Assembly (NCBI RefSeq): GCF_003073045.1 | Contig: NC_037593.1 | Location: forward strand, 29,329,367-29,393,366 | DNA: 64,000 nucleotides | Direction of reading: 5' to 3' | Source of the DNA: Pomacea canaliculata | Taxonomy: Eukaryota | Shown: in pieces, positions 1 to 64,000 of the stretch | Layout of the letters: the number at the start of each line of letters is the position of its first letter | Numbering within the stretch: position 1 is the first letter of the stretch | Translations under genes and position numbers: made by a program | Notes under the pieces: model-generated | The model's input: the letters and a program-made list of their open reading frames with translations, nothing else | What the model was told of the DNA's origin: nothing | The model's database searches: none

Positions 1-360
1 GGAGATAATCACATAGCAAGGGCAATGAAGATGTTGACAGCTTGAGTAACTGCCATTGTACTGACCATGAGCTGGCCCAGGATGTAATCCCGGACTAAAA
101 TGTGTATTAAATAAATACACTTTATGCAGTAATAAGTACAACGAAATAGACGCATACACTCACCCACCAACGGAATAAGAATAGACACAGACTCATGTCA
201 ACACATATAACTTCAAACTCTTGCGAACTTAAAAGGAAAGAGAATGAAGAAGTAAAGGACGAAAGATGAGGTAAAAGAGAAGGTCTGCTATAATGACCCG
301 CTTTTATCTCTGCTAAAACCTGCAAAATACATGATTCGGGAGAAAAGCACAATCACTAAC

Positions 361-687
361 AGTCGCCTTCGAAGAACAGGTCGAAGAAGTCATTGAACTC
401 CATGTCATGCACCACGTGGTCCTCGTTGCTCTTGAGGTGGTAGTAGTAGGACACGCACGTGTCTTTGGGGTTGCGGTACACGTGCACCACCTTTGTCCTT
501 CGCTCCTTCATCTCTTGCCATGGCAGCATGAAGACAGGCAGGTGTGAGTTGAGGAGTCGTGGGGACGGCACGGAGTCCAATTTGTCCAGCTCGATCGACT
601 CGACCATGAAGTGCTCCTTGGGACGAACATCATACTCAGCCTTCCCCTGCTTCAACATGGAGATCACCTCCCAGAGCCAGTGAGTTC
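361..687 (-). CDS. SULT-1 coding exon 2 (PSB loop to catalytic His to 3'-PB region)
   Basis: AG acceptor 'cctcag|GAACTCACTGG'. Encodes '(G)THWLWEVISMLKQGKAEYD..NSHLPVFMLPWQEMKERRTKVVHVYRNPKDTCVSYYYH..FFEGD(C)'. GTTAGT donor. 327 nt. Confidence 0.8.
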
Positions 688-1556
688 CTGAGGATGTCAT
701 TGAAACGTTTTATATGCCATGTAGGTGTCTATCATCAGGTTTAATGTATCTATATATTCATGTACGAATAAAGAAAAATTTACTGCTTTTGGCTTTGCGT
801 TCAATGTGGAAATCGACTACATCTTAAAATATGAAATGATAACACTTTATACTAAGTTGTAAACAGTACTAAAGACATCTGGCTAAGTAAGGTACGACAA
901 ATCGAGAATGTCTCAGATTGTAAAGGCGGATAGATGATTTAGTAATCATTGGTATATACTTAAGTCTTATATCTTTAAGCTGACAACAATGAGAAAGGTG
1001 CAGTTCACGATCTTGTTTGCTATGGTGAAGAGGGCATTTAAAATCTGGGTCTGTTCTTTACCCAACCTGTAAGTTTTTAGGTCAGAGATTCCTAATCATC
1101 TGTAATCTAGCAAGGGCACATCTCATTGTCCGCTCATTAACACGGTGCAGGTAGGGTCTATCGTGAAGTTCCGTTTTAAACAATGAACAGTTAGTAACAT
1201 ACCCATGCCAGTTCTAATTGTGACAACATACAAGACAATTAAAAACATGGAGGACTTGGAGCATATCTTCTTGTGATTACTTATCTTCAAACCTATATAT
1301 TCAATAAAATGGACAGTTAATTAACATTTTACGAAATACTTTTAAACCTTGTTTTTGTAAGTGTAATTGTACTGGTGCAGTTTGACCTGGTTATGCAAGG
1401 TGAATAGATGGCGATAGGTGATGATGGTTTCAAAATACATGTAAGTTATTGATATGTAAAGGTCTTTTGCACACTTCTGCCGCACTGATTTGATTTAAAA
1501 CACTTTCTTTACTATAGGCTGACACAGACACATACTTCACATACCACCATACACAC

Positions 1557-1797
1557 CTGCCTTAGGAAAGGCCAACACAAAGATGTCATCATCCCGAAGC
1601 GGTAGTTTGCGGAGAGCGGCAGCATGATCCTCCCAACTCTTTGGAGGACACTTTGCAGGAACTGGCCAACCCTCCAGAACATAGGAGAGAGGTCGAGGGT
1701 CTTGACCCCAGTAGATAAAGGATCCAGTCGGGGCTTCGTTCTGAGCATCAGCTGTGCTCTGGCCATCGGGAGCAGCCTCAGCCGACTGGAAAGACAT
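1557..1797 (-). CDS. SULT-1 (local label) cytosolic sulfotransferase, coding exon 1 of 5 (gene truncated by window start; exons 3-5 lie beyond position 1)
   Basis: ATG at 1797 (minus). Encodes 'MSFQSAEAAPDGQ..FIYWGQDPRPLSYVLEGW..LRDDDIFVLAFPKA(G)'. GT donor after split Gly codon (phase 1). Matches ORF 1537..1797. Confidence 0.75.
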
Positions 1798-3217
1798 GCC
1801 GGTATGTCTGCAGGTCCTGCTTCAGTGACAAAGAATAATTTCTCTCAGGTTTTAGTTCAACAATTATCTCGTGTTTATTCTCTCGACTCCTCTAAATGAC
1901 AAATAATTTGATAATAACTAAAGTTTATGAAACATACCTACCGCGTTCAAAAACTGCTGTAAATTATGTCTTGAAACCGCACCCTTTTCAGTAGAGGCTA
2001 GCAGATGTTAACCCTTTTGGGGAAACCATTCATGCGATTCAATCTCCGAAGACGATCCTCAGTTTAGGAGAGCAGTGTTGATGGGCATTAAATGCATGAG
2101 TAGAAGATAAACCACATGAATAAAATGTTGCCGGATGTTTTCGCTTGTTGGAGTCTGCGAATCAAATGGCTGGTCAAGAAACCCTTGATCGCTCACGTGA
2201 GCAGGCGAGCCTGCATACACACTGTGTCGCAATCGTGTCACATCCAGGCACGTGATTCTTTTAATATTGTATCGCACGTGATCATACAGTACCGATAGCA
2301 AAAACACAAATCATGTAACTTTATTCTTTACCTCTCTGATGTCACCTGATAAAGACTGCCAGGCCGTCACGTCAATCACGTGACTCAAACCACATCTCTC
2401 ACAACTTGCGGCTGACCTTTATCACCTTTGTCAACTCCATCACCAGTTTAGTGATGAATGTCAACTGCTGCTCTGTGCGCGCGCCATTGCGATGGGATGT
2501 CTTGTTTCTGTATTTTCGAGCGTTGATGAATGCAAGGTTTGTGGAGAGTTGTAGCACCATGCTAGCCAGGTAGCTGCACTGATTGTAGAAGATGTTCATC
2601 CGCTAAGCCGTCAATTCAATCAGCAAATAATCATCATCTTTTTCCTAACTTTCCCCAGTTTACTTTCCTGTCGCCTTGGTTATCTAGTTTCTGTCTGAGT
2701 GCAATAAACTATCTCAGCAAGCACATATCGGAGGGGATAGAAAACTGGTGTCTGAAACCAGAGGCGCACCGTTTCAAAACCCTTGTAGCACAGCAAACAT
2801 TCTCTCAATCGACACAGCTGTCAGAGATGGGCACACGACTTCACAGAGAGTTGAGGCAATAAGAAGAAGGAAAAGGCAACCGTTCTCACAAAAACAAGTC
2901 CCAAAGGAAAGTGAGTTGTCTAACATTTTCCTCCCCAAAAGATCGGAAGAGGATAGCAGGCAACCTTGATCATTTATACAACATTAGTACAGTCATCGTA
3001 GTAACCCTCGTCGCTGTTATCCTCATCATAAAGACACAGATTCATACAATTTTCGGATCATTTATTAACATTCGCTATGTGTCCATATATTTTCATCCAA
3101 TGCACTCCAATGTGTTCTGTCATGCGAGACACACGTTGTTAACCAACTGCATCAAACGCTCATATGAAATGAGTAAAGTTCGCGAGCGTTTGATGGAAAC
3201 CTATACCAGGTCATAGT

Positions 3218-3327
3218 TCACGAATATTGAAGAACATATGGCAATCCTTCCATCCGTTCTTTAATGATGGCGTCCATTTTTTCGCTCATGGCCACCGTGA
3301 AGTAGTTCTTCCAGTCTCCTATCTCCC
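3218..3327 (-). CDS. SULT-2 coding exon 5 (3'-PB '[13 protein letters not shown]' and C-terminus)
   Basis: '(G)[35 protein letters not shown]'. TGA stop at 3218-3220. 110 nt. Sum of exons = 984 nt = 328 codons. Confidence 0.8.
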
Positions 3328-3360
3328 CTTCAAGAATACAAGGATTGGGATATGGTTAGA

Positions 3361-3470
3361 GAGCATTACAAATTGACACACGCACACCGTCTCGCTCTCT
3401 GTCTCTCTTTCTCTCTCGCTCTCTCTCTCTCTGTCTCTTTCAACGCGCTTCGTATTCATCCACACAATTT
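3361..3470. repeat. Imperfect (CT)n/(CTCTGT)n microsatellite in SULT-2 intron 4
   Basis: 'cgtctcgctctctgtctctctttctctctcgctctctctctctctgtctctttc'. Confidence 0.8.
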
Positions 3471-3560
3471 CCTTGTGCGCTGACCGGTAAAAAAAAATTA
3501 TTTTAAAGTGCATTCATTGAGAAATATTTAGCATTTAATGCTGGCACAGCTGTGACTGAC

Positions 3561-3756
3561 CTTTTCGATAAAACTTGGAGTAATTTTTCTTCTTATCTCC
3601 ATCTTCATCTTTATCTGGAGGACGCACGGGCACTTTGAGTTCTGCCCCCTTCTTCAAGTTGTTGAAGCTGCAGGCGTCGGCGATCTCTTCACACAGAGAG
3701 TCGCTGACATTCAGCTCCAAGAAAACAGCCAGCTTCTTCACATTTTCAACAGGGTT
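3561..3756 (-). CDS. SULT-2 coding exon 4
   Basis: 'tctcatag|AACCCTGTTGAAAATGTG'. 'NPVENVKKLAVFLELNVSDSLCEEIADACSFNNLKKGAELKVPVRPPDKDEDGDKKKNYSKFYRK(G)'. GTCAGT donor. 196 nt. Confidence 0.8.
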
Positions 3757-4043
3757 CTATGAGATAACAACGAAAATATGTCAGCAATGAAATAAAGGGT
3801 TTCAGCAGCTTTAGACACGTGTAAAAATCCTGCTCTTGCCCAATGTCTTTCTTTGTGTGAACGAAATGACAAACGGATGTCGATGAACTTATATTACAAT
3901 ATTATTATTATACGTAGAAAAAGATATAAAAAAGATTTAAAACAAAACGAATATTGGCTCAGCAGACGTTAGGAATTTGTTTTAATTGTTGGATCATCAA
4001 CATCAGTCGTGTATGGGGGTGGGAGACTTGTACATGCACTAAC

Positions 4044-4147
4044 CTTTTTCATGTCTTCGAAAGACAATGACAGCATAGGCATATCTTTGTTCTCTACAGT
4101 GAATGTGAAAACTTGTTTAAGGTGCGTGAAGTAGTTGCCGTGGTTGC
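4044..4147 (-). CDS. SULT-2 coding exon 3
   Basis: 'tttccag|GC..' acceptor. '(C)NHGNYFTHLKQVFTFTVENKDMPMLSLSFEDMKK'. GTTAGT donor. 104 nt. Phase 1 to phase 0. Confidence 0.8.
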
Positions 4148-4566
4148 CTGGAAAGAGATAATATATAATCAATGAACAAACAACATCTGTCCTAGCCCTT
4201 TCTAGAAGTATCCGCGGCTTTAAGACCCAATGTGAAATATTTGACCAAGTTTGGAAACGCCTTTACATGGCGGTTATATCAAACACATGTGTTCTTTCAT
4301 GCGAGACGCACGTTAATAAAAATGTAAAAGTGTCATCTCGGAGCCTCAAGGAACAACTGTAAAAAAAAAAATGCTACAATAGGCAGCAACTACAGGTTCA
4401 TCTTGCTTACACTATAAGTGTAAACAAGTAAACAAAGAATGGAAAAGAGAGAGATTGAAAGGAGATATACACCAGTTACAAGAAATGTGTGGACTGAGCA
4501 CTCGCTAATATGACTGTTGCGGGAAGTAAACTATACCCATCAGGGAAAAGCAATATTATCACTAAC

Positions 4567-4893
4567 ATTCTTCTTGGAAGAACAGATCGCAGAAGTCCTT
4601 GAACTCCATGCCATGCACCACGTTGTCCTCGTTGCCACCGAGGTGGTGGTAGTAGGACACGCACGAGTCCTTGGGGTTGCGGTACACGAACACTACCTTC
4701 GTCCTTCGCTCCTTCATCTGTTGCCATGGCAGCATAAAGAAAGGCAAATGTGAGTTAAGGACTCGGGGGGAAGGCATGGAGGTCAGTTTGTCCAGCTCGG
4801 TCATCTCGACCATCAAATGCTCCTTGGGGCGAACATCATACTCAGCCTTCCCCTGCATCAGCATAGAGATCACCTCCCACAGCCAGTGAGTTC
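4567..4893 (-). CDS. SULT-2 coding exon 2
   Basis: Acceptor 'ctgcag|GAACTCACTGG'. '(G)THWLWEVISMLMQGKAEYDVRPKEHLMVEM..NSHLPFFMLPWQQMKERRTKVVFVYRNPKDSCVSYYHH..FFQEE(C)'. GTTAGT donor. 327 nt. Matches ORF 4562..4873. Confidence 0.85.
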
Positions 4894-5186
4894 CTGCAGT
4901 TGGAGTCGTCCCAACATTTTAATTCGTTGGACATCATTTCTTTGAACGGTGTATATATCATATATAATTCTTCTTAAAACACAGAAAAAAAGATATCTCC
5001 ATATTTTATATTTTCATGCTTTATTACTTGTTTAATGACTTTAAATTATAGTTTTGTTCGAGTTGCTATACAGAGCTACTTGAGGTAAAGCCACTTTACA
5101 GACCAGCTTTAGAATAAGCCACTAAAGAGACCTACTTTTGGATATACCAATATAGAAACCTGCTGTTAAAAGGTCTCTATACAAAC

Positions 5187-5433
5187 CTGCTTTAGGATAG
5201 GCTAACACAAAGATGTCATCATTTCGGAGAGGCAATCTACGAAGTGCGGTAATGTGAGCCTCCCAACTCTTTGAACCTCGACAGTGTGGGGGAAGAGCCC
5301 ACCCCTCAAGAATGTATGTGAAAGGTCGAGGGTCTTGACCTAGAAAGCGTAAGGTGCCAGCCGGGATGTCCTCCTTAGCATCAGCCTTGGTCTGGTCGCC
5401 TGAATCCTCCTCCTCCTTCTGAATGGAAGACAT
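5187..5433 (-). CDS. SULT-2 cytosolic sulfotransferase, coding exon 1 of 5
   Basis: ATG at 5433 (minus) 'MSSIQKEEEDSGDQ..FLGQDPRPFTYILEGWALPP..LRNDDIFVLAYPKA(G)'. GTTTGT donor. Phase 1. Confidence 0.75.
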
Positions 5434-7195
5434 GCTGGCACGTCTGCACGTGCTGCTGCACCAGACGAGTTTCATGTTAGTTCAACAGTTTCCGTGGGCG
5501 CAGAGACTTACAGATTTCATTCACATGCACTGTCTCTTTCTTCATCTCATTCACACTCACTTGAGTGTCTGTCTATCACTATCTCTCACTCACACACTCA
5601 TTCTCTCTCTTTTTTTTTTTTTGTCTGAAATGCTCGTGTAAAGGAACATTGTAACATGCATCTACAGTCTCTGAAGAAAATAAGTTAAATCAAGATATTT
5701 ATTTGAACTAGCCACTACATAATGACAGGTGAGATTCAAGGTGATGAAGACAGATACAAACAGACAGCAAGAATAAACTTTAGAAACAAAGAGAGTCGAG
5801 AGTCTTTGACCGGATAAGACAATATACACATCGCCGCATGTATCACACTCATTCAAAGCTTCCCTGTACTAAAATACTAAACTATCTCAACAGTCATTCA
5901 CTTTAATATACTTTGATGGGTTCCTCGAAAAAATATGCTTAGTTTTAGAATTAAGGCGAATAAGGAAGCAAAGGTGAATGTAAGGCTTACAAACCACACG
6001 CAAGCGAGCGGATACCAGTTGTGGTGTAATGCAACCACTTCACTATGGCGGACGCAGACAGAAGCAGACGTCAACCAAAGCCAATGGTGGAATAATCTTT
6101 CCTACGATGATTTCTGAAAAAGCTGCAAAGTCGTGTCGCGCGGTGCTGGTGGTCGTTAGACAGTCTGTTAGGCGGCAAATGGAAATGTGTAACAAACTGC
6201 CCGCCGCCCTCGACTACAGGCCGAGCCGCTGAGCTGCTTTTCCGCCTGTGTCAAGACTGTGTAGCGTGTTTCTGTCACGTGATTCTATGAATAGCGCACA
6301 CTCACGTCATGTGACTCGTTCTGACATCACGGCTTTTATCCTGAACTGAATGTCGTCTGCTTTTGTTTGGCGATGAAATGACAGATGTGTGGTGCACGAT
6401 GGGATGTGCTAAGAGGCTCGCAGCATGCTAGATCATCATAGGAGAGGCCGCCATCGATCCGCTGATCGCAGACTGTAGAGGTTGACCTTGATGACCTCGA
6501 TCCGTTACCGCTAGAGCTCATGTCGTCTGCTGCTGGGCTTCTTTGTATCTCGTGGCCATTTGTGGGTCTGTAAACTTAATTGTTGTATGTATGATGAATA
6601 TGTTTATATGCGATTCTGTCGGCAATGACAGGTCGTCTGTGTTCGCGATGTGTGTGTGTCGGCAATGAAAGGTCGTATGTGTTCCTGATGTTCGTGTATG
6701 TCACTGTATTTGTAGCGTGCGTGTGTCTGTGTATGTGTATGTGATGTTGTCTAAGATATGCGTTCCTGTATGTGTGACTGTGTCTGCGATATGCATAATT
6801 GTGGTGTTTGCGTGCATGTGCGTGAGTGTGTATGACGTTAGGGTTTCTTGTGTTTAATATTTAAAGCAAAAAGCAGCTTTATAAATAACAAAGCATAATA
6901 TAAACCAGAGCTATTTTTATTACATGTTGTTCATGCCTTTTTTTTCCGAAACCGCTCTACCTGTAGTCCCGTGGCATATTATTCCACATAATATAGTGCC
7001 TCGGCCTTATCGGAAAATTTTATGAGGGTTGAAATGTTATCTATAAATCTTCAGATTACTAGTCACTCTTGACATCTATTGTTCACACCAGTAATATTGT
7101 AGCCAGCTATTAGTCACCGCCATCTGGAATACAGTAGCCACTGATCGCCATTTTAACACTCGAAATATTGCAGTGATGAGTCTGGATTTAGTTCT

Positions 7196-7305
7196 TTATG
7201 AGTACTGGAGGATGTAAGGAAGGCCTTCCATCTGCTTCTCTATGAATGGGTCAACTCTTTCACTCATAGCTACTGTAAAGTAGTTTTTCCAGTCGCCAAT
7301 CTCTC
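7196..7305 (-). CDS. SULT-3 coding exon 5
   Basis: 'ttttcag|GAGAGATTGGCGACTGG'. '(G)[35 protein letters not shown]'. TAA stop at 7196-7198. Exon sum 993 nt = 331 codons. Confidence 0.85.
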
Positions 7306-7768
7306 CTGAAAATAAAAGAAGGAAAGACTGTATTACAGGCGATAGTTGTTAGGGGGACAGTTTCGTAGAGCATGTCTCAGGATCATTACTTCCAAACACG
7401 CAAACACACAAACACACTGAAGTAACACTAGAGGCAGACAAGCTCTTTTTCCAACCTTTTCTTCAGTGTCTGGTAATTTTGTGCATGTATGATGTTAAAA
7501 TTTTCACTCTTTTTCTAACTTTAAATAGTTCCGAAATGGCTCAGATTATCACCGACCATGTTTAATGATTTCTAATCAAGTGATAAGACTGTCAACGGTC
7601 GAAATTTTTTTCTCTCATTTCTCTTCTCTCTGTGTGTTTACGAGCGAGCACTTAGTCATTGACAAATTGTGTGTTTAATTGATGTGCTTCAAACGATTTT
7701 AAACATGTGACTCAAAGCAAAAACAAAACAAAAATAGAAATCCTTTCTACAATATCGCGCCCTCTGAC

Positions 7769-7982
7769 CTTTTCTGTAAGATCTTGAGTGTCTAGGTTTT
7801 CTTTGTTCGTCGCCATTGACTTCTCTGTTGGGATGATGATGAGGAGGATGGTCGCGGGTTTTGAACTCTGCATTCTTCTTCAGGTTCTCAAAGTTGCATG
7901 CCTCAGCAATGTCTTCACAAATCGCATCGGAAATGTCGATCTCCAGGAATTTTGCCAACTTCTTTACATTTTGTGCGGGGTT
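7769..7982 (-). CDS. SULT-3 coding exon 4 (contains His/Pro-rich variable linker)
   Basis: 'ctcag|AACCCCGCACAAAATG'. 'NPAQNVKKLAKFLEIDISDAICEDIAEACNFENLKKNAEFKTRDHPPHHHPNREVNGDEQRKPRHSRSYRK(G)'. GTCAGA donor. 214 nt. Verified by hand translation. Confidence 0.85.
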
Positions 7983-8229
7983 CTGAGAAGAATACAGGAA
8001 TGAGGAGGTCATGTATGTTATTAAAGAATGGATTTTAGCTAGGGAATATTTCAAAATATATTTAAGCGTAGTGTGATTTAATACGCTATTATTCAAAGGC
8101 ATTGCAGAAATTAAATCTACACTGACATTTCAGGTACATAATAAAAATAAAACATAAAAATAAAAAAGTAATAAGTAAAATTTCTTTAAATTGTGGATAA
8201 TATTATTTATGGTTAAACTGTGAACTAAC

Positions 8230-8333
8230 CTTTTTCATGTCTTCAAAAGACAGAGAAAGTATAGGTACATCTGGATTGTCTCGAGTGAATGCATACATTT
8301 GCTTCATGTACTCGAAGTAGTTGTCAAAGTGTA
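8230..8333 (-). CDS. SULT-3 coding exon 3
   Basis: 'gtttcag|TACACTTTGACAAC'. '(L)HFDNYFEYMKQMYAFTRDNPDVPILSLSFEDMKK'. GTTAGT donor. 104 nt. Confidence 0.8.
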
Positions 8334-8624
8334 CTGAAACAGGGAAATAACTCATGTGAGTAAAACTGCATCACTTAGAAAAATTACCTCCCTTAAATAG
8401 CGTAGTCACTGTGGCTAATCAGCTGTGAGCCTACAGAAAAATACACAGCAATACTTATAAAATGTAACTCGACAGGAGAAATATAATACAGCCATCAGCA
8501 AGAGAGAAAACATAGGAAGAATGTTATAAATGTAACTATAGTCGTGTGCCCTGTATTGTTTTAAAAGTTTAGTCACGTGAAACATGAATGAATCATACAG
8601 AAATATGCAGAAAACCATGCCCAC

Positions 8625-8951
8625 ACTTTCCGTAGAAGTACAGCTCCAGATAATCGCTGAAGACCATGTCATTGAACAAGTCGCCATCTCTTCCTTTCAT
8701 GTGATGAAAATATGACACACACGAATCTTTGGGATTTCGGTACACGTGTAGCACCTTTGACCTTTTCTCCTTTATCTGCTTCCATGGTAACATGGAGAAC
8801 GGTAGGTGTGAGTTGAACATCCTGGGGGAGGGGATTTGCTGTAGTTTGTCAAAGTCACTGAACTCCATCATCAACTGTTCCTTAGGACGACTGTCGTACT
8901 CGGCTGTGCCCCGCACCAGCATAGACAGCACCTCCCACAGCCAGTGAGTGC
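8625..8951 (-). CDS. SULT-3 coding exon 2
   Basis: 'ttcccag|GCACTCACTGG'. '(G)THWLWEVLSMLVRGTAEYDSRPKEQLMMEF..NSHLPFSMLPWKQIKEKRSKVLHVYRNPKDSCVSYFHHMKGRDGDLFNDMVFSDYLELYFYGK(C)'. Donor GTGGGC (weak). 327 nt. Confidence 0.8.
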
Positions 8952-9185
8952 CTGGGAAGTTAATAAAATCGTTATTTTATAATCTTTCCCTTTTTCATAG
9001 TGGCATTCATCTAGAATGGTGGAATTAGTAGCTTTACCCCCGCATTAGAAAAATAATTGCTCCCTAGTACTCATTTAAAGGATGATCAAAAACGAGAAAT
9101 AGAAGGGAGCCTATACGGTTTGCTGGGAAGGAGGGAAGAAAGTAGTAGGTCAAGCAGAACGACGACACGACAAGGACTCACGCAC

Positions 9186-9423
9186 CTGCCTTAGGATAGG
9201 CGCAGAGGAAAATGTCGTCGTCACGGAGCTGCAGAGAACGAAGGTTAGCGATGTGAGTCTCCCAACTCGTCAATCGTGGACGTTTCGGGGGGAGTGCCCA
9301 TCCTTCGAGGGTATAATTCAAAGGCCGAGGATCGTCTCCGAGAAAGTTCAAACTTCCAGTCTCGCCAATGAAAGCCTCAGATCCTGTGTCGTCTGCTAGC
9401 TTCTGCGGATTTTCTGACGCCAT
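9186..9423 (-). CDS. SULT-3 cytosolic sulfotransferase, coding exon 1 of 5
   Basis: ATG at 9423 (minus) 'MASENPQKLADDTGSEAFIGETGSLNFLGDDPRPLNYTLEGWALPPKRPRLTSWETHIANLRSLQLRDDDIFLCAYPKA(G)'. GTGCGT donor. Matches ORF 9178..9423. Confidence 0.8.
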
Positions 9424-10989
9424 GTTGTTAGCTTCTCTGAAAGCAAGATTCTGCTGTCGTGTCCGTAATCATGGAAGTAAAATAACAAAATAAAGTCAAA
9501 TAAAAGTTGAATATACAGAAAATATTTCTCATTTTAACTAGCCAAACACCTCGTGATCCACTTTTTACATCGGTACACATGCAGTAAACGATATGGTGAA
9601 CTGTCGATAAACTACTAAACTTTTTATTACGAGGTTCATGTTTGCTGCACTCTTACACAGCAACTGTATCTGTCATGTCAGATTATACAAACAACATTAC
9701 TATTTCCTCTTAGAATGTTTAACCCCTGACCTCTCATCTATAATGTTTCTGCTTTATGAGTTAAATGACAACATCCACAACTGAATGAATGTACACATGC
9801 GAAAAACACATTTTATCAAAGCTTTACGGTCATACCTGACTGACTACGGATAAAGAAGAAAAGGAAGTCCTCGAACACTTGGTCTTCAAGACTCCAGCGT
9901 CTGACTGTATATGCTCTGTGCTGTCTTCTGGTTAAAACTGTTTTCTGTATGATGGTACAGGTCTAGTCCTTGCCCACGGCAAACGTTTGTCACCGTTAAC
10001 TAACCGACACACTCTTTAAATAGCGGGTCGTACTCAATGCTGACCTCAAGGAGATAATGATCTCTAATCAGGTTCTTACATCTCGTTATATCTCTAACTC
10101 TGTGAGATGATTATTTCTGCCTCAGCACTCTTGGCTGGATAATGAGGCTCGCGACAAGATTGCCGCCATTTTGAACTAATTATAAAGTGATCCTGAGTTA
10201 TTTTGTTTTGGAGTATTCTAAATATAAAGTTATTTTTTCATTCGAGAATTTGTCATAAGCAAGAAAAAGAGTTGTGGGTTTTCTTGTGCTGAAAAGATCA
10301 CCTTAACCCTCGTCTCTACTAATCCTAGGGTAAACAAACCCTCTGTCTTATTGAAGACATGTTCTACATGTATTTGGATTGGAGCACCCAGCGTATTTGC
10401 TCACGTGTTGTCAACAAGAACAGTTTCAGAAGTTAAAATTATGTTTATCTTCCTACTAGATTAAATTTGCTTTTACGTATATCAAGGTGAAGGCTCTGAT
10501 TTGTGATAGAAATTTTTTTTTAATTCAGTAAGCACAAAGCATTGCCGTGAGAATATCACCCGATGTGATCTCAGGGTGGGACACATAAAAGCTGGCGGTT
10601 ATAAAGCGGGTCTTTCACACGACGGGTAGGAATTTATGGGTGGGATAGTCGACTGGCTTACTGGAGGAACATGATTTTCTCCAGACAGAAAGTACACACT
10701 AAACGCTTAGCCTCAGAAAATAGTTTAGCATGTCTACAAGCGATGATGTAAAGATATCTTTATTTGCTCTACTTAATGTTGCATGAATTACTCTAAGGTC
10801 ATGAACCGTTAGATGTAAGAGATTACTAATCAGCAAACAGCCCTCGGACAATTATGTTGAAAGATGTCGCTGCGTGTACTGTTATCTTCCGGGTAGACTT
10901 ACAGATAGCTTCTCGGTCAATTCTCGGTTGTAAGACCTGGATCGTCAAGGTTCAAGCGAATCGTGCCACATTTCAACCCATGGCGGTCC

Positions 10990-11075
10990 AGACAGGTAGA
11001 TGTCTATCTGGGAGACTGAGCTACATCTTCAACCTTACAGTCACGTGACGAGGCATGTTTTGACCCCTGAACTAC
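10990..11075 (+). repeat. Solo copy of the GTCACGTGAC-bearing repeat arm (same family as 16223-16610)
   Basis: 'gagctacatcttcaaccttacagtcacgtgacgaggcatgttttgacccctga' matches both arms of the 16.2-16.6 kb element. It also matches the downstream 'ttgacccc(t/c)ga' of the left arm. Confidence 0.5.
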
Positions 11076-12223
11076 GGCCGTCCACCCGTGATTTGTACAA
11101 CTGACCATACTCGCTCTGTTCATGATGTAATTTCTTCGGGGAAAAGATTGAGCACTGCAACCACACTATTCTTTTTCATCGTGCAATAATCTCTCGACAG
11201 TCCGATAAAAAGAACCCAACACAAGAAATGTTGGACTAGAGTCACATACCTGTAACTGCAAGGTTTTATCGTAGATGGGATAAGACCCGAATAGCTTGAA
11301 CTTTCCACCTGTTTGGGGGTTTGTTTGTTTTTTTAGAAATAATTTTAATGGTTTTTACACCTGACAACAAAGATCTCTCAAGGTGGCGGTGGTATTTAGT
11401 GGAGGTGGTGCTTTATTTCATTCGGAAGGAAATCGTAAGATCCCTGTTACTGAAACCTACTGATCCCTGATATGCGGAAAGGATTTCATAGTCTTTACTG
11501 CGCGTTTTTCCAAGATTAAGACCGCCCTCACCTTAAGCCTATTGACCTGAAAAAGGTCATGAGATGACCTGTACCCTTACATTACTGATAGTCCATGTCA
11601 GTATTAATGAGTTGTGATGAAGGATTGCCTGCATAACTCATCGCTGTATAAATATGTGGGCTGTGTGAATATTCTGGTTTATACGGACCGTAAATTATAA
11701 CATGTAATTAATATATAATATTCAACATATAATAAGTTTAAATAGTATTTTCCCAGGTTCCTAGCTGAAAGTGCAGATCTGTACACAAATATTGAAACAG
11801 GAAGACAAGACACAAATTTCTGATATGTATTAATTACCAATATGGTGTATATTATAGAATCGCAAGATATGATCAGCATGAGTATAAATTTATTGACAAA
11901 TTTAAAAACAAACACACACATACACACTCTACATGAAAAAGTCCTTAACAGCAAGCCAGAGAATGAACATACTGTCATCTTTATCATTAGAAAATCTGTC
12001 AACTAAATGAAAGGTCCCATTTATGGTATTTAAATATGTAAATCCGCATATATTCATTTCAGTCTTTGCCTCTAGTCTTGTCTAAGAATGTCATAGCCTG
12101 ATGATCATCACTTGTGTCTGTTCTTGACATCTGGAATAATACAGTTTAATTATCACAACTTGTTTCTGTTCTTGACATCCAAGATACCACACGGAATTGT
12201 TAGTTCAGAGTTAGTTCGTGGCT

Positions 12224-12333
12224 TTAGGAGTATTGTAAAATGTAGGGAAGGCCCTCCATCTTTTCCTCTATGAGGGGATCCACTCTTTCGTTCATTTCTG
12301 CTGTGAAGTAGTTCTTCCAATCCCCGATTTCTC
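12224..12333 (-). CDS. SULT-4 coding exon 5
   Basis: 'ttctag|GAGAAATCGGGGATTGG'. '(G)[35 protein letters not shown]'. TAA stop at 12224-12226. Exon sum 996 nt. Confidence 0.85.
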
Positions 12334-12707
12334 CTAGAAAAAAGTGAAGCAAAGATACTGTGGATTTTATACAAATGGATACATATTTTTTATTTCTTAA
12401 TTATATTTTTACTCTCTCACACTCACACGCACGCACACACACACTCACACGCACGTACGCACACATTCATATATATATAAATACACAACATTTATTCACT
12501 CACTCCAACTCCCATATCCAAATTTATCTACCTATTGGTGGTTTTGCGCAAAGTATTTTGTTAATAGGAGTATGATTAGATTCTACCCTAGAATGTAACA
12601 CCTCTTCACTTCAACTTTCATATCTTTCTTCGTGTTTTTGTGTTGAGAAGGCTTCTTTAAAGTACACAGGATTAAGAAAATTTCTGTAATTTGTCACCTT
12701 GTCTCAC

Positions 12708-12939
12708 CTTTTCTGTAAGCTTCAAAGAAAGGTTTCTTCTTGTCATCGTGTTTTAAATCTCCATGGGAGGTAGGTGTTGAAGGAGGAGTTGGAGGATGAG
12801 GAAAAGGAGGATGTTTCTTAAGTTCCGCATTTATCTTCAAGTTCTGGAAACTACAAGCTTCGGCGATGTCTTCACAAATTTCATCGGAGAGGTCTGTTTC
12901 CAGGAATTTGGCCAACTTTTTCACGTTTTGTACAGGATT
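12708..12939 (-). CDS. SULT-4 coding exon 4 (longest variant of the Pro-rich linker)
   Basis: 'ttttcag|AATCCTGTACAAAACGTG'. 'NPVQNVKKLAKFLETDLSDEICEDIAEACSFQNLKINAELKKHPPFPHPPTPPSTPTSHGDLKHDDKKKPFFEAYRK(G)'. GTGAGA donor. 232 nt. Confidence 0.85.
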
Positions 12940-13281
12940 CTGAAAACTCAGGAAAAGAATACCCATTAAAACGATGAATTACTTGTAAATGTGTTTCTAA
13001 AAATTATCCTTTATTGTTTGGCTTGGCTGTGACTTGAGTGAGGTTTGTCTACTAAGTTTGTTATGACAGGAATGTTTGTATTTGTAATGTAACTTGTTCC
13101 TGGACGAAAAGTGTGGGCTTTTGGGATTATGACAAAGTCAGGTAAGCGTATACACAACCAAATATACACTGCTAAAACTCCTTGAGTATTATTTTCAAAA
13201 TGATTTTGTCAATACTCATGTCGCAGGAAAATAATACCCTTACAAGTTCTGTGAATTATTTTTAAAAATCTGAAAATAAAC

Positions 13282-13385
13282 CTTCTTCATGTCCTCAAAT
13301 GACAGCGACAGAAAAGGTACGTCTGGGTTCTCCAGCGTAAAGGTGAGTACTTGTTTCAGATGTTCAAAATAATTGCCAGAGTCCA
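13282..13385 (-). CDS. SULT-4 coding exon 3
   Basis: 'gtttcag|TGGACTCTGGCAATTATTTTGAACATCTGAAACAAG..'. '(M)DSGNYFEHLKQVLTFTLENPDVPFLSLSFEDMKK'. GTTTAT donor. 104 nt. Confidence 0.8.
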
Positions 13386-13900
13386 CTGAAACATATTACA
13401 AAATTATAAAATTATTGGAAAATGAGCCAGATTTGTTGATATTCTGAATTTTTTGTTTATTTCCCACATGTCTATTTTCGATCCCTTGATCCTCTCCACG
13501 CCCCTACCCCCTCTCAAATAAAAACTTTGTGCTCAACTGAGAACACTCAGGCTTGTGTGCAGTTTCATGGTTAATATGAATGATATCGAAATTATTGTGG
13601 AAATAAGTGATTAAGTTATTCGCGCATTCGTTTATTCATTATACGGCCCATTGCTCTTTTATTTCTCGGTTAGTTATGTAAAGAATCAAGATTAGTATGC
13701 CTGTCATTTGATCATAATGCGAAAAGACGAAGGTAGACAGACATAAGCTGTTCAAGAAAAGATAAAAAGCAACACTTCAAGATTATAATTATGATGGAGA
13801 TTAATAATAAAACAAATTAAAGAAAAATATCATGTTATTTAAGGAATACAGGCCACAATCATAAAATATGTTTTTTGAAAGCTCAACTATAAAGTCTCAC

Positions 13901-14212
13901 TTTTTCCGTAGAAAAACAATTCAAAATAATCACTGAAGTCCATGTTTCTAAATCCCTTCATGTGATGATAATACGACACACACGAGTCCTTGGGGTTTCG
14001 GTACACGTGTAGCACCTTTGACTTCTTCTCCTTCATTTGTTTCCATGGTAACATAAAAAATGGCAGGTGTGAGTTGAAGATCCTAGGGGAAGGCGTTTGT
14101 TCCAGCTTCTCAAGATCGCTCATCTCCATCATCAACTGTTCTTTAGGGCGGTCATCGTACTGAGCTTTGCCCTGGAGCAGCATGGACAGCACCTCCCACA
14201 GCCAGTGAGTTC
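13901..14212 (-). CDS. SULT-4 coding exon 2 (312 nt, 5 codons shorter than most paralogs)
   Basis: 'gccatag|GAACTCACTGG'. '(G)THWLWEVLSMLLQGKAQYDDRPKEQLMMEM..NSHLPFFMLPWKQMKEKKSKVLHVYRNPKDSCVSYYHHMKGFRNMDFSDYFELFFYGK'. GTGAGA donor. Confidence 0.8.
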
Positions 14213-14539
14213 CTATGGCAACACAACACAATGTTTACACATCGATACATTCCTCTGTGATGTTTAAGTGTTTTTCATCAAGAAGACCTTAGCCAATCAC
14301 CAGAAGCTATTTTTTTTTTTGTGTGAAAAATTCATGTAACAGTAAGACTTGGGACCAGACTATGAAGATCTGAAGGTACAGCAGTGTATATATATATATC
14401 AACCTTTGCCAGTAGGTAAACCGGTGTAGTATTCTCACAATAAGACTAAAGGATGCAAGAATTGATAAAGTGGTGGAATCAAGACAGCGAGATAAAAGAA
14501 AGAAAGAGGAAATGACAGGTGAATCAGCAATGCCCCGAC

Positions 14540-14777
14540 CTGCTTTTGGGTAAGCAAGGAGAAAGATGTCATCGTCACGGAGCTCAAGTGAACGGAGACC
14601 TGCGATGTGAGTCTTCCAGTTCGTCGAGCGAGGACCTCTCGGAGGGAGGTCCCATCCTTCGAGAACATAGGGCTTATGTCGAGGGTCGTCTCCGGGGAAG
14701 GACATGGTTCCAGTTTTGTTTGGCGCAGAGTCTGATTCAGTGTTTTCTGCCAGCTTCTCGGGTTCTTCTGTCGCCAT
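14540..14777 (-). CDS. SULT-4 cytosolic sulfotransferase, coding exon 1 of 5
   Basis: ATG at 14777 (minus) 'MATEEPEKLAENTESDSAPNKTGTMSFPGDDPRHKPYVLEGWDLPPRGPRSTNWKTHIAGLRSLELRDDDIFLLAYPKA(G)'. GTCGGG donor. Confidence 0.8.
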
Positions 14778-16222
14778 TGGCTTTTGTTCTCTAAAAAAAA
14801 AGTCAGTAGAAAGCTTTTTTTATATAAAATTATAATTAGGCCAATAAGCTGAATCAAAGATGGTTGTCTTTGGCAACAGTTGCTCTTGTCAGTATCTGGA
14901 TTATTTATTGGTTCAAGCTAGTTCTTTAGTAAAGATGAATGTAAAAGCAGTCCTTACAAGTGTACATAAAAACTTAATCCTCAGACGTATGTAAAGCTCT
15001 TGTTATTTCAGTGTGGAATAGTTCTACAAAATATCACTGTATTATCTTTACAAAAAGTCAGCAGTCAGTGTGCAGGTAAACTTCATCACATCTTCACAGC
15101 TAGTGTTGACTCAAACTGTAACTGTTAAGCCCGACTATCAGCAGTAACCTTTTGAGCTGCACGACAATTCCTTGGTTTGGGTAACTCTGTCGGGTGGATT
15201 GGGGTAAGGGGCGAGTCACTGCAGTCTGACTTACCACAAATGGCATCATATCATGGCTAAGATATAGTCTTTGAATACTTTATCCTTGATTTTCTCATCT
15301 GAAATGTTTCTTTTCTTTGACCTTAATGACAGTATCCATTAATTAACAAATACCAAAAGGGAGAAACGCTTTAGCAGAACTACTGTCATACCTGGCAGAC
15401 TGATGATGAACAAATAAACAAACAAACAAACAGCCGTTCAACTGATCTTCAAGACGCCGACAGCTTACAGTATTCTCTACTCCAGTCTTTTCTCCCCCCT
15501 ACAAAGTCCGGTATCCTCAAGATGGTAGAAGCAATTGTTTTGATGCGAATGCACTTGTTCCTCCACTGTAGACGTTTGACATTTGTTTGTTAGCCAGTCA
15601 GCAAGTGCAGTTTAAATAGTGGCCCTTACTCCACCCCATTATTCAACTCATCACAGAGATAATTTCAGGTCGACAACTAACGACTGTTTGTCTGTAACTC
15701 TGGGTCTGTGGCGACTATTTCTGAACCAGGCCTCGTCTGTGATAGGGTGTAATCTCTAATATGTTAATGAGAATTGCAATTACAATGTGATTAATCATAA
15801 TATAATTTTCCCCACAGATATTCTAATTTTTTATTAATTTTTTTAATATTCTTTATCATCTGGCTTCGAGAAATGTGTTTTTGGGGAGTAATACGCCGTG
15901 GTGGAAGCTTTGATCTTCTGCGAAAAAAATTAAATAACGAGTAGTTATAAAAATAATTTTATTTGAAGTTGATCAAAATAACATGAACATATAGGAGTAA
16001 AATAATCTGGCGATTATAGGATAGACTGACAGATGTCTTTATCTTTCTGCCAGTTACAGTGTTGAGGTGGAGACAAGTCCCTTGTCGTCTGCTCTGTCAT
16101 TTCCTTCACCCTAATGTCATTGTGATGAGAGGGTCAACACTGTTGTTGTGGTGATACAAGCCAGTAGGATGTTGACCATTGAGGTATACTCTGCTGCACT
16201 CCAACCCACAAGGACAGGGGCT

Positions 16223-16610
16223 CGTCAGGAAAACTGATCTTCATCTTCAACTCGTCAGTCACGTGACACGACACGCGTTGACCCCGATGCATGTCATCAC
16301 ATTGGACTGCAGGCTGACGGTGTCGAATGATTTCTTTACCCGGTCTTTGCTCATCTTGTTGTTAGTCGGCTGCTTAATGATTTCCAGTCAAGTGATAAGA
16401 CTGTCGAGGAAATGAAATTGTTTGGTGCAGTCATGCGCAGTCGCAGCTTACATGTCTTCATGGCTGATCTTCGTTTTTTCATTACTTAAGCAGTTTGCAA
16501 ACCGGTTCGTAATTGAAACACGTGTGAGAATGGGTTGCAAACAATCTAGTCACGTGACTGTCGGGTTGAAGATGTAGAACAGTTTACCTGACGCCCCTCC
16601 GTCTCTAAAC
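16223..16610. mobile_element. Candidate MITE/foldback element with ~60-bp terminal inverted repeats, each carrying the palindrome GTCACGTGAC at its inner end
   Basis: Left arm 16223-16285 is 'ggggctcgtcaggaaaactgatcttcatcttcaactcgtcagtcacgtgac'. Right arm 16548-16610 'gtcacgtgactgtcgggttgaagatgtagaacagtttacctgacgcccc' is its near-perfect reverse complement. A solo third copy of the arm lies at ~10990-11075. Confidence 0.5.
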
Positions 16611-18056
16611 CGCGAGGGGTTAGAATGTAGCACAGTTCGTGTTCACCTCCGCGGCCAACTGTTTCCCTGGCTTGTGTAACCGCCAACGGTGTTGACCGAG
16701 AACCCCCTGACCCCGCCTTCCTGCCTCTCGATGACGTCATGAGAGTAGAGGTCAGGGGGCAGGAAGTAGAACAGAGCAGACAGAAAGTACATGTAAGTTG
16801 TTTCTCCGTCACTTACCAGCTAATGCTGTCAATTATGCAGCATTCAAACAATTACCATGCTGCATTTCGACACAGATTATTTGTACTACAGTAGAAAAGG
16901 GATAAAATATGTACTTTTGTCGAATAGTGTTTAAACAAAGTAGCAAGATAGATATTCATTTAAAACTGTCCAATCAAGTCGAATGAAATAAAAAAAACTA
17001 TTTCTAACCTGGAATTTTCTGAATGCGTGTATTTATAAATTCTTCTCATTGTAAACAGTTGAGATGTTGAAGGAGGGGTGGGGAACATCAGGTGATATTC
17101 TCATATTCTCATCTTTTCTGTCTTCTAGCAAACTCATTGAGTGAAACAAACAATCTGAATCGGGAATATTCGCTGAGAGGTGGCGGGCTCACCCACAAGG
17201 GAGATAACAATGTTAATTAACTGTTATCATTTCAAAATGGCGGCGGGCTTCTCAAGAACCTCTTACAGATTGTATGCCTAGGACAATAGAGTGCTTTTTC
17301 AGATATGTTCCTGCCACAGAGCTAGAGTTTCAATGAACTATTAATTATCGTCCTGAGAGGATTATTTCCGTCAGGTCTCCCGCCTGAAGTATACACCACT
17401 AGTTAAAAACATGTGATCATTAGCTAACGGGTACAGACTGGGTTTTCAACTTATCTGTTTGCATAAAGTGTGAAAAAGTTCTCAGTGGGCAGAGACTGGA
17501 TGAAGAAATTACCTGTTAACGGTTTGAAATCAGTTTGTCAAACGGTTGTTTCTCTGGCAGTTGTGCCTCGGTATGACTGCAGCACTGTTTAAACTTTGTC
17601 TCCTGTGTTTATAATTGTTTATTTGTAGATATTGTCATTAATATTGAGCCAAACTGCAGCTAAGATTTGAGAGCTTAAATATTTCAGAAGAAATATAGTT
17701 ACATCACAGTCATTATGTTCGTGGTAAATGTGTGACTGGAATTACGATCAGGGTAGTGTATTCTGGTATGTTCTTAGACTGCTTTGATCAAGTACAAACT
17801 ACATGTACCCGTGTCACCAGGCTAAAATTGAACAAACGGTAACGACTTCAGTGCACCAGCTCTGGTTTCTGCTTCAGGAGTACATGAGTTCTTTAAGACT
17901 GAAATGAAATCATGGTAAGACTGGGATTTACTCTCCTCCTAATAGCTTTCATGTGGGGTGAATAGAACACAGTACTAGCAACCACCCGACAAACCTTTAG
18001 CTCATTAGTTCCGATTTTACACACACGACATCGAACGATTCTTTCAGGAAATCAAA

Positions 18057-18294
18057 ATGGCGGCGGAAGAGCCACAGAAGCAGGTGGACGACACTTTGTC
18101 TGGAACCACGCCTGGACAGGCTGGAACTTTGAACTTTGTAGAAGGTGAAACTCAGCCTGTGAGCTACATTCTGGAAGGATGGGCTCTCCCTCCAAAGATG
18201 CCCCGCGTGACGAGCTGGGAAACTCACATCGCAGGACTTCGCTCCCTTCAGCTCCGTGAAGATGACATCTTCCTCTGTGCTTACCCCAAGGCAG
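18057..18294 (+). CDS. SULT-5 cytosolic sulfotransferase, coding exon 1 of 5
   Basis: ATG at 18057 'MAAEEPQKQVDDTLSGTTPGQAGTLNFVEGETQPVSYILEGWALPPKMPRVTSWETHIAGLRSLQLREDDIFLCAYPKA(G)'. GTTGGT donor at 18295. Confidence 0.85.
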
Positions 18295-18489
18295 GTTGGT
18301 GCACCCTTTGTTTGAGGCAAAGTTGTATTGCATTATGGGTACGTTTCCTGTTCTTAGTGTATTCTTCTCTTTGGCTTTTCTTAAAGGTCACTTTACTTTT
18401 CAAAATTATGATAAGATCATGAGAAAGTTTACTGGTTGACCAGTGCTTGAAGGCAAATGTTGATAAATATTATGGCTAAAATTTATGTC

Positions 18490-18730
18490 GAGACTGAAGC
18501 CTGTGTACATTTTCTCTTTTTGGTTTTGTTTTGCCTTTGTTTGTTTTTCTGTTTTGTTTGTTTGTTTGTTTGTTTTTTTGTGGTTTTTTTGTTGTTGTTG
18601 TTTTTGGTTTTTTTGTGGGGGGGGGGTTGTTTGTTTTTTGGCGTTTTGTTTGTTGGGGTTGGTTTTTTTTGTTGTTTCGTCTTGTTTTTTGGTTTTTTTT
18701 CTCTGTTTGTATGTGTGTGTGTGTGTGTTA
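18490..18730. repeat. GT-rich low-complexity microsatellite ((GTTT)n, (GTTTT)n, G10, (GT)n) inside SULT-5 intron 1
   Basis: 'ttttgttttgcctttgtttgtttttctgttttgtttgtttgtttgtttgttttttt..gtgggggggggg..gtatgtgtgtgtgtgtgtg'. Produces the spurious K/Q-rich ORF 18406..18747 on the minus strand. Confidence 0.85.
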
Positions 18731-18937
18731 CTTAACAGACAGCTCATAGTTTCTTCTTAATGAGAATGATTCAGTAGTAAGTAATGAAGACCGAAGACAA
18801 TACAGCATGGCATCGTCTCATGGTTAGATATAAAATTACAACCACATTACTAAATGAACCAAAGAAAAATACTTCAAAGGTCACAGAAGAATGTCAGAAG
18901 AATGTATCATTGTGTAAACATGTTTACGTTGCCATAG

Positions 18938-19264
18938 GAACTCACTGGCTGTGGGAAGTGCTGTCCATGCTGCTACAGGGCAAGGCTCAATACGATAACC
19001 GTGTTAAGGAACAGTTGATGATGGAGATCAGCGACCTAGACAAACTGGAACAAACGCCTTCCCCTAGGATCTTCAACTCGCACCTGCCATTTTTTATGTT
19101 ACCATGGAAACAGATGAAAGAGAAGAAGTCAAAGGTGCTACACGTGTACCGAAATCCCAAGGACTCGTGTGTGTCGTATTATCATCACATGAAGGGATTT
19201 AAACACGACATATTCCACAACATGGCCTTCGATGAGTATTTCGAACTGTTTTTCTATGGAAGAT
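18938..19264 (+). CDS. SULT-5 coding exon 2
   Basis: 'gccatag|GAACTCACTGG'. '(G)THWLWEVLSMLLQGKAQYDNRVKEQLMMEI..NSHLPFFMLPWKQMKEKKSKVLHVYRNPKDSCVSYYHHMKGFKHDIFHNMAFDEYFELFFYGR(C)'. GTGAGT donor. 327 nt. Confidence 0.85.
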
Positions 19265-19498
19265 GTGAGTGACACAGTTTGTAAATATTTTGTTTAATGC
19301 TATTGTTACCGCTTCTCTCCCTTTTTTAAATAATTAAGTCTTTTTTCTATCAAAAGGTTTTATTCTGTTTTAATATTTTTCATGTTCTTTCTTCTGAGAT
19401 TATTTGTATTTGGTTTGGAATGGTTTTAACAATATTTATCCTTCACTTTTTAACGCAGTTTTTATCATGTTTATGATGGAAGGAAGGAATGTTTTCAG

Positions 19499-19602
19499 TG
19501 CACTTTGACAACTATTTTGAGCATCTCAAGCAAGTACATAAATTTACTCAGGAAAATCCAGATGTGCCACTGTTGTCTCTGTCATTTGAAGACATGAAGA
19601 AG
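19499..19602 (+). CDS. SULT-5 coding exon 3
   Basis: 'gttttcag|TGCACTTTGAC'. '(L)HFDNYFEHLKQVHKFTQENPDVPLLSLSFEDMKK'. GTTAGT donor. 104 nt. Confidence 0.85.
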
Positions 19603-19913
19603 GTTAGTCTTTCACCTTAAAATGTTTACTTAGTCAGATTAAAATAGTAAGAAATAGACTTCTGAAACATGAATATTGACAAAAACTCCTTTTCAATTTT
19701 TTTTTCATCTCTGTGAGGATTTTAAGTGGTCATCTTTTTACTTGTCTGCTATAGTACAGAAGTAGCTACCTGTCAATCTTTATGCTTTATATTAAAATTA
19801 TCTGTCACACAAGGTTGAATTTTTTGCTCTTTTCGTGTCAGAACGAGAAAAGTAAACAATACTAATATGCTGTAGAACAGTTTTTATTCCTTGGTATTTT
19901 GTTATTGTTTTAG

Positions 19914-20130
19914 AATCCTGTAGACAATGTGAAAAAGCTGGCCAAGTTCCTGGGCATTGACCTCCCAGACACAGTGTATGAAAACATCGCCGAGGCTTGC
20001 AGCTTCCAGAACTTGAAGCGGAATGCAGAATTCAAAACACGTGATCCTCCTCCTCCTCTTCCTCATCCTCCACCTAAAGATGTCATCGGCGATGAAAAGG
20101 ACCATTTGTTCTTAAGAGCTTATAGGAAAG
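19914..20130 (+). CDS. SULT-5 coding exon 4 (Pro-rich linker variant)
   Basis: 'ttttag|AATCCTGTAGACAATGTG'. 'NPVDNVKKLAKFLGIDLPDTVYENIAEACSFQNLKRNAEFKTRDPPPPLPHPPPKDVIGDEKDHLFLRAYRK(G)'. GTGAGA donor. 217 nt. Confidence 0.85.
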
Positions 20131-20347
20131 GTGAGACAACATGTTAAATAAAAAGCTTTTTAATATTCTCTGAAGAAGAAAAATGTTGATCTTTCCAAGA
20201 GAAAGGTGGGGGAATGAGCAAGTACAAGAGAAGTGAATGTGAAAGAGATAATGAAGGAAATGCATAATGGGGGACTCAGCAAAGAAAAAAAAGCTTATTC
20301 ATGTATGTAAAAAAATTACAATATCTGCTTTCTTATTTTATTTGTAG

Positions 20348-20457
20348 GAGAAATCGGGGACTGGAGGAATTACTTTACAGAAACCCTGAACGAGAGAGTG
20401 GACCCTTTCATAGAGAAGCAGATGGCGGGACTTTCCTACATTATGCAATACTCGTGA
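20348..20457 (+). CDS. SULT-5 coding exon 5
   Basis: 'ttgtag|GAGAAATCGGGGACTGG'. '(G)EIGDWRNYFTETLNERVDPFIEKQMAGLSYIMQYS*'. TGA stop at 20455-20457. Exon sum 996 nt = 332 codons. Confidence 0.85.
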
Positions 20458-21613
20458 TGCTGAGAACCGACTGAGTTCATTTCCTCTGAGGTCAAAAACA
20501 GACGCAAGCAGGGACCATCAGGCTACAATATTCTTTCAAGATTCAAGATTCAAGATTCAAGATTTCTTAAATTAAAATGTCACCCTTGAAGGAATATTGA
20601 GATATTCGAAAAAGATGCAGATATATCTACCTTCAGACATATTCTTATCTATCTTTATATACAATATCTCTCACTCATACCCACACACCCACCATCCACA
20701 CAGACAAACATATTTCACTGGTCGGTTTATAATAAATAATAAAATAGCTTTCCAAAGCAGCTAAGGACTGTGATATCACGGTAGTTATTTGGATCACTTT
20801 GTGTTTAAACGTTGGTGTTATAATACCTGTTGCCCATTCTGTAGGAACATAACCTGTTGCCTTTGGCTGTGAGAGATTTTTAAAAATCCATTTATTGTTG
20901 TCACAAACAAAACTCGACTACAGATGTACAAAGAAAGTGTAAAACTCGGTATCCACTTGATTGATCCAGTGTAGACTACTGTCTGATGAGTTTGTAATCC
21001 TACTTGTGGAGTTTTCTTCTGACAATCTGAGAATAAAAGTTATGTTATTTTTAAATTTTGATGTTGACATTTTATGATTTAGACATCTATGTTGCATTTG
21101 TGTGTACAATTTAAGTATTGAGATGCTTGTGTTGTCTTTCTTTTATGATGCCTGTCTTTGCGCTCAGGGGTTATCTCTTGCTAAAATGCTCTTTGCTTGA
21201 AAGTTTTCGTTGCTTTTACAATTAGGCTTAAAAATCATTCTTTATTCTGAGGTTATATATATATTCTTGCAATTACTTAACCAGTCTACTGCCATCTGTT
21301 ATCTATCATTTGGAACCTACTTCACTATTTAGCATGTAAGTAAACACACACACACAAAAGAAATGAGCCTTACATAGGTATGTCCTGTCCAGCATCATCA
21401 AAAGTTTAATAACCTGAGACCAGGTTTCTACTAAATCTTACTTTTGTCTCTTCCACACAGGAGCAATGAACAATAAAGACGCGAAAAAAATAAAAGAAAC
21501 ATTAGAGATGAACCACACTGGGTAGTCACTTGAACAAATAGATTCCCGAGTTCCATTTTGCAGATTACAAGTTACACAAATACAAACAAGGTATTGACCT
21601 ATGATTGCAAACA

Positions 21614-21723
21614 TTACGAGTACTGCAGGCCGTAAGGAAGTCCTTCCATCCGCTCTTTAATAACGGCGTCCATCTTCTCGCTCATGGCCACTGTGAAGTA
21701 GTTCTTCCAGTCTCCTATTTCCC
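21614..21723 (-). CDS. SULT-6 coding exon 5
   Basis: 'ctccag|GGGAAATAGGAGACTGG'. '(G)[35 protein letters not shown]'. TAA stop at 21614-21616. Exon sum 984 nt. Confidence 0.85.
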
Positions 21724-21777
21724 CTGGAGCATCAGTAAATGATCTTCAGAATTATTTCAAATGTTCGCATACACACA

Positions 21778-21802
21778 CACTCGTTCTCTCTCTCTCTCTC
21801 GC

Positions 21803-21834
<32 letters not shown>

Positions 21835-21852
21835 GCTCTCTCTCTCTCGCTC
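21778..21852. repeat. Imperfect (CT)n/(CTCTCGCT)n microsatellite in SULT-6 intron 4 (same intron as the SULT-2 CT-repeat)
   Basis: 'ctcgttctctctctctctctcgctctctctctctcgctctctctctctctctctcgctctctctctctcgctctc'. Confidence 0.8.
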
Positions 21853-21929
21853 TCACACACAGAAAAAGAGAGTAGCACTTCAATTTCTCATAAAGATACG
21901 TTTCCATCTAAACAAATAATAAAACATAC

Positions 21930-22125
21930 CTTTTCGGTAAAATTCAATGCGAGTTTGTTTTTTCTCCTTATTTTCATTTTCTGGATAATCGCACCAGACT
22001 TTTTTAATTTCAGCTCCTTTCTTCAATTTCTTGAAGCTGCAGGCGTCAGCGATGTCTTCACAGAGTTTGTCGTCCACGTCCACTTCCAAAAATGTGGCCA
22101 AACGTTTGATGTTTTCAGTCGGACT
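21930..22125 (-). CDS. SULT-6 coding exon 4
   Basis: 'tctttcag|AGTCCGACTGAAAACATC'. 'SPTENIKRLATFLEVDVDDKLCEDIADACSFKKLKKGAEIKKVWCDYPENENKEKKQTRIEFYRK(G)'. GTATGT donor. 196 nt. Confidence 0.8.
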
Positions 22126-22278
22126 CTGAAAGATTTTTAAAAATCGCAACACTTGAACCTAAAAATATTTAGATATTTTTAGTAGATGCATGATTAATAA
22201 TACTTGTTGGACAGATACATTTGACTGAAGTATCATATTGTAAAAGAATACTAAGGCTGAATACAAGTGTCATCAAAC

Positions 22279-22382
22279 CTTCTTCATGTCTTCAAAGGAC
22301 AGTGACAGTACGGGTACATCAGGGTTCTCCTGTGAAAATGTAGTAAACTGCTTCATATGCCAGAAGTAATTGTCCAGGGGTA
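22279..22382 (-). CDS. SULT-6 coding exon 3
   Basis: 'tgtttcag|TACCCCTGGACAATTAC'. '(x)PLDNYFWHMKQFTTFSQENPDVPVLSLSFEDMKK'. GTTTGA donor. 104 nt. Confidence 0.8.
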
Positions 22383-22683
22383 CTGAAACAAGATTTTCTT
22401 GTACGAGTTTATTTTTATCTTGTTTTGTTAAGTGTCTCTATTTCGCACAATCGTTTTTCTACTTCTGTGCCTGTCGGTGTTTTTAAAAAAATTAGTGATT
22501 ATTTCTGTACTTCTTTCTTTGTACAGAAGATTATCATCTCACATACCGTTCTTTTCTGAACAAAAATTTATTTGTAAAATATTATCGCCTTAAGTCTTAT
22601 CTGTTACACTATACATTATTTCAATCTAGACAATTTGACTAATAAAGATATAAAAACCCAACAAAGGCAAAAAGGATACAAAC

Positions 22684-23010
22684 ATCTTCCAGAGAAGAAC
22701 AACTCGCAGAAATCGTTGAATGCCATGTCGTGAATTGGAGTATCATCAAAGACATTCAGATGGTGGTAGTAGGACACACAAGAATCTTTGGGATTTCGAT
22801 ACACGTGTAGAATCTTTGTTCGTTTCTCCTTCATCTGTTGCCATGGCAGCATGTGGAAAGGCAGATGTGAGTTAAAGATTCTAGGTGCCGGAGTTTTCTC
22901 CAGTTTGTTAAGGTCAGTGAACTCCACCATGAGTTCCTCCTTGGGGCGACTGTCATACTCGGCCTTGCCCTGCAACAACATGGAGGTCACCTCCCACAGC
23001 CAGTGAGTTC
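22684..23010 (-). CDS. SULT-6 coding exon 2
   Basis: 'tttgcag|GAACTCACTGG'. '(G)THWLWEVTSMLLQGKAEYDSRPKEELMVEF..NSHLPFHMLPWQQMKEKRTKILHVYRNPKDSCVSYYHHLNVFDDTPIHDMAFNDFCELFFSGR(C)'. GTTTGT donor. 327 nt. The longer ORF 22616..23326 is intronic read-through. Confidence 0.85.
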
Positions 23011-23170
23011 CTGCAAAATAATTAACTCGTGTAAAAGTGTTTAAATCGTCTACACTTAATATGGATTTGATCACTGAGATATATGTGGAACAGTTTGTTG
23101 TGTGTTGTGTTTGTGCTTGTCCCTGGATGATGCTGAGAGAACTAGGGATGAAGATGGTGGATTTACTCAC

Positions 23171-23417
23171 CTGCTTTGGGATAAGCAAGAATAAACAGGT
23201 CATCGTCTCGAAGCTGCATTTGTTTGAGGTCATCAATGTGGACATCCCAGCTCGTCGACAGGGTGGGTGGTGGCATCGGATAGAAGGCGAAACCATCGAG
23301 GATGTAGGTGAAAGGTCGTGGGTCATCTCCCAGGAAGGTCATAGTTCCCGCCGACCCGCTGCGGGCAGTGGCCTCGCCATTTTCAACTGCTGCAGTCTGC
23401 ACCGCTTCCGACTCCAT
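23171..23417 (-). CDS. SULT-6 cytosolic sulfotransferase (subfamily II), coding exon 1 of 5
   Basis: ATG at 23417 (minus) 'MESEAVQTAAVENGEATARSGSAGTMTFLGDDPRPFTYILDGFAFYPMPPPTLSTSWDVHIDDLKQMQLRDDDLFILAYPKA(G)'. GTGAGT donor. Confidence 0.85.
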
Positions 23418-24443
23418 AAACCTGTCTTAATTATCGCTAAAACAGATTTTACACTTTGATGGATTCCTATTTTCGCTTGATAACAAATAGTTTTTATTTT
23501 AAGTGAAATGATTGAAGAGTTCTTTTAAACAAGCTGATAATAAAAATTTTCTTACATAAAGATAAAGCAAAACACTTTGCTAGAGCAGGACTGTTATCGT
23601 CTCTGGCCAAAAAAAAACTTGCCTCAATTATCGCAATTATCCTGATTATGACAGAGGCCCAACTTTTTGACTTGGTGATATCTTTTTATAATCGGTGTTC
23701 AATGTTCCCAGTCATACAGAGTTGAAGTTTCAGCTAGACAGACCAGTCCAATTTGTTACAATTTTTATTTGCCTTAATCTTACTATGGTCAAGTTTTGAG
23801 ATGATGACAAGTGAGAAATATGTTTCTAATAACAAACTTAACTCCTAATTCAAAAAGCCATAAAAAGTATTTTGTGTCTTTATCGTATTGTCCTGGGTAA
23901 TTTTTGTTTACTGTTCTGTTAGGTGCAAGGTTTTTCTCATGTGTATTTGTCTGACGAAGGTTGGTCTCTCGGTATCTCAGGTTTCAAAGATATATGTAAC
24001 TAGTTTAAGCAATTGTGTAACAAGCTGGATATTAAAGAGTTGGTATTATGAATGAACTTCTGTTTCGTACATGTCGCATAACGGTTAGAAAAATTCCGGT
24101 AATATTACTTGATTAATTGTTACAGTGGGTATAGTCCAGAAACACCCAAGTTGAACATCAACGGTAAACTTTTTATATAATCGAAAATATAATACTTTTT
24201 AAGCATGAGTTAAAAACATACCACCCACAAGTTAGCACAGAAATATTGGTGTAATCTATTCTTTAAGATAGAAGATCTTACCTTGAAATCGACTGACTAC
24301 CCTGGTACGAGCTACCCTTGATGAAGTGGCAACTGAATCACCACAGATGAAAATAAATCATCAAATGAGTTCAGCGATAAGCTTGGCCTCGCGAGCTAAA
24401 GGACAGCACACGCTGCACGCTCGTGGATTTTTTTTTTTTTTTT

Positions 24444-24575
24444 GTGGTAGCCCACCCCGTCAACCCTCTTTTTTTCTCTCTCTCTCTCTCTCGGCTTTGA
24501 ATGGTGGGATTGAACTTGACACGTTGCACAATGCGTGAGCGTGTGAGCCCAGCGCCAGGCTCAGTGCTCAAAGAC
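24444..24575 (-). mobile_element. Candidate tRNA-derived SINE fragment (minus strand) with B-box-like 'GTTCAATCCCACC', internal (GA)n and an A16 tail
   Basis: Minus strand reads '..gagcctggcgctgggctcacacgctcacgcattgtgcaacgtgtcaagttcaatcccaccattcaaagccgagagagagagagagaaaaaaagagggttgacggggtgggctaccacaaaaaaaaaaaaaaaa'. Does not fold as a clean tRNA cloverleaf by eye. Confidence 0.3.
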
Positions 24576-25393
24576 TTTATACAACTTTGTTAACCAAAAC
24601 TTATGAAAGTTTACTAAATGTTGTATGAAAGTCAGATCATACAATAACTGTCGGCACTAGGTCATTTGACACGTGCGTGGGCTTCATTACTTTTGTCAAT
24701 GAAGTATGTGACAGATTTATTTTTACCAGTCCAGTACACTTTCAAATACATTTTATGGTTGACCCCAGTCTGTTTTATAATTCTGAAAGAGAATGCATGG
24801 AGCACCGTATAATGTATGGCCTCGCTACAAGAATGGCGGTTGGTCGTCGATTGACTATCTTTGTACAAATCCCTGTGTGCTGCGTGTATTTCTGTGTACA
24901 TGTGTATGAGTGAGTTGATTTGGTGTGCGTTTGTATGTCAGATATCCTTGTATGTGTGTGAGAGAGAAATACAGAGAGATTTTAAATGTAAGAGAAAGAT
25001 ATTTGCGTTGGTTAATATGTAGGATGAAAAGAAAGTAGGATTCCGCTATGTATTTAATGTCGCACACTTTTTGCCTTGTACAGATGTAAATTTAAAGAGC
25101 TCTTCTTCTCTATTTCCTCTCTATCCAAAATTTCAATCAGACGCAAATTTAGGTTGCAGAATGTTTCTAGCAGTTGCAATTCTGGAACATTTTCTAGCTC
25201 AGATAGCATGGAATAGTTTCGATTTTTCAAAACAAAAAAAAAAAGTGCAAAGAAAGTTTTTTTATCCCTCCATTACAAAAAAAAAACTTTTGGACACTTG
25301 GAAATCGATGGTCTACCTAGTAGTCTATTATTATTGTTACTACTACTGGCAGGAAAAACATTGCAGGAAAAAAAAGAAAGTTTGTCTTGGCGA

Positions 25394-25506
25394 TTAATTT
25401 GAATATTGGAAGCTGTAAGGAAGTCCTTCCACCTGCTCCTTAATAACGGCGTCCATCTTTTCGCTCATGGCCACTGTGAAGTAGTTCTTCCAGTCTCCTA
25501 TTTCCC
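25394..25506 (-). CDS. SULT-7 coding exon 5
   Basis: 'tgttccag|GGGAAATAGGAGACTGG'. '(G)[36 protein letters not shown]'. TAA stop at 25394-25396. 113 nt. Exon sum 978 nt. Confidence 0.8.
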
Positions 25507-25687
25507 CTGGAACATCAGTAAATTATCGACAGAATTATTTCAAATGTTCGCATAAAAAAAGTACAAATGGACACAATACGACATTGGAAGCAGACTCACA
25601 CATACAGGCGCGCGGGCACACACAAGGACACAAACTTGACGATTTTTTTCATTTAATATTTTTCTTTCAGAAAACCATGTAACTGAC

Positions 25688-25874
25688 CTTTACGGTAAAA
25701 TTCAGGAGGAGGCTGCTTCCGCTCTCCAATTTTCAGGTCACGCCAGGGTCTTTTCAGGTCAGCTCCTTTCTTCAAGTTCTTGAAGCTGCAGGCTTCGGCG
25801 ATGTCTTCACAAAGTTTATCTTCGATGTCCAATTCCAAAAACTTGGCCAAACGTTTCACATTTTCCGAAGGATT
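25688..25874 (-). CDS. SULT-7 coding exon 4
   Basis: 'ttcttccag|AATCCTTCGGAAAATGTG'. 'NPSENVKRLAKFLELDIEDKLCEDIAEACSFKNLKKGADLKRPWRDLKIGERKQPPPEFYRK(G)'. GTCAGT donor. 187 nt. Confidence 0.8.
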
Positions 25875-26001
25875 CTGGAAGAAAACGGCAACACGTGAAC
25901 TTAAAGGGGTTTCAGTAAGTGCTGCTGATATATATTCAAATTTTAACAGTTTTTTTGGAATTGAATACTTTTAGCTTGATGATGATGATGATTAACGATA
26001 C

Positions 26002-26105
26002 CTTCTTCATGTCTTCAAACGACAGAGTCAGAACTGGCACTTCTGGATTCTCTAGTAGAAATGTAGTCACCTGTTTCATATGCCAGAAGTAGTTGTCTAA
26101 GGGCA
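26002..26105 (-). CDS. SULT-7 coding exon 3
   Basis: 'tgtttcag|TGCCCTTAGACAACTAC'. '(x)PLDNYFWHMKQVTTFLLENPEVPVLTLSFEDMKK'. GTATCG donor. 104 nt. Confidence 0.8.
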
Positions 26106-26509
26106 CTGAAACAATATGTATATGCACTAAATAATTATTTTTCACGTTTATTCAACGTGTGCGTTTTTGTTTTGTTTTGTTTTGTTTTGTTTTAATAGAT
26201 TCACACTGTCATTTGCTGTGTTTTTCTTTTTCTGTCCTTTTCTCTTTGCACAGTATGACTTTTAAATGATTATCTTCCTTTCTCTCTCCTATGTCTAAAC
26301 TCCCACTTGTTCGGTAGACATCTCATCTAGCTCTAGAAAAAATACAAAAATGATCAACTGGTAGATACACACCGTTTTAGAGGAGCCTGAATTGTTTTAA
26401 TTCATTTACTGCTCCGTAATTGTTTTCAAATATATTACAGTGTATTAAATTAAGCATATTTTTTCAGCCCTAATAATTTGTCTAGAAACTGATCAGAAAC
26501 AATACAAAC

Positions 26510-26836
26510 ACTTTCCGAAGAAATACAATTCGCAGAACTCGTTGAATGAGAGTTCAGGTATGGGGGTGGTGACTTGTGCTTTCAGGTGGTGGTAGTAGGA
26601 CACACAGGAATCTTTGGGATTTCGATACACGTATAGAATTTTTGTTTTTTTCTCTTTCAGCTGTTGCCATGGCAGCATGTAGAAAGGAAGATGGGAATTG
26701 AGGATCCTGGGTGATGGCGTTTTCTCCAGTTTGTCAATGTTGGTAAACTCTATCATGAGTTCCTCTTTGGCACGGTTTTCATACTCGGCCTTTCCCTGTA
26801 ACAGCATGGAACACACCTCCCATAGCCAGTGAGTGC
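26510..26836 (-). CDS. SULT-7 coding exon 2
   Basis: 'cttgcag|GCACTCACTGGCTATGGGAGG'. '(G)THWLWEVCSMLLQGKAEYENRAKEELMIEF..NSHLPFYMLPWQQLKEKKTKILYVYRNPKDSCVSYYHHLKAQVTTPIPELSFNEFCELYFFGK(C)'. GTTTGT donor. 327 nt. Confidence 0.85.
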
Positions 26837-27222
26837 CTGCAAGTTGTACAAATATATTGATAAGGAGAGACTTCTATCATTATCAACTGGATACACGATT
26901 TAACTTCTGTGTTTTACATTGATCACTACTTTTGTGGCCATAATCAGTATGCTTGTTATTACCATTACTTTTTATCTGAGGTCTGTCTTGATCCCACCGA
27001 TATTGAAAGCGTCTTCTGTCTACGAAATACCATTGAAGTAATGACTGTAATGAAATATTTTGCAGATGATGCAAGCATGTTTTTTTAGCGATAAAGGACC
27101 AAGCTTTACCCTATGAACTCATTGTCTTTTATAACTACGGTCCCAGGGTTCAAGCGACATCAACAGAGTCGTTTCCCATGACAACTGACTCTACCTGACT
27201 GCTCACGGCCCCAGGAACTCAC

Positions 27223-27469
27223 CTGCCTTAGGATAAGCACAAATTAGCATGTCGTCCTCTCGAATTTGCATGCGTTTGATGTCATTTACATGGACATCCC
27301 AGCTGGTGGATAGTGACGATGGAGGAACTGGCATGAAGGGGAAGCCATTGAGGACATAGGTGAAAGGTCGAGGGTCATCTCCCAGGAAGGTCATAGTTCC
27401 CGCCGTCCCACAACGAGAAGTGATGTCGCCATTTTCGCTTTGTGGTGTTTGAGGACTTTCCGACTCCAT
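27223..27469 (-). CDS. SULT-7 cytosolic sulfotransferase (subfamily II), coding exon 1 of 5
   Basis: ATG at 27469 (minus) 'MESESPQTPQSENGDITSRCGTAGTMTFLGDDPRPFTYVLNGFPFMPVPPSSLSTSWDVHVNDIKRMQIREDDMLICAYPKA(G)'. GTGAGT donor. Confidence 0.85.
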
Positions 27470-30356
27470 AAGCAGGTTTTATTTCTTAAATGTGCAGAAA
27501 TGGCTTTTATTCTGGTCAAAGAGAAATTATTATACTCACACTGATTATACAAATACTAAAACTTAATGCTGATGACTAATCTTTTCTAAACCTAGAATTT
27601 TCTCGTAATGAGGTGATGAGCTAATTTCAGTGCGGTAATTGTTAAAAGGATAATCTTGAATTACGTATTTCAGTAAAGAAATTATCAAAACAGATAAGTG
27701 AAGTGTAGATGGGTCTGACGATGGATGTTCCTTTATGATGTAAAGGGTCAGATAAAAAAAATATCGTTTATCACTGCACTGGTAAGTCTGTATGAACTAA
27801 CACCAAATGTCCCTTTCACAACAGCACTAAACTGTAATAATAAGCAACTTTTAATTTTTCATTTTTACACAGGAAGACATGATGCTCTTAATCAGAATAT
27901 CATACTAAACCTAACCTTCACTACAAAATAAAAGGAACGGTTGTACCTGCAATTTTCTAACAGACTTTCACACCTTCAGCGGTTCTGTCAAGCTTAATTA
28001 ATCAAGGATAATTAAAAAAACAAAAATTTATTTCAGATCGCTATCACTATTATCTGATGGGAGATTGACTTAAAAAATAAACCCGATCTACGGCTTGTTG
28101 TGTGGTATGAACTTCATTATCATGAGACATTTTTTGACTGTAGTCTTTCTTTTTTTTTTCTTTTTCTTAGTCGACATGATATCTGGATCAGGTATAATAA
28201 GGAAACAGAATCAAAAGTTTGCATGTGCCTCTATGTCATCTGGAAAGACAATCGATGCCAATGATCTTCTGACAGGAAGGGTTACCTGGCAGGTCAACTC
28301 TCTTCACAAGTATTAGCAATTAGCCAAGACTAGCAATCAGCAAAGCCCCAGTCACATTACAATCGAGCATATAATTCAAATATTAATTAAATTAATTAAT
28401 ATAAAATAAATGCAACTGGACAATTATGGAACTTTTGTAACCTTACCCGCTTAGAAAGTGCTTCGATGAAAAGACCGGTAACTGCTTCAGTAGATTGACA
28501 CCTCAGTAAATTAATTAAGTGATGAGTTCATCACAGTAGCATTGAACAAAAGCAGGTTCTGTGCAATGTCACTGGTGGTCTTTTATCTAATCTACTTTTT
28601 TCTCAGGCTGATAGAGCAAAATAATTATTAACAATTTGGCTAGTGTTCAAAAAGCTTATCACAAATATGACTAAAGTACATTGTTGTATTTTTGTGTTGA
28701 CTACTATAACTCCAGTATTGTTGGCCTTCCTGACTTTGCCGTCAATATTTTCTAGTCCACGTGTTCAAATCAGTGCTGTCGTCTCAATTTCCGTAAGAAT
28801 AAAACTGATCACGTGACTCCTTTGCTTACTGCACTCCACTGGTTCCACTTTTATAAGTGTCTTAATGGCTCTGCCTCCATCTACCTACTTACCAAACTCA
28901 CTTCATCTCCACACACCGCCTATATTCGCTTCTTATTCTCTCAGGCCTTGCATTCCTTGGACCTGACTTCGTATACTTGGTCTTCGTTCCTATTCTGTCT
29001 CTGGTCCTCTTTTTGAAATAAACTGCCTCTCCTCTTTCAGAAAGCATCTAAAAACTTACTGTTTTCTCCTCCCATGTATATTTGTGTGTTCATGAATTGT
29101 TGTATCAAGAATGGGTACTTCATAAATACATGTTTAACCTTTTGTATTGTTTGAAATGTCGTTTGCATTTCGTGCATTTGTTTAGCCCTGTCCATGGTGA
29201 CCTGTCCTCTCGGCGCCCTTTACCTCATTATTTATGTCATAACCCTAAAAAGCGAGACCCATAGCAAAGCAAACATTTATTTGTTGCGGTTTGTTCTTGT
29301 TTGTAATCGCATTGCATGACCTCACCTGTTGGCTGGTGTTTGTCTGAGGCTCTGAATCTCGTCTGAGGGTGAGAGCAAAGAAGAGAAACTTGGGCAGGAC
29401 CAGAGCATGTAGTATTTGCAATCTTGTTTTTCGTGATTTACTTGTTTGTGTGTCGTCTTGTGTCTTGTGCGTGTCTTTATTTTCTTCTTTCAATAAAACT
29501 TGATATCTGTATTGTCTCTGTGTTAAGGGACTAGATGATGCACAGTGAGAATTTGAATAAACAAGAAAGCAACAGGACAGCATGAGAGAAAAGACACATA
29601 ACTGAGAAAAGTCCTCCACAGTTATTTCTTCCTCTCTCGCATACCTAAGTATATGACACGAGCAAATGTGTGATAATATGATCAACAATCCCCTCCATAC
29701 AGGCAACCACTGCGTCTGCAAACAGAAACCCACGTGACCTCAGCACGACAAAAATGCACTCCATGACTTCCTCTACTCCTCTGCTCTTCCGCGCCTCTCC
29801 AGCCTGCCCTAGCTGCCCTACTTTTTCAGGGGTAGGGGGTTGTTTGCTAGTGTCCCAGGGTCCGACCTCGGAGCACGCGTGCTTTTCTCTCCATGTGACA
29901 CCTAGTTACATATAATAGAGTGTTTGACAGCATGCGTGTACGAAAATCATTATATATATATAAATCAGGATTATGCCAAGATCATGAACGGCAGAAACAA
30001 CAGACGAAGGCCCATCCCTATGACATTTTTCTCTTACACTTAAATTACCAATTAAAAACTATTTATCTATTTTAACAATATAACCCACAACTCAAACAAA
30101 ACCTCGAATCTGTGGAGTATGACAATAATTAACAACACGACAGCTTCGTTTGAACTTTTTTAAAATCGTTCTATCAGTTGTTTAACTCCGGACTTGTAGT
30201 CTTACACAAGCTTATCTCTGTTTATTGACGGCATTCATGCTGATAATAGACTCACAAAGGCGATCCTCTTTCAAAGAAAAAAACATTTTCTGGGTACAAC
30301 GTGTCTGTGAATCGGAATAGCAGACGACAAGCTGGCGCAGCAGAACGAAAATGCAT

Positions 30357-30390
30357 GTCACGTGACCACCTTGCCGCGTGCGCAGCCAAT
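30357..30390 (+). promoter_or_regulatory. Palindromic E-box decamer GTCACGTGAC (30357-30366) plus CCAAT box (30386-30390), ~200 bp upstream of the SULT-8 start codon
   Basis: 'catgtcacgtgaccaccttgccgcgtgcgcagccaatgacag'. Position -210 to -180 relative to ATG 30567. Confidence 0.45.
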
Positions 30391-30566
30391 GACAGTGCGT
30401 GTTTGGCAGACGACATGCAGCCTCCCGGGAAAACGAACAGCTGAGCGTGGCTGAGCAAAAATAAAAGCTCACAAAATATCCTGAAGTGCCCACACGAACC
30501 CACTTCAAAAGAAAGAGAGTATTTCGTCGCTGCCGAGACACAAACGGAAACAAACCGTCAGCAACA

Positions 30567-30765
30567 ATGTCCGGCCCAGAGGACAGCGCAGCCAAAATGT
30601 CGGACATGGAGAAAAAGGAACTTCGTGACCTGGTGATCCCTGTGGTGGAGGGGATCCCTCTTCCCATTTTGAGAAGTACCACGGGGTGGGAGAAACACAT
30701 CGCCGATCTGCGCAAAATGGAGCTTCAGGACGATGATATTCTGCTGTGCAGCTATCCTAAAACAG
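30567..30765 (+). CDS. SULT-8 cytosolic sulfotransferase (subfamily III, short N-terminus), coding exon 1 of 5
   Basis: ATG at 30567 'MSGPEDSAAKMSDMEKKELRDLVIPVVEGIPLPILRSTTGWEKHIADLRKMELQDDDILLCSYPKT(G)'. GTAAGA donor. An in-frame upstream ATG at 30486 is a less likely alternative start. Confidence 0.75.
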
Positions 30766-31276
30766 GTAAGAGACTGATCGAGGTAAGTGTCGATCGTTAG
30801 ACTGATGTCAGAGGCATCGACTGAAGGGTGGGGCCACACAGCTTCGATGTGAAGAGGACTCTCGGATGTGAAAGAAGCTGAGGTGGGAAAAATCTTTCAT
30901 CCAGCAAAACTCTAAAGTGCAAGTGCACACGCACGCACGAGGACGGGGAAGACAGAACGAGAAAGACCCACGTGAAATGTCAGTGAAGGTGGCAAGAGAG
31001 AAAATCATCGTAAGGTCAAAATGTAGAACAGTGGAAAGGGTCAGGCAAGGGGCTATACGGGAATGGGAGCAATTTTCGTCGCACCCAAGTGAATCACCTA
31101 GCAGGAAAACGCAACCACGAGTAAAAGATAAGATATTCCTGTATGGTCTTGCACAGATGTCTCGTATCCCTGCGCTGCTGTTTTATTGTCCACTACGACA
31201 GCACATTGAGTATTGAGTAAGCTTATAATCACACCACTGTATAATCACTTATAATCACACCATATCTGTTGGTCAG

Positions 31277-31603
31277 GAACTCACTGGCTGTGGGAGGTGA
31301 CCTCCATGCTGGTCCAAGGCAAGGCCGAGTACGAGACTCGTCGCAAGGAACAGCTGATGGTCGAGTTTGTCGACGTCGACATGATAGAGGCCATGGCGTC
31401 TCCGCGCATCCTCAATACGCATCTTCCGTTTTCTATGTTGCCGTGGCAACAGATCAGAGACAAGCGTGTCAAGGTCCTTCATGTTTATCGTAATCCCAAG
31501 GACACTGCTGTGTCCATGTACTTCATGATGAAAGACGTTTGGAAACTTCACGGAAAATCATTGGAGTTTTCAGACTTTTTTGAACAATTTATAACTGGCA
31601 AAG
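31277..31603 (+). CDS. SULT-8 coding exon 2
   Basis: 'ttggtcag|GAACTCACTGG'. '(G)THWLWEVTSMLVQGKAEYETRRKEQLMVEFVDVDMIEAMASPRILNTHLPFSMLPWQQIRDKRVKVLHVYRNPKDTAVSMYFMMKDVWKLHGKSLEFSDFFEQFITGK(G)'. GTGAGA donor. 327 nt. Confidence 0.85.
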
Positions 31604-31994
31604 GTGAGAAGCTCTTCTTTTATAAATGTTTGCTGTAGTATTTTGGTAGAGATAAGTAAAAAAAATAAAAATTAAATAAATACGGACAAAATTTACTTCT
31701 TACTCAATTAATTAATTAATCTTACATAGGGCGAAGTGCACTTCATTTTTAAGAGTGCTTGTCAGCAAGGTAGTAAACATCTGCAAAAACAAAGACATTT
31801 CCATGTCCTTTCCCCACAGTAAATTTTAATATTAGGATAGCGTGGGGCTGTTTATATCTGTTTATTATTTCGAATTTAAAATTCTCTCACACACACATAG
31901 AGTACTCATCCTACTGTAGCCAGATATCCCGAAGGGAAGTAAACATCAAGGACTGGAGTAGTCGCTAAGATGTGTGCATCTGATTTTCTTTTAG

Positions 31995-32098
31995 TCATGT
32001 ATGGTGGCTACTTCAACTACCTGCGGCAGTTTAACGCTTTCGCCCGTGAGAATCCGACTGTCCCAGTGTTGACTATCTCATTTGAAGAAATGAAACGG
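31995..32098 (+). CDS. SULT-8 coding exon 3
   Basis: 'ttcttttag|TCATGTATGGTGGCTACTTC'. '(V)MYGGYFNYLRQFNAFARENPTVPVLTISFEEMKR'. GTTTGT donor. 104 nt. Confidence 0.8.
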
Positions 32099-32282
32099 GT
32101 TTGTAATGAGACTTTGAACCTTAAGACTAGATCGAACCATTCTGGCCTTACTTAAAATTATATGAAACAGGGAAGACCTCTATAAGAATACACAAACACA
32201 CTGACTGACTAACACACACACACACGTTCTCAAGGATCTCTCTTTAAACTGATAAAATTGTTTTCATTGAAAAAAATTTCAG

Positions 32283-32463
32283 AATCCAGCAGCAAAAGTA
32301 CAACAGCTTGCAGAGTTTCTGAAAGTTCCAGCATCACAACAGCTGTGTGAGAAAATTGCAGAAGCCTGCAGTTTCCAGAATATGAAGAAACAAGATGACA
32401 ACAAAGAGGAACCTGAAATCTGCGTAAAAACTCCACTCCCCAAAATCACAATGTATAGAAAAG
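32283..32463 (+). CDS. SULT-8 coding exon 4
   Basis: 'aatttcag|AATCCAGCAGCAAAAG'. 'NPAAKVQQLAEFLKVPASQQLCEKIAEACSFQNMKKQDDNKEEPEICVKTPLPKITMYRK(G)'. GTAATA donor. 181 nt. Confidence 0.8.
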
Positions 32464-32648
32464 GTAATAATGATACTGTGTAACTCTTTGTCTCATTATT
32501 ACATTGTAATGAAAACGCATTGCAGCTGCCTCACTCATATAATTCACATTTGAAATTTAGTATCTAGTTCTTAACTCATCTGACAACTCAGGAAATCTTC
32601 GTTTTACCGTTTTGTCAGCCTTCTGATCCCCGTATGTTCGTGTTTCAG

Positions 32649-32758
32649 GAGAGGTGGGCGACTGGAAGAACTACTTTACTGTGGCCATGAGCGAGCGGAT
32701 GGATACAGTCGTAAATGAAGAGATGAAAGACATGCCTTTAGTCATACAGTACTCGTGA
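32649..32758 (+). CDS. SULT-8 coding exon 5
   Basis: 'tgtttcag|GAGAGGTGGGCGACTGG'. '(G)[35 protein letters not shown]'. TGA stop at 32756-32758. Exon sum 921 nt = 307 codons. Confidence 0.85.
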
Positions 32759-33644
32759 AGCAACATCCTGACACCATCGGTGTTCTTCCTAGAATTCATC
32801 TCGGGACCTGTAATAGTAGTAGAAACAGTACTGGAAAAGAAATGAACTAATGGGGTGCGGGAAAAAGAAAGGAGTGAGAAAGTGTGGTGGGGAGAGAAAG
32901 AGAGAGATGCGGGAGGGAGAGAGAACGAATGCGATTTTTACCACATCCACAAAGTCTATGAATATAAAGATTTTCTAATTCTTTATTTTGTTAGGTTAGT
33001 GTTCAGGTTAATGTTTAATGTTCTACATATCCACTAATTTTCCACGGAGGCATGCATCTGTGTCAGCTGTCTTTTTGTAACCAGTATTACTTTAGCACAC
33101 AACACACGGAGGATACTTTTTTAAACAGAGAGAAAGGACCAAACCTTTTTTACTCATCCCGAAAGATTGTACATAGATATGTATGTACATATCTATACAC
33201 ATACTATACAAGTCTATTAAACAATCTATTAAAAGTGTCCTGTTCTCTGCATTTTTGTTAAATAGTATCATAATTATTAATTATTTAAAGTCGACAGTAA
33301 CTGGTTTGCTGATGACTTGTGAAAAGAAATACAGTATATGAGGGTGAGTGGATAAAGACCCTGGACAAAAGTAGACACCTTTTGGCCATGTTTGACAAAC
33401 TTTTGTACTAAACCTTCACATAAACACTTCACATAAACTTTTGTCCATATTTGTCCGGAGAAGACGGGAATTTATTCATTCAAATAAACAGATAGACCAT
33501 GACCCGTCCTCAACATCCACTGATAGCCCAGCTCTTATCATGAATGTTGATAAATACATCCTGCATCTCAGTAGTTGACACAGATACGTACACTGGATCC
33601 CTACAGAGGTGAGAACACAAACACAAACACAAGACAGAGGCACA

Positions 33645-33819
33645 ATGTCGGGCGGAGAAGCAGCAGAGCCGGTCGCTAACTTAATAACAATCGACGTGGA
33701 CGGGTTTCCACTTCCGGTCAAGCGCAAGAGTGTGGAAGAGTGGAGAAAGGCCATCGATGGGCTGAGAAAGGTGGAGCTTCGGGACGATGACATTTTGATG
33801 CTTTGTTATCCTAAAGCAG
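33645..33819 (+). CDS. SULT-9 cytosolic sulfotransferase (subfamily III), coding exon 1 of 5
   Basis: ATG at 33645 'MSGGEAAEPVANLITIDVDGFPLPVKRKSVEEWRKAIDGLRKVELRDDDILMLCYPKA(G)'. GTAAGA donor. An upstream in-frame ATG at 33609 is a possible alternative. Confidence 0.75.
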
Positions 33820-33952
33820 GTAAGATGATAACAATAATCAAAACACGGATGCTGGTGTCTTTCTAAAACTATACGACACATTTCAGGACAAGGTGTGTAA
33901 AGATACTCAGATATACTCAGATGCCTGAAAAGTGTTTTATTTGTTTGCCCAG

Positions 33953-34285
33953 GAACTCACTGGCTGTGGGAGGTGACCTCCATGTTGTTGCAAGGCAAGG
34001 CGGAATACGATCCCAGGCGCAAAGAACAGCTCATGATGGAGTTCGTCGACGTGGATGAAATGGCGGCCATGCAGTCGCCGCGAATCCTGAACTCTCATCT
34101 TCCTTTTTCCATGTTGCCATGGGAACAAATCCGGGACAAAAGGATCAAGGTTTTCCACATTTATCGCAACCCCAAGGACACTGTAGTATCCTTCTTCCAC
34201 ATGTCTAAAGGCATTGCACTTCGCCAAAAGGTTCCGAGACCATTGGAGTTTGCCGAGTACTTTGAGAACTTCATCAATGGCAGAG
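33953..34285 (+). CDS. SULT-9 coding exon 2 (333 nt)
   Basis: 'ttgcccag|GAACTCACTGG'. '(G)THWLWEVTSMLLQGKAEYDPRRKEQLMMEFVDVDEMAAMQSPRILNSHLPFSMLPWEQIRDKRIKVFHIYRNPKDTVVSFFHMSKGIALRQKVPRPLEFAEYFENFINGR(G)'. GTTTGT donor. Confidence 0.85.
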
Positions 34286-34487
34286 GTTTGTGCTTTCACA
34301 TGCAATGTTTTTGTTATGAGTTATGCTAAGCTATGCATTATCTTTGACTAAAACCTGTCTTCAGTTCATCTAGAGCCTTGCAAAAGACAAGAAAATGAGA
34401 AGAAAAGGCAACAGATACTTAAAAGTTAACTTTAACAGACATTGCAACGGTGATGGAATGGCGCTAGATTTATTTATGTTTGTGCAG

Positions 34488-34591
34488 GTGCTTATGGCAA
34501 ATACTTCGCTTACTTACAGCAGTTTCACAAATTTACCCAAGAGAACCCGGATGTGCCGGTATTCAACTTGTCTTTCGAAGACATGAAAAAG
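34488..34591 (+). CDS. SULT-9 coding exon 3
   Basis: 'tttgtgcag|GTGCTTATGGCAAATACTTC'. '(G)AYGKYFAYLQQFHKFTQENPDVPVFNLSFEDMKK'. GTGAAA donor. 104 nt. Confidence 0.8.
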
Positions 34592-34934
34592 GTGAAAGTA
34601 AATACTCGGAACCTAAGTAAACGAAGACTTCCACAATTTTTCAAGTTAATGTCATCCACATCCTGTCAATCGCTGCACTGTATCAATACACAATTTGATT
34701 CTATTATTACTATTTTATTAGTTATTCGATGCGCCTCCTTTAATATGGAAGTAAAGGAAATAAAAAGACTCCAGTAACGAAGCATATGCTGTAGAAATTA
34801 TCAAGAAATAAAAGCATGTGAAATCTTACAGGCATCAAAATACTCACAGCAAGTAAAGAAAGTAAGTAAGAAATCCCACGAATAGTAACTTTTATTTCAA
34901 AAGAGAATTGTGTGAAATCTTGTTTTTCTCAAAG

Positions 34935-35112
34935 AACCCTCTGGAGAGAGTGAAGAGAATTGCCGAATTCCTGTCTGTGTCGATCGCGGACGAGGTTTGT
35001 GAGGAGATTGTAGAGGCCTGCAGTTTCCAGAACATGAAGAAGCAGGCTGAGAAGAAAGAGGTCACCAAAGGTGAAACTCGCCGTGTCACAGATGCCGATA
35101 TGTATAGGAAAG
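34935..35112 (+). CDS. SULT-9 coding exon 4
   Basis: 'ctcaaag|AACCCTCTGGAGAGAGTG'. 'NPLERVKRIAEFLSVSIADEVCEEIVEACSFQNMKKQAEKKEVTKGETRRVTDADMYRK(G)'. GTCAGC donor. 178 nt. Confidence 0.8.
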
Positions 35113-35342
35113 GTCAGCCATGTTTGTCTTTCTTTTCTATGTTGGGTAATTTTCCCCGTATTTTTATCTTCCCTTAAACCCTTCCATCCGTCTCTCAGCT
35201 GTCTGCTGTGTGCCTGCCAGTCTCTTGTCTTCAAACTTAATCAGTGACTGATGTGAGTGCAAGAATGTGGCTGATTGCTCTCCCCCTCCTCATAATTGCA
35301 GAAATGTTCCTAAATGTCTTTTGTTTACTTGTTTACAACAGG

Positions 35343-35452
35343 AGAGGCTGGCGACTGGAAGAATTACTTAACCGTGGCAATGAGCGAGCGACTGGACAAC
35401 ATGGCCAAAGAGGCTATGGTGGGTCTTCCGTATGTCTTGCAGTACTCCTGAA
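35343..35452 (+). CDS. SULT-9 coding exon 5
   Basis: 'tacaacag|GAGAGGCTGGCGACTGG'. '(G)EAGDWKNYLTVAMSERLDNMAKEAMVGLPYVLQYS*'. TGA stop at 35450-35452. Exon sum 900 nt = 300 codons. Confidence 0.8.
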
Positions 35453-36837
35453 TTACAGACCCATCATCCTTGTGAGAAGACATCATAAGCAAACAGAAAC
35501 GCCAGTGAAGATGATTATTATAAAAATAACGATTTTATTTTGTTCAAGTAGTCTACATTCTACATTAGTCTACATTAAATGACCTGCATTAAAAAGTTTT
35601 TTTATGTGAACATGAATATTGATATTGCAATGTGTGATTGGGACGAGGCAATGTCCAAGTTAAAGTATATAAATATAATTAGAATAAGGACTTAATGAAA
35701 AGAAAGATTTGAAGCAGCAAATAAAACAGACTTAGTTCACGCTAAATACCATCCTCGAGAATGACCGAAGAATAAACAAAGGTGTGGGGATTAGATGCAA
35801 TTTAGCCTTTCGCTTCAGAAATGGATGGCCAACCAACCAGCTGCTACTCATGTATCTAGCAAAGCAAAGAAAAAAATGGAAAAAATATTTACAGTGGCCA
35901 AACTAGAAGTGTAAGGCTTTAGGAATGAAAGCGAATTTCTACACAGCAGGATGGACTGGATTCTGATGCAACAAAATAGACTGATGGTCAGAGAAGCTGC
36001 CATTCTTATAGTAATAGGCCAATGAAGAAGAATATTTTTAAGTCTTCTTTAACCGTAGCTCCTGATACCGGCATACATAAGAAATTTAAAAAAGCAGCAT
36101 ATCTATCTAAATGTGTATTTATTTTTTTAACCTGCCTTCTGTCCCTGTGCAGTGTGCATAAACTAATCTTCACCTGTCACTCCCTGCAAAGGGTTAACTC
36201 ATTCATCTGATAGATGAACACTTGCCAACGTGCAAATATTTGTGTAAGAGACAAAAGGTTGGCCGTGCGTTTGGCTTATCAACAGGTCAAAAATAGTCGA
36301 CAAGTTCAAAGTTCGTCGGTGTCATCGCTTCATTACTTGGCTCAGATGCCCTAATTTTCTCTCTGCCACTGTGTTAACTTATTATCGAGGAACACGACAC
36401 AAGTCAGCAGGTGGTTTTGAAGGTAAATATGTATAGAATAATGTCTGGTTATAAATTAGTTTTTCAGCACAGCATTTGTCTATTCATGTGAGTAAGCGAT
36501 ATTTTAAAACTTTCGCACAGAAGTGATGTTAATCTCTTGCTCAATGGGGTTAAAAAGCCGTTAAATTTATTGTTTCACGGAGCAAAGTAACAAGACTGGA
36601 GTTTAAAAAGACTGAGTTTTAGTATTAATTTATAAATAATACTGGCACAGCCATAGCACAACATACTGATAGATATTTTAAAGCAAAAGGAATTTTAATA
36701 TGATTGTATCTGTTGCACTGGTCGACTTTATTTTTATTTTTTATTTTTTTTATATTTCATATTTTTTGTTTTAACTTTATATTTTTGAATAGTTGCGTTG
36801 TTATTAGGGAGTTTTAAAATGATGTTTTTTCAGCACA

Positions 36838-37085
36838 ATAAAACTGTCAGCCCTTTGAACTTAGAAATTGTAATGTAGATTAGCCAACGGTCATGTAATC
36901 AAAATTCTCATTTGATCATGTAATTTACCCATGTAATTATTAGCCTTGCATAAAAGTTATTCACTTTACATAACCGAGACAGTGTATGGAATGCGTGAAT
37001 GGTTGGTGTGATGGAACACAAACGTCCCTTTCTTTGATTTTTCAGTAGAACTTTATTTATTTATTTATTTATTTATTTAAGACTT
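36838..37085 (+). repeat. Duplicated 3'-flank segment (paralogous copy at 40901-41165, immediately downstream of SULT-10)
   Basis: 'aaaactgtcagccctttgaac..gtaatgtagattagccaac..catgtaat..cttgcataaaagttattcactttacataaccgagacagtgtatggaatgcgtgaatggttggtgtgatggaacacaaacgtccctttctttgatttttcagtagaactttatttattta' vs 40901 'caaaaactgtcagccctttgacc..ctgtaatgtatgattatccaac..cctgtataaaagtcgttcactttacagaacctacacaggtgtgcggcaatggttggtgtgatcgaaaacaaacgtcgtcttctttgatttttcaataaaactttatttattta'. Confidence 0.7.
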
Positions 37086-37169
37086 GCTTTTGTGGAATCC
37101 TAAAACGTGTGCTTATATTAAACGTGTTTATTGCATCAACTAAATAATCGCCAGTAGTGTCTAGTATAT

Positions 37170-37350
37170 TTACATGAACACACAAAAGATGATAAGACAG
37201 TCCTGTATATCTGACCTTTTAGATAACGAGAGATCGTTGTTCGTTGAACACCTACTCATGATAGCAACATTACAGAGCATGTTACCACATGATAGCAACA
37301 TTACAGAGCATGTTACCCCCATGATAGCAACAGTACAGAGGATGCTACCC
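37170..37350 (+). repeat. Dispersed repeat family, second copy at ~55905-56000
   Basis: 'cctgtatatctgaccttttagataacgagagatcgttgttcgttgaacacc..acagagcatgttacc' vs 55911 'gtgtatatctgaccttttagataacgagggttcattcttcgtgcaacacc..acagagcatattaccc'. Gives similar spurious ORFs (..CISDLLDNE..). Confidence 0.7.
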
Positions 37351-38255
37351 AAAGCAAAGAGCCAAGAGTAGACTCATCTTGTCACGAAGAAGACTCAAAT
37401 TTTTATTCGCATTTTGTATCTCCCCTCTTGACACCTGATGATCACCCCGAGGGTGCTAAATTCGTCTGAGTGAAGATGAACAACTACAGTGTGTTTAGAA
37501 GAGTCGAGAAACCAGGGTTCCTTCTGGCAGACACACAGTCGCCTAGCAGTCACCTAGAAGATAGAAAATTAATTGTGGTCATCACACACCATTAAATTCT
37601 GTGCCCAAAGTTTCAGTGTCACTGGAGATTTTTCAAACGGTCAGTTTTGGTGGAAGATAAGTAAAAATTAATCAAAAACTCTTCGCAATATAGTGTATGG
37701 GCTGGTCCCTTTGTTAGATCAGCATGATCTACACTTGTTTAAAATAGTATTTCCTTTTGCAAAACCCATAGCAAAGGAATCGGGATTCAGAACTTAAATG
37801 TTATGATTTAAGCAAAAAGTTATTGCTCAGAGTGTCATTACTGTTGTTTGTCGGGGAGCTGGGTGAGTTTCTATGTTTACACAGCTCTGTCACGACTAAA
37901 ACCATTGAAATATCACGTGCATAAAATTTTTTTCTAGGTGGAGACTCTAACAGTGCAGTTGTAACAAATGGTGCACGACAAAGCCATTAGTATTAGTCCA
38001 CCAAATGTTTTTAAGTTATTCAATATTATCGATGTTTATTTACTTCTGTTTTTCAGATTAAAAATTCCTGCTTTCTTTTCACGAATTCGTTGGCTTACAT
38101 TAATGCTTCCATCTTTACAAAAGCACTGAGCAAATTACTTTTCTATAATAAAAATAAATTAAAATCAAAAGAGTTCATTAGTTTATCAAATTAATTTTAT
38201 TTGGTAAATGCAAGATTTCAGACAAATTTGTTTTTGAAAAGAACGGAAAACGATA

Positions 38256-38502
38256 ATGGAGTCAGAAGTTGCCCAAACAACGCCAGCCACATCACGTGAC
38301 CTCTCTGCCCGCTATGGGACAACAGGAACTCTGACTTACCTCGGAGATGACCCCCGACCTTTCACCTATGTTCTCGACGGTTACGCCTGTATGCCGTTTG
38401 TTCCACCGACGCTGTCGACGACTTTAGATGTTCATATTGATAATCTCAAAAACATGCAGCTTCGGGATGATGACATGATAATATGTGCTTATCCTAAGGC
38501 AG
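38256..38502 (+). CDS. SULT-10 cytosolic sulfotransferase (subfamily II), coding exon 1 of 5
   Basis: ATG at 38256 'MESEVAQTTPATSRDLSARYGTTGTLTYLGDDPRPFTYVLDGYACMPFVPPTLSTTLDVHIDNLKNMQLRDDDMIICAYPKA(G)'. GTGGGT donor. Confidence 0.85.
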
Positions 38503-38988
38503 GTGGGTAAATTGGTAAAGCTAACCATCTCGATCCTTGAACCAACTCTAACACACAAACTACACACAAGCGAGCACGAGTAAATATACACACTTGTATC
38601 TCTCAAGCAGAACATCCTTCAGCCTTGAAGAAAGATTTCTTTAAAAGGTTTAAGATAATATTGATTAGGGTAACAAATAAATAATTAAACAATAGAACAA
38701 TTGATAGAGATCATATAAGGATTGGGGACCTTCTGTGATCTGGTTATCAGTGATTTCGATTGTTGACCAGAAAATCGCACGTTCGATACCGACTTCGGTC
38801 TGTTCCTTAAAAAAGCCTCGCCTATCAGGGGAAGTAAAAATAAGGAGTGGGGAGAACTTCATTTGTTGCCGTTGAGTCCACTTTACAATAGGACTCTGTA
38901 CTTCCCCTTTAATAAAGAAAATCAAAACCATAATAGTTATCGACGGAAGGAGAAATCTATGCTTTGTCTTCCCTTAATCATTTTTCAG

Positions 38989-39315
38989 GAACTCACTGGC
39001 TGTGGGAGGTGACCTCCATGTTGTTGCAGGGCAAGGCCGAGTATGACAGTCGCCCCAAGGAGGAACTCATGATGGAGTTCATTGACGTTGACAAACTGGA
39101 GAAAACACCTTCTCCCAGGATCCTCAACTCCCACCTGCCCTTCTACATGCTGCCATGGCAACAAATGAAGGGGAAACGAACAAAGATCCTATATGTGTAT
39201 CGAAATCCCAAAGATTCCTGTGTGTCCTTCTATCACCATATGAAAGCCTTTGATGAGGGTCCGATCCATGACATGGCATTCAACGATTTCTGCGAGTTAT
39301 TTTTCTTTGGAAAAT
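38989..39315 (+). CDS. SULT-10 coding exon 2
   Basis: 'tttttcag|GAACTCACTGG'. '(G)THWLWEVTSMLLQGKAEYDSRPKEELMMEFIDVDKLEKTPSPRILNSHLPFYMLPWQQMKGKRTKILYVYRNPKDSCVSFYHHMKAFDEGPIHDMAFNDFCELFFFGK(C)'. GTGGGT donor. 327 nt. Confidence 0.85.
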
Positions 39316-40043
39316 GTGGGTAACATATTTGTGTCTGTTTGGGGGGTTATTTTATTTTGTTTTGTTTCGTTTGTTGTTTTGTTTCGTTTTCTTTTTTTGT
39401 TAGTAGCCAAATTGTCAAGACTTCAATACAGTAAACAATAATTTATACATGTCATACTTATATATTTATTTATTGTTAACAAATCTCAATGAACCTCCTT
39501 AATGTATACTTAGCTGCTATTATTTCTTAAATTTCACAGTTAAAATTTTGCTGACTTCAAAGTTAATTTTTACTTTGTTTTGAGTCTTCCCTTTCGTAAA
39601 TTTAGTTTTTTTGATTCACGTAAAGTAAATTTTGAATAGAGTGATTAAACGTTTTGCTGTGCCTGATGGAAAATTCTTTTTTTTTTCCTAAGGTGTTCTT
39701 GCAAACCACTAATAATAAAAACGGAAAAATAGGAAAAGAAAAAAAAACAACCAAAACAACCAAACAACTTCTTTAAACATGTAATTTGAAAAAATATTTT
39801 AAATTTCAATTTTCTATTAAAGTTTTTGTCAGTGAATAAATATTCAGTTTCCTTTGATCTTAAACATTCTCTGGAATGCTCATTTGAAATGTTTGTGTAA
39901 ATTTTTGTTTATTTTGCCGATTTCAAGGGCATTAAAAAGAGAAAAACAAGGCAGAACTGTTTATTAAAAATGCTGATCACCTTCAAGATGTACATGTTGC
40001 ATAAAAGATAAAATTTATTTCATGCACAAAAATCTCATTTCAG

Positions 40044-40147
40044 TGCCATTCGACAACTACTTCTGGCACATGAAGCAGGTAACCACATTTGTAGAGGAGA
40101 ACCCCGACCTGCCAGTTCTGACTCTGTCGTTTGAAGACATGAAGAAG
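40044..40147 (+). CDS. SULT-10 coding exon 3
   Basis: 'ctcatttcag|TGCCATTCGACAACTAC'. '(x)PFDNYFWHMKQVTTFVEENPDLPVLTLSFEDMKK'. GTTGGT donor. 104 nt. Confidence 0.8.
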
Positions 40148-40318
40148 GTTGGTTCATATTTCACAGTCTACTTCAAATTATTCTTTCACAAAAATTCTGC
40201 CTTCAACATTCAACTCCAGTTTTAAGCAACAATCAAAAATATAAAGCGATGCAGATGTAGACGCTTTCTGATGCCCATTTTTTTAGTTCTCTTGAAGCCT
40301 TTTTTTGATTTATTTCAG

Positions 40319-40514
40319 AATCCCTTAGAAAATGTGAAACGTTTGGCCAAGTTTTTGGAACTGGATGTCGACGAACAGCTTTGTAAAGACATCACCGATG
40401 CCTGCAGCTTCAATAATTTGAAGAAAGGAGCTGCGCTGAAAAAAATCCCGCTTTCAATTTTAGAAATGGAAAATGCGGAGAAAAAACCTCCCCCTCTTGA
40501 ATTTTACCGAAAAG
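40319..40514 (+). CDS. SULT-10 coding exon 4
   Basis: 'tttatttcag|AATCCCTTAGAAAATGTG'. 'NPLENVKRLAKFLELDVDEQLCKDITDACSFNNLKKGAALKKIPLSILEMENAEKKPPPLEFYRK(G)'. GTCAGT donor. 196 nt. Confidence 0.8.
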
Positions 40515-40719
40515 GTCAGTTTTACTACTTGACAAAACTGTATAAATAAATGTATCAATCACAATGAGTCCTAGCATGTCTTGGAAGTCTCAGTGTGTGC
40601 GTGAGAGTACGCGCATCGGTTTAATATTTTTCACTGTCTCAAAAAGTCCATTTTTATTTATTTATTTACTTATGCAGCATTTTCACAAGTAAATAATGTA
40701 GTCTGTACTACATTTGCAG

Positions 40720-40829
40720 GAGAAATAGGAGACTGGAAAAACTATTTCACGGTGGCCATGAGCGAAAAAATGGACGGCGCCATTAAAGACCGGATGGAAG
40801 GACTTCCTTACGGCCTGCAGTACTCGTGA
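40720..40829 (+). CDS. SULT-10 coding exon 5
   Basis: 'catttgcag|GAGAAATAGGAGACTGG'. '(G)[35 protein letters not shown]'. TGA stop at 40827-40829. Exon sum 984 nt. Confidence 0.85.
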
Positions 40830-41340
40830 TGCCGGCCATGATGTTTTGTTTATTTACACAATCAGCTCCCTCTGCACCCAGATGTGTATTTCTAAGCGTT
40901 CAAAAACTGTCAGCCCTTTGACCTTTCAGACACAATTTAAGACACTGTAATGTATGATTATCCAACTACTGTCATATCAGAACTCTCATGTAATCAGAAA
41001 TATAATTCACACATATAATTATCATATATATCACACATATAATTATCCCTGTATAAAAGTCGTTCACTTTACAGAACCTACACAGGTGTGCGGCAATGGT
41101 TGGTGTGATCGAAAACAAACGTCGTCTTCTTTGATTTTTCAATAAAACTTTATTTATTTAGCAACGGTTTACTGAATAATGTGCTCGTGTTTGTGTAAAA
41201 AAAAATTTTACAGATTAATGTTACACCTTTACATCAATACAAATTAATATCAAAATATATATTACATCAACTAATAAGGAAGAAAAATATACAGATATAT
41301 ATATATTCAAGTGTCGATTCCCAAGTAGAGTCTAGTATCT

Positions 41341-44300
41341 CACTCACTCACTCACTCACTCACTCACTCACTCACTCACTCACTCACTCACTCACTCACT
41401 CACTCACTCACTCACTCACTCACTCACTCACTCACTCACTCACTCACTCACTCACTCACTCACTCACTCACTCACTCACTCACTCACTCACTCACTCACT
41501 CACTCACTCACTCACTCACTCACTCACTCACTCACTCACTCACTCACTCACTCACTCACTCACTCACTCACTCACTCACTCACTCACTCACTCACTCACT
41601 CACTCACTCACTCACTCACTCACTCACTCACTCACTCACTCACTCACTCACTCACTCACTCACTCACTCACTCACTCACTCACTCACTCACTCACTCACT
41701 CACTCACTCACTCACTCACTCACTCACTCACTCACTCACTCACTCACTCACTCACTCACTCACTCACTCACTCACTCACTCACTCACTCACTCACTCACT
41801 CACTCACTCACTCACTCACTCACTCACTCACTCACTCACTCACTCACTCACTCACTCACTCACTCACTCACTCACTCACTCACTCACTCACTCACTCACT
41901 CACTCACTCACTCACTCACTCACTCACTCACTCACTCACTCACTCACTCACTCACTCACTCACTCACTCACTCACTCACTCACTCACTCACTCACTCACT
42001 CACTCACTCACTCACTCACTCACTCACTCACTCACTCACTCACTCACTCACTCACTCACTCACTCACTCACTCACTCACTCACTCACTCACTCACTCACT
42101 CACTCACTCACTCACTCACTCACTCACTCACTCACTCACTCACTCACTCACTCACTCACTCACTCACTCACTCACTCACTCACTCACTCACTCACTCACT
42201 CACTCACTCACTCACTCACTCACTCACTCACTCACTCACTCACTCACTCACTCACTCACTCACTCACTCACTCACTCACTCACTCACTCACTCACTCACT
42301 CACTCACTCACTCACTCACTCACTCACTCACTCACTCACTCACTCACTCACTCACTCACTCACTCACTCACTCACTCACTCACTCACTCACTCACTCACT
42401 CACTCACTCACTCACTCACTCACTCACTCACTCACTCACTCACTCACTCACTCACTCACTCACTCACTCACTCACTCACTCACTCACTCACTCACTCACT
42501 CACTCACTCACTCACTCACTCACTCACTCACTCACTCACTCACTCACTCACTCACTCACTCACTCACTCACTCACTCACTCACTCACTCACTCACTCACT
42601 CACTCACTCACTCACTCACTCACTCACTCACTCACTCACTCACTCACTCACTCACTCACTCACTCACTCACTCACTCACTCACTCACTCACTCACTCACT
42701 CACTCACTCACTCACTCACTCACTCACTCACTCACTCACTCACTCACTCACTCACTCACTCACTCACTCACTCACTCACTCACTCACTCACTCACTCACT
42801 CACTCACTCACTCACTCACTCACTCACTCACTCACTCACTCACTCACTCACTCACTCACTCACTCACTCACTCACTCACTCACTCACTCACTCACTCACT
42901 CACTCACTCACTCACTCACTCACTCACTCACTCACTCACTCACTCACTCACTCACTCACTCACTCACTCACTCACTCACTCACTCACTCACTCACTCACT
43001 CACTCACTCACTCACTCACTCACTCACTCACTCACTCACTCACTCACTCACTCACTCACTCACTCACTCACTCACTCACTCACTCACTCACTCACTCACT
43101 CACTCACTCACTCACTCACTCACTCACTCACTCACTCACTCACTCACTCACTCACTCACTCACTCACTCACTCACTCACTCACTCACTCACTCACTCACT
43201 CACTCACTCACTCACTCACTCACTCACTCACTCACTCACTCACTCACTCACTCACTCACTCACTCACTCACTCACTCACTCACTCACTCACTCACTCACT
43301 CACTCACTCACTCACTCACTCACTCACTCACTCACTCACTCACTCACTCACTCACTCACTCACTCACTCACTCACTCACTCACTCACTCACTCACTCACT
43401 CACTCACTCACTCACTCACTCACTCACTCACTCACTCACTCACTCACTCACTCACTCACTCACTCACTCACTCACTCACTCACTCACTCACTCACTCACT
43501 CACTCACTCACTCACTCACTCACTCACTCACTCACTCACTCACTCACTCACTCACTCACTCACTCACTCACTCACTCACTCACTCACTCACTCACTCACT
43601 CACTCACTCACTCACTCACTCACTCACTCACTCACTCACTCACTCACTCACTCACTCACTCACTCACTCACTCACTCACTCACTCACTCACTCACTCACT
43701 CACTCACTCACTCACTCACTCACTCACTCACTCACTCACTCACTCACTCACTCACTCACTCACTCACTCACTCACTCACTCACTCACTCACTCACTCACT
43801 CACTCACTCACTCACTCACTCACTCACTCACTCACTCACTCACTCACTCACTCACTCACTCACTCACTCACTCACTCACTCACTCACTCACTCACTCACT
43901 CACTCACTCACTCACTCACTCACTCACTCACTCACTCACTCACTCACTCACTCACTCACTCACTCACTCACTCACTCACTCACTCACTCACTCACTCACT
44001 CACTCACTCACTCACTCACTCACTCACTCACTCACTCACTCACTCACTCACTCACTCACTCACTCACTCACTCACTCACTCACTCACTCACTCACTCACT
44101 CACTCACTCACTCACTCACTCACTCACTCACTCACTCACTCACTCACTCACTCACTCACTCACTCACTCACTCACTCACTCACTCACTCACTCACTCACT
44201 CACTCACTCACTCACTCACTCACTCACTCACTCACTCACTCACTCACTCACTCACTCACTCACTCACTCACTCACTCACTCACTCACTCACTCACTCACT

Positions 44301-47300
44301 CACTCACTCACTCACTCACTCACTCACTCACTCACTCACTCACTCACTCACTCACTCACTCACTCACTCACTCACTCACTCACTCACTCACTCACTCACT
44401 CACTCACTCACTCACTCACTCACTCACTCACTCACTCACTCACTCACTCACTCACTCACTCACTCACTCACTCACTCACTCACTCACTCACTCACTCACT
44501 CACTCACTCACTCACTCACTCACTCACTCACTCACTCACTCACTCACTCACTCACTCACTCACTCACTCACTCACTCACTCACTCACTCACTCACTCACT
44601 CACTCACTCACTCACTCACTCACTCACTCACTCACTCACTCACTCACTCACTCACTCACTCACTCACTCACTCACTCACTCACTCACTCACTCACTCACT
44701 CACTCACTCACTCACTCACTCACTCACTCACTCACTCACTCACTCACTCACTCACTCACTCACTCACTCACTCACTCACTCACTCACTCACTCACTCACT
44801 CACTCACTCACTCACTCACTCACTCACTCACTCACTCACTCACTCACTCACTCACTCACTCACTCACTCACTCACTCACTCACTCACTCACTCACTCACT
44901 CACTCACTCACTCACTCACTCACTCACTCACTCACTCACTCACTCACTCACTCACTCACTCACTCACTCACTCACTCACTCACTCACTCACTCACTCACT
45001 CACTCACTCACTCACTCACTCACTCACTCACTCACTCACTCACTCACTCACTCACTCACTCACTCACTCACTCACTCACTCACTCACTCACTCACTCACT
45101 CACTCACTCACTCACTCACTCACTCACTCACTCACTCACTCACTCACTCACTCACTCACTCACTCACTCACTCACTCACTCACTCACTCACTCACTCACT
45201 CACTCACTCACTCACTCACTCACTCACTCACTCACTCACTCACTCACTCACTCACTCACTCACTCACTCACTCACTCACTCACTCACTCACTCACTCACT
45301 CACTCACTCACTCACTCACTCACTCACTCACTCACTCACTCACTCACTCACTCACTCACTCACTCACTCACTCACTCACTCACTCACTCACTCACTCACT
45401 CACTCACTCACTCACTCACTCACTCACTCACTCACTCACTCACTCACTCACTCACTCACTCACTCACTCACTCACTCACTCACTCACTCACTCACTCACT
45501 CACTCACTCACTCACTCACTCACTCACTCACTCACTCACTCACTCACTCACTCACTCACTCACTCACTCACTCACTCACTCACTCACTCACTCACTCACT
45601 CACTCACTCACTCACTCACTCACTCACTCACTCACTCACTCACTCACTCACTCACTCACTCACTCACTCACTCACTCACTCACTCACTCACTCACTCACT
45701 CACTCACTCACTCACTCACTCACTCACTCACTCACTCACTCACTCACTCACTCACTCACTCACTCACTCACTCACTCACTCACTCACTCACTCACTCACT
45801 CACTCACTCACTCACTCACTCACTCACTCACTCACTCACTCACTCACTCACTCACTCACTCACTCACTCACTCACTCACTCACTCACTCACTCACTCACT
45901 CACTCACTCACTCACTCACTCACTCACTCACTCACTCACTCACTCACTCACTCACTCACTCACTCACTCACTCACTCACTCACTCACTCACTCACTCACT
46001 CACTCACTCACTCACTCACTCACTCACTCACTCACTCACTCACTCACTCACTCACTCACTCACTCACTCACTCACTCACTCACTCACTCACTCACTCACT
46101 CACTCACTCACTCACTCACTCACTCACTCACTCACTCACTCACTCACTCACTCACTCACTCACTCACTCACTCACTCACTCACTCACTCACTCACTCACT
46201 CACTCACTCACTCACTCACTCACTCACTCACTCACTCACTCACTCACTCACTCACTCACTCACTCACTCACTCACTCACTCACTCACTCACTCACTCACT
46301 CACTCACTCACTCACTCACTCACTCACTCACTCACTCACTCACTCACTCACTCACTCACTCACTCACTCACTCACTCACTCACTCACTCACTCACTCACT
46401 CACTCACTCACTCACTCACTCACTCACTCACTCACTCACTCACTCACTCACTCACTCACTCACTCACTCACTCACTCACTCACTCACTCACTCACTCACT
46501 CACTCACTCACTCACTCACTCACTCACTCACTCACTCACTCACTCACTCACTCACTCACTCACTCACTCACTCACTCACTCACTCACTCACTCACTCACT
46601 CACTCACTCACTCACTCACTCACTCACTCACTCACTCACTCACTCACTCACTCACTCACTCACTCACTCACTCACTCACTCACTCACTCACTCACTCACT
46701 CACTCACTCACTCACTCACTCACTCACTCACTCACTCACTCACTCACTCACTCACTCACTCACTCACTCACTCACTCACTCACTCACTCACTCACTCACT
46801 CACTCACTCACTCACTCACTCACTCACTCACTCACTCACTCACTCACTCACTCACTCACTCACTCACTCACTCACTCACTCACTCACTCACTCACTCACT
46901 CACTCACTCACTCACTCACTCACTCACTCACTCACTCACTCACTCACTCACTCACTCACTCACTCACTCACTCACTCACTCACTCACTCACTCACTCACT
47001 CACTCACTCACTCACTCACTCACTCACTCACTCACTCACTCACTCACTCACTCACTCACTCACTCACTCACTCACTCACTCACTCACTCACTCACTCACT
47101 CACTCACTCACTCACTCACTCACTCACTCACTCACTCACTCACTCACTCACTCACTCACTCACTCACTCACTCACTCACTCACTCACTCACTCACTCACT
47201 CACTCACTCACTCACTCACTCACTCACTCACTCACTCACTCACTCACTCACTCACTCACTCACTCACTCACTCACTCACTCACTCACTCACTCACTCACT

Positions 47301-49342
47301 CACTCACTCACTCACTCACTCACTCACTCACTCACTCACTCACTCACTCACTCACTCACTCACTCACTCACTCACTCACTCACTCACTCACTCACTCACT
47401 CACTCACTCACTCACTCACTCACTCACTCACTCACTCACTCACTCACTCACTCACTCACTCACTCACTCACTCACTCACTCACTCACTCACTCACTCACT
47501 CACTCACTCACTCACTCACTCACTCACTCACTCACTCACTCACTCACTCACTCACTCACTCACTCACTCACTCACTCACTCACTCACTCACTCACTCACT
47601 CACTCACTCACTCACTCACTCACTCACTCACTCACTCACTCACTCACTCACTCACTCACTCACTCACTCACTCACTCACTCACTCACTCACTCACTCACT
47701 CACTCACTCACTCACTCACTCACTCACTCACTCACTCACTCACTCACTCACTCACTCACTCACTCACTCACTCACTCACTCACTCACTCACTCACTCACT
47801 CACTCACTCACTCACTCACTCACTCACTCACTCACTCACTCACTCACTCACTCACTCACTCACTCACTCACTCACTCACTCACTCACTCACTCACTCACT
47901 CACTCACTCACTCACTCACTCACTCACTCACTCACTCACTCACTCACTCACTCACTCACTCACTCACTCACTCACTCACTCACTCACTCACTCACTCACT
48001 CACTCACTCACTCACTCACTCACTCACTCACTCACTCACTCACTCACTCACTCACTCACTCACTCACTCACTCACTCACTCACTCACTCACTCACTCACT
48101 CACTCACTCACTCACTCACTCACTCACTCACTCACTCACTCACTCACTCACTCACTCACTCACTCACTCACTCACTCACTCACTCACTCACTCACTCACT
48201 CACTCACTCACTCACTCACTCACTCACTCACTCACTCACTCACTCACTCACTCACTCACTCACTCACTCACTCACTCACTCACTCACTCACTCACTCACT
48301 CACTCACTCACTCACTCACTCACTCACTCACTCACTCACTCACTCACTCACTCACTCACTCACTCACTCACTCACTCACTCACTCACTCACTCACTCACT
48401 CACTCACTCACTCACTCACTCACTCACTCACTCACTCACTCACTCACTCACTCACTCACTCACTCACTCACTCACTCACTCACTCACTCACTCACTCACT
48501 CACTCACTCACTCACTCACTCACTCACTCACTCACTCACTCACTCACTCACTCACTCACTCACTCACTCACTCACTCACTCACTCACTCACTCACTCACT
48601 CACTCACTCACTCACTCACTCACTCACTCACTCACTCACTCACTCACTCACTCACTCACTCACTCACTCACTCACTCACTCACTCACTCACTCACTCACT
48701 CACTCACTCACTCACTCACTCACTCACTCACTCACTCACTCACTCACTCACTCACTCACTCACTCACTCACTCACTCACTCACTCACTCACTCACTCACT
48801 CACTCACTCACTCACTCACTCACTCACTCACTCACTCACTCACTCACTCACTCACTCACTCACTCACTCACTCACTCACTCACTCACTCACTCACTCACT
48901 CACTCACTCACTCACTCACTCACTCACTCACTCACTCACTCACTCACTCACTCACTCACTCACTCACTCACTCACTCACTCACTCACTCACTCACTCACT
49001 CACTCACTCACTCACTCACTCACTCACTCACTCACTCACTCACTCACTCACTCACTCACTCACTCACTCACTCACTCACTCACTCACTCACTCACTCACT
49101 CACTCACTCACTCACTCACTCACTCACTCACTCACTCACTCACTCACTCACTCACTCACTCACTCACTCACTCACTCACTCACTCACTCACTCACTCACT
49201 CACTCACTCACTCACTCACTCACTCACTCACTCACTCACTCACTCACTCACTCACTCACTCACTCACTCACTCACTCACTCACTCACTCACTCACTCACT
49301 CACTCACTCACTCACTCACTCACTCACTCACTCACTCACTCA
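41341..49342. repeat. Giant uninterrupted tetranucleotide microsatellite (CACT)n, ~8.0 kb, ~2000 units (AGTG on the opposite strand)
   Basis: Every 60-nt line from 41341 to 49320 reads cactcactca... with no variant base. The tract ends 'cactcactca|gacttttttt' at 49342 and begins after 'gtctagtatct' at 41340. Confidence 0.97.
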
Positions 49343-50300
49343 GACTTTTTTTATTTGTCACTGTCAGATTTGAACACACCACCTTTCAGTCTTCAGACCT
49401 CGTCTTTAGCCACCAGGCTATACAGCCGTTAGCAACTAACGTGCCTAAACTTCGTGAAAAAGTCAAGTTCGCCGTTTACAACAATCAACAAATCCGCTGA
49501 ACCGAGACGCACACGCCCAGAACCGGTGACGTCATCGACAACGAGGCTGCTGTTAACGAAGATGACTAGTGCACGACGGACCACAAACACCCTGCTACTG
49601 TCCCCCTAGGTCCCTCCAACTGCCAGGAACACACACGTCATACTCAATGGAGTGAACAAGATCGGAGTGACAGACGGCAACAACCTACCCGATCCTCTCC
49701 CCTCCAGACATCATTGTACGCGTGGTCAGAGTTGCCTGCCCAGTCAATGGAGGACATCGAAAACGGACAGCAGTACCCTACAAAGAACACCAACAAGAAA
49801 TAAGTGACAAGATGGCCCGGCCCTCCACAGTTCATGACAATTGCTATCCCATAATGTCGAGGACTGTGTGTGGACGGCAAGACACAATCAAGACAAGGGA
49901 GAGAATAAGTTTCACTGACCCAGTGACTACGCGACACGAGGTGTCCGTGCTAACGGTCACCAGGACACAGCACGGGACTCACCCGTGAAAATATTTCACA
50001 TCTTCAACTGCGACATCGACGGTTTGCTCGTGAAAACACACTATCCTGGCTTTGTACAAAGCATTAACGTGTTTGTTATTGTGTCTTACAGACATTGCTT
50101 GACGTCAGCAGTACACTGCAATGTTTCTCTGACTTCCAACGATACTTCAGTCCTGCTTCTACACTTACATCGCAAGGAAGAGCTGCCGGCCGATATCCTT
50201 GTTTTAGTAAAAAATGTATTTAATAAGTTTTTGCATAGACTGCAGTGTACGGTTGACAATTTTATTTTATTGCAATTTGACACCGAGTTTAACGAGACAA

Positions 50301-51293
50301 GTAGTTTACTGGCATGGACTCCTGTAGCCTACTGGCCGAAGTGGCTCATCATGTCTAGAGTACGCCCCGTGGAAAGCGGAATCAAAGCTTTCCCTCCTCC
50401 ACATTTACATCTGTAAGCTTTGTGTGTGTGTGTGGGTGCGTGCGTGCGTGGATGAGAGAGAGAGAGGGTGTGTGTGTTCTAGAGAGTGAGCGTTCTCTCT
50501 CTCTTTCAAGTCTCACTGGAGGGGTGCACGCATGTGTGTGTAAGAAAGAGCAAGATCACATTAAAAGAAATCCGTGATGACGCTCAATAAATAAATAACT
50601 AAATCATTATTCACCTTTCGATTTGTAACCGCATAAAATTCTAGAATGTGGAAAGGGATGGACTGCGGGTCAGCATTCATATGAAGACTGTTTTTCTACT
50701 CTCACCATCATGACAAGTGATCACTTGTTAGGATTTTCGAAACAAGTGAGATCACATCAGAGTTTGAAAAATATCAGTCTCATCAAAATAACCGACCTGA
50801 GGTCACTTGTAGGCGGCCATCTGGATGCACATCAAACACATGAACAGATGGCTGGCTTTATGCTTACAAACACTACCTGATGGAACATTACATGTGGAAA
50901 CACAGTGGCTAGTCAAGCAGCTAGTCCATCATGCCTTTGGCTTGAGTTTGTACTGAGCAACGCAAGCACTCGTAACCAAGCTAGCTATGTGCTAGCATAA
51001 TGCTTGGCATGGCCAGGATGAACAGACAAACAAACAAGCTAGCTATGTTCTAGCATAATGCTAGGCATGGCCAGGGTGAACAGACAAACAAACAAGCTAG
51101 CTATGTGCTAGCATAATGATTGGCATGGCCAGGGTGAACAGATAAACATGAATAAATGAGCGAAGTAGTTTACTGGCATGGACTCCTGTAGCCTACTGGC
51201 CGAAGTGGCTCATCATGTCTAGAGTACGTCCCGTGGAAAGCGGAATCAAAGCTTTCCCTCCGCCACATTTACATCTGTAAGCTTTAAATAGCT
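50301..51293. repeat. Two ~128-bp direct repeats (50301-50428 and 51166-51293) flanking a ~60-bp x3 tandem minisatellite (50940-51140) and (TG)n/(GA)n tracts
   Basis: 'agtagtttactggcatggactcctgtagcctactggccgaagtggctcatcatgtctagagtacg(c/t)cccgtggaaagcggaatcaaagctttccctcc(t/g)ccacatttacatctgtaagcttt' occurs twice. Between them, 'caagctagctatgtgctagcataatgcttggcatggccagggtgaacagacaaacaaa' repeats three times. Confidence 0.8.
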
Positions 51294-51649
51294 CCTTATA
51301 AATCAGGTAGCCACTTTTATTTTTACTGAAAAGAATGAGCAGGATGGAGAGTGGGGGGGGTGGGGAAGCAGAATCCTATCCACAGGCCACAAACCAGTGA
51401 CCATATGCAGTAACTTCCGAACACGAAGTCTACCCTTATTCTAAGGGGTGACTAATACATTTACTTTTGCATTATCCTAACATAAAAAATTCCATTTAAA
51501 ATGAAAGAAAAACTGGATAAAAAATAAAAATACGTTAAATGAACAATGTCAGTGACACTAACTCAGATGAAGTGATGATCCAGACATTTTAGAGTTGGCT
51601 AATATCGATGCAGTCTTGGCTTGCATCACATTAGAATGCTAAATTTTGA

Positions 51650-52350
51650 TTGCCGAGGTAGTCACGTGACCGTGGTGACGGGCCTGGCGACCTACCCGTC
51701 GTAAAATATGCGGCGTTCAATCGGAGCGCCAGTTGAGAAGGTGAAGAAATGGGTGATTTACCAGTCGACACACCACGTGACCTATCAGACGCGCGCGCAG
51801 CAATCAGCGGAAGGGGGTAGGGGTTCGGTTACCAATTAGGTCGGGAGTGCCGGCGATTAGCTGCCGAGCCTTGCACCTTGGCCCAGTGGGCCGCGGGCGG
51901 ACGCAAGTCAAACAAGTGTGCCGCGCGAGGACCGCGCCAGTGCACGTGCGACGCGTGGCGACACGGTGCGCCTAATGAGGCGGTCAGCCTCGTGCCGCGA
52001 GGGGCGCCCGTGCACCAGACCTGACGTAGGGCTGTTGTGCGGCGTCAAAGTTGCAGCAGCTCGTCGAACGCCGCCGACCTCGGGTCCGAGTCCCCCGATG
52101 TACCACTCCCGTGCACCCACCAGCCTCAAACATCCTCAATAGCCTCCCCTGGCAAAAGAGAAGTGGTGCGCGGGAAAATGACACGCCGGAAGTGGCATGA
52201 AAGTGATGGCGCCTTCACACACCAGTTGGCAATCATTGACTAGGTTACCGCAGCTTATTCTTCCATTGTCGGAGCAAACCAGCGAGCAGTTTGCCCTCGC
52301 CCCCCGCTTCTGTCAGACTGTAGAGCGGGACCCACATCTGTGTGCGCGCG
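51650..52350. other. CpG-rich, GC-rich island-like segment (~700 bp) without a convincing ORF. Candidate CpG-island promoter or non-coding locus.
   Basis: Dense CG dinucleotides, e.g. 'gccgcgggcggacgcaagtcaaacaagtgtgccgcgcgaggaccgcgccagtgcacgtgcgacgcgtggcgacacggtgcgcc..cgtcgaacgccgccgacctcgggtccgag'. Includes GTCACGTGAC at 51661-51670 and CACGTG at 51774. Both strands carry only overlapping ~70-aa ORFs typical of GC-rich noise. Confidence 0.5.
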
Positions 52351-53040
52351 TGCGAGAGAGAAAGAAGGATAATCGTGAAGGAGTGAATAAAACTTACATT
52401 TGAGAAACACCTCCAAGAAAAGACAAACGTATAGTTCAGAATAAACGCAAAAATAAAAACGGTATCTTGAGAGAATGTCGATGCTAGATATCAGATATCA
52501 GATATAAATTATAGCAAATTGTATTGAAACAGATTTTCAATGGTGTGAAGAGACACGCTGGTCATTAGTGTCAAAGTGTCAAATGATACAGTAAATTATT
52601 TAACACCTACATACAGCAAGGTACACGACAGTAAACCCAGACATTATTGTGACTGTCTGTGGTAAAGTTTGTTTTAAATATACATTATTTTTTCATAAAA
52701 TAAGTAAACTATAAGCTAAACTACATCGTCCTCGTCATGTGTCATTTTAAAATTTGGACTGACATGTAGATGTTAAATTGTTACATATTTTTAAAAAGTT
52801 GATTTTGTCAGAGCTTTCTAGCATCAATGCTGTTAAATTACAATAGATAAGTTGATGTGTTTGGCAAAATATGTCGGACTTCTCTATTATATTTTATGTG
52901 AGATATGTTTGCCACATTCCACAGCTGGTCCATGCACAAAAAAACAAATTCCAAATTTCCGAACCCACAGTCCGAACACTTCCACTGTCACACACATCTT
53001 ATGTTCTTCCGACATTCAATTCCCCCTCCCCCCTAAAAAA

Positions 53041-53270
53041 AATCTCCAGTTGAAAATGACACCAAGTCTCCACTTGAATATAACACCAAGTTTCCACTTC
53101 TAGGTAACACAAATATGTCCACTTGAATATAACACCAAGTCTCCACTTGAATATAACACAAAGTTTCCACTTCTAGGTAACACAAATATGTCCACTTGAA
53201 TATAACACAAAGTTTCCACTTCTAGGTAACACAAATATGTCCACTTGAAAGTAACACAAAGTTTTCACTG
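53041..53270. repeat. Minisatellite, ~22-24 bp unit x ~9-10
   Basis: Alternating units 'ccacttgaatataacaccaagtct' / 'ccacttctaggtaacacaaatatgt' repeated in tandem. Confidence 0.8.
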
Positions 53271-55634
53271 ACACCGATGCTCTTCCTGAAGTTATTTCTA
53301 ATTCAGCTCTGGTTGGTGAGCCCGAGGCGGATACGATGAATAAGCGAAGATCAAACAACAAAAGTGAGAAAAAAAAAACCCACAAAAACCTGGAGAAAAA
53401 AAGTCTTTTGCTAAATGGCAAGTTCAAAACTTAACTAACATTCTTCAAACATTAAACACACGCTCACCGAACAATCAACAAAGATACACACTCACCTCCA
53501 AGATACAAATCTGGTCAGGATGTGCCCAGTCCAGTCAAGGCTAACTTCAATTCTGTTCAGGACTTGTTAAATAACACAATCTGGTCAGGATGTGCACAGT
53601 CGGTCAGGACTACAACACCAAGTCGGTTCAAGACTTGTTGCAAACAAACTGATGACACACTGATGACACCGAGGAGACTGTTACTTCTCCCGCCCGTCAA
53701 GGAAAAACTCACACAACAACATCCCAAACACTCAAACACTCTTTCCTTTGTTCTTCGAACAAAACAACCTATCAACACCAGTTGATTAAAAAAAAAAAAA
53801 AACAACAACAAAAAAACAAAGCCCGGCCGGCCATCCCTGTGTGGCGCGCACTCAGACAGTATTGCTGTCTTTCAACCTCCCCTTCCAGTTACTTTTTCCC
53901 TGTCTCCTTCCTAGCTCAAAAAAAAAAAAAAAAAAAAAAACATTAAAAAATATAGCGCAGCAGGTTTGTGACATACCTCAATCTCATTTATTATTACTTT
54001 CTTTGTTTAAACGTCTGGTCAAACAGATTTCTCAAATCATGAAGTGGAGTCATATCTGGCGTCCTGTCGGTAGAGGTTGTTGCTACTAATCCACTGAAAG
54101 ACTTTGCAGCTTACATATCTTGTATTATTTAATTTTAACATAATGATTATCTAAAATTGGAACTTTTGTAGTTAAAAATAATTTTTGTGCATCAACACTC
54201 TGGCCAAACAGACACACAACAACAAAAAAAAAGAAAAAAAGAAAACAATGTCTAAACTTTTGACATAAAGGCACGAGAGTGAGTAGTGTTCATGGAGTGG
54301 TGAAATACTAAATTAAGGATGAATGAAAACGGTCCAGCTGATATTCAGTCTGCATCAAACCTTTAAATGTCATGTCAACATCATCTTGTGTGATAATGTA
54401 TGTGGACTGCCACTTGTTTGGCAGTAACAAGTTGGTTATTTAACTAATAAGCTTTGTCCGTCAATGGAGAAGCAGCCAGAGACATTGGTGTGGAAGGAAT
54501 GTGCCATGTCGCATTATGTAAAAAATACTGTCATGTTTGAAATGAGTGTAATGGCGAAGCCTGCAAGGAAAAATAACTTTGGTACACGGGAAATGGCCAA
54601 AAGCAGCTTTACATGTAGGATCATCGAAACACAAATCATTTCCGGTCAGTAGGTCGCGCACGATTCTCCATTGGGTGTGGGAGCCCCTCACAGGGTGCAA
54701 ACGTACCCACTCTTTGGTTTGAGATCATAAAGCATTCTTGTAGTGACGATCATATAATAAATCGTGCTCGAAAGGCAAGTTAATGGATGAGTTTCTCATG
54801 ACAATGGCCAACATGCAAATTTCTCTGTTAGGATCAAGTTAATTATACATCTACAGAGGTTTTCTCTCAGTGATTCTTTAATTGTGTGGAGGACGTTTGC
54901 GATTGGTTTGTGGCTGTCGAACCTTTGCAGTCAGATGTTCCGAAATGTTTGTAAAGGAGACATGCAGGACATATAAGTCACAGGGCAGAGACATTCATTT
55001 TGTCCTTTTCAGTTCGGAAAAGAATTACCTGCAGCTGATATAAATTACATCAAGCCTTATGAAACTGATATAAAGCCTTGTGGTTACTACTTCATAGCAG
55101 CTCTCAGTTCCACGTTCGCTTGGCCCAGTGACAAGAAAAAGCTCTTCTAGGAGCCTAGAGCCAGTAAACCACTCACAGTTAGCCCACTCAATGTATCATC
55201 ATCGTTATTTCCTAAGATAGCAGTTTCATAATCCACTTACCGGAAATTGGTCATGAAGCCTTTGTTGAAGCGAGACATTCGATGAGATAAAATCTGAGAA
55301 GAAGGGGAACTGCCAGGGTCGAGACTGGAACTGTTTTCCCGTCAGACAATGTTTCAAAGTACAGCACCCTTTCCTTTCTTTAGCAACCAGTAGGTGAGAC
55401 AAACACAAATGTTTAGCTTAGTCTCGGGATTTTTTCTAAACCGAGTATATTTGACGGCGCCATCGTTAGGACAACAAGGAAAGGACTTTCTTTGAAGTTA
55501 TAAGTTATCGGTAGCCGTGAGATCAGATCCCGTCCCCAACACACCTTTTTTTTTTTTTTTTTTTTACCTTCTTTTCCGTACTCCCACCCGGCTAGCCTCT
55601 TGGTGACAAATTATGGGTAATGATCAGTAATGCA

Positions 55635-55880
55635 GTGGCGTAGGAAGATGTTCGGCGTTGGGGGGGGGCAAATTCCCTGCTGACAGTGAACGGCGTTCGC
55701 ACTCGCACGGTGATGACCGTCTCCTCTCTACGTTCCCCTACCTTTCTTCTGTTCTTTGCTCTTTGTGAGGAATTACGTCTCAAATATTGGGGGGGCAAAA
55801 GGATATTCCTGCCCCCCCCCCTGTATTTTCCTTGGGGGGGGGGCGGCTGCCCCCGCTGCCCCCCTGGTTCCTACGCCACT
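55635..55880. repeat. Perfect 14-bp inverted repeat (cagtggcgtaggaa / ttcctacgccactg) bracketing ~220 bp that contains G9-10 and C9-10 homopolymer runs. A T25 run lies immediately 5' at 55546-55570.
   Basis: 'cagtggcgtaggaagatgttcggcgttgggggggggcaaattccctgctgacag ... ggggggcaaaaggatattcctgcccccccccctgtattttccttggggggggggcggctgcccccgctgcccccctggttcctacgccactg'. Confidence 0.75.
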
Positions 55881-57699
55881 GTATCTTCGAAGATGCTTTC
55901 AAAACGTTTGTGTATATCTGACCTTTTAGATAACGAGGGTTCATTCTTCGTGCAACACCATATATATACTAGAAACTTTACAGAGCATATTACCCACAGC
56001 ACAGAGCTAATGACAGTTCATCGTCCCTACTAGGGTCGTCGCTCTCCACATGTTCAGCCAACTAGAATACAATAACACAAATACATACACACACTCGCGC
56101 GCGAAGGCCGTACACACAGGTGGTTTCCGGGGTCACAGGGGAGGTAATCCGCGGTGACGTCACGGGGCTACTAGCACGTGCTGCTGAGAACTGAACCAAA
56201 CCACGTCGATTCCGGAATGGTCCTGGGAGGCGATTCCAGGAGGCTCCAATTCTTCAGCCCATACACTTAAAACCTGTAACTCGAGGTTACACTATACTAA
56301 TTCTCCAATTCTCACATCTTGTTCTCTTATGTTAATGACTCGAAACCTGCATTATATCCATTACAATTTCACAAAAAAATGGCATTAATACGATTCGAAA
56401 GAATTTAGACAGACGAAAATAGACGCGTATCCACGTTATGCAGATTCTGAAATCCGTTGTTCAATGCAATGCAAGTGGGTAAAAAAAAGTCTACTTTTTT
56501 ACTCTTTTTTTTTTTTTTCGAGTTGGCCTCATCTTTCCCAGTATGAGCTGCTTATTCTCCGCTGATGAAGTTTTCGTTTTGTGCCGCTCAGACGCTTGTT
56601 TAAAGGTCGGACTGAACTGAGAGCATTTGAAGCAGGGAGGTAACTGCGCGCTCACGACGTACAAGAGATTACGGCCCTTTCACTAAAAAAAATTACTTCA
56701 CAAACTCTAGGATTTTAAAATCTGGGGCTGCCTGAACGCTAATCATCTGGAATTCGATAGTATTAGGAGAAATTTGTACTGTGCTAAATTACGCTAAGAT
56801 TAATCTTTTTTAAAATGATAATGTGCTAGCCCATTCACCTGAGATTCTATATTCTATATATTTGGCATTGTCGCTTGACTTTCCTAGAGACTGCTAAAGG
56901 TTTGGGCTGCGTGTGTGCTCTGGAATGTCAGTCCGGGGGCTGGGGCATTAACAAATGGCTAAAAACTATCAGGTATTGTCTGGGTGGCTTCGTCTCCCTA
57001 ATTTGTGACTAAATAGTACAGTTAGCAACATCACTAATTAACATTAATGAAACGTCACCAGCTATCTCTTAAAATTATTTTATTTATCATGGTATTTTAG
57101 TAAAACAGAAAACAAGACACTTTAATGAAAAGTTCGCAAAATAATTAAGTCTGAAGACGTACTGTGAATATAGTTTTTTTTTTAATCCATTAACTTTTAT
57201 ATGTCCACGCGGCATGATGGCCCAGCCCTGTCCACGCAGCGAATCGGCATGAGAAGGCAGGGCGGGGAGTCGGACTAGCTTCACCACTGGGCAAGGATGG
57301 CTGATGGCTGATGGTAAGAGGAGGGTTGGCTTAACGAGAACTGCCGAGGTCGCTGACGTCACGCTCCCGAAGGCTCCCAAAGTTTTTCCCTTCACTGAGA
57401 CCTTTATTTAAAAAATTCAGCTCCCGGGGATGAGTAATTTTCCGCAATTCTTTCCGGCCAAAACCTACTGGTGAACTGTCTTCACTAAGCACTTTCTGTC
57501 TCAGTTAACCCTTTCCTATCTAAGGTTTACATACATTCAACATATACGTTAGTCCCTGAGCCACCAAAGGGTTAAACACTCCGTAAAACACGGGAGGCAA
57601 GACTGGTCCCTGACAATGAACTTCTATGTATTTTATTACTGGCGCTACACTTTAGTCTCTATGGACTGAAACACACAGAAGTAGTCAGACTGCATCACG

Positions 57700-58760
57700 T
57701 GTGGAGGATCAACCAGACCATCTTATCTGACGTCCCATCTGTCATCGACAGCCACTGCCAGCAGATGCAGGATCATCGATTAAAAACTTGTCCATTCTTC
57801 GAGTGATCAATACAGAGCTTTTAGCAAGATCAACTTTGGATGGACTTTAACAGCTTTCTTATCTGCTAGTTGATAACGGCTCGCAGTTTGTATGTCATCT
57901 CGCCTCTGCCTGTCTGTCCATTGCTAACAGAAGAATTACAGCTATCAGGTTGTGTCCAGTATGTCAGAGTTTTCCCTTCACATGTCGTCTGCTCCATGTT
58001 CTACATTTTGGCCTGTAGACAAGTATGTTTTCATCACCTCCGCTCGAAACCGATACATGCCTCGTTTCTAAGTAAGGCTGTGAAATAGTTGCTGACATGG
58101 TGTAAGACTCCAATTAACTAACCTACAATTAGGCATTGCCACCTGTGGGTCTCTCTCTCTCTTGTGTGTGCATACTTAGTGTTTTGGTAAACATCTAGGA
58201 GAAAATTGTAGTTAAGAGAATAAAACCGAGGCCTGACACAAAGGTCCCATCTGTCATTGCGAACAGATATCAGATTATCTATTAAAATCTTTCTCATTTC
58301 AGTGTGATCAGTGCTGAACTTGAAGTAAGATCCCTATTGGATCGATTCTTGCATCGTTCTTAGCTGCTAGCTGATAAAGGTTTTTTCTGTGTTCGCGTAC
58401 GCCATACACTGTTAAGGCGTCTGGAAAAGGAGTGGTCACGTGACATTACTTTTTTTGTTTTCTCTCGTAATTTGTTGCTGGAGCCGGCCGGTTGTTTGTA
58501 AATTCTTTTTAGTACAAATCTTGATTGATCTTTCTCTCAATAACCTTCGTAGCCTCTTTCATCATTACAAGAAATTTTTTTTTTAATTTTTAAAAAAACT
58601 AACAACCGGTTAATTATGCAATCATTCTATACTAAGAAACGTCAGAGCTTCCCTAAACGATGGTAAAGGACACCGGCTCCTGGACTATCCAGTAAAGAGA
58701 GACAAAATGTTAATCATATATAAATTTCTCAGAATTGTCACTAAGTAAAATTGTTCAAGA
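57700..58760. repeat. Internally tandem-duplicated intergenic block (sub-units ~57700-58100 and ~58250-58760). It is a paralogous copy of the SULT-11 5' flank and intron-1 region (60560-62040), including a promoter-like segment with GTCACGTGAC at 58435-58444
   Basis: 'ggagtggtcacgtgacattactttttttgttttctctcgtaatttgttgctggagccggccggttgtttg' (58431-) vs 'ggagtggtcatgtgacagcattttttttctcttttctcccttcttgcgctggccgcttgtttg' (61691-). 'ggacaccggctcctggactatccagtaaagagagacaaaatgttaatcatatataaatttctcagaattgtcactaagta' (58671-) vs 'ggacgccggctcatgaaccctccagtatagggagacacaatgtgaatcatagacaaatttctcagagttgttgctaagta' (61941-). 'tttcttatctgctagttgataacggct' motifs recur at 57861, 58361 and 60661. Confidence 0.7.
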
Positions 58761-58850
58761 GTCACCAGGCTGAGCTGAGTCGTTGCTATGCCAACTTGTT
58801 CAACGAGTAAAGGTGTGTCCGCTTAGCAAATGTTGAGATAACTGTGAGTT

Positions 58851-58960
58851 TCACGAATACTGTATGACATAGGGCAGGTCTTTCAACTCTTTCTCCACGA
58901 CTGCGTCCATCTGCTCGCTCATGGCCACAGTAAGATAGTTCTTCCAGTCGCCCACCTCTC
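58851..58960 (-). CDS. SULT-11 coding exon 5
   Basis: 'gttccag|GAGAGGTGGGCGACTGG'. '(G)[35 protein letters not shown]'. TGA stop at 58851-58853. Exon sum ~921 nt. Confidence 0.8.
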
Positions 58961-59175
58961 CTGGAACACAAACATACAAAGATTCATTACATCAGGTAGA
59001 TGATAAATCAAACAGGACTTTTTTCTTCATTTTGGATGATATGTTGAAAAATTTATGTCTCGCCATATTGTAACACACTGAGGAAGGTTATTTTTAAAAT
59101 ACCGACAGTCTTCAAAATTTGTCCTTTTTACCATAGTGTGATAGCATTGACAAGTAGCACAATATCCATAATTAC

Positions 59176-59362
59176 CTTTTCTGTACATATTCATCTTTCT
59201 ATGTGGAATATTTTTGCTTTTGGTAAATTCTGGAATGGCTTTCTTCTCATCCTGTTTCTTCATGTTCTGGAAGCTGCAGGCCTCTGCGATTTCTTCACAC
59301 AGTTGCTGTGATGCTGGAACTTCCAAAAACTCAGCAATCTGCTTTACTTTATCTGAGGGACT
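59176..59362 (-). CDS. SULT-11 coding exon 4
   Basis: 'tttttcag|AGTCCCTCAGATAAAGTAAAGCAG'. 'SPSDKVKQIAEFLEVPASQQLCEEIAEACSFQNMKKQDEKKAIPEFTKSKNIPHRKMNMYRK(G)'. GTAATT donor. 187 nt. Confidence 0.8.
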
Positions 59363-59558
59363 CTGAAAAACAAGTTTTATGCAAATATAGACACAATCTA
59401 AATACTAATTCTATATTTGACAAACCACTTGAAAGAGATGTAGACCTAATAAATTCAAATCTCTAAAATATCTCAGAATGGAACCAGAGAATACTGATGC
59501 CTGTTGTCAAGACAAAATTGTGTAAATTGTATCAGAGATTTGCAGTGGCCTTACAAAC

Positions 59559-59662
59559 CCGTTTCATATCTTCAAAGGAGATGGATAATATAGGAATGTT
59601 CGGATTTTCTTGGGTAAAATCGTGAAACTGCCGCAAGTAACTGAAGTAAGCACCATAGTTGA
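59559..59662 (-). CDS. SULT-11 coding exon 3
   Basis: 'tgtttcag|TCAACTATGGTGCTTACTTC'. '(x)NYGAYFSYLRQFHDFTQENPNIPILSISFEDMKR'. GTTTGT donor. 104 nt. Confidence 0.8.
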
Positions 59663-59905
59663 CTGAAACAGAACAAAATGTACAATCCCTTTATTATTGT
59701 AAGTCATCGAATGGAAAGATGAGACAGACAGGGACAGAGAGGGGAAGGCCAAGAAGCAGATACAGAAAGAGTGTAATCAACGTGTAGAACATACCTGTAC
59801 ACATACACACATATATGTGACAAGGGGCAGATAATTTCTGCTGTAAAAGTTACTCGTTTGCTCCCCTTTTTATGCAAAAAAAAATAATAAATCATATTTG
59901 CTTAC

Positions 59906-60223
59906 CTTTGCCATCTAAGAATCGTTGAAAAAATTCTGAAAATTCAACGAATGTATTGAAAAGGTTCTTTTGCATGAAGTAGAAGGATACAACAGTGTCC
60001 TTAGGATTGCGATAAACATGAAGGACCTTGACACGCTTGTCTCTGATCTGTTGCCACGGCAACATAGAAAACGGAAGATGCGTATTGAGGATGCGCGGAG
60101 ACGCCATGGCCGCTACCATGTCCACGTCGACAAAGTCGACCATCAGCTGTTCCTTGCGACGAGTCTCGTACTCGGCCTTGCCTTGCAGCAACATGGAGGT
60201 CACCTCCCACAGCCAGTGAGTTC
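59906..60223 (-). CDS. SULT-11 coding exon 2 (318 nt)
   Basis: 'ttggtcag|GAACTCACTGG'. '(G)THWLWEVTSMLLQGKAEYETRRKEQLMVDFVDVDMVAAMASPRILNTHLPFSMLPWQQIRDKRVKVLHVYRNPKDTVVSFYFMQKNLFNTFVEFSEFFQRFLDGK(G)'. GTAAGC donor. Confidence 0.8.
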
Positions 60224-61300
60224 CTGACCAACAGATATGGACACAGAGTGAGTTGTTGACTAACAAAGATGGACACGCCTAATTAATTCGACATACCGCA
60301 AAATGGGGTTCATATCTCCCACAATAGCCATCTGTCGCAGTCTTGGTCAATGTAACAGGTTAACAATAGTCCTTCCCTCCACAGCAAAAGTTTCTTTTAA
60401 TCACTGAAGATTTCCATGCATACAACCTCAGCTCCATCTCATTGAAGTGAGGGAGGGATCCAAGGGTTAAATTTGTTAATTTTAAAGAGTGGATCTTTTG
60501 TATAAAGAATTTTTTTTTTATTTTGAAGGAATTGGTGGCTGTCAACTATGTGAGGTTCAGTCCTTGCGAGCAGACGGCTGCCATGTCGATTTAAAGCTTG
60601 CCCGTTGTATTTGTGATTGATGCAGATATAGGAACTTTTAAACAAGATTCTAAAGCCAAAACCTTTCTTATCTGATAGTTGATAAAGGCTTTCTTGCACA
60701 CCCACGTGTGTGTGGTGGTGGTGGTGGTGGTAGGAGACAGGTACAGCCATTATGTCCTGCCCCACTTTGCCAGAGCTTTGAAGTACAAGCCGTCTGCTCC
60801 ATGTTCTACATTTTGACCTGTTCATGAAATGTTTTTATTACCCCACCTTCTGATCTTTTCTGGCGTGTTTCATCAGAAAGGCATTACCATTTGTGATTTT
60901 GCTCTCTCTCTCTCCCTCCTTCTCGTGTATGTGTGTATGAATATTTAGGCCCTCGTTATATTTTTAATCAAGAACAAGGGGTGTGCTTATCAAATGAGTT
61001 CGTGCAAACAAGTGTTTGCCAGCAAGCATTCGTGTAAAGGTGAGAAAAATGTGAGGCAATTGTTAGAACTACAGCGAGTAAATCTGCTGAACAGCAGTGG
61101 TCGTGGGTTACCAAATTAAACCTCAGCCTCTTTCTGATCATAGTCAGACGTCTCTCACCTTATTCTGATATCTGTTATTTCCCCCATCAACCTGAGTCCT
61201 ATCTCTCTCTCTCTCTGACCTCTTTCACATCACATCATACTTCACATCAATCTCATCCCTCTCACTACAGTCTGACCCCTCTCAGAGTCGGACATCTTAC

Positions 61301-61502
61301 CTGTTTTGGGGTAGGTACACAGCAGGATGTCATCGTGTCGAAGCTCCATGTTGCGCAGATCATCGATGTGTTTCTCCCACTCCTCTTTGTTAAATCGGAA
61401 ACTGGGCAGAGGAATACCTTCTACCAGCCAGTAAATTGGATCAAGCTTGCCATCTTTCTCGTTTTCCATCTTGAAAGAGCTGTTGTGTTCCTGGCTTGTC
61501 AT
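61301..61502 (-). CDS. SULT-11 cytosolic sulfotransferase (subfamily III), coding exon 1 of 5
   Basis: Probable ATG at ~61502 (minus) 'MTSQEHNSSFKMENEKDGKLDPIYWLVEGIPLPSFRFNKEEWEKHIDDLRNMELRHDDILLCTYPKT(G)'. GTAAGA donor. The ORF track extends upstream to ~61559 with a non-ATG start, so the start is uncertain by 1-2 nt and up to 57 nt. Confidence 0.65.
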
Positions 61503-61696
61503 TCCACCTGAAGCAACGGTCGGGACTGCACTGACAGCGACGAAATTATCTAGTGTCACGCTTATGTTTGTTTAACAATTTACCTCTGGGAGACCCTTTA
61601 AATATTTTCTTTCGTCTGCTATCGGCAGTGTCTGTCCTGTGACTGCTGAAGGCCGTGCGAGAGCATTTTTATAGGTGTCAAGTTATGGGAGGAGTG

Positions 61697-61706
61697 GTCA
61701 TGTGAC
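61697..61706 (-). promoter_or_regulatory. E-box variant GTCATGTGAC ~140-200 bp upstream of the SULT-11 start
   Basis: 'ggagtggtcatgtgacagc'. Its duplicated paralogous copy at 58435 carries the perfect palindrome GTCACGTGAC. Confidence 0.4.
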
Positions 61707-62618
61707 AGCATTTTTTTTCTCTTTTCTCCCTTCTTGCGCTGGCCGCTTGTTTGTTATTTATGCGACAAACCTTGACTGGTTTAAGCCAGTGGATTTAGCA
61801 ATAGCGAAAAACATGGGGGAATAAAATCATAAACCTGCTTTGTAGTAAGCGGTCTCATTTCTCTTTCAAACACCTTCTTGACCCTTTTCATTACTATTAT
61901 TGAAATAAATGTTCTTCAGTACTAAAAAAAAAAAAAAAACGGACGCCGGCTCATGAACCCTCCAGTATAGGGAGACACAATGTGAATCATAGACAAATTT
62001 CTCAGAGTTGTTGCTAAGTAGTTTGCGCCTCTAAAATCTCATTACCATGAGATGAACAGGGTTATTATGTCCTTCACTTTTAACTAGATATGAAGGAAAA
62101 AGGCAAGAGACTGAGGCTATGATCGAGAACTGCCACACTCTGAGCAAGAAGTAATTTGAAAAAAAAATTGAAAAAAACTAGACAAGACCCACATATCTTC
62201 AAGCTGGTCAGAATATATTATCCCGTTCAATTCATATTCAATGTTGACCAAAAATTCAACATACACTCCATCTTATAAAGTATTTGTGTGTATGTGTGTG
62301 TGTGCGCTAGTTAACTCCATACCGTTTGTTCCATCCTAATGAAATTTTACAGAGGTTCCTCTTTTGTCTATGGAAAGGTCTCAGGCCGTTTTAAATCTTA
62401 ATTTTACTTCTTACAAATCTTAAATTGTGGAGTTTCACACAAAGGCCACTTATTCACTATGTTCATATTTCACAGCCATGTAGATTGTAGATTAATTGTG
62501 GTAAAGGTGGATCATACAGATCAATGTAGGTATAGTGTAGGTATGTTTATGTGTAACTAATTACACTTGTTAACGAAGCATACATAAATATCAAAAGGTA
62601 TATCCTATCAATCGTTAT

Positions 62619-63881
62619 ACAGTGGAACCTCGGTTAGCGAACGCCTCGGATAGCGAATATTTCGGTTAACGAACAAAAATTTCGTTGAAAGTTTGTCTCG
62701 GATAGCGAACAAAATTTCGGATAACGAACAGCCACGTGAACCACACGTGACCGACCAGCATGTCATCATTCGCGCTCGAGACACAGTTACGATCGGTCGT
62801 TCCTTATCTGTGTGCATCCTTCTTATTTAGTGATAAGATATTTAAATAAGATAATCCTCAATCATGGCTCCAAAGAAAAGTCTGTAGAGAAGTCTTTCCC
62901 TAACAGTGCGATAGGCAATATGAGCCTAAACATGTTCAGTGTACTGCTGTGTATATGTAGTACACATACTTCTATGTATGTGTATACACCTTGTGCTTTA
63001 CGGTATATACTGCTGTACTACTGTATGAAGTTCATATACTATTTTGTATATGCATGTATCTGGGATAGCTGGATTTTGAGCAAGAGTTTGGACAGCCAAC
63101 AACAAGAAAAATAAGAAAGTAATACAGATAGAACCCTGCTTACGAAGTCTATCTCAGTAAACTTTATGGGACCCTTGAATTTTCGGGAGAAGGAACAATC
63201 GAGAAGTGACCTCCTCTACATGATGATGATGAGGATGAGGATAAGTTTCGTGCACCCAGCAACACATTTTGACCGCCTGCTGCCTTCCAAGTGATGATAA
63301 GCATGGAGGGTTTCTTTGTCTGCAAGATGGCCGAGACCAGCAACATCTGTCTTTATGGAGCAGAGTTTATGTTCTGTCAAATTCTACTTGAGTGATTTTA
63401 TTTTCGTTTTAAAAGGAGTCACAAAGCTTTCGTGCTGCATAGAAAACTGTGTGGCATTTAATGATGTTAATATAGAGGAGTGTGTGGAATTTAATGATTT
63501 CAGTATAGTTGTTGGCATTGCAGGTTCAATTTATGTCTCTTGCACGTTGAGAAATATTTCATAGCCGGAGCGCTGTTTAATGTTTGAATGACTGTAGGGG
63601 TCTTTCATACAGATTTCACATTAAAGTATATCATAGCTACGCAAATAACATTAACAGTGAAAATAATCCACCCTTTCCATTCTCAAGATACACACCCACA
63701 AACATCAGCATGCACAGGTCAAGGCCACTCGTACAGACGTCAGAGTTGTACATAGCGATTAACCAATTAAATATATTTCTTTTATTTCTTATGGGAAAAA
63801 CTGTTTCGGATAACGAACATTTCGGATAACGAACAACTTTCCAGAACGGATTATGTTCGTTAACCGAGGTTTCACTGTATT
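62619..63881. mobile_element. Non-autonomous DNA-transposon-like element (~1.26 kb) with terminal inverted repeats and subterminal 'TTCGGATAACGAAC' direct repeats
   Basis: 5' end 'tacagtggaacctcggttagcgaacgcctcggatagcgaa..ttcggataacgaacagcc' (62619-62735). 3' end '..tttcggataacgaacatttcggataacgaacaac..cgttaaccgaggtttcactgtat' (63793-63881). Termini are reverse complements (tacagtgGaacctcggttaGcgaac / tacagtgAaacctcggttaAcgaac). No transposase-like ORF inside. Confidence 0.6.
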
Positions 63882-64000
63882 TCAAAACGTCGCTCCCCTC
63901 AATTGTTGGTGATGTTGTAAAGGTAAAATTTCTAGATCTTTCTCAAACAGAATATAAAGGCTTCCGGTGTCAGCACTGATAGAACTGCAGGTGTCAACAT

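Follow-up and report, generated by a model that had tools for sequence, protein, structure and literature searches.

Tandem gene arrays that evolve by birth and death, such as the vertebrate SULT1, CYP and olfactory-receptor clusters, comprise paralogues in mixed orientation, and their spacers hold exon-less relics of other units, dispersed repeats and indel polymorphism. Other described systems close to the DNA analyzed here are microhomology-mediated indel variants, with short homologies at the junctions to shared flanks; orphan CpG islands, recognized by length, GC content and CpG observed/expected ratio (o/e) within CpG-depleted flanks; and CREB/ATF CRE clusters. The vertebrate CpG-island concept carries over only loosely to invertebrates, in which methylation has a mosaic pattern concentrated in gene bodies. 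Helentron-related elements of molluscs carry microsatellites and tandem repeats.

The window analyzed here, i.e. the whole 64-kb stretch of Pomacea canaliculata DNA, contains 11 genes for cytosolic sulfotransferases (SULT) in a closely packed tandem array, with paralogues in mixed orientation as in the arrays named above. The block under study lies between SULT-10 and SULT-11, whose 3' ends face each other (at 40826 on the plus strand and 58854 on the minus strand), and the GenBank locus tags on its two sides are consecutive (C0Q70_08306 and C0Q70_08307). Unlike in described arrays, the 18-kb gap between these two genes far exceeds the other spacers of the array (0.9-3.5 kb), with a single perfect tetranucleotide array making up nearly half of its length; this (CACT)n array was confirmed directly before the block (41339-49342; 2001 perfect units, 8,004 bp).

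Four parts, termed segments A to D, were distinguished in the block (Table 1). In our preferred reading, to which we assign a probability of about 0.6, the block is a non-coding spacer between convergent SULT genes of a birth-and-death array, assembled from these four parts with different histories. Judged from their sequence, segments A and C appear to be older spacer common to the sampled haplotypes, carrying four CRE palindromes, and segment B appears to be a structurally polymorphic stretch of low-copy repeated DNA; segment D would be what remains, without exons, of the 5' end of another SULT unit, and the 3' untranslated region (UTR) of SULT-11 would extend over it. The block is presumably without function, i.e. 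ordinary structurally polymorphic intergenic DNA. A preliminary description of the block listed features that are largely confirmed, with some coordinates off by up to 10 bp; its interpretation, i.e. an unannotated gene or lncRNA with a CpG promoter, or a degraded composite transposon, is supported in part. Its view of the block as compositionally distinct (GC 0.430 and CpG o/e 0.77, vs 0.392 and 0.68 in the rest of the window) holds for the CpG-dense core and the first kilobase only, as other SULT spacers reach a GC of 0.436.

Table 1. Features of the block between SULT-10 and SULT-11 (positions refer to the window)
Feature	Position	Strand	Details
Segment A, putative old spacer	49343-50302		directly after the (CACT)n array; two TGACGTCA sites, two ORFs
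Segment B, specific to the reference	50303-54892		4,590 bp; both minisatellites, 131-bp repeats, A-runs, CpG core
Direct repeats, 131 bp	50291-50421, 51155-51285	+	96% identical; from self-comparison
Minisatellite, 58-bp x3	50977-51148	+	between the 131-bp direct repeats
CpG-dense core	51650-52350		701 bp, GC 61.6%, o/e 1.07, 71 CpGs
Second minisatellite	53038-53269	+	24-bp period, 9.5 copies; 49/73-bp higher-order units
A-run region	53783-53950	+	A15 at 53788-53802, A23 at 53918-53940
Segment C, putative old spacer	54893-57748		T20, inverted-repeat element, dispersed repeat, T14, CpG patch, two TGACGTCA sites
T runs of segment C	55546-55565, 56505-56518		T20, T14
Inverted-repeat element	55630-55884		255 bp; arms 55630-55646 / 55868-55884
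Short dispersed repeat	55911-55994	+	82% identity with 37204-37286 (spacer between SULT-9 and SULT-10)
Second CpG-rich patch	56001-56700		o/e 1.12; in segment C
Segment D, putative degenerate copy of a SULT unit's 5' part, lacking exons	57749-58853	-	three collinear matches
Segment D, piece	58665-58747		vs 61938-62020, 82%
Segment D, piece	58428-58527		vs 61690-61778, 70%
Segment D, piece	57749-58078		vs 60558-60882, 62%
TGACGTCA sites	49527-49534, 50100-50107, 56155-56162, 57354-57361		perfect 8-bp palindromes

The block contains no SULT exons, as had been described: tblastn with SULT-11 gave only one chance match (E=1.2), and a SULT profile HMM (60 sequences), which recovered all five SULT-11 exons as positive control (E 1e-14 to 1e-52), reached a best E of 2 against 537 six-frame ORFs of the block. 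The ORFs put forward in the preliminary description have correct coordinates and, as stated there, no recognisable family, with no Pfam match among the 10 longest block ORFs; their lengths, however, are as chance gives. The longest stop-to-stop ORF of the block has 165 codons vs 137 +/- 22 in simulations, 10.7% of which reach 165, and its only relatives are near-identical Pomacea sequences; the two ORFs of segment A (49644-49937, minus; 49985-50416, plus) are also of chance length. With chance-length ORFs, no family and consecutive flanking locus tags, the idea of an unannotated protein gene is not supported. A search of the block against Rfam yielded no known RNA family, and the short stretches at 49350-49440 and in the 131-bp repeats gave no tRNA match in Rfam at E <= 10. 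A tRNA-derived SINE, considered for these stretches (49350-49440 on the minus strand), was rejected, with no tRNA found by ARAGORN even at relaxed thresholds. A broader search with concatenated ORFs missed a known true match and was therefore not counted as a negative.

In each of the 14 public short-read contigs that were compared (Logan contigs from 14 runs, taken together irrespective of DNA or RNA origin and of Pomacea population or species), an unrelated segment of 699 bp takes the place of segment B. Segment A is present in all 14 at 98.1-99.2% identity, the alternative junction at 50302 is common to all, and seven contigs rejoin the window at 54892 and continue through the start of segment C (54892-55299) at 98-99.5% identity; the breakpoints were mapped with contig L011. 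The reference junction is carried by none of the 14. Similarly, the ORF across the alternative-type junction was found 15 times in a collection of 5.8 billion proteins, whereas the equally long ORF across the reference-type junction was not found in it. The 699-bp segment has no match within the 64-kb window. The same flanks thus enclose different sequence, with both junctions seen in seven contigs and the left junction in 14, as is expected of allelic variants. The flank divergence between contigs and reference (0.7-1.3%) lies within the heterozygosity of 1-2% reported for the species (PMC6129957), which, like the lack of a reference-type junction ORF in the protein collection, supports allelism indirectly. 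To the left the contigs stop within the (CACT)n array (L001) and to the right at 55299, short of any SULT gene; from these sequences we infer that the contigs represent alleles of the block locus, and they could instead represent a very recent paralogous copy.

The absence of the middle 4.6 kb, including the CpG-rich core, from the 14 other samples points to ordinary variable DNA and not to a hidden gene. As in microhomology-mediated indel variants, unrelated sequences of 4,590 and 699 bp lie between highly similar flanks, and imperfect short homologies are found at both junctions of segment B; different from these is that here a replacement is seen, not simple presence or absence, and that only one related copy was available to suggest in which direction the events ran. 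The difference of 4.6 kb vs 0.7 kb between the P. canaliculata reference and the 14 samples adjoins an 8-kb perfect microsatellite, and users of this region should check the reference at segment B.

The related copy of segment A and of the core edge is located on another scaffold (34,494,602 bp; the scaffold of the SULT genes has 34,737,321 bp), where it is annotated as hypothetical protein C0Q70_09161 (P0083). This protein is identical in 47/47 positions to the alternative (699-bp type) piece, and its last 26 residues, in the last exon, correspond to 51657-51733 at the left edge of the core apart from a 1-bp indel. The gene model, which predicts an uncharacterised protein of 130 aa that lacks homologues beyond Pomacea, was probably built on the same non-coding repeat as the block. 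Because C0Q70_09161 contains first the beginning of the 699-bp piece and then the core edge, the simplest ancestral spacer layout, as drawn from this one spliced gene model, would be [A][699][B][C]. The reference allele would then have lost the 699 bp through the microhomology AACGAGACAAGT / AATGAGCGAAGT, and the common allele would have lost B through the microhomology GTGAG / GTGGAGG.

The direct repeats around a minisatellite in segment B are present as described, with a length of 131 bp rather than 128 bp; the whole arrangement spans 50291-51285, GT/GA low-complexity sequence also lies between the repeats, and copy 1 begins within segment A, of which it takes up the final 12 bp. The second minisatellite is likewise present, with a period of 24 bp and 49- and 73-bp higher orders instead of the 22 bp given before. 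The long A/T runs of the block (Table 1) were confirmed and represent four of the seven A/T runs of at least 12 in the window. ATTAAAAAA is found on both sides of the A-run region, which may be a small poly(A)-tailed insert of ~150 bp.

The core is the CpG-densest place of the window (57 CpGs per 500 bp vs a median of 12 and 33 for the next best), and the o/e calculated for it confirms the CpG-dense segment of the preliminary description. Its sequence qualifies as a CpG island after Takai-Jones (at least 500 bp, GC at least 55%, o/e at least 0.65) or Gardiner-Garden (at least 200 bp, GC at least 50%, o/e at least 0.6), and both flanks are CpG-depleted (o/e 0.33-0.5). With the palindrome GTCACGTGAC at its left edge (51661-51670) and further CACGTG at 51774 and 51943, the core resembles orphan CpG islands, but differs from them in that its presence varies and that it belongs to a duplicated segment. 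Its CpG richness could reflect either an unmethylated (promoter-like) history or the youth of a repeated segment, and is not the sign of a gene required at the SULT-10/SULT-11 locus, where the core appears dispensable given its absence from the 14 other sampled haplotypes.

The four TGACGTCA palindromes were upheld in number and excess, and their positions are corrected in Table 1 by up to 10 bp; one further site lies outside the block, at 16732. The expected number in the block is 0.15 (Poisson P=1.9e-5), and TGACGTCA ranks first of 256 palindromic 8-mers (~0.005 after correction for these), an enrichment that would fail correction across all 8-mers and holds only with the test limited to palindromes. 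The two sites of segment A are kept in every contig that spans them, and an extended G(G/C)TGACGTCA form is common to three of the four block sites. The two GTCACGTGAC sites of the block also exceed the chance expectation. Both motifs occur in the real SULT promoter regions of the window as well, and TCACGTGA and TGACGTCA are found upstream of real SULT genes (e.g. at 16259, 16550 and 16732); the TCACGTGA palindromes mark SULT upstream regions and could be a real regulatory lead. In CREB/ATF CRE clusters, too, perfect palindromes of this type are found; the block sites, which are candidate sites, are unlike these in their distance from any annotated start site.

The excess of TGACGTCA and GTCACGTGAC, with the same motifs in SULT promoter regions, allows that A, C or the core may have some regulatory role. 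In its strongest form, the spacer would be a regulatory module of the SULT array, with bZIP (CRE/Maf-type) and GTCACGTGAC palindromes in segments A and C and a polymorphic CpG-island promoter in B; we regard this as highly improbable, though if true, the expression of neighbouring detoxification genes would be altered and the variant would be a polymorphism of functional consequence in this invasive and stress-tolerant snail. Less far-reaching, and still unlikely, is that the core, with or without the CRE/E-box patches, serves as an active, unmethylated promoter of an unannotated non-coding RNA on the reference haplotype and in the copy on the other scaffold. Its island-like composition within CpG-depleted DNA would fit such a promoter, as would the coincidence of the other CpG-rich peaks of the window with SULT 5' ends, the presence of TCACGTGA and TGACGTCA in real SULT upstream regions, and the arrangement at the core itself, with a TAAAATAT stretch 40 bp downstream of the edge GTCACGTGAC and AATAAA motifs thereafter (~52.39 and ~52.44 kb). 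The lncRNA idea is weakened by the absence of the core from 14/14 other sampled haplotypes; furthermore, the core has no homology to any SULT promoter and no Rfam family, and the sole gene model touching its relative is the 130-aa prediction restricted to Pomacea. In the preferred reading of a non-coding spacer, the pattern of an island plus palindromes carries little biological weight, being ordinary spacer, gene relic and haplotype-variable segment.

The suggestion of a composite transposon was borne out as far as a repeat-rich mosaic and a central 4.6-kb variant with a relative elsewhere are concerned, but not in any transposon hallmark. The block, or A and B together, could be a non-autonomous element (a large MITE, of Helitron/Helentron type, or TRIM-like) with one allele as the full copy and the other as a copy with an internal deletion; its occurrence at two or more places in the genome (the block locus and C0Q70_09161), a modular make-up in which direct repeats and a 17-nt inverted repeat accompany the microsatellite and the tandem repeats, and the likeness to Helentron-related elements of molluscs speak for it. 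A recent burst of hAT DNA transposons in the species (PMC6129957) is also in its favour. However, neither terminal direct or inverted repeats nor target-site duplications were found at any tested boundary of the block or of its variable segment: the ends of segment B have no repeat in common (best local score 8-9), and self-comparison of the block gave internal repeats only. The 10 longest ORFs gave no Pfam match to a transposase, reverse transcriptase or helicase, the searches for a tRNA-like head were negative, and only two loci are known, with the 84-bp repeat as the only piece of the block with other copies in the one 64-kb window to which these copy numbers refer. A mobile element is therefore doubtful. 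Segment B as an assembly artefact, i.e. sequence of the paralogous locus or of another haplotype misjoined beside the 8-kb microsatellite in the PacBio/smartdenovo reference, is quite improbable: locus-specific sequence is found on both sides of B within one contig, the consensus derives from 55x long-read coverage, and the left junction falls within one of the 131-bp repeats, the other of which belongs to B, while both junctions show microhomology, a pattern that resembles a biological event more closely than a chimeric read. Against this stand a reference junction seen in no other sample, a core edge whose protein sequence is the same as that of its relative on the other scaffold, the perfect 8,004-bp repeat only 1 kb away, and an assembled animal that is 1-2% heterozygous and for which alternative contigs were removed afterwards (PMC6129957).

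The inverted repeat with G/C homopolymers in segment C was confirmed, with 17-nt arms (ATGCAGTGGCGTAGGAA / TTCCTACGCCACTGTAT, 221 nt apart, 94% complementary) and internal G9, C10 and G10. As a short non-coding sequence bounded by inverted repeats, it resembles a MITE; its flanks match neither as a TA nor as an 8-bp target-site duplication, and no further copy of the arm is present in the 64-kb window. For the 14-mer of the arm, 3 of 100 shuffles reached two matches.

Segment D matches the 5' flank and intron 1 of SULT-11 in three pieces (62-82% identity), so that non-coding homology to a SULT unit is retained in its order; no exon remnant was detected in it by tblastn or the SULT profile HMM. 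Its rightmost ~290 bp would be the 3' UTR of SULT-11, with an ATTAAA signal at 58582 (minus strand). Such an exon-less relic of the 5' flank of another unit, together with the dispersed repeats and the indel polymorphism of the block, is what the spacer shares with the birth-and-death arrays. In addition, GGTCACGTGACA occurs in segment D at 58436.

The 9.5-kb block between SULT-10 and SULT-11 (49343-58850) is a patchwork made up of ordinary spacer, the relic of a gene flank, and 4.6 kb of sequence missing from other haplotypes. The SULT-11 gene model (minus-strand exons 61469-58854) is 99% identical to the hypothetical protein C0Q70_08307 of P. canaliculata (golden apple snail), and the window has 10 more paralogues, whose matches are other sulfotransferases of this species; hence, 11 cytosolic SULT genes are arrayed in tandem in the window. 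The 3' ends of SULT-10 and SULT-11 converge on the block, which is therefore the promoter of neither gene, and since their GenBank tags are consecutive (C0Q70_08306 and C0Q70_08307) there is no annotated protein gene between them. The gap between the two genes measures 18 kb, compared to 0.9-3.5 kb for the remaining spacers of the array, and includes a (CACT)n array of 2001 perfect units (8,004 bp, 100% identity). The right-hand edge of this array is real, as contig L001, a Logan short-read contig from another sample, starts within it; the length and perfection of the array in the reference may be partly due to consensus polishing. For the complete genome of 440 Mb, 873,801 bp of tandem repeats are reported (PMC6129957), and the array alone corresponds to approximately 0.9% of them. 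The coordinates of the features are collected in the table.

Features of the block and of its surroundings (window positions)
Feature	Position	Strand	Remark
SULT-10 end	40826	plus	
(CACT)n array	41339-49342		
Segment A	49343-50302		
Segment B	50303-54892		4,590 bp
Segment C	54893-57748		
Segment D	57749-58853		
SULT-11 end	58854	minus	
CpG-dense core	51650-52350		GC 0.616, o/e 1.07, 71 CpGs
131-bp direct repeats	50291-50421, 51155-51285		96% identical
24-bp minisatellite	53038-53269		
Inverted repeat, 17-nt arms	55630-55646, 55868-55884		internal G/C runs
Dispersed repeat	55911-55994, 37204-37286		block and SULT-9/SULT-10 spacer; 82% identity over 84 bp
~180-bp sequence	57700-57920, 58215-58420, 60520-60730		mean column identity 70%
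ATTAAA signal	58582	minus	272 nt past SULT-11 stop codon
CRE palindrome TGACGTCA	49527, 50100, 56155, 57354		in block
CRE palindrome TGACGTCA	16732		outside block
Palindrome TCACGTGA	2193, 2376, 6275, 8573, 11041, 16259, 16550, 28809, 30358, 38292, 51662, 58436		

The decisive lead came from the longest ORF of the block (49919-50413), for which an exhaustive phmmer search returned two relatives, a four-member cluster of 141-aa ORFs on Logan short-read contigs and the predicted protein PVD29904.1 (C0Q70_09161). A concatenated query of all ORFs of at least 60 aa (3,428 aa; 5.8 billion proteins) gave no match, yet it also missed P0082, a protein 95% identical to one of these ORFs; long concatenated queries can thus give false negatives, and this result was disregarded. 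The 14 contigs compared, from 14 sequencing runs (SRR34434911-36, SRR34705511, SRR23454731, SRR31200879, SRR31200912), all follow the window from the microsatellite edge to position 50302 at 98.1-99.2% identity and then continue into 699 bp without counterpart anywhere in the window; seven of them rejoin the window at 54892-55299 (98-99.5% identity), and none contains the reference junction. The reference therefore carries 4,590 bp (segment B) where all other available samples have 699 bp. Segment B includes the 131-bp repeats, both minisatellites, A-runs and the CpG core; these account for most of what had set the block apart.

The 699-bp form could represent either another allele or a second, paralogous copy. 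The flanks of the contigs diverge from the window by 0.7-1.3%, which is within the heterozygosity of 1-2% reported for P. canaliculata (PMC6129957) and favors an allele, as does one contig that begins within the (CACT)n array. When the junction ORF served as query in a homology search, the alternative-type ORF was on record on 15 contigs and the reference-type ORF on none; both types would be equally callable by a gene finder, so this one-sided record also favors an allele. A second copy would make the same genomes yield the reference junction too, and the contigs, none of which extends to a SULT gene, are therefore read as a probable allelic or orthologous form.

Related sequence is found on a different scaffold, as C0Q70_09161 is located on a scaffold of 34,494,602 bp and the SULT genes on one of 34,737,321 bp. 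It is a 130-aa spliced prediction, whose first pieces match segment A and resemble the alternative contigs more closely than the reference, whose middle piece corresponds (47/47 identical) to the end of segment A joined to the initial 29 codons of the 699-bp segment, and whose last 26 residues represent the left edge of the core (51657-51733) except for a 1-bp indel; these pieces indicate that its locus has a 699-type piece followed by the core. The prediction has no homologue outside Pomacea and is thus probably spurious, a gene model placed on non-coding sequence that has been duplicated. In the simplest history, an ancestral spacer of the order segment A, 699-bp segment, segment B, segment C would have been duplicated to another chromosome, the reference allele would have lost the 699 bp, and the common allele would have lost segment B. 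The reference junction lies within the 12-bp motif AACGAGACAAGT, which recurs as AATGAGCGAAGT ahead of the second 131-bp repeat; the junction motif of the common allele is GTGAG/GTGGAGG.

The preliminary description had considered an unannotated gene or lncRNA, or a degraded composite transposon. Its observations on the sequence proved largely sound. The CpG-dense segment is the most CpG-rich place of the window, the inverted repeat with internal G/C runs is present, four of the seven A/T runs of at least 12 in the window are located in the block, and the block is free of SULT exons both in tblastn and in a search with a profile HMM, for which the five exons of SULT-11, all recovered, served as control. 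The direct repeats enclose a minisatellite (three 58-bp units) as described, with a length of 131 rather than 128 bp, and the second minisatellite has a period of 24 rather than 22 bp. The block is richer in GC than the rest of the window (0.430 vs 0.392), but its description as compositionally distinct applies only partly, as other spacers reach 0.436. The three ORFs described are present at their coordinates, however, their lengths are within chance (the longest stop-to-stop ORF has 165 codons, and same-composition simulations gave 137 +/- 22, with 10.7% reaching 165), and Pfam searches with the ten longest ORFs were blank. Rfam searches of the block gave no RNA family at gathering thresholds, and what they matched at E <= 10 did not rise above chance; exact look-ups of window ORFs (M-start versions and two ATG ORFs), a test of low sensitivity, returned no record. 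No relevant literature was found on the sequencing runs or on SULT or methylation work at this locus.

For a transposon, no terminal repeats or target-site duplications were found bounding the block or segment B, and the inverted-repeat element has neither a target-site duplication nor a second copy within the window. The sole repeat of the block that is common to the rest of the window is the 84-bp dispersed repeat; the genome as a whole is reported as repeat-poor (11.4%; PMC6129957). A low-copy non-autonomous element is possible. Putative heads of tRNA-derived SINEs, seen by eye in the microsatellite-adjacent sequence and in the 131-bp repeats, were dropped because neither ARAGORN (including relaxed settings) nor Rfam (E <= 10) gave a tRNA match. 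A bacterial or other foreign origin of the GC-rich core was not supported either (Rfam and exact ORF look-ups blank; the edge of the core recurs in the second Pomacea locus). The block is neither a hidden gene nor a single coherent element; the observation that drew attention to it is itself real.

At the right-hand end of the block, 57749-58747 matches the 5' flank and first intron of SULT-11 (60558-62020) in three collinear pieces of 62-82% identity, with the coding first exon absent, and is what remains of an additional SULT unit's 5' end. Judged from the ATTAAA signal, the 3' UTR of SULT-11 probably occupies the final ~290 bp of the block. The ~180-bp sequence, with the common motif CTGCTAG(C/T)TGATAA, is present twice in the right end of the block and once in intron 1 of SULT-11, and could be a small dispersed repeat rather than purely paralogous flank.

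The CRE palindromes TGACGTCA were confirmed in number, four in the block and one outside, with corrected positions. The four compare to 0.15 expected (P=1.9e-5), and TGACGTCA takes the top rank of the 256 palindromic 8-mers, an enrichment that is lost if corrected over all 8-mers. All four belong to segments A and C, which are older, and none to segment B; wherever a contig covers the two sites of A, they are conserved. A repeat common to the sites was rejected, as their flanks are unrelated, save for CG(G/C)TGACGTCACG at two sites. Much more striking is the palindrome TCACGTGA, with 12 copies in the window against ~0.8 expected, ten outside the block (0.61 expected; P~1e-9) and two inside, at the left edge of the core and in the SULT-flank relic. 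Nine of the ten outside copies precede the first coding exon of a SULT gene by 140-1,720 bp; the copy at 38292 falls within the annotated N-terminal coding sequence of SULT-10. The hexamer CACGTG is found 33 times outside the block (6.3 expected), and SULT-3, -4 and -5 have the conserved module gTCACGTGActg..ggttgaagatg.ag..cagt in common. TCACGTGA is a candidate regulatory motif common to the genes of the SULT array, and its position upstream of SULT exons, together with CpG-rich peaks elsewhere in the window that fall at SULT 5' ends, gives these motifs a plausible role as promoter-type elements in the genome of this snail. Regulatory activity of a relic or cryptic kind may exist somewhere in the block. 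Homology of the CpG core and CRE patches to SULT promoters was rejected, as a comparison with the SULT upstream regions gave noise only.

Two gene models of the array deserve comment. The RefSeq model P0002 (371 aa, 'sulfotransferase family cytosolic 1B member 1-like') matches the last exon of SULT-11 (58857-58961, minus strand) in 35/35 residues, its final residue being L where SULT-11 has S, and none of its other exons is found in the window at >=95% identity; it is either chimeric or a near-identical twelfth SULT located beyond the window. The GenBank model for SULT-10 (C0Q70_08306; 38256-40826) has the C-terminus '...FYRKGQFYYLTKLYK' and leaves out the canonical last exon (40719-40826), and thus probably reads through a splice donor.

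Follow-up and report, generated by a model that had tools for sequence, protein, structure and literature searches.

Introduction

Truncated unprocessed duplicate pseudogenes are known from tandem gene clusters, and detoxification families such as the cytosolic SULTs evolve by birth and death. Shadow enhancers are defined by activity. Among transcription factors, those of the USF-type bHLH-ZIP group prefer the class-B E-box. The CLEAR, or class-B, E-box GTCACGTGAC is bound by MiT/TFE bHLH-ZIP factors (PMC9562866). The known CLEAR network comprises vertebrate lysosomal and autophagy genes (PMC9562866), whereas the genes at issue here are SULT genes of a snail.

Here we describe region A, an exon-less partial paralogue of the 5′ end of SULT-11 in Pomacea canaliculata, with its limits, its junction to the parent gene and its missing exon and TATA box. 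Like unprocessed partial pseudogenes, region A lies head-to-tail beside its parent, matches the non-coding 5′ region of that parent in collinear order and has lost its coding capacity by deletion, within an array of 11 paralogues. Unlike typical cases, it consists of promoter and intron-1 pieces with nothing coding and carries an extra local duplication of an intron element, X. Because nothing coding survives, region A is undetectable by protein-based pseudogene searches. Its E-box, a putative binding site, is the exact 10-bp CLEAR consensus; the live SULT-11 promoter departs from this consensus with a weaker CATGTG form. As with shadow enhancers, a second set of cis-elements (E-box, GATA palindrome and AGGTCA-type element) lies a few kilobases away. 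In contrast to them, region A is defined here by its sequence, several of its motifs are degraded, and it includes core-promoter-proximal sequence from which the core itself (TATA box and start region) has been removed.

Results

SULT-11 is a five-exon gene on the minus strand (61502-58851) of the window, the whole 64-kb stretch of DNA analysed. The gene model has clean AG/GT boundaries, with the stop codon at the low-coordinate end of exons 2-5 (position 58851), and its 306-aa product is 100% identical to C0Q70_08307 / XP_025090233.1. By tblastn, the flanking array contains 11 SULT paralogues in both orientations. GenBank gives the SULT copy at 38.4-40.8 kb and SULT-11 consecutive locus tags, C0Q70_08306 and C0Q70_08307. 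A twelfth close paralogue, XP_025090203.1, is intact and 81% identical to SULT-11; it lies on the same chromosome-scale contig outside the window. The exon-5 peptides of SULT-12 and SULT-11 differ solely in the last residue, a near-identity that points to conversion within this subfamily.

The original prediction held that 57700-58100 and 58250-58760 resemble 60560-62040. A blastn self-comparison of these regions finds similarity beyond short motifs (E down to 6e-17), in the form of at least four collinear, same-strand blocks that cover both promoter and intron 1. These are the 83-bp distal promoter block P2 (82%, E 6e-17), the E-box block P1 (74%), the intron-1 element Y (92%, E 3e-8) and a GATA-type palindrome (57854-57881 with 60663-60690, 93%). 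The chained local alignment of 57600-58800 with 60450-62100 scores 339, ∼15 SD above shuffles (238 ± 7). The resemblance is nevertheless discontinuous, in that islands 82-93% identical alternate with stretches whose similarity sits at the detection limit, and its limits are corrected to 57726-58760 for region A and 60556-62034 for region B, the real 5′ end of SULT-11 (Table 1).

In gene orientation, region A comprises P2, P1 with its E-box, X2, a microsatellite, Y and X1, and region B comprises P2, P1, TATA box, 5′UTR, exon 1 and intron 1 with Y and X. From A to B, the P2 blocks are 3273 bp apart and the P1 blocks 3262 bp apart, a period that corresponds to the length of the SULT-11 gene plus promoter. 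Region A begins ∼90-100 bp past the SULT-11 stop codon (P2_A ends at 58747-58760), which is the junction geometry of a head-to-tail duplication, and it ends within intron-1-derived sequence at 57726. Smith-Waterman alignment with shuffle controls found no resemblance to the SULT-11 gene body left of 57726 and nothing matching beyond P2, and nhmmer searches with the X, Y and P models (E<0.05) found no further copies in the rest of the window.

Table 1. Coordinates of SULT-11, regions A and B and their shared elements
Feature	Position	Strand	Basis or remark
Region A, exon-less partial paralogue of SULT-11 5′ end	57726..58760	-	nhmmer envelopes; Smith-Waterman with shuffle controls
Region B, real SULT-11 5′ end	60556..62034	-	self-comparison, gene model, nhmmer
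SULT-11 exon 1, ATG to GT donor	61301..61502	-	gene model
SULT-11 exons 2-5 (60223-59906, 59662-59559, 59362-59176, 58960-58851)	58851..60223	-	AG/GT boundaries
P2_A, distal promoter block	58665..58747	-	68/83 identical, ungapped, to 61938-62020, E 6e-17
P2_B, distal promoter block, 436-518 bp upstream of SULT-11 ATG	61938..62020	-	self-comparison
P1_A, proximal promoter block with E-box	58428..58499	-	self-comparison, motif search
P1_B, proximal promoter block with variant E-box GTCATGTGAC at 61697-61706	61690..61754	-	motif search
Putative TATA box of SULT-11, TATAAAAA	61666..61673	-	read from sequence; function inferred
TATA-equivalent position in A, reads CCTTAACAG	58400..58427	-	alignments
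X1, copy of intron-1 element X	57726..57890	-	nhmmer, alignment, motif search
X2, second copy of intron-1 element X	58239..58391	-	nhmmer E 2e-43, X model
X_B, intron-1 element X	60556..60697	-	nhmmer, alignment, motif search
Y_A, copy of conserved intron-1 element	57980..58016	-	34/37 identical to 60785-60821
Y_B, conserved intron-1 element	60785..60821	-	core AGGTCAAAATGTAGAACA at 60802-60819
(TC)n(TG)n microsatellite	58150..58171	.	sequence; collinear with 60903-60939, SULT-11 intron 1

The SULT-11 stop codon is followed ∼100-185 nt further on by the distal block P2_A and, at 58587, by ATTAAA, the first poly(A) signal past the stop. P2_A is probably inside the SULT-11 3′UTR, and region A as a whole makes up SULT-11 3′ flank and probably part of this 3′UTR.

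The proximal block P1_A contains a perfect 10-bp palindromic E-box, GTCACGTGAC, at 58435-58444. The shared E-box segment GGAGTGGTCA(C/T)GTGAC that had been described earlier is indeed present at 58429-58444 and 61691-61706, and the P1_A core TGTCACGTGACCAC is common to the SULT-8 promoter. The GTCACGTGAC motif recurs upstream of 8 of the 11 SULT copies; for TCACGTGAC, the window contains 11 sites against 0.65 expected (∼17-fold), mostly upstream of SULT copies. Region A has the perfect, ancestral palindrome and the live SULT-11 promoter the CATGTG form, an observation that counts against reading region A as a plain relic.

SULT-11 has its putative TATA box ∼24 bp downstream of the E-box, and the ATG follows ∼165 bp later. 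At this position region A has no such core element, reading TTAACAG against the TATAAAAA of B, and its similarity to B stops just below, at ∼58395-58400. The SULT-8 promoter is also without a TATA box, so this element is not obligatory in the SULT family.

Element X is present twice in region A. X1 and X2 are 68-70% identical (E 2e-9) over 57732-57879 and 58244-58380, whereas 57882-58243 shows no similarity above shuffles to 58381-58800; the proposed internal tandem duplication therefore applies to one ∼150-bp element and not to a ∼500-bp unit. X2 occupies the place expected for the 5′UTR, exon 1 and 5′ intron 1. In all three X copies, conservation is highest in the core of the GATA palindrome. 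This palindrome has three GATA motifs in X_B (TTCTTATCTGATAGTTGATAA at 60665-60685), two in X1 (TTCTTATCTGCTAGTTGATAA at 57856-57876) and one in X2, where the palindrome has decayed to a single GATAA (motif matched with 2 mismatches).

SULT-8 and SULT-11 each carry an exact Y core in intron 1, and the two genes share an AGGTCA half-site; the Y_A core, AGGCCAAAATGTAGAACA at 57997-58014, is one mismatch from consensus, and region A has AGGCCA. TCACGTGAC and the Y core appear to be real cis-elements of the SULT family, since the former is over-represented upstream of SULT copies and the latter is exact in SULT-8. Around the microsatellite, 58131-58162 weakly matches 60879-60913 in collinear position.

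We searched for any coding remnant of the second copy. Using SULT-11 and its closest paralogue as queries, tblastn found no SULT-like sequence in 40826-58851. A profile HMM built from 12 exon-1 peptides, which detects each of the 11 genuine exon 1s (E 1e-24 to 1e-29), had a best match of E 2.5 in 40.8-58.85 kb. Both searches bear out the statement that no SULT exon 1 follows the 58.4-kb copy. The open reading frame at 57087..57395, rightly judged not to be SULT-like, has no Pfam match and only 42 codons counted from its first ATG. Downstream of region A there is no Pfam domain, Rfam family, tRNA or SULT exon. Region A thus lacks the TATA box, 5′UTR, exon 1 and 5′ part of intron 1 of B.

Discussion

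We favour the view, to which we assign a probability of roughly 0.6, that region A is what remains of a dead tandem copy of a SULT-11-type gene, namely its truncated head, because the blocks are collinear, in gene orientation and start where the next head-to-tail unit would. The collinear homology to the neighbouring parent includes non-coding parts, which excludes a retrocopy, and coding capacity is lost. The original prediction of a twelfth SULT copy surviving as a partly deleted remnant agrees with this collinear geometry, but the number needs qualification: since an intact twelfth paralogue, XP_025090203.1, is already found beyond the window, the relic is an additional, dead copy.

In the order of events that we infer, a ∼3.27-kb unit that started just upstream of P2 and extended ∼90-100 bp beyond the stop codon would have been duplicated head-to-tail. 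The downstream copy would later have lost its TATA box, 5′UTR, exon 1 and 5′ intron 1 (∼60700-61655 of the live gene), would have gained X2 as an extra copy of the 150-bp element X at the lost exon-1 position, and would have lost everything beyond X1, exons 2-5 included. The leftover is a series of ancestral cis-elements, P2, the CLEAR-type E-box, Y and the GATA palindrome, amid heavily diverged sequence. Region A is most likely inert as a promoter today. The sequence gives no support to the label "orphan promoter", given the loss of the TATA box, 5′UTR and exon 1 and a search that found no downstream coding sequence.

It is possible, although rather unlikely, that region A is instead a retained or co-opted regulatory module. 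Such a module could act on SULT-11 and its neighbours from downstream as a "shadow" enhancer, using the same bHLH-ZIP (E-box) and GATA-type factors as the true 5′ end, or it could drive, without a TATA box, an unannotated non-coding transcript, such as an unstructured lncRNA, leftwards from ∼58.4 kb. The perfect GTCACGTGAC of a motif found upstream of 8 of 11 SULT copies, and the superior preservation of the GATA palindrome core in all three X copies, are consistent with this, but other motif cores are degraded, with AGGCCA for AGGTCA and GATA motifs lost. The SULT-8 promoter likewise has no TATA box, yet in region A the 5′UTR and exon 1 are absent as well as the TATA box, and the sequence further downstream contains no ORF, Pfam domain, Rfam family or tRNA. 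The islands of 82-93% identity in a detection-limit background show a pooled excess over one-sided constraint (152/176 identical versus 77% expected if the live copy alone were constrained, P = 0.002), but this statistic is ascertainment-biased, the islands having been picked as best-matching blocks, and their conservation can predate the death of the gene or come from gene conversion, as SULT-12 exon 5 suggests for this subfamily. By JC K, X2 (0.39) is about three quarters as old as the A/B split (0.54). If X2 arose with the exon-1 deletion, the islands were long kept without an exon, which would argue for function or gene conversion.

A related reading, which we regard as doubtful, is that the relic has been kept and not merely left, as a duplicated 3′ enhancer or non-coding promoter tuning SULT-11 or the SULT cluster. 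The CLEAR-type E-box, P2, the intron-1 AGGTCA-type element and the two GATA-palindrome copies would then act jointly, and a dead gene duplicate would have donated regulatory DNA to its surviving neighbour.

That the shared blocks are short dispersed repeats (MITE, SINE or other TE fragments) present twice near SULT-11 is highly improbable. Three local copies of X and nearby mobile DNA, a TIR-bounded element at 62617-63880, would suit this origin, but A and B agree in the order, orientation and approximate spacing of at least four distinct blocks, the remaining 60 kb is without another copy of any block, and 55-64 kb has no inverted repeats of at least 30 nt. The E-box and Y cores, moreover, lie at equivalent positions in SULT-8 (promoter and intron 1), as gene-linked cis-elements do and transposons do not. 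An assembly artefact, in which a complete downstream SULT copy was collapsed or mis-joined, is scarcely credible: a suspiciously perfect 8004-bp (CTCA)2001 array 8 kb to the left does make the assembly unusual nearby, but the repeats flanking the missing segment (X2 versus X_B or X1) are 61-70% identical and far too diverged for collapse, region A runs without a break into the intact 3′ end of SULT-11, and its decay (substitutions, lost TATA box) is unlike the product of a mis-join.

As the probable remains of a lost gene copy, region A is the kind of by-product that tandem gene duplication ordinarily leaves, and it is not demonstrably a new promoter. For annotation, the fitting label is a promoter/intron-1 relic of a lost SULT copy overlapping the SULT-11 3′ flank, not a gene or new promoter. 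Were the relic active, it would be a case of regulatory DNA outliving its gene, a modest and unsurprising point. Its value to the biology of the family is as a natural paralogue footprint, in which pieces retained by the relic and by SULT-8 are likely to be cis-regulatory elements of a detoxification gene family that has expanded in the snail. The footprint consists of the TGTCACGTGACCAC E-box, the intron-1 sequence AGGTCAAAATGTAGAACA, the GATA palindrome and the distal block of 83 bp.

Organization of SULT-11 and the Adjoining Probable Relic

The window contains eleven intron-containing cytosolic sulfotransferase (SULT) genes, mapped by tblastn on both strands. The minus-strand gene SULT-11 is modeled with five exons and clean AG/GT boundaries, and its 306-aa product is 100% identical to C0Q70_08307/XP_025090233.1 of Pomacea canaliculata, which identifies the window as DNA of the golden apple snail. 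C0Q70_08305 and C0Q70_08306 correspond to the copies at 33.7–35.4 kb and 38.4–40.8 kb, respectively, so that no GenBank-annotated gene lies between 40.8 kb and SULT-11. A literature search for descriptions of the P. canaliculata SULT cluster found nothing relevant.

Beside SULT-11 lies region A (57726–58760), an exon-less partial copy of the true 5′ end of the gene, region B (60556–62034). These limits come from nhmmer profile searches, in which none of the blocks has an additional copy elsewhere in the window at E < 0.05. Four collinear, same-strand matches connect the two regions in a blastn self-comparison and repeat search, the blocks stay in register in MAFFT alignments, and the chained local alignment scores 339, against 238 ± 7 for shuffles. 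The resemblance described in the original prediction is therefore real, but it is not continuous: the regions share a string of islands, between which similarity is at the detection limit (the observed score is reached by 8–9 of 200 shuffles). Within the proximal block, the E-box island is identical at 24 of 28 positions. Smith-Waterman alignments with shuffle controls find no resemblance to the SULT-11 gene body left of 57726 and no match between the regions beyond the distal promoter block.

Coordinates of SULT-11 exons, blocks shared by regions A and B, and CLEAR-type E-box sites
Feature	Position (region A for blocks)	Position in region B	Strand	Remarks
SULT-11 exon 1	61502–61301		minus	gene model
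SULT-11 exon 2	60223–59906		minus	gene model
SULT-11 exon 3	59662–59559		minus	gene model
SULT-11 exon 4	59362–59176		minus	gene model
SULT-11 exon 5	58960–58851		minus	gene model; stop codon at 58851
GATA palindrome block	57854–57881	60663–60690		93%, 26/28 identical
Y block	57980–58016	60785–60821		92%, 34/37 identical
P1 (E-box) block	58428–58499	61690–61754		74%
P2 block	58665–58747	61938–62020		82%, 68/83 identical, E 6e-17
TCACGTGAC sites	2376, 6274, 8572, 11040, 16258, 16549, 28809, 30357, 38292, 51661, 58435			window

In gene orientation, SULT-11 comprises a distal promoter block (P2), a proximal promoter block (P1) with the E-box GTCATGTGAC, TATAAAAA (61673–61666), the 5′ UTR, exon 1 and the 5′ part of intron 1, followed by a (TC)n(TG)n microsatellite, the intron-1 elements Y and X, and exon 2. 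Region A runs from P2 and P1, with the E-box GTCACGTGAC, directly into one copy of X (X2), and continues through the microsatellite, Y and another copy of X (X1) into unrelated sequence. Relative to region B it lacks about 60700–61655, comprising the TATA box, the 5′ UTR, exon 1 and ∼600 bp from the start of intron 1; where the TATA box would be expected, it has CCTTAACAG instead. The internal tandem duplication of ∼500 bp proposed earlier reduces to the ∼150-bp element X (57732–57879 matches 58244–58380 at 68%, E 2e-9, in the blastn self-comparison). A 505-bp tandem unit was rejected, as 57882–58243 and 58381–58800 align by Smith-Waterman at shuffle level.

Searches by tblastn with SULT-11 and with its closest paralog find no SULT-like sequence in 40826–58851; two matches at 57.3–57.9 kb, considered as SULT exon remnants, are attributable to chance (E 1.2–6). 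With a profile HMM of twelve exon-1 peptides, 11 of 11 genuine exon 1s are recovered (E 1e-24 to 1e-29) and no SULT exon 1 is found in 40.8–58.85 kb, where the best match has E 2.5, which bears out the prediction that none follows the 58.4-kb copy. The open reading frame at 57087..57395, also predicted not to be SULT-like, indeed carries no Pfam signal; it is listed under the bacterial code with a GTG start and spans only 42 codons from its first ATG. Stop-to-stop segments of at least 45 codons in 49.3–58.8 kb yield no credible Pfam match (one to DUF2512, below cutoff and in a low-complexity stretch, was taken as chance), and scans of 49.3–64 kb recover no Rfam family or tRNA.

Origin of Region A

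Region A is best read as a truncated relic, devoid of exons, of a tandemly duplicated SULT-11-type gene. Its P2 block ends at 58747–58760, against the SULT-11 stop codon at 58851, and the spacing between the two copies of P2 (3273 bp) and of P1 (3262 bp) matches the combined length of SULT-11 and its promoter. From this geometry we infer the head-to-tail duplication of a ∼3.27-kb unit that extended from just upstream of P2 to ∼90–100 bp after the stop codon. Region A would then be the start of the downstream unit, whose coding parts would have been lost later.

The suggestion of a partly deleted twelfth SULT copy is thus supported as regards partial deletion, with “twelfth” to be qualified: an intact twelfth paralog, XP_025090203.1, exists elsewhere on the chromosome, and the relic is therefore an extra, dead copy. 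This paralog shares the 34.7-Mb contig with the window but lies outside it. In the SULT-11/XP_025090203.1 subfamily gene conversion is plausible, and likely at the 3′ end of XP_025090203.1, because the two exon-5 peptides are the same save for the last residue despite an overall identity of 81%. Separately, the RefSeq model of XP_025090203.1 carries a 60-aa N-terminal extension, beginning at an ATG within TATAAAAATG, that is translated 5′ UTR homologous to 61503–61667; its N terminus is probably over-predicted.

Past the SULT-11 stop codon, the first minus-strand poly(A) signal is an ATTAAA at 58587, so the P2 block of region A probably lies within the SULT-11 3′ UTR. The next signal is an AATAAA at 57637, and a long 3′ UTR isoform would cover the whole of region A.

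Conserved Islands and Residual Activity

Region A has the E-box core TGTCACGTGACCAC in common with the promoter of SULT-8, where it lies in the same orientation at 30357, ∼210 bp before the ATG; SULT-10 has the form ATCACGTGACC. The CLEAR motif GTCACGTGAC is recognized by MiT/TFE factors (PMC9562866). Eleven distinct sites in the window match the CLEAR-type E-box TCACGTGAC, versus 0.65 expected from shuffles. By comparison with the tblastn map, eight precede the first coding exon of a SULT copy by 0.2–1.7 kb; two of the eight, 16258 and 16549, fall between copies 4 and 5, which are divergently oriented. This pattern suggests that the whole cluster shares a bHLH-ZIP input, and copies with TCACGTGAC more than 1 kb upstream possibly possess non-coding leader exons. 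CACGTGAC is also preferred by USF-type factors. The annotated CDS of C0Q70_08306 includes the SULT-10 E-box (38292–38300), read there as part of ...SRDLSARYG..., which suggests that the GenBank model reaches at its N terminus into the promoter or leader.

SULT-8 (31013) and SULT-11 (60802–60819) both carry the Y core AGGTCAAAATGTAGAACA without mismatch in their first introns, against a chance expectation of 0.18; the copy in region A differs from it at one position (AGGCCA). The palindrome TTATCTGATAGTTGATAA in SULT-11 intron 1 contains three GATA motifs, two of which are kept in X1 and one in X2. Judged by these E-box, Y and GATA sequence comparisons, the islands coincide with family-level conserved non-coding elements, of which the region A copies are partly degraded.

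The Jukes-Cantor distance is 0.54 between X in regions A and B and 0.39 between X1 and X2. With constraint on the live copy alone, the islands are expected to be about 77% identical. The values for P2 and the E-box block are compatible with this figure (P about 0.2); those for Y and the GATA palindrome lie above it (P 0.02–0.03), as does the pooled value (152/176, P 0.002), in a test biased upward because the islands were picked as best-matching blocks. This excess could be taken as a sign that region A retains residual regulatory activity, but it may also stem from that bias, from a time when the copy still worked as a gene, or from gene conversion. With SULT-8 as outgroup, only two core changes are informative, one per lineage, with no bearing on relaxed constraint: the E-box CpG was lost in the B lineage, and AGGTCA became AGGCCA in the A lineage. 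Region A keeps the ancestral CpG-containing E-box, while SULT-11 itself has CATGTG, and should X2 have arisen together with the deletion of exon 1, the relic would have spent most of its existence without exons. On these two grounds we grant residual activity some weight, although we consider it unlikely. The sequence gives no backing to the label “orphan promoter.”

Neighboring Repeats

A (CTCA)n array at 41339–49342, between SULT-10 and a gene-poor stretch, spans 8004 bp in exactly 2001.0 copies, with 100% matches and zero indels; an uninterrupted run of this length is unusual, and the array is either a true microsatellite of giant size or an artifact of assembly or polishing. The CpG-rich segment 51650–52330 (GC 0.49 at 51–52 kb) carries GTCACGTGAC at 51661, CCACGTGAC at 51774 and GCACGTGC at 51943, holds no recognizable gene, Pfam domain or RNA family, and may be a further orphan island of promoter-like character, or else a repeat. 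Two minisatellites, 50977–51148 (58 bp × 3, 93% matches) and 53038–53269 (24/49/73-bp periodic repeats, 75–96% matches), are found in the gene-poor sequence that follows the relic downstream. A ∼1.26-kb element (62617–63880), lying ∼600 bp beyond the distal promoter block on the upstream side of SULT-11, has 26-nt terminal inverted repeats (92% complementary) beginning CAGTGGAACCTCGG, TA on its flanks and TCGGATAACGAAC sub-repeats inside, and resembles a non-autonomous Tc1/mariner-type DNA transposon.

Implications for the SULT Family

As a product of birth-and-death evolution in a tandem gene family, the relic is nothing out of the ordinary. In practice it can serve as a paralog footprint that flags candidate SULT cis-elements.

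Follow-up and report, generated by a model that had tools for sequence, protein, structure and literature searches.

A probable non-autonomous Tigger element with Tig1C-type ends beside a sulfotransferase gene array

Introduction

Tigger elements form part of the pogo superfamily, which belongs to the IS630-Tc1-mariner group of DNA transposons. Several members have been described with both their ends and their transposases. The Tigger elements of Pomacea canaliculata and P. maculata (Poca/Poma) share the terminal inverted repeat (TIR) CAGTGGAACCTCGGTTAACGAAC, are flanked by TA on both sides, measure 2340 and 2360 bp and contain open reading frames (ORFs) of 581 and 567 aa, respectively (PMC9219625 Table S1). 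Mema-Tig1C from Mesobuthus is likewise flanked by TA on both sides and, at 2430 bp, encodes a 564-aa transposase with CENP-B_N/HTH_Tnp_Tc5 and DDE_1 domains and a DD36D catalytic triad, while Scme-Tig1C from Schmidtea encodes a DD36D transposase of 598 aa (PMC7386202 Table S1). Classes of TIR have also been defined, including a pogo 'type 1' of at most 40 bp (PMC7386202). Tig1C elements are 2.2-2.6 kb long, and their intact copies encode transposases of ~440-600 aa; the listed copy of Scfo-Tig1C, from Scleropages, has no annotated ORF or domains.

The closest system in which transposase binding has been established by experiment is Emigrant of Arabidopsis, a short, high-copy miniature inverted-repeat transposable element (MITE) that is non-autonomous, has pogo-type ends in an asymmetric layout and belongs to the plant Lemi family rather than to Tigger (Loot et al. 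2006, PMC1636448). On Emigrant TIR2, the pogo-like Lemi1 transposase leaves a continuous 56-bp footprint that covers the TIR and two contiguous repeats of its 3' half in the same orientation. On TIR1, the footprint consists of the 23-bp TIR and a 29-bp pair of reversed repeats located 22 bp away, and binding to the ends is cooperative (PMC1636448).

Here, we describe a 1.26-kb element found in a 64-kb stretch of animal DNA, referred to below as the window. It is, with high probability, a single non-autonomous Tigger copy, internally deleted or replaced, with ends of the Tig1C/DD36D type. We compare its ends with those of described Tigger elements and of Emigrant, search its interior for traces of a transposase, and weigh other explanations for its structure.

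Genomic setting and boundaries of the element

The window is eukaryotic and carries a tandem array of cytosolic sulfotransferase genes with no fewer than 11 paralogues (Pfam Sulfotransfer_1, E 8e-19). In the databases, the best relatives of a sulfotransferase exon lie on metagenome contigs and are only 53-63% identical to it. The last gene of the array is encoded on the minus strand, and its exon 1 occupies 61245-61571. The element is intergenic, ~1.05 kb upstream of this first coding exon. Two CACGTG boxes (62733-62738 and 62744-62749) fall within the element. In the rest of the 64-kb window, neither an autonomous partner nor a transposase was detected.

From the sequence and the output of a repeat finder, the element proper was delimited to 62620-63877 (1258 bp), between two TA-flanked TIRs. 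The left, 5'-type TIR is CAGTGGAACCTCGGTTAGCGAAC (62620-62642, plus strand), and the right, 3'-type TIR reads CAGTGAAACCTCGGTTAACGAAC on the minus strand (63855-63877). The two are complementary at 21 of 23 positions, the mismatches lying at positions 6 and 18. Around 0.01 inverted repeats of 23 nt with at most two mismatches would be expected by chance within 2 kb of each other per window. With a length of 23 bp and a CAGTG start, the TIRs fit the pogo 'type 1' (no more than 40 bp, starting with CAGT or CAGG).

Reading outward from the TIRs, TA dinucleotides are found at 62618-62619 on the left and at 63878-63879 on the right, so that the element has the TA flanks of the IS630-Tc1-mariner group and the pogo superfamily on both sides. 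They are candidates for a target-site duplication; TA is palindromic, and the pair could formally be read as an extension of the TIRs as well. A PIF/Harbinger element, with its 3-bp TWA duplication, was also considered and rejected, as the flanks do not match beyond the TA.

Subterminal repeats and the asymmetric layout of the ends

There are eight copies of a 13-mer, TCGG(A/T)TA(A/G)CGAA(C), in the 64-kb window, all of them within the element. When the window was searched for the 14-mer TTCGGATAACGAAC with up to two mismatches, six matches were obtained against 0.19 expected, a count that was reached in none of 100 shuffles. All eight copies of this predicted binding site are still recognisable.

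Five of the copies are located at the left end, all on the plus strand (starting at 62630, 62646, 62662, 62698 and 62717). The left TIR contains the first of them as its inner half. Copies 2 and 3 (TCGGATAGCGAAT and TCGGTTAACGAAC, 62646-62674) adjoin the TIR in the same orientation, and the three together occupy 55 bp (62620-62674). After a gap of 23 bp come copies 4 and 5 (TCGGATAGCGAAC and TCGGATAACGAAC, 62698-62729, plus strand). In our alignment, the arrangement of TIR plus copies 2 and 3 recurs in Mema-Tig1C, Scme-Tig1C and the database loci L073, L066 and L093, and the whole pattern of three copies, a gap and two copies is kept across the left-end alignment.

The right end is built differently. 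Copy 8 (63855-63867) is the inner half of the right TIR, and copies 6 and 7, both TCGGATAACGAAC, lie on the plus strand at 63806-63834 (29 bp together, starting at 63806 and 63822), inverted relative to it; the two ends are therefore not mirror images. Between the reversed pair and the TIR lies a 20-bp spacer, AACTTTCCAGAACGGATTAT (63835-63854), which reads CATAATCCGTTCTGGAAAGTT on the minus strand when the final C of the TIR is included. It has counterparts in the JGI MITEs L013 and L043 and in frog Tig1C, as (C/G)ATAATTCGTTCCGGAA, in fish Tig1C and locus L126, as TTAATTC(G/A)TTCC, and in cheetah, as CATAGTTTGTTCTGGAA. Further inward, a 3'-end signature that reads TTTTTCCCATAAGAAATAAAAG on the minus strand (63779-63800) aligns with Tig1C ends, where it matches ...TTTCCCCATAAGAAATAA... 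of Scfo-, Acju- and Napa-Tig1C, and with L126. The reversed pair is also present in L066, L013, L043 and L126. Its inversion relative to the TIR is a trait of the family, not a mirror-image arrangement.

An earlier note on this DNA had placed the element at 62619-63881, with termini that are reverse complements but for two mismatches and with three or four direct motif copies at each end. Its recognition of an element and its account of the termini are borne out (two mismatches in 23), and its boundaries need to be moved by 1-4 nt. The repeats are real as well, with counts and orientation to be corrected to five direct copies on the left and, on the right, the TIR copy plus two inverted ones.

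Kinship of the ends with Tig1C elements

The consensus of the two TIRs is CAGTGGAACCTCGGTTAACGAAC, identical to the published TIR of the autonomous Pomacea Tigger elements, and each TIR on its own differs from that sequence by one mismatch. The TIR also matches Scfo-Tig1C at 16 of 16 positions and Mema-Tig1C at 20 of 23 (sequences from PMC7386202 Table S1). The kinship extends well into the subterminal regions. For the left 110 nt, identity with the 5' ends of Mema-Tig1C, Scme-Tig1C, L124 and L126 is 68-74% (z 10-17), and for the right 100 nt, identity with the 3' ends of Scfo-, Tafl-, Acju- and Napa-Tig1C and L126 is 66-75% (z 7-18), whereas cross-type controls, in which the left end was compared with right-type ends and the reverse, reached a z of only ~5.5. 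Mean column identity in alignments A1 and A2 is 72-73% over ~120 columns. We take the ends of mammalian Tig1C to resemble the Tigger4/MER8 type of Repbase.

The same correspondence holds for the layout. Mema-Tig1C and Scme-Tig1C have the same type of TIR, followed by the same direct repeats in a pattern of three, a gap and two. The Scleropages, Takifugu, cheetah and frog Tig1C elements, which are listed in the opposite orientation (PMC7386202), display the right-end pattern, including ...TTTCCCCATAAGAAATAA.... The Tig1C elements compared here (Poca/Poma, Mema, Scme, Scfo and L126) thus have in common with our element the TA flanks and an identical or nearly identical 23-bp TIR. As in the element, the Tig1C 5' end consists of the TIR and four further direct copies of its inner half. 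At the 3' end, a conserved spacer separates the TIR from two reversed copies, and the CCCATAAGAAAT signature is present as well. Both the TIR and the 5'- and 3'-type subterminal homology of Tig1C are accordingly present. On its non-coding ends, the copy would be placed in the Tig1C clade. In contrast, it is only 1258 bp long, it contains no recognisable transposase, and its interior is unrelated to the Tig1C interiors tested.

One relative connects these ends directly with a transposase. A protein search with conserved blocks of the Pomacea transposase retrieved Tigger fragments, two of which (P0134 and P0140) are encoded on contigs of the same termite-gut samples that contain related MITEs. 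On the termite-metagenome contig L126, positions 5499-7864 form a complete, TA-flanked element of 2366 bp with the same asymmetric ends as the element in the window: at the left end, the TIR is followed by direct repeats, whereas at the right end the spacer CTTAATTCGTTCC... comes after the TIR and leads on to two degenerate repeats in reversed orientation and to TTTTCTCCATAGGAATTAATG. Its ORFs match HTH_Tnp_Tc5 (E 4e-12) and DDE_1 (E 4e-22) in Pfam. There are 36 residues between its second and third catalytic D (DD36D), compared with 32 in Tigger1. This element therefore ties the end architecture to a pogo-type Tigger transposase of the DD36D kind.

The interior and the missing transposase

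The CENP-B_N/HTH_Tnp_Tc5 and DDE_1 (DD36D) transposase of Tigger elements is not encoded by the element. Its interior (62730-63778) has no detectable kinship to Tigger transposase genes or to the rest of the window. No interior open frame has a Pfam match, and tblastn searches of the element and the window with Tigger1, at least 50 further Tigger proteins and the ORFs of L124 and L126 gave nothing significant; the element is thus a non-autonomous derivative rather than an autonomous member of the family. The Tigger1 query is 93% identical to human TIGD1, and a protein search with it retrieved only proteins of the Tig1A type. Weak tblastn matches at 9596-9721 were considered as a transposase remnant and dismissed, the frame being riddled with stops. 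In a blastn comparison with the full-length L126 element, the match was confined to the ends, with ~60 nt at the start and ~96 nt at the finish. Comparison of the window with itself revealed no second copy of the interior and no further copy of the TIR or of the motif, and no Rfam family was matched anywhere in the window.

A possible relic of a transposase start is found at 62864-62887 on the plus strand, where ATG GCT CCA AAG AAA AGT CTG TAG would be translated as MAPKKSL*. The six residues MAPKKS, coded by ATGGCTCCAAAGAAAAGT (62864-62881) and followed by a stop one codon further on, resemble the N-termini MAPKKS and MAPKKA of the Tigger proteins P0166 and P0151. The ATG is located 245 nt from the tip of the element, and the ORF of the full-length relative L124 starts ~290 nt from its tip. 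A match of six residues is not statistically significant; it is suggestive, and compatible with an internal-deletion derivative. That description draws on the ends and on these six codons, and the interior could also be unrelated filler.

These results bear on how the element should be named. The earlier note had proposed a non-autonomous, DNA-transposon-like element, a reading that is supported and that can now be given the name Tigger, of the pogo superfamily, from the TIR and the homology of the ends. It had also seen no transposase features in the interior ORFs; the ends of these frames, at 63111 and 63561, were confirmed and Pfam matches none of them. The likeness to MITEs that it suggested holds for the subterminal repeats and not for the size. 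MITEs are usually shorter than ~800 bp, lack coding capacity and exist in many homogeneous copies. No coding capacity was found here, and 1258 bp exceeds the size typical of MITEs. The 64-kb window contains one copy. At this length, the element is more fittingly, and more safely, called a 'non-autonomous Tigger element' than a MITE.

Related ends in other genomes

Metagenome contigs were scanned with the pattern CAGTGNNACCTCGGTTANCGAA, which gave at least 120 loci. Among the matches listed, these lie on AT-rich, eukaryote-like contigs, apart from a few chance bacterial matches; of 121 related ends, 110 have a TA in front of them, and the base that comes before this TA (position -3) varies. There are 34 complete short relatives, 182-777 bp long, and in 29 of these a TA lies on either side. 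Many contigs of a single assembly, ERZ500997, end exactly at the repeat, as would be anticipated if the element were present in many copies. The JGI samples are metagenomes of termite guts and include DNA of the host; one of them, IMG 3300009784, comes from segment P4 of the gut of Embiratermes neotenicus, a termite (PMC7800795). No transposase was found beside the TIR at the 120 metagenome loci listed, because the contigs either break at the repeat or hold MITEs only. The earlier note had held that its reading would fall if neither other copies nor a target-site duplication existed; this test is passed in part, with TA present on both flanks of the element and more than 100 related, TA-flanked copies in other eukaryotic DNA.

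TA-flanked MITEs such as L066 (692-889), L052 (5952-6133), L021 and ~30 of 230-780 bp from termite samples share the TIR family and the end architecture with the element. The left-end pattern of three, a gap and two is seen in L066 and L073, and the reversed pair with spacer and TIR in L066, L013 and L043. The right end of the element is up to 85% identical to termite-sample MITEs over 75 bp. These MITEs differ from it in being several-fold shorter and clearly multi-copy, in coming from other hosts (termite and others) and in having unrelated interiors.

An exact-pattern scan of viral contigs for the TIR gave no match. In prokaryotic genome contigs, the scan gave two matches, L121 and L122, both bacterial. 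L122 is a contig of a bacterial metagenome-assembled genome, and L121 was rejected as a relative, since no TA flanks it and its bacterial sequence is also that of the chance metagenome matches L100 and L108. The element is not of prokaryotic origin. A full-text search of the literature with the TIR of the element and the Emigrant and Tigger1 TIR strings matched primers only.

Over ~100 nt, the non-coding ends are 75-85% identical when this animal is compared with the DNA of termite hosts and with two or more further, unrelated hosts. Tigger is reported to undergo horizontal transfer frequently (PMC9219625), and the notable similarity of the ends across phyla fits that report. It is conceivable, although we consider it unlikely, that the copy descends from a fairly recent cross-phylum transfer of Tig1C and, with all eight binding sites recognisable, may still be mobilisable and polymorphic beside a rapidly expanding sulfotransferase array.

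Alternative explanations

TIRs beginning with CAGTG and TA duplications are found in Tc1 elements too, so that CAGTG tips and TA flanks alone do not separate them from pogo, and this copy has no transposase by which to decide. A non-autonomous member of the Tc1 family proper (DD34E), in place of a pogo or Tigger element, nevertheless has only a very slight probability in our judgement. The match to elements with HTH_Tnp_Tc5 and DDE_1 domains and a DD36D triad covers the 23-bp TIR in full and ~100 nt at each end, and the exclusion is by this positive match. In Tc1 elements of the Sleeping Beauty or IR/DR type, which resemble the element in having transposase-binding repeats in each end (predicted ones, in the element), a TA duplication and CAGT tips, the ends are mirror images with two sites each, and their transposase is of the DD34E type and has a paired-like domain. 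The ends of the element are asymmetric, with five and three sites, and match pogo/Tigger. Their repeat layout is that of the pogo-like Lemi1/Emigrant system (PMC1636448).

The absence of homology between the interior and Tigger sequences would be accounted for if two unrelated solo ends, or two decayed copies, faced each other across ordinary genomic DNA. We regard this as highly unlikely: one end is of the 5' type and the other of the 3' type, they are in the correct relative orientation with a TA flank each, their TIRs differ at only 2 of 23 positions, and the MAPKKS start codon lies roughly as far from the 5' tip as would be expected. Chance juxtaposition is improbable when 64 kb hold no other copy of the motif or of the TIR. 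An origin by chance, as an inverted repeat or structural palindrome unconnected with any transposon, has nothing in its favour except that a single copy is visible in the window, and its probability is close to nil, with ~0.01 such inverted repeats expected per window, a motif count seen in none of 100 shuffles and more than 100 homologous, TA-flanked ends elsewhere. Finally, the copy might have been exapted as a regulatory module of the sulfotransferase gene, which would be compatible with a Tigger origin. Its position upstream of exon 1 (61245-61571, minus strand) and its two CACGTG boxes would suit such a role; the other 10 sulfotransferase paralogues have no such element nearby, boxes as short as CACGTG are common by chance, and we give the idea very little weight.

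Proposed mechanism

As a non-autonomous Tigger copy, the element would be unable to move alone, and any movement would be by cut-and-paste in trans. A Tigger transposase encoded elsewhere, presumably in this genome, would recognise the 13-mer TCGG(A/T)TA(A/G)CGAAC through its CENP-B-like/HTH_Tnp_Tc5 domain. The predicted sites are the inner half of each TIR, the four further copies at the 5' end (three including the TIR copy, a gap and two) and the two reversed copies at the 3' end. Cooperative binding to them would bring the ends together in an asymmetric synaptic (paired-end) complex, in which the DDD catalytic domain would cut at the CAGTG tips, with reinsertion at a TA that would be duplicated in the process.

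The binding of the 13-mer, its cooperativity and the mobilisation of the element are proposed by analogy with Lemi1/Emigrant and pogo. The figures agree closely: footprints of 56 and 29 bp and a distance of 22 bp in Emigrant/Lemi1 compare with 55, 29 and 20 bp in the element. In the Emigrant TIR, moreover, the C residues at positions 1, 9, 10 and 12 fit CAGTnnnnCCTC, as they do in the element. The two systems differ in that Emigrant is short and high-copy, with binding established by experiment, whereas the element is 1.26 kb long and its binding is predicted. The two mismatches between the TIRs and the variation among motif copies suggest an old and probably inactive, immobile copy.

Conclusions

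The element is a further non-autonomous member of the thoroughly described TcMar-Tigger/pogo family, with ends of the Tig1C type. In annotation, it is to be masked as a relic of a Tigger/pogo-type DNA transposon and treated as neither a gene nor a regulatory novelty. For the family as a whole, the asymmetric ends, in which the 5' end has five sites and the 3' end a single site together with two reversed ones, are conserved from planarian, scorpion, termite and snail-type to vertebrate Tig1C elements. Because this layout is shared so widely among Tig1C elements and also mirrors the footprints of Lemi1 on Emigrant in plants, it suggests that the geometry of the synaptic complex is an old property of pogo-type transposases.

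Inside and around the element

Two CACGTG (E-box-like) hexamers lie within the element at window positions 62733-62738 and 62744-62749, separated by 5 bp. The pair sits directly internal to the left subterminal repeats. The interior also carries a direct tandem duplication of 33 nt with 79% identity (63439-63504).

Between 600 and 61600, at least 11 cytosolic sulfotransferase paralogues (Sulfotransfer_1) are arrayed in tandem, on both strands. Their exon 2 is conserved and encodes ...GTHWLWEV...RNPKD..., and the closest database relatives are just 53-63% identical. At 9596-9721, three different Tigger DDE_1 queries gave weak tblastn matches (E 0.016-0.95) to one shared spot, where the matching frame is riddled with stop codons. 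The signal could come from a pogo-type relic in an advanced state of decay, or it could be noise.

We also found satellite-like short tandem repeats at 50977-51148 (58 bp x 3, 93% identity) and 53038-53269 (24/73-bp unit x 3-9.5), as well as a perfect (CTCA) x 2001 microsatellite spanning 8004 bp (41339-49342; matches 100%, indels 0). GC skew is -1 throughout 42-48 kb of the window. So long a microsatellite without one variant is more suggestive of an artefact, from assembly or consensus, than of a biological feature.

Relatives in metagenome contigs

A complete Tigger (DD36D) element of 2366 bp is present in host DNA from the Embiratermes neotenicus gut metagenome (locus L126, 5499-7864), and L124 and L125 are further cases. 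Its TIR is CAGTCAAACCTCGGTTCACGAA, versus CAGTGATACCTCGGTTAACGAA in the abundant MITEs of the same samples. Because the two TIRs differ, the L126 Tigger is not the direct parent of those MITEs.

The MITE relatives include one metagenome locus (L026, 909-1596) in which four TIR starts follow one another in one orientation at a spacing of exactly 222 bp, each preceded by an identical TGTACTTATATA. Here the MITE unit is multiplied as a tandem array, not by transposition. In the metagenome assembly ERZ500997, contigs repeatedly terminate exactly within the TIR and subterminal repeats (e.g. loci L008, L019, L048, L070 and L099). This pattern shows that the family is present at very high copy number in its host, whose DNA is AT-rich and whose proteins are poly-N/Q/T-rich.
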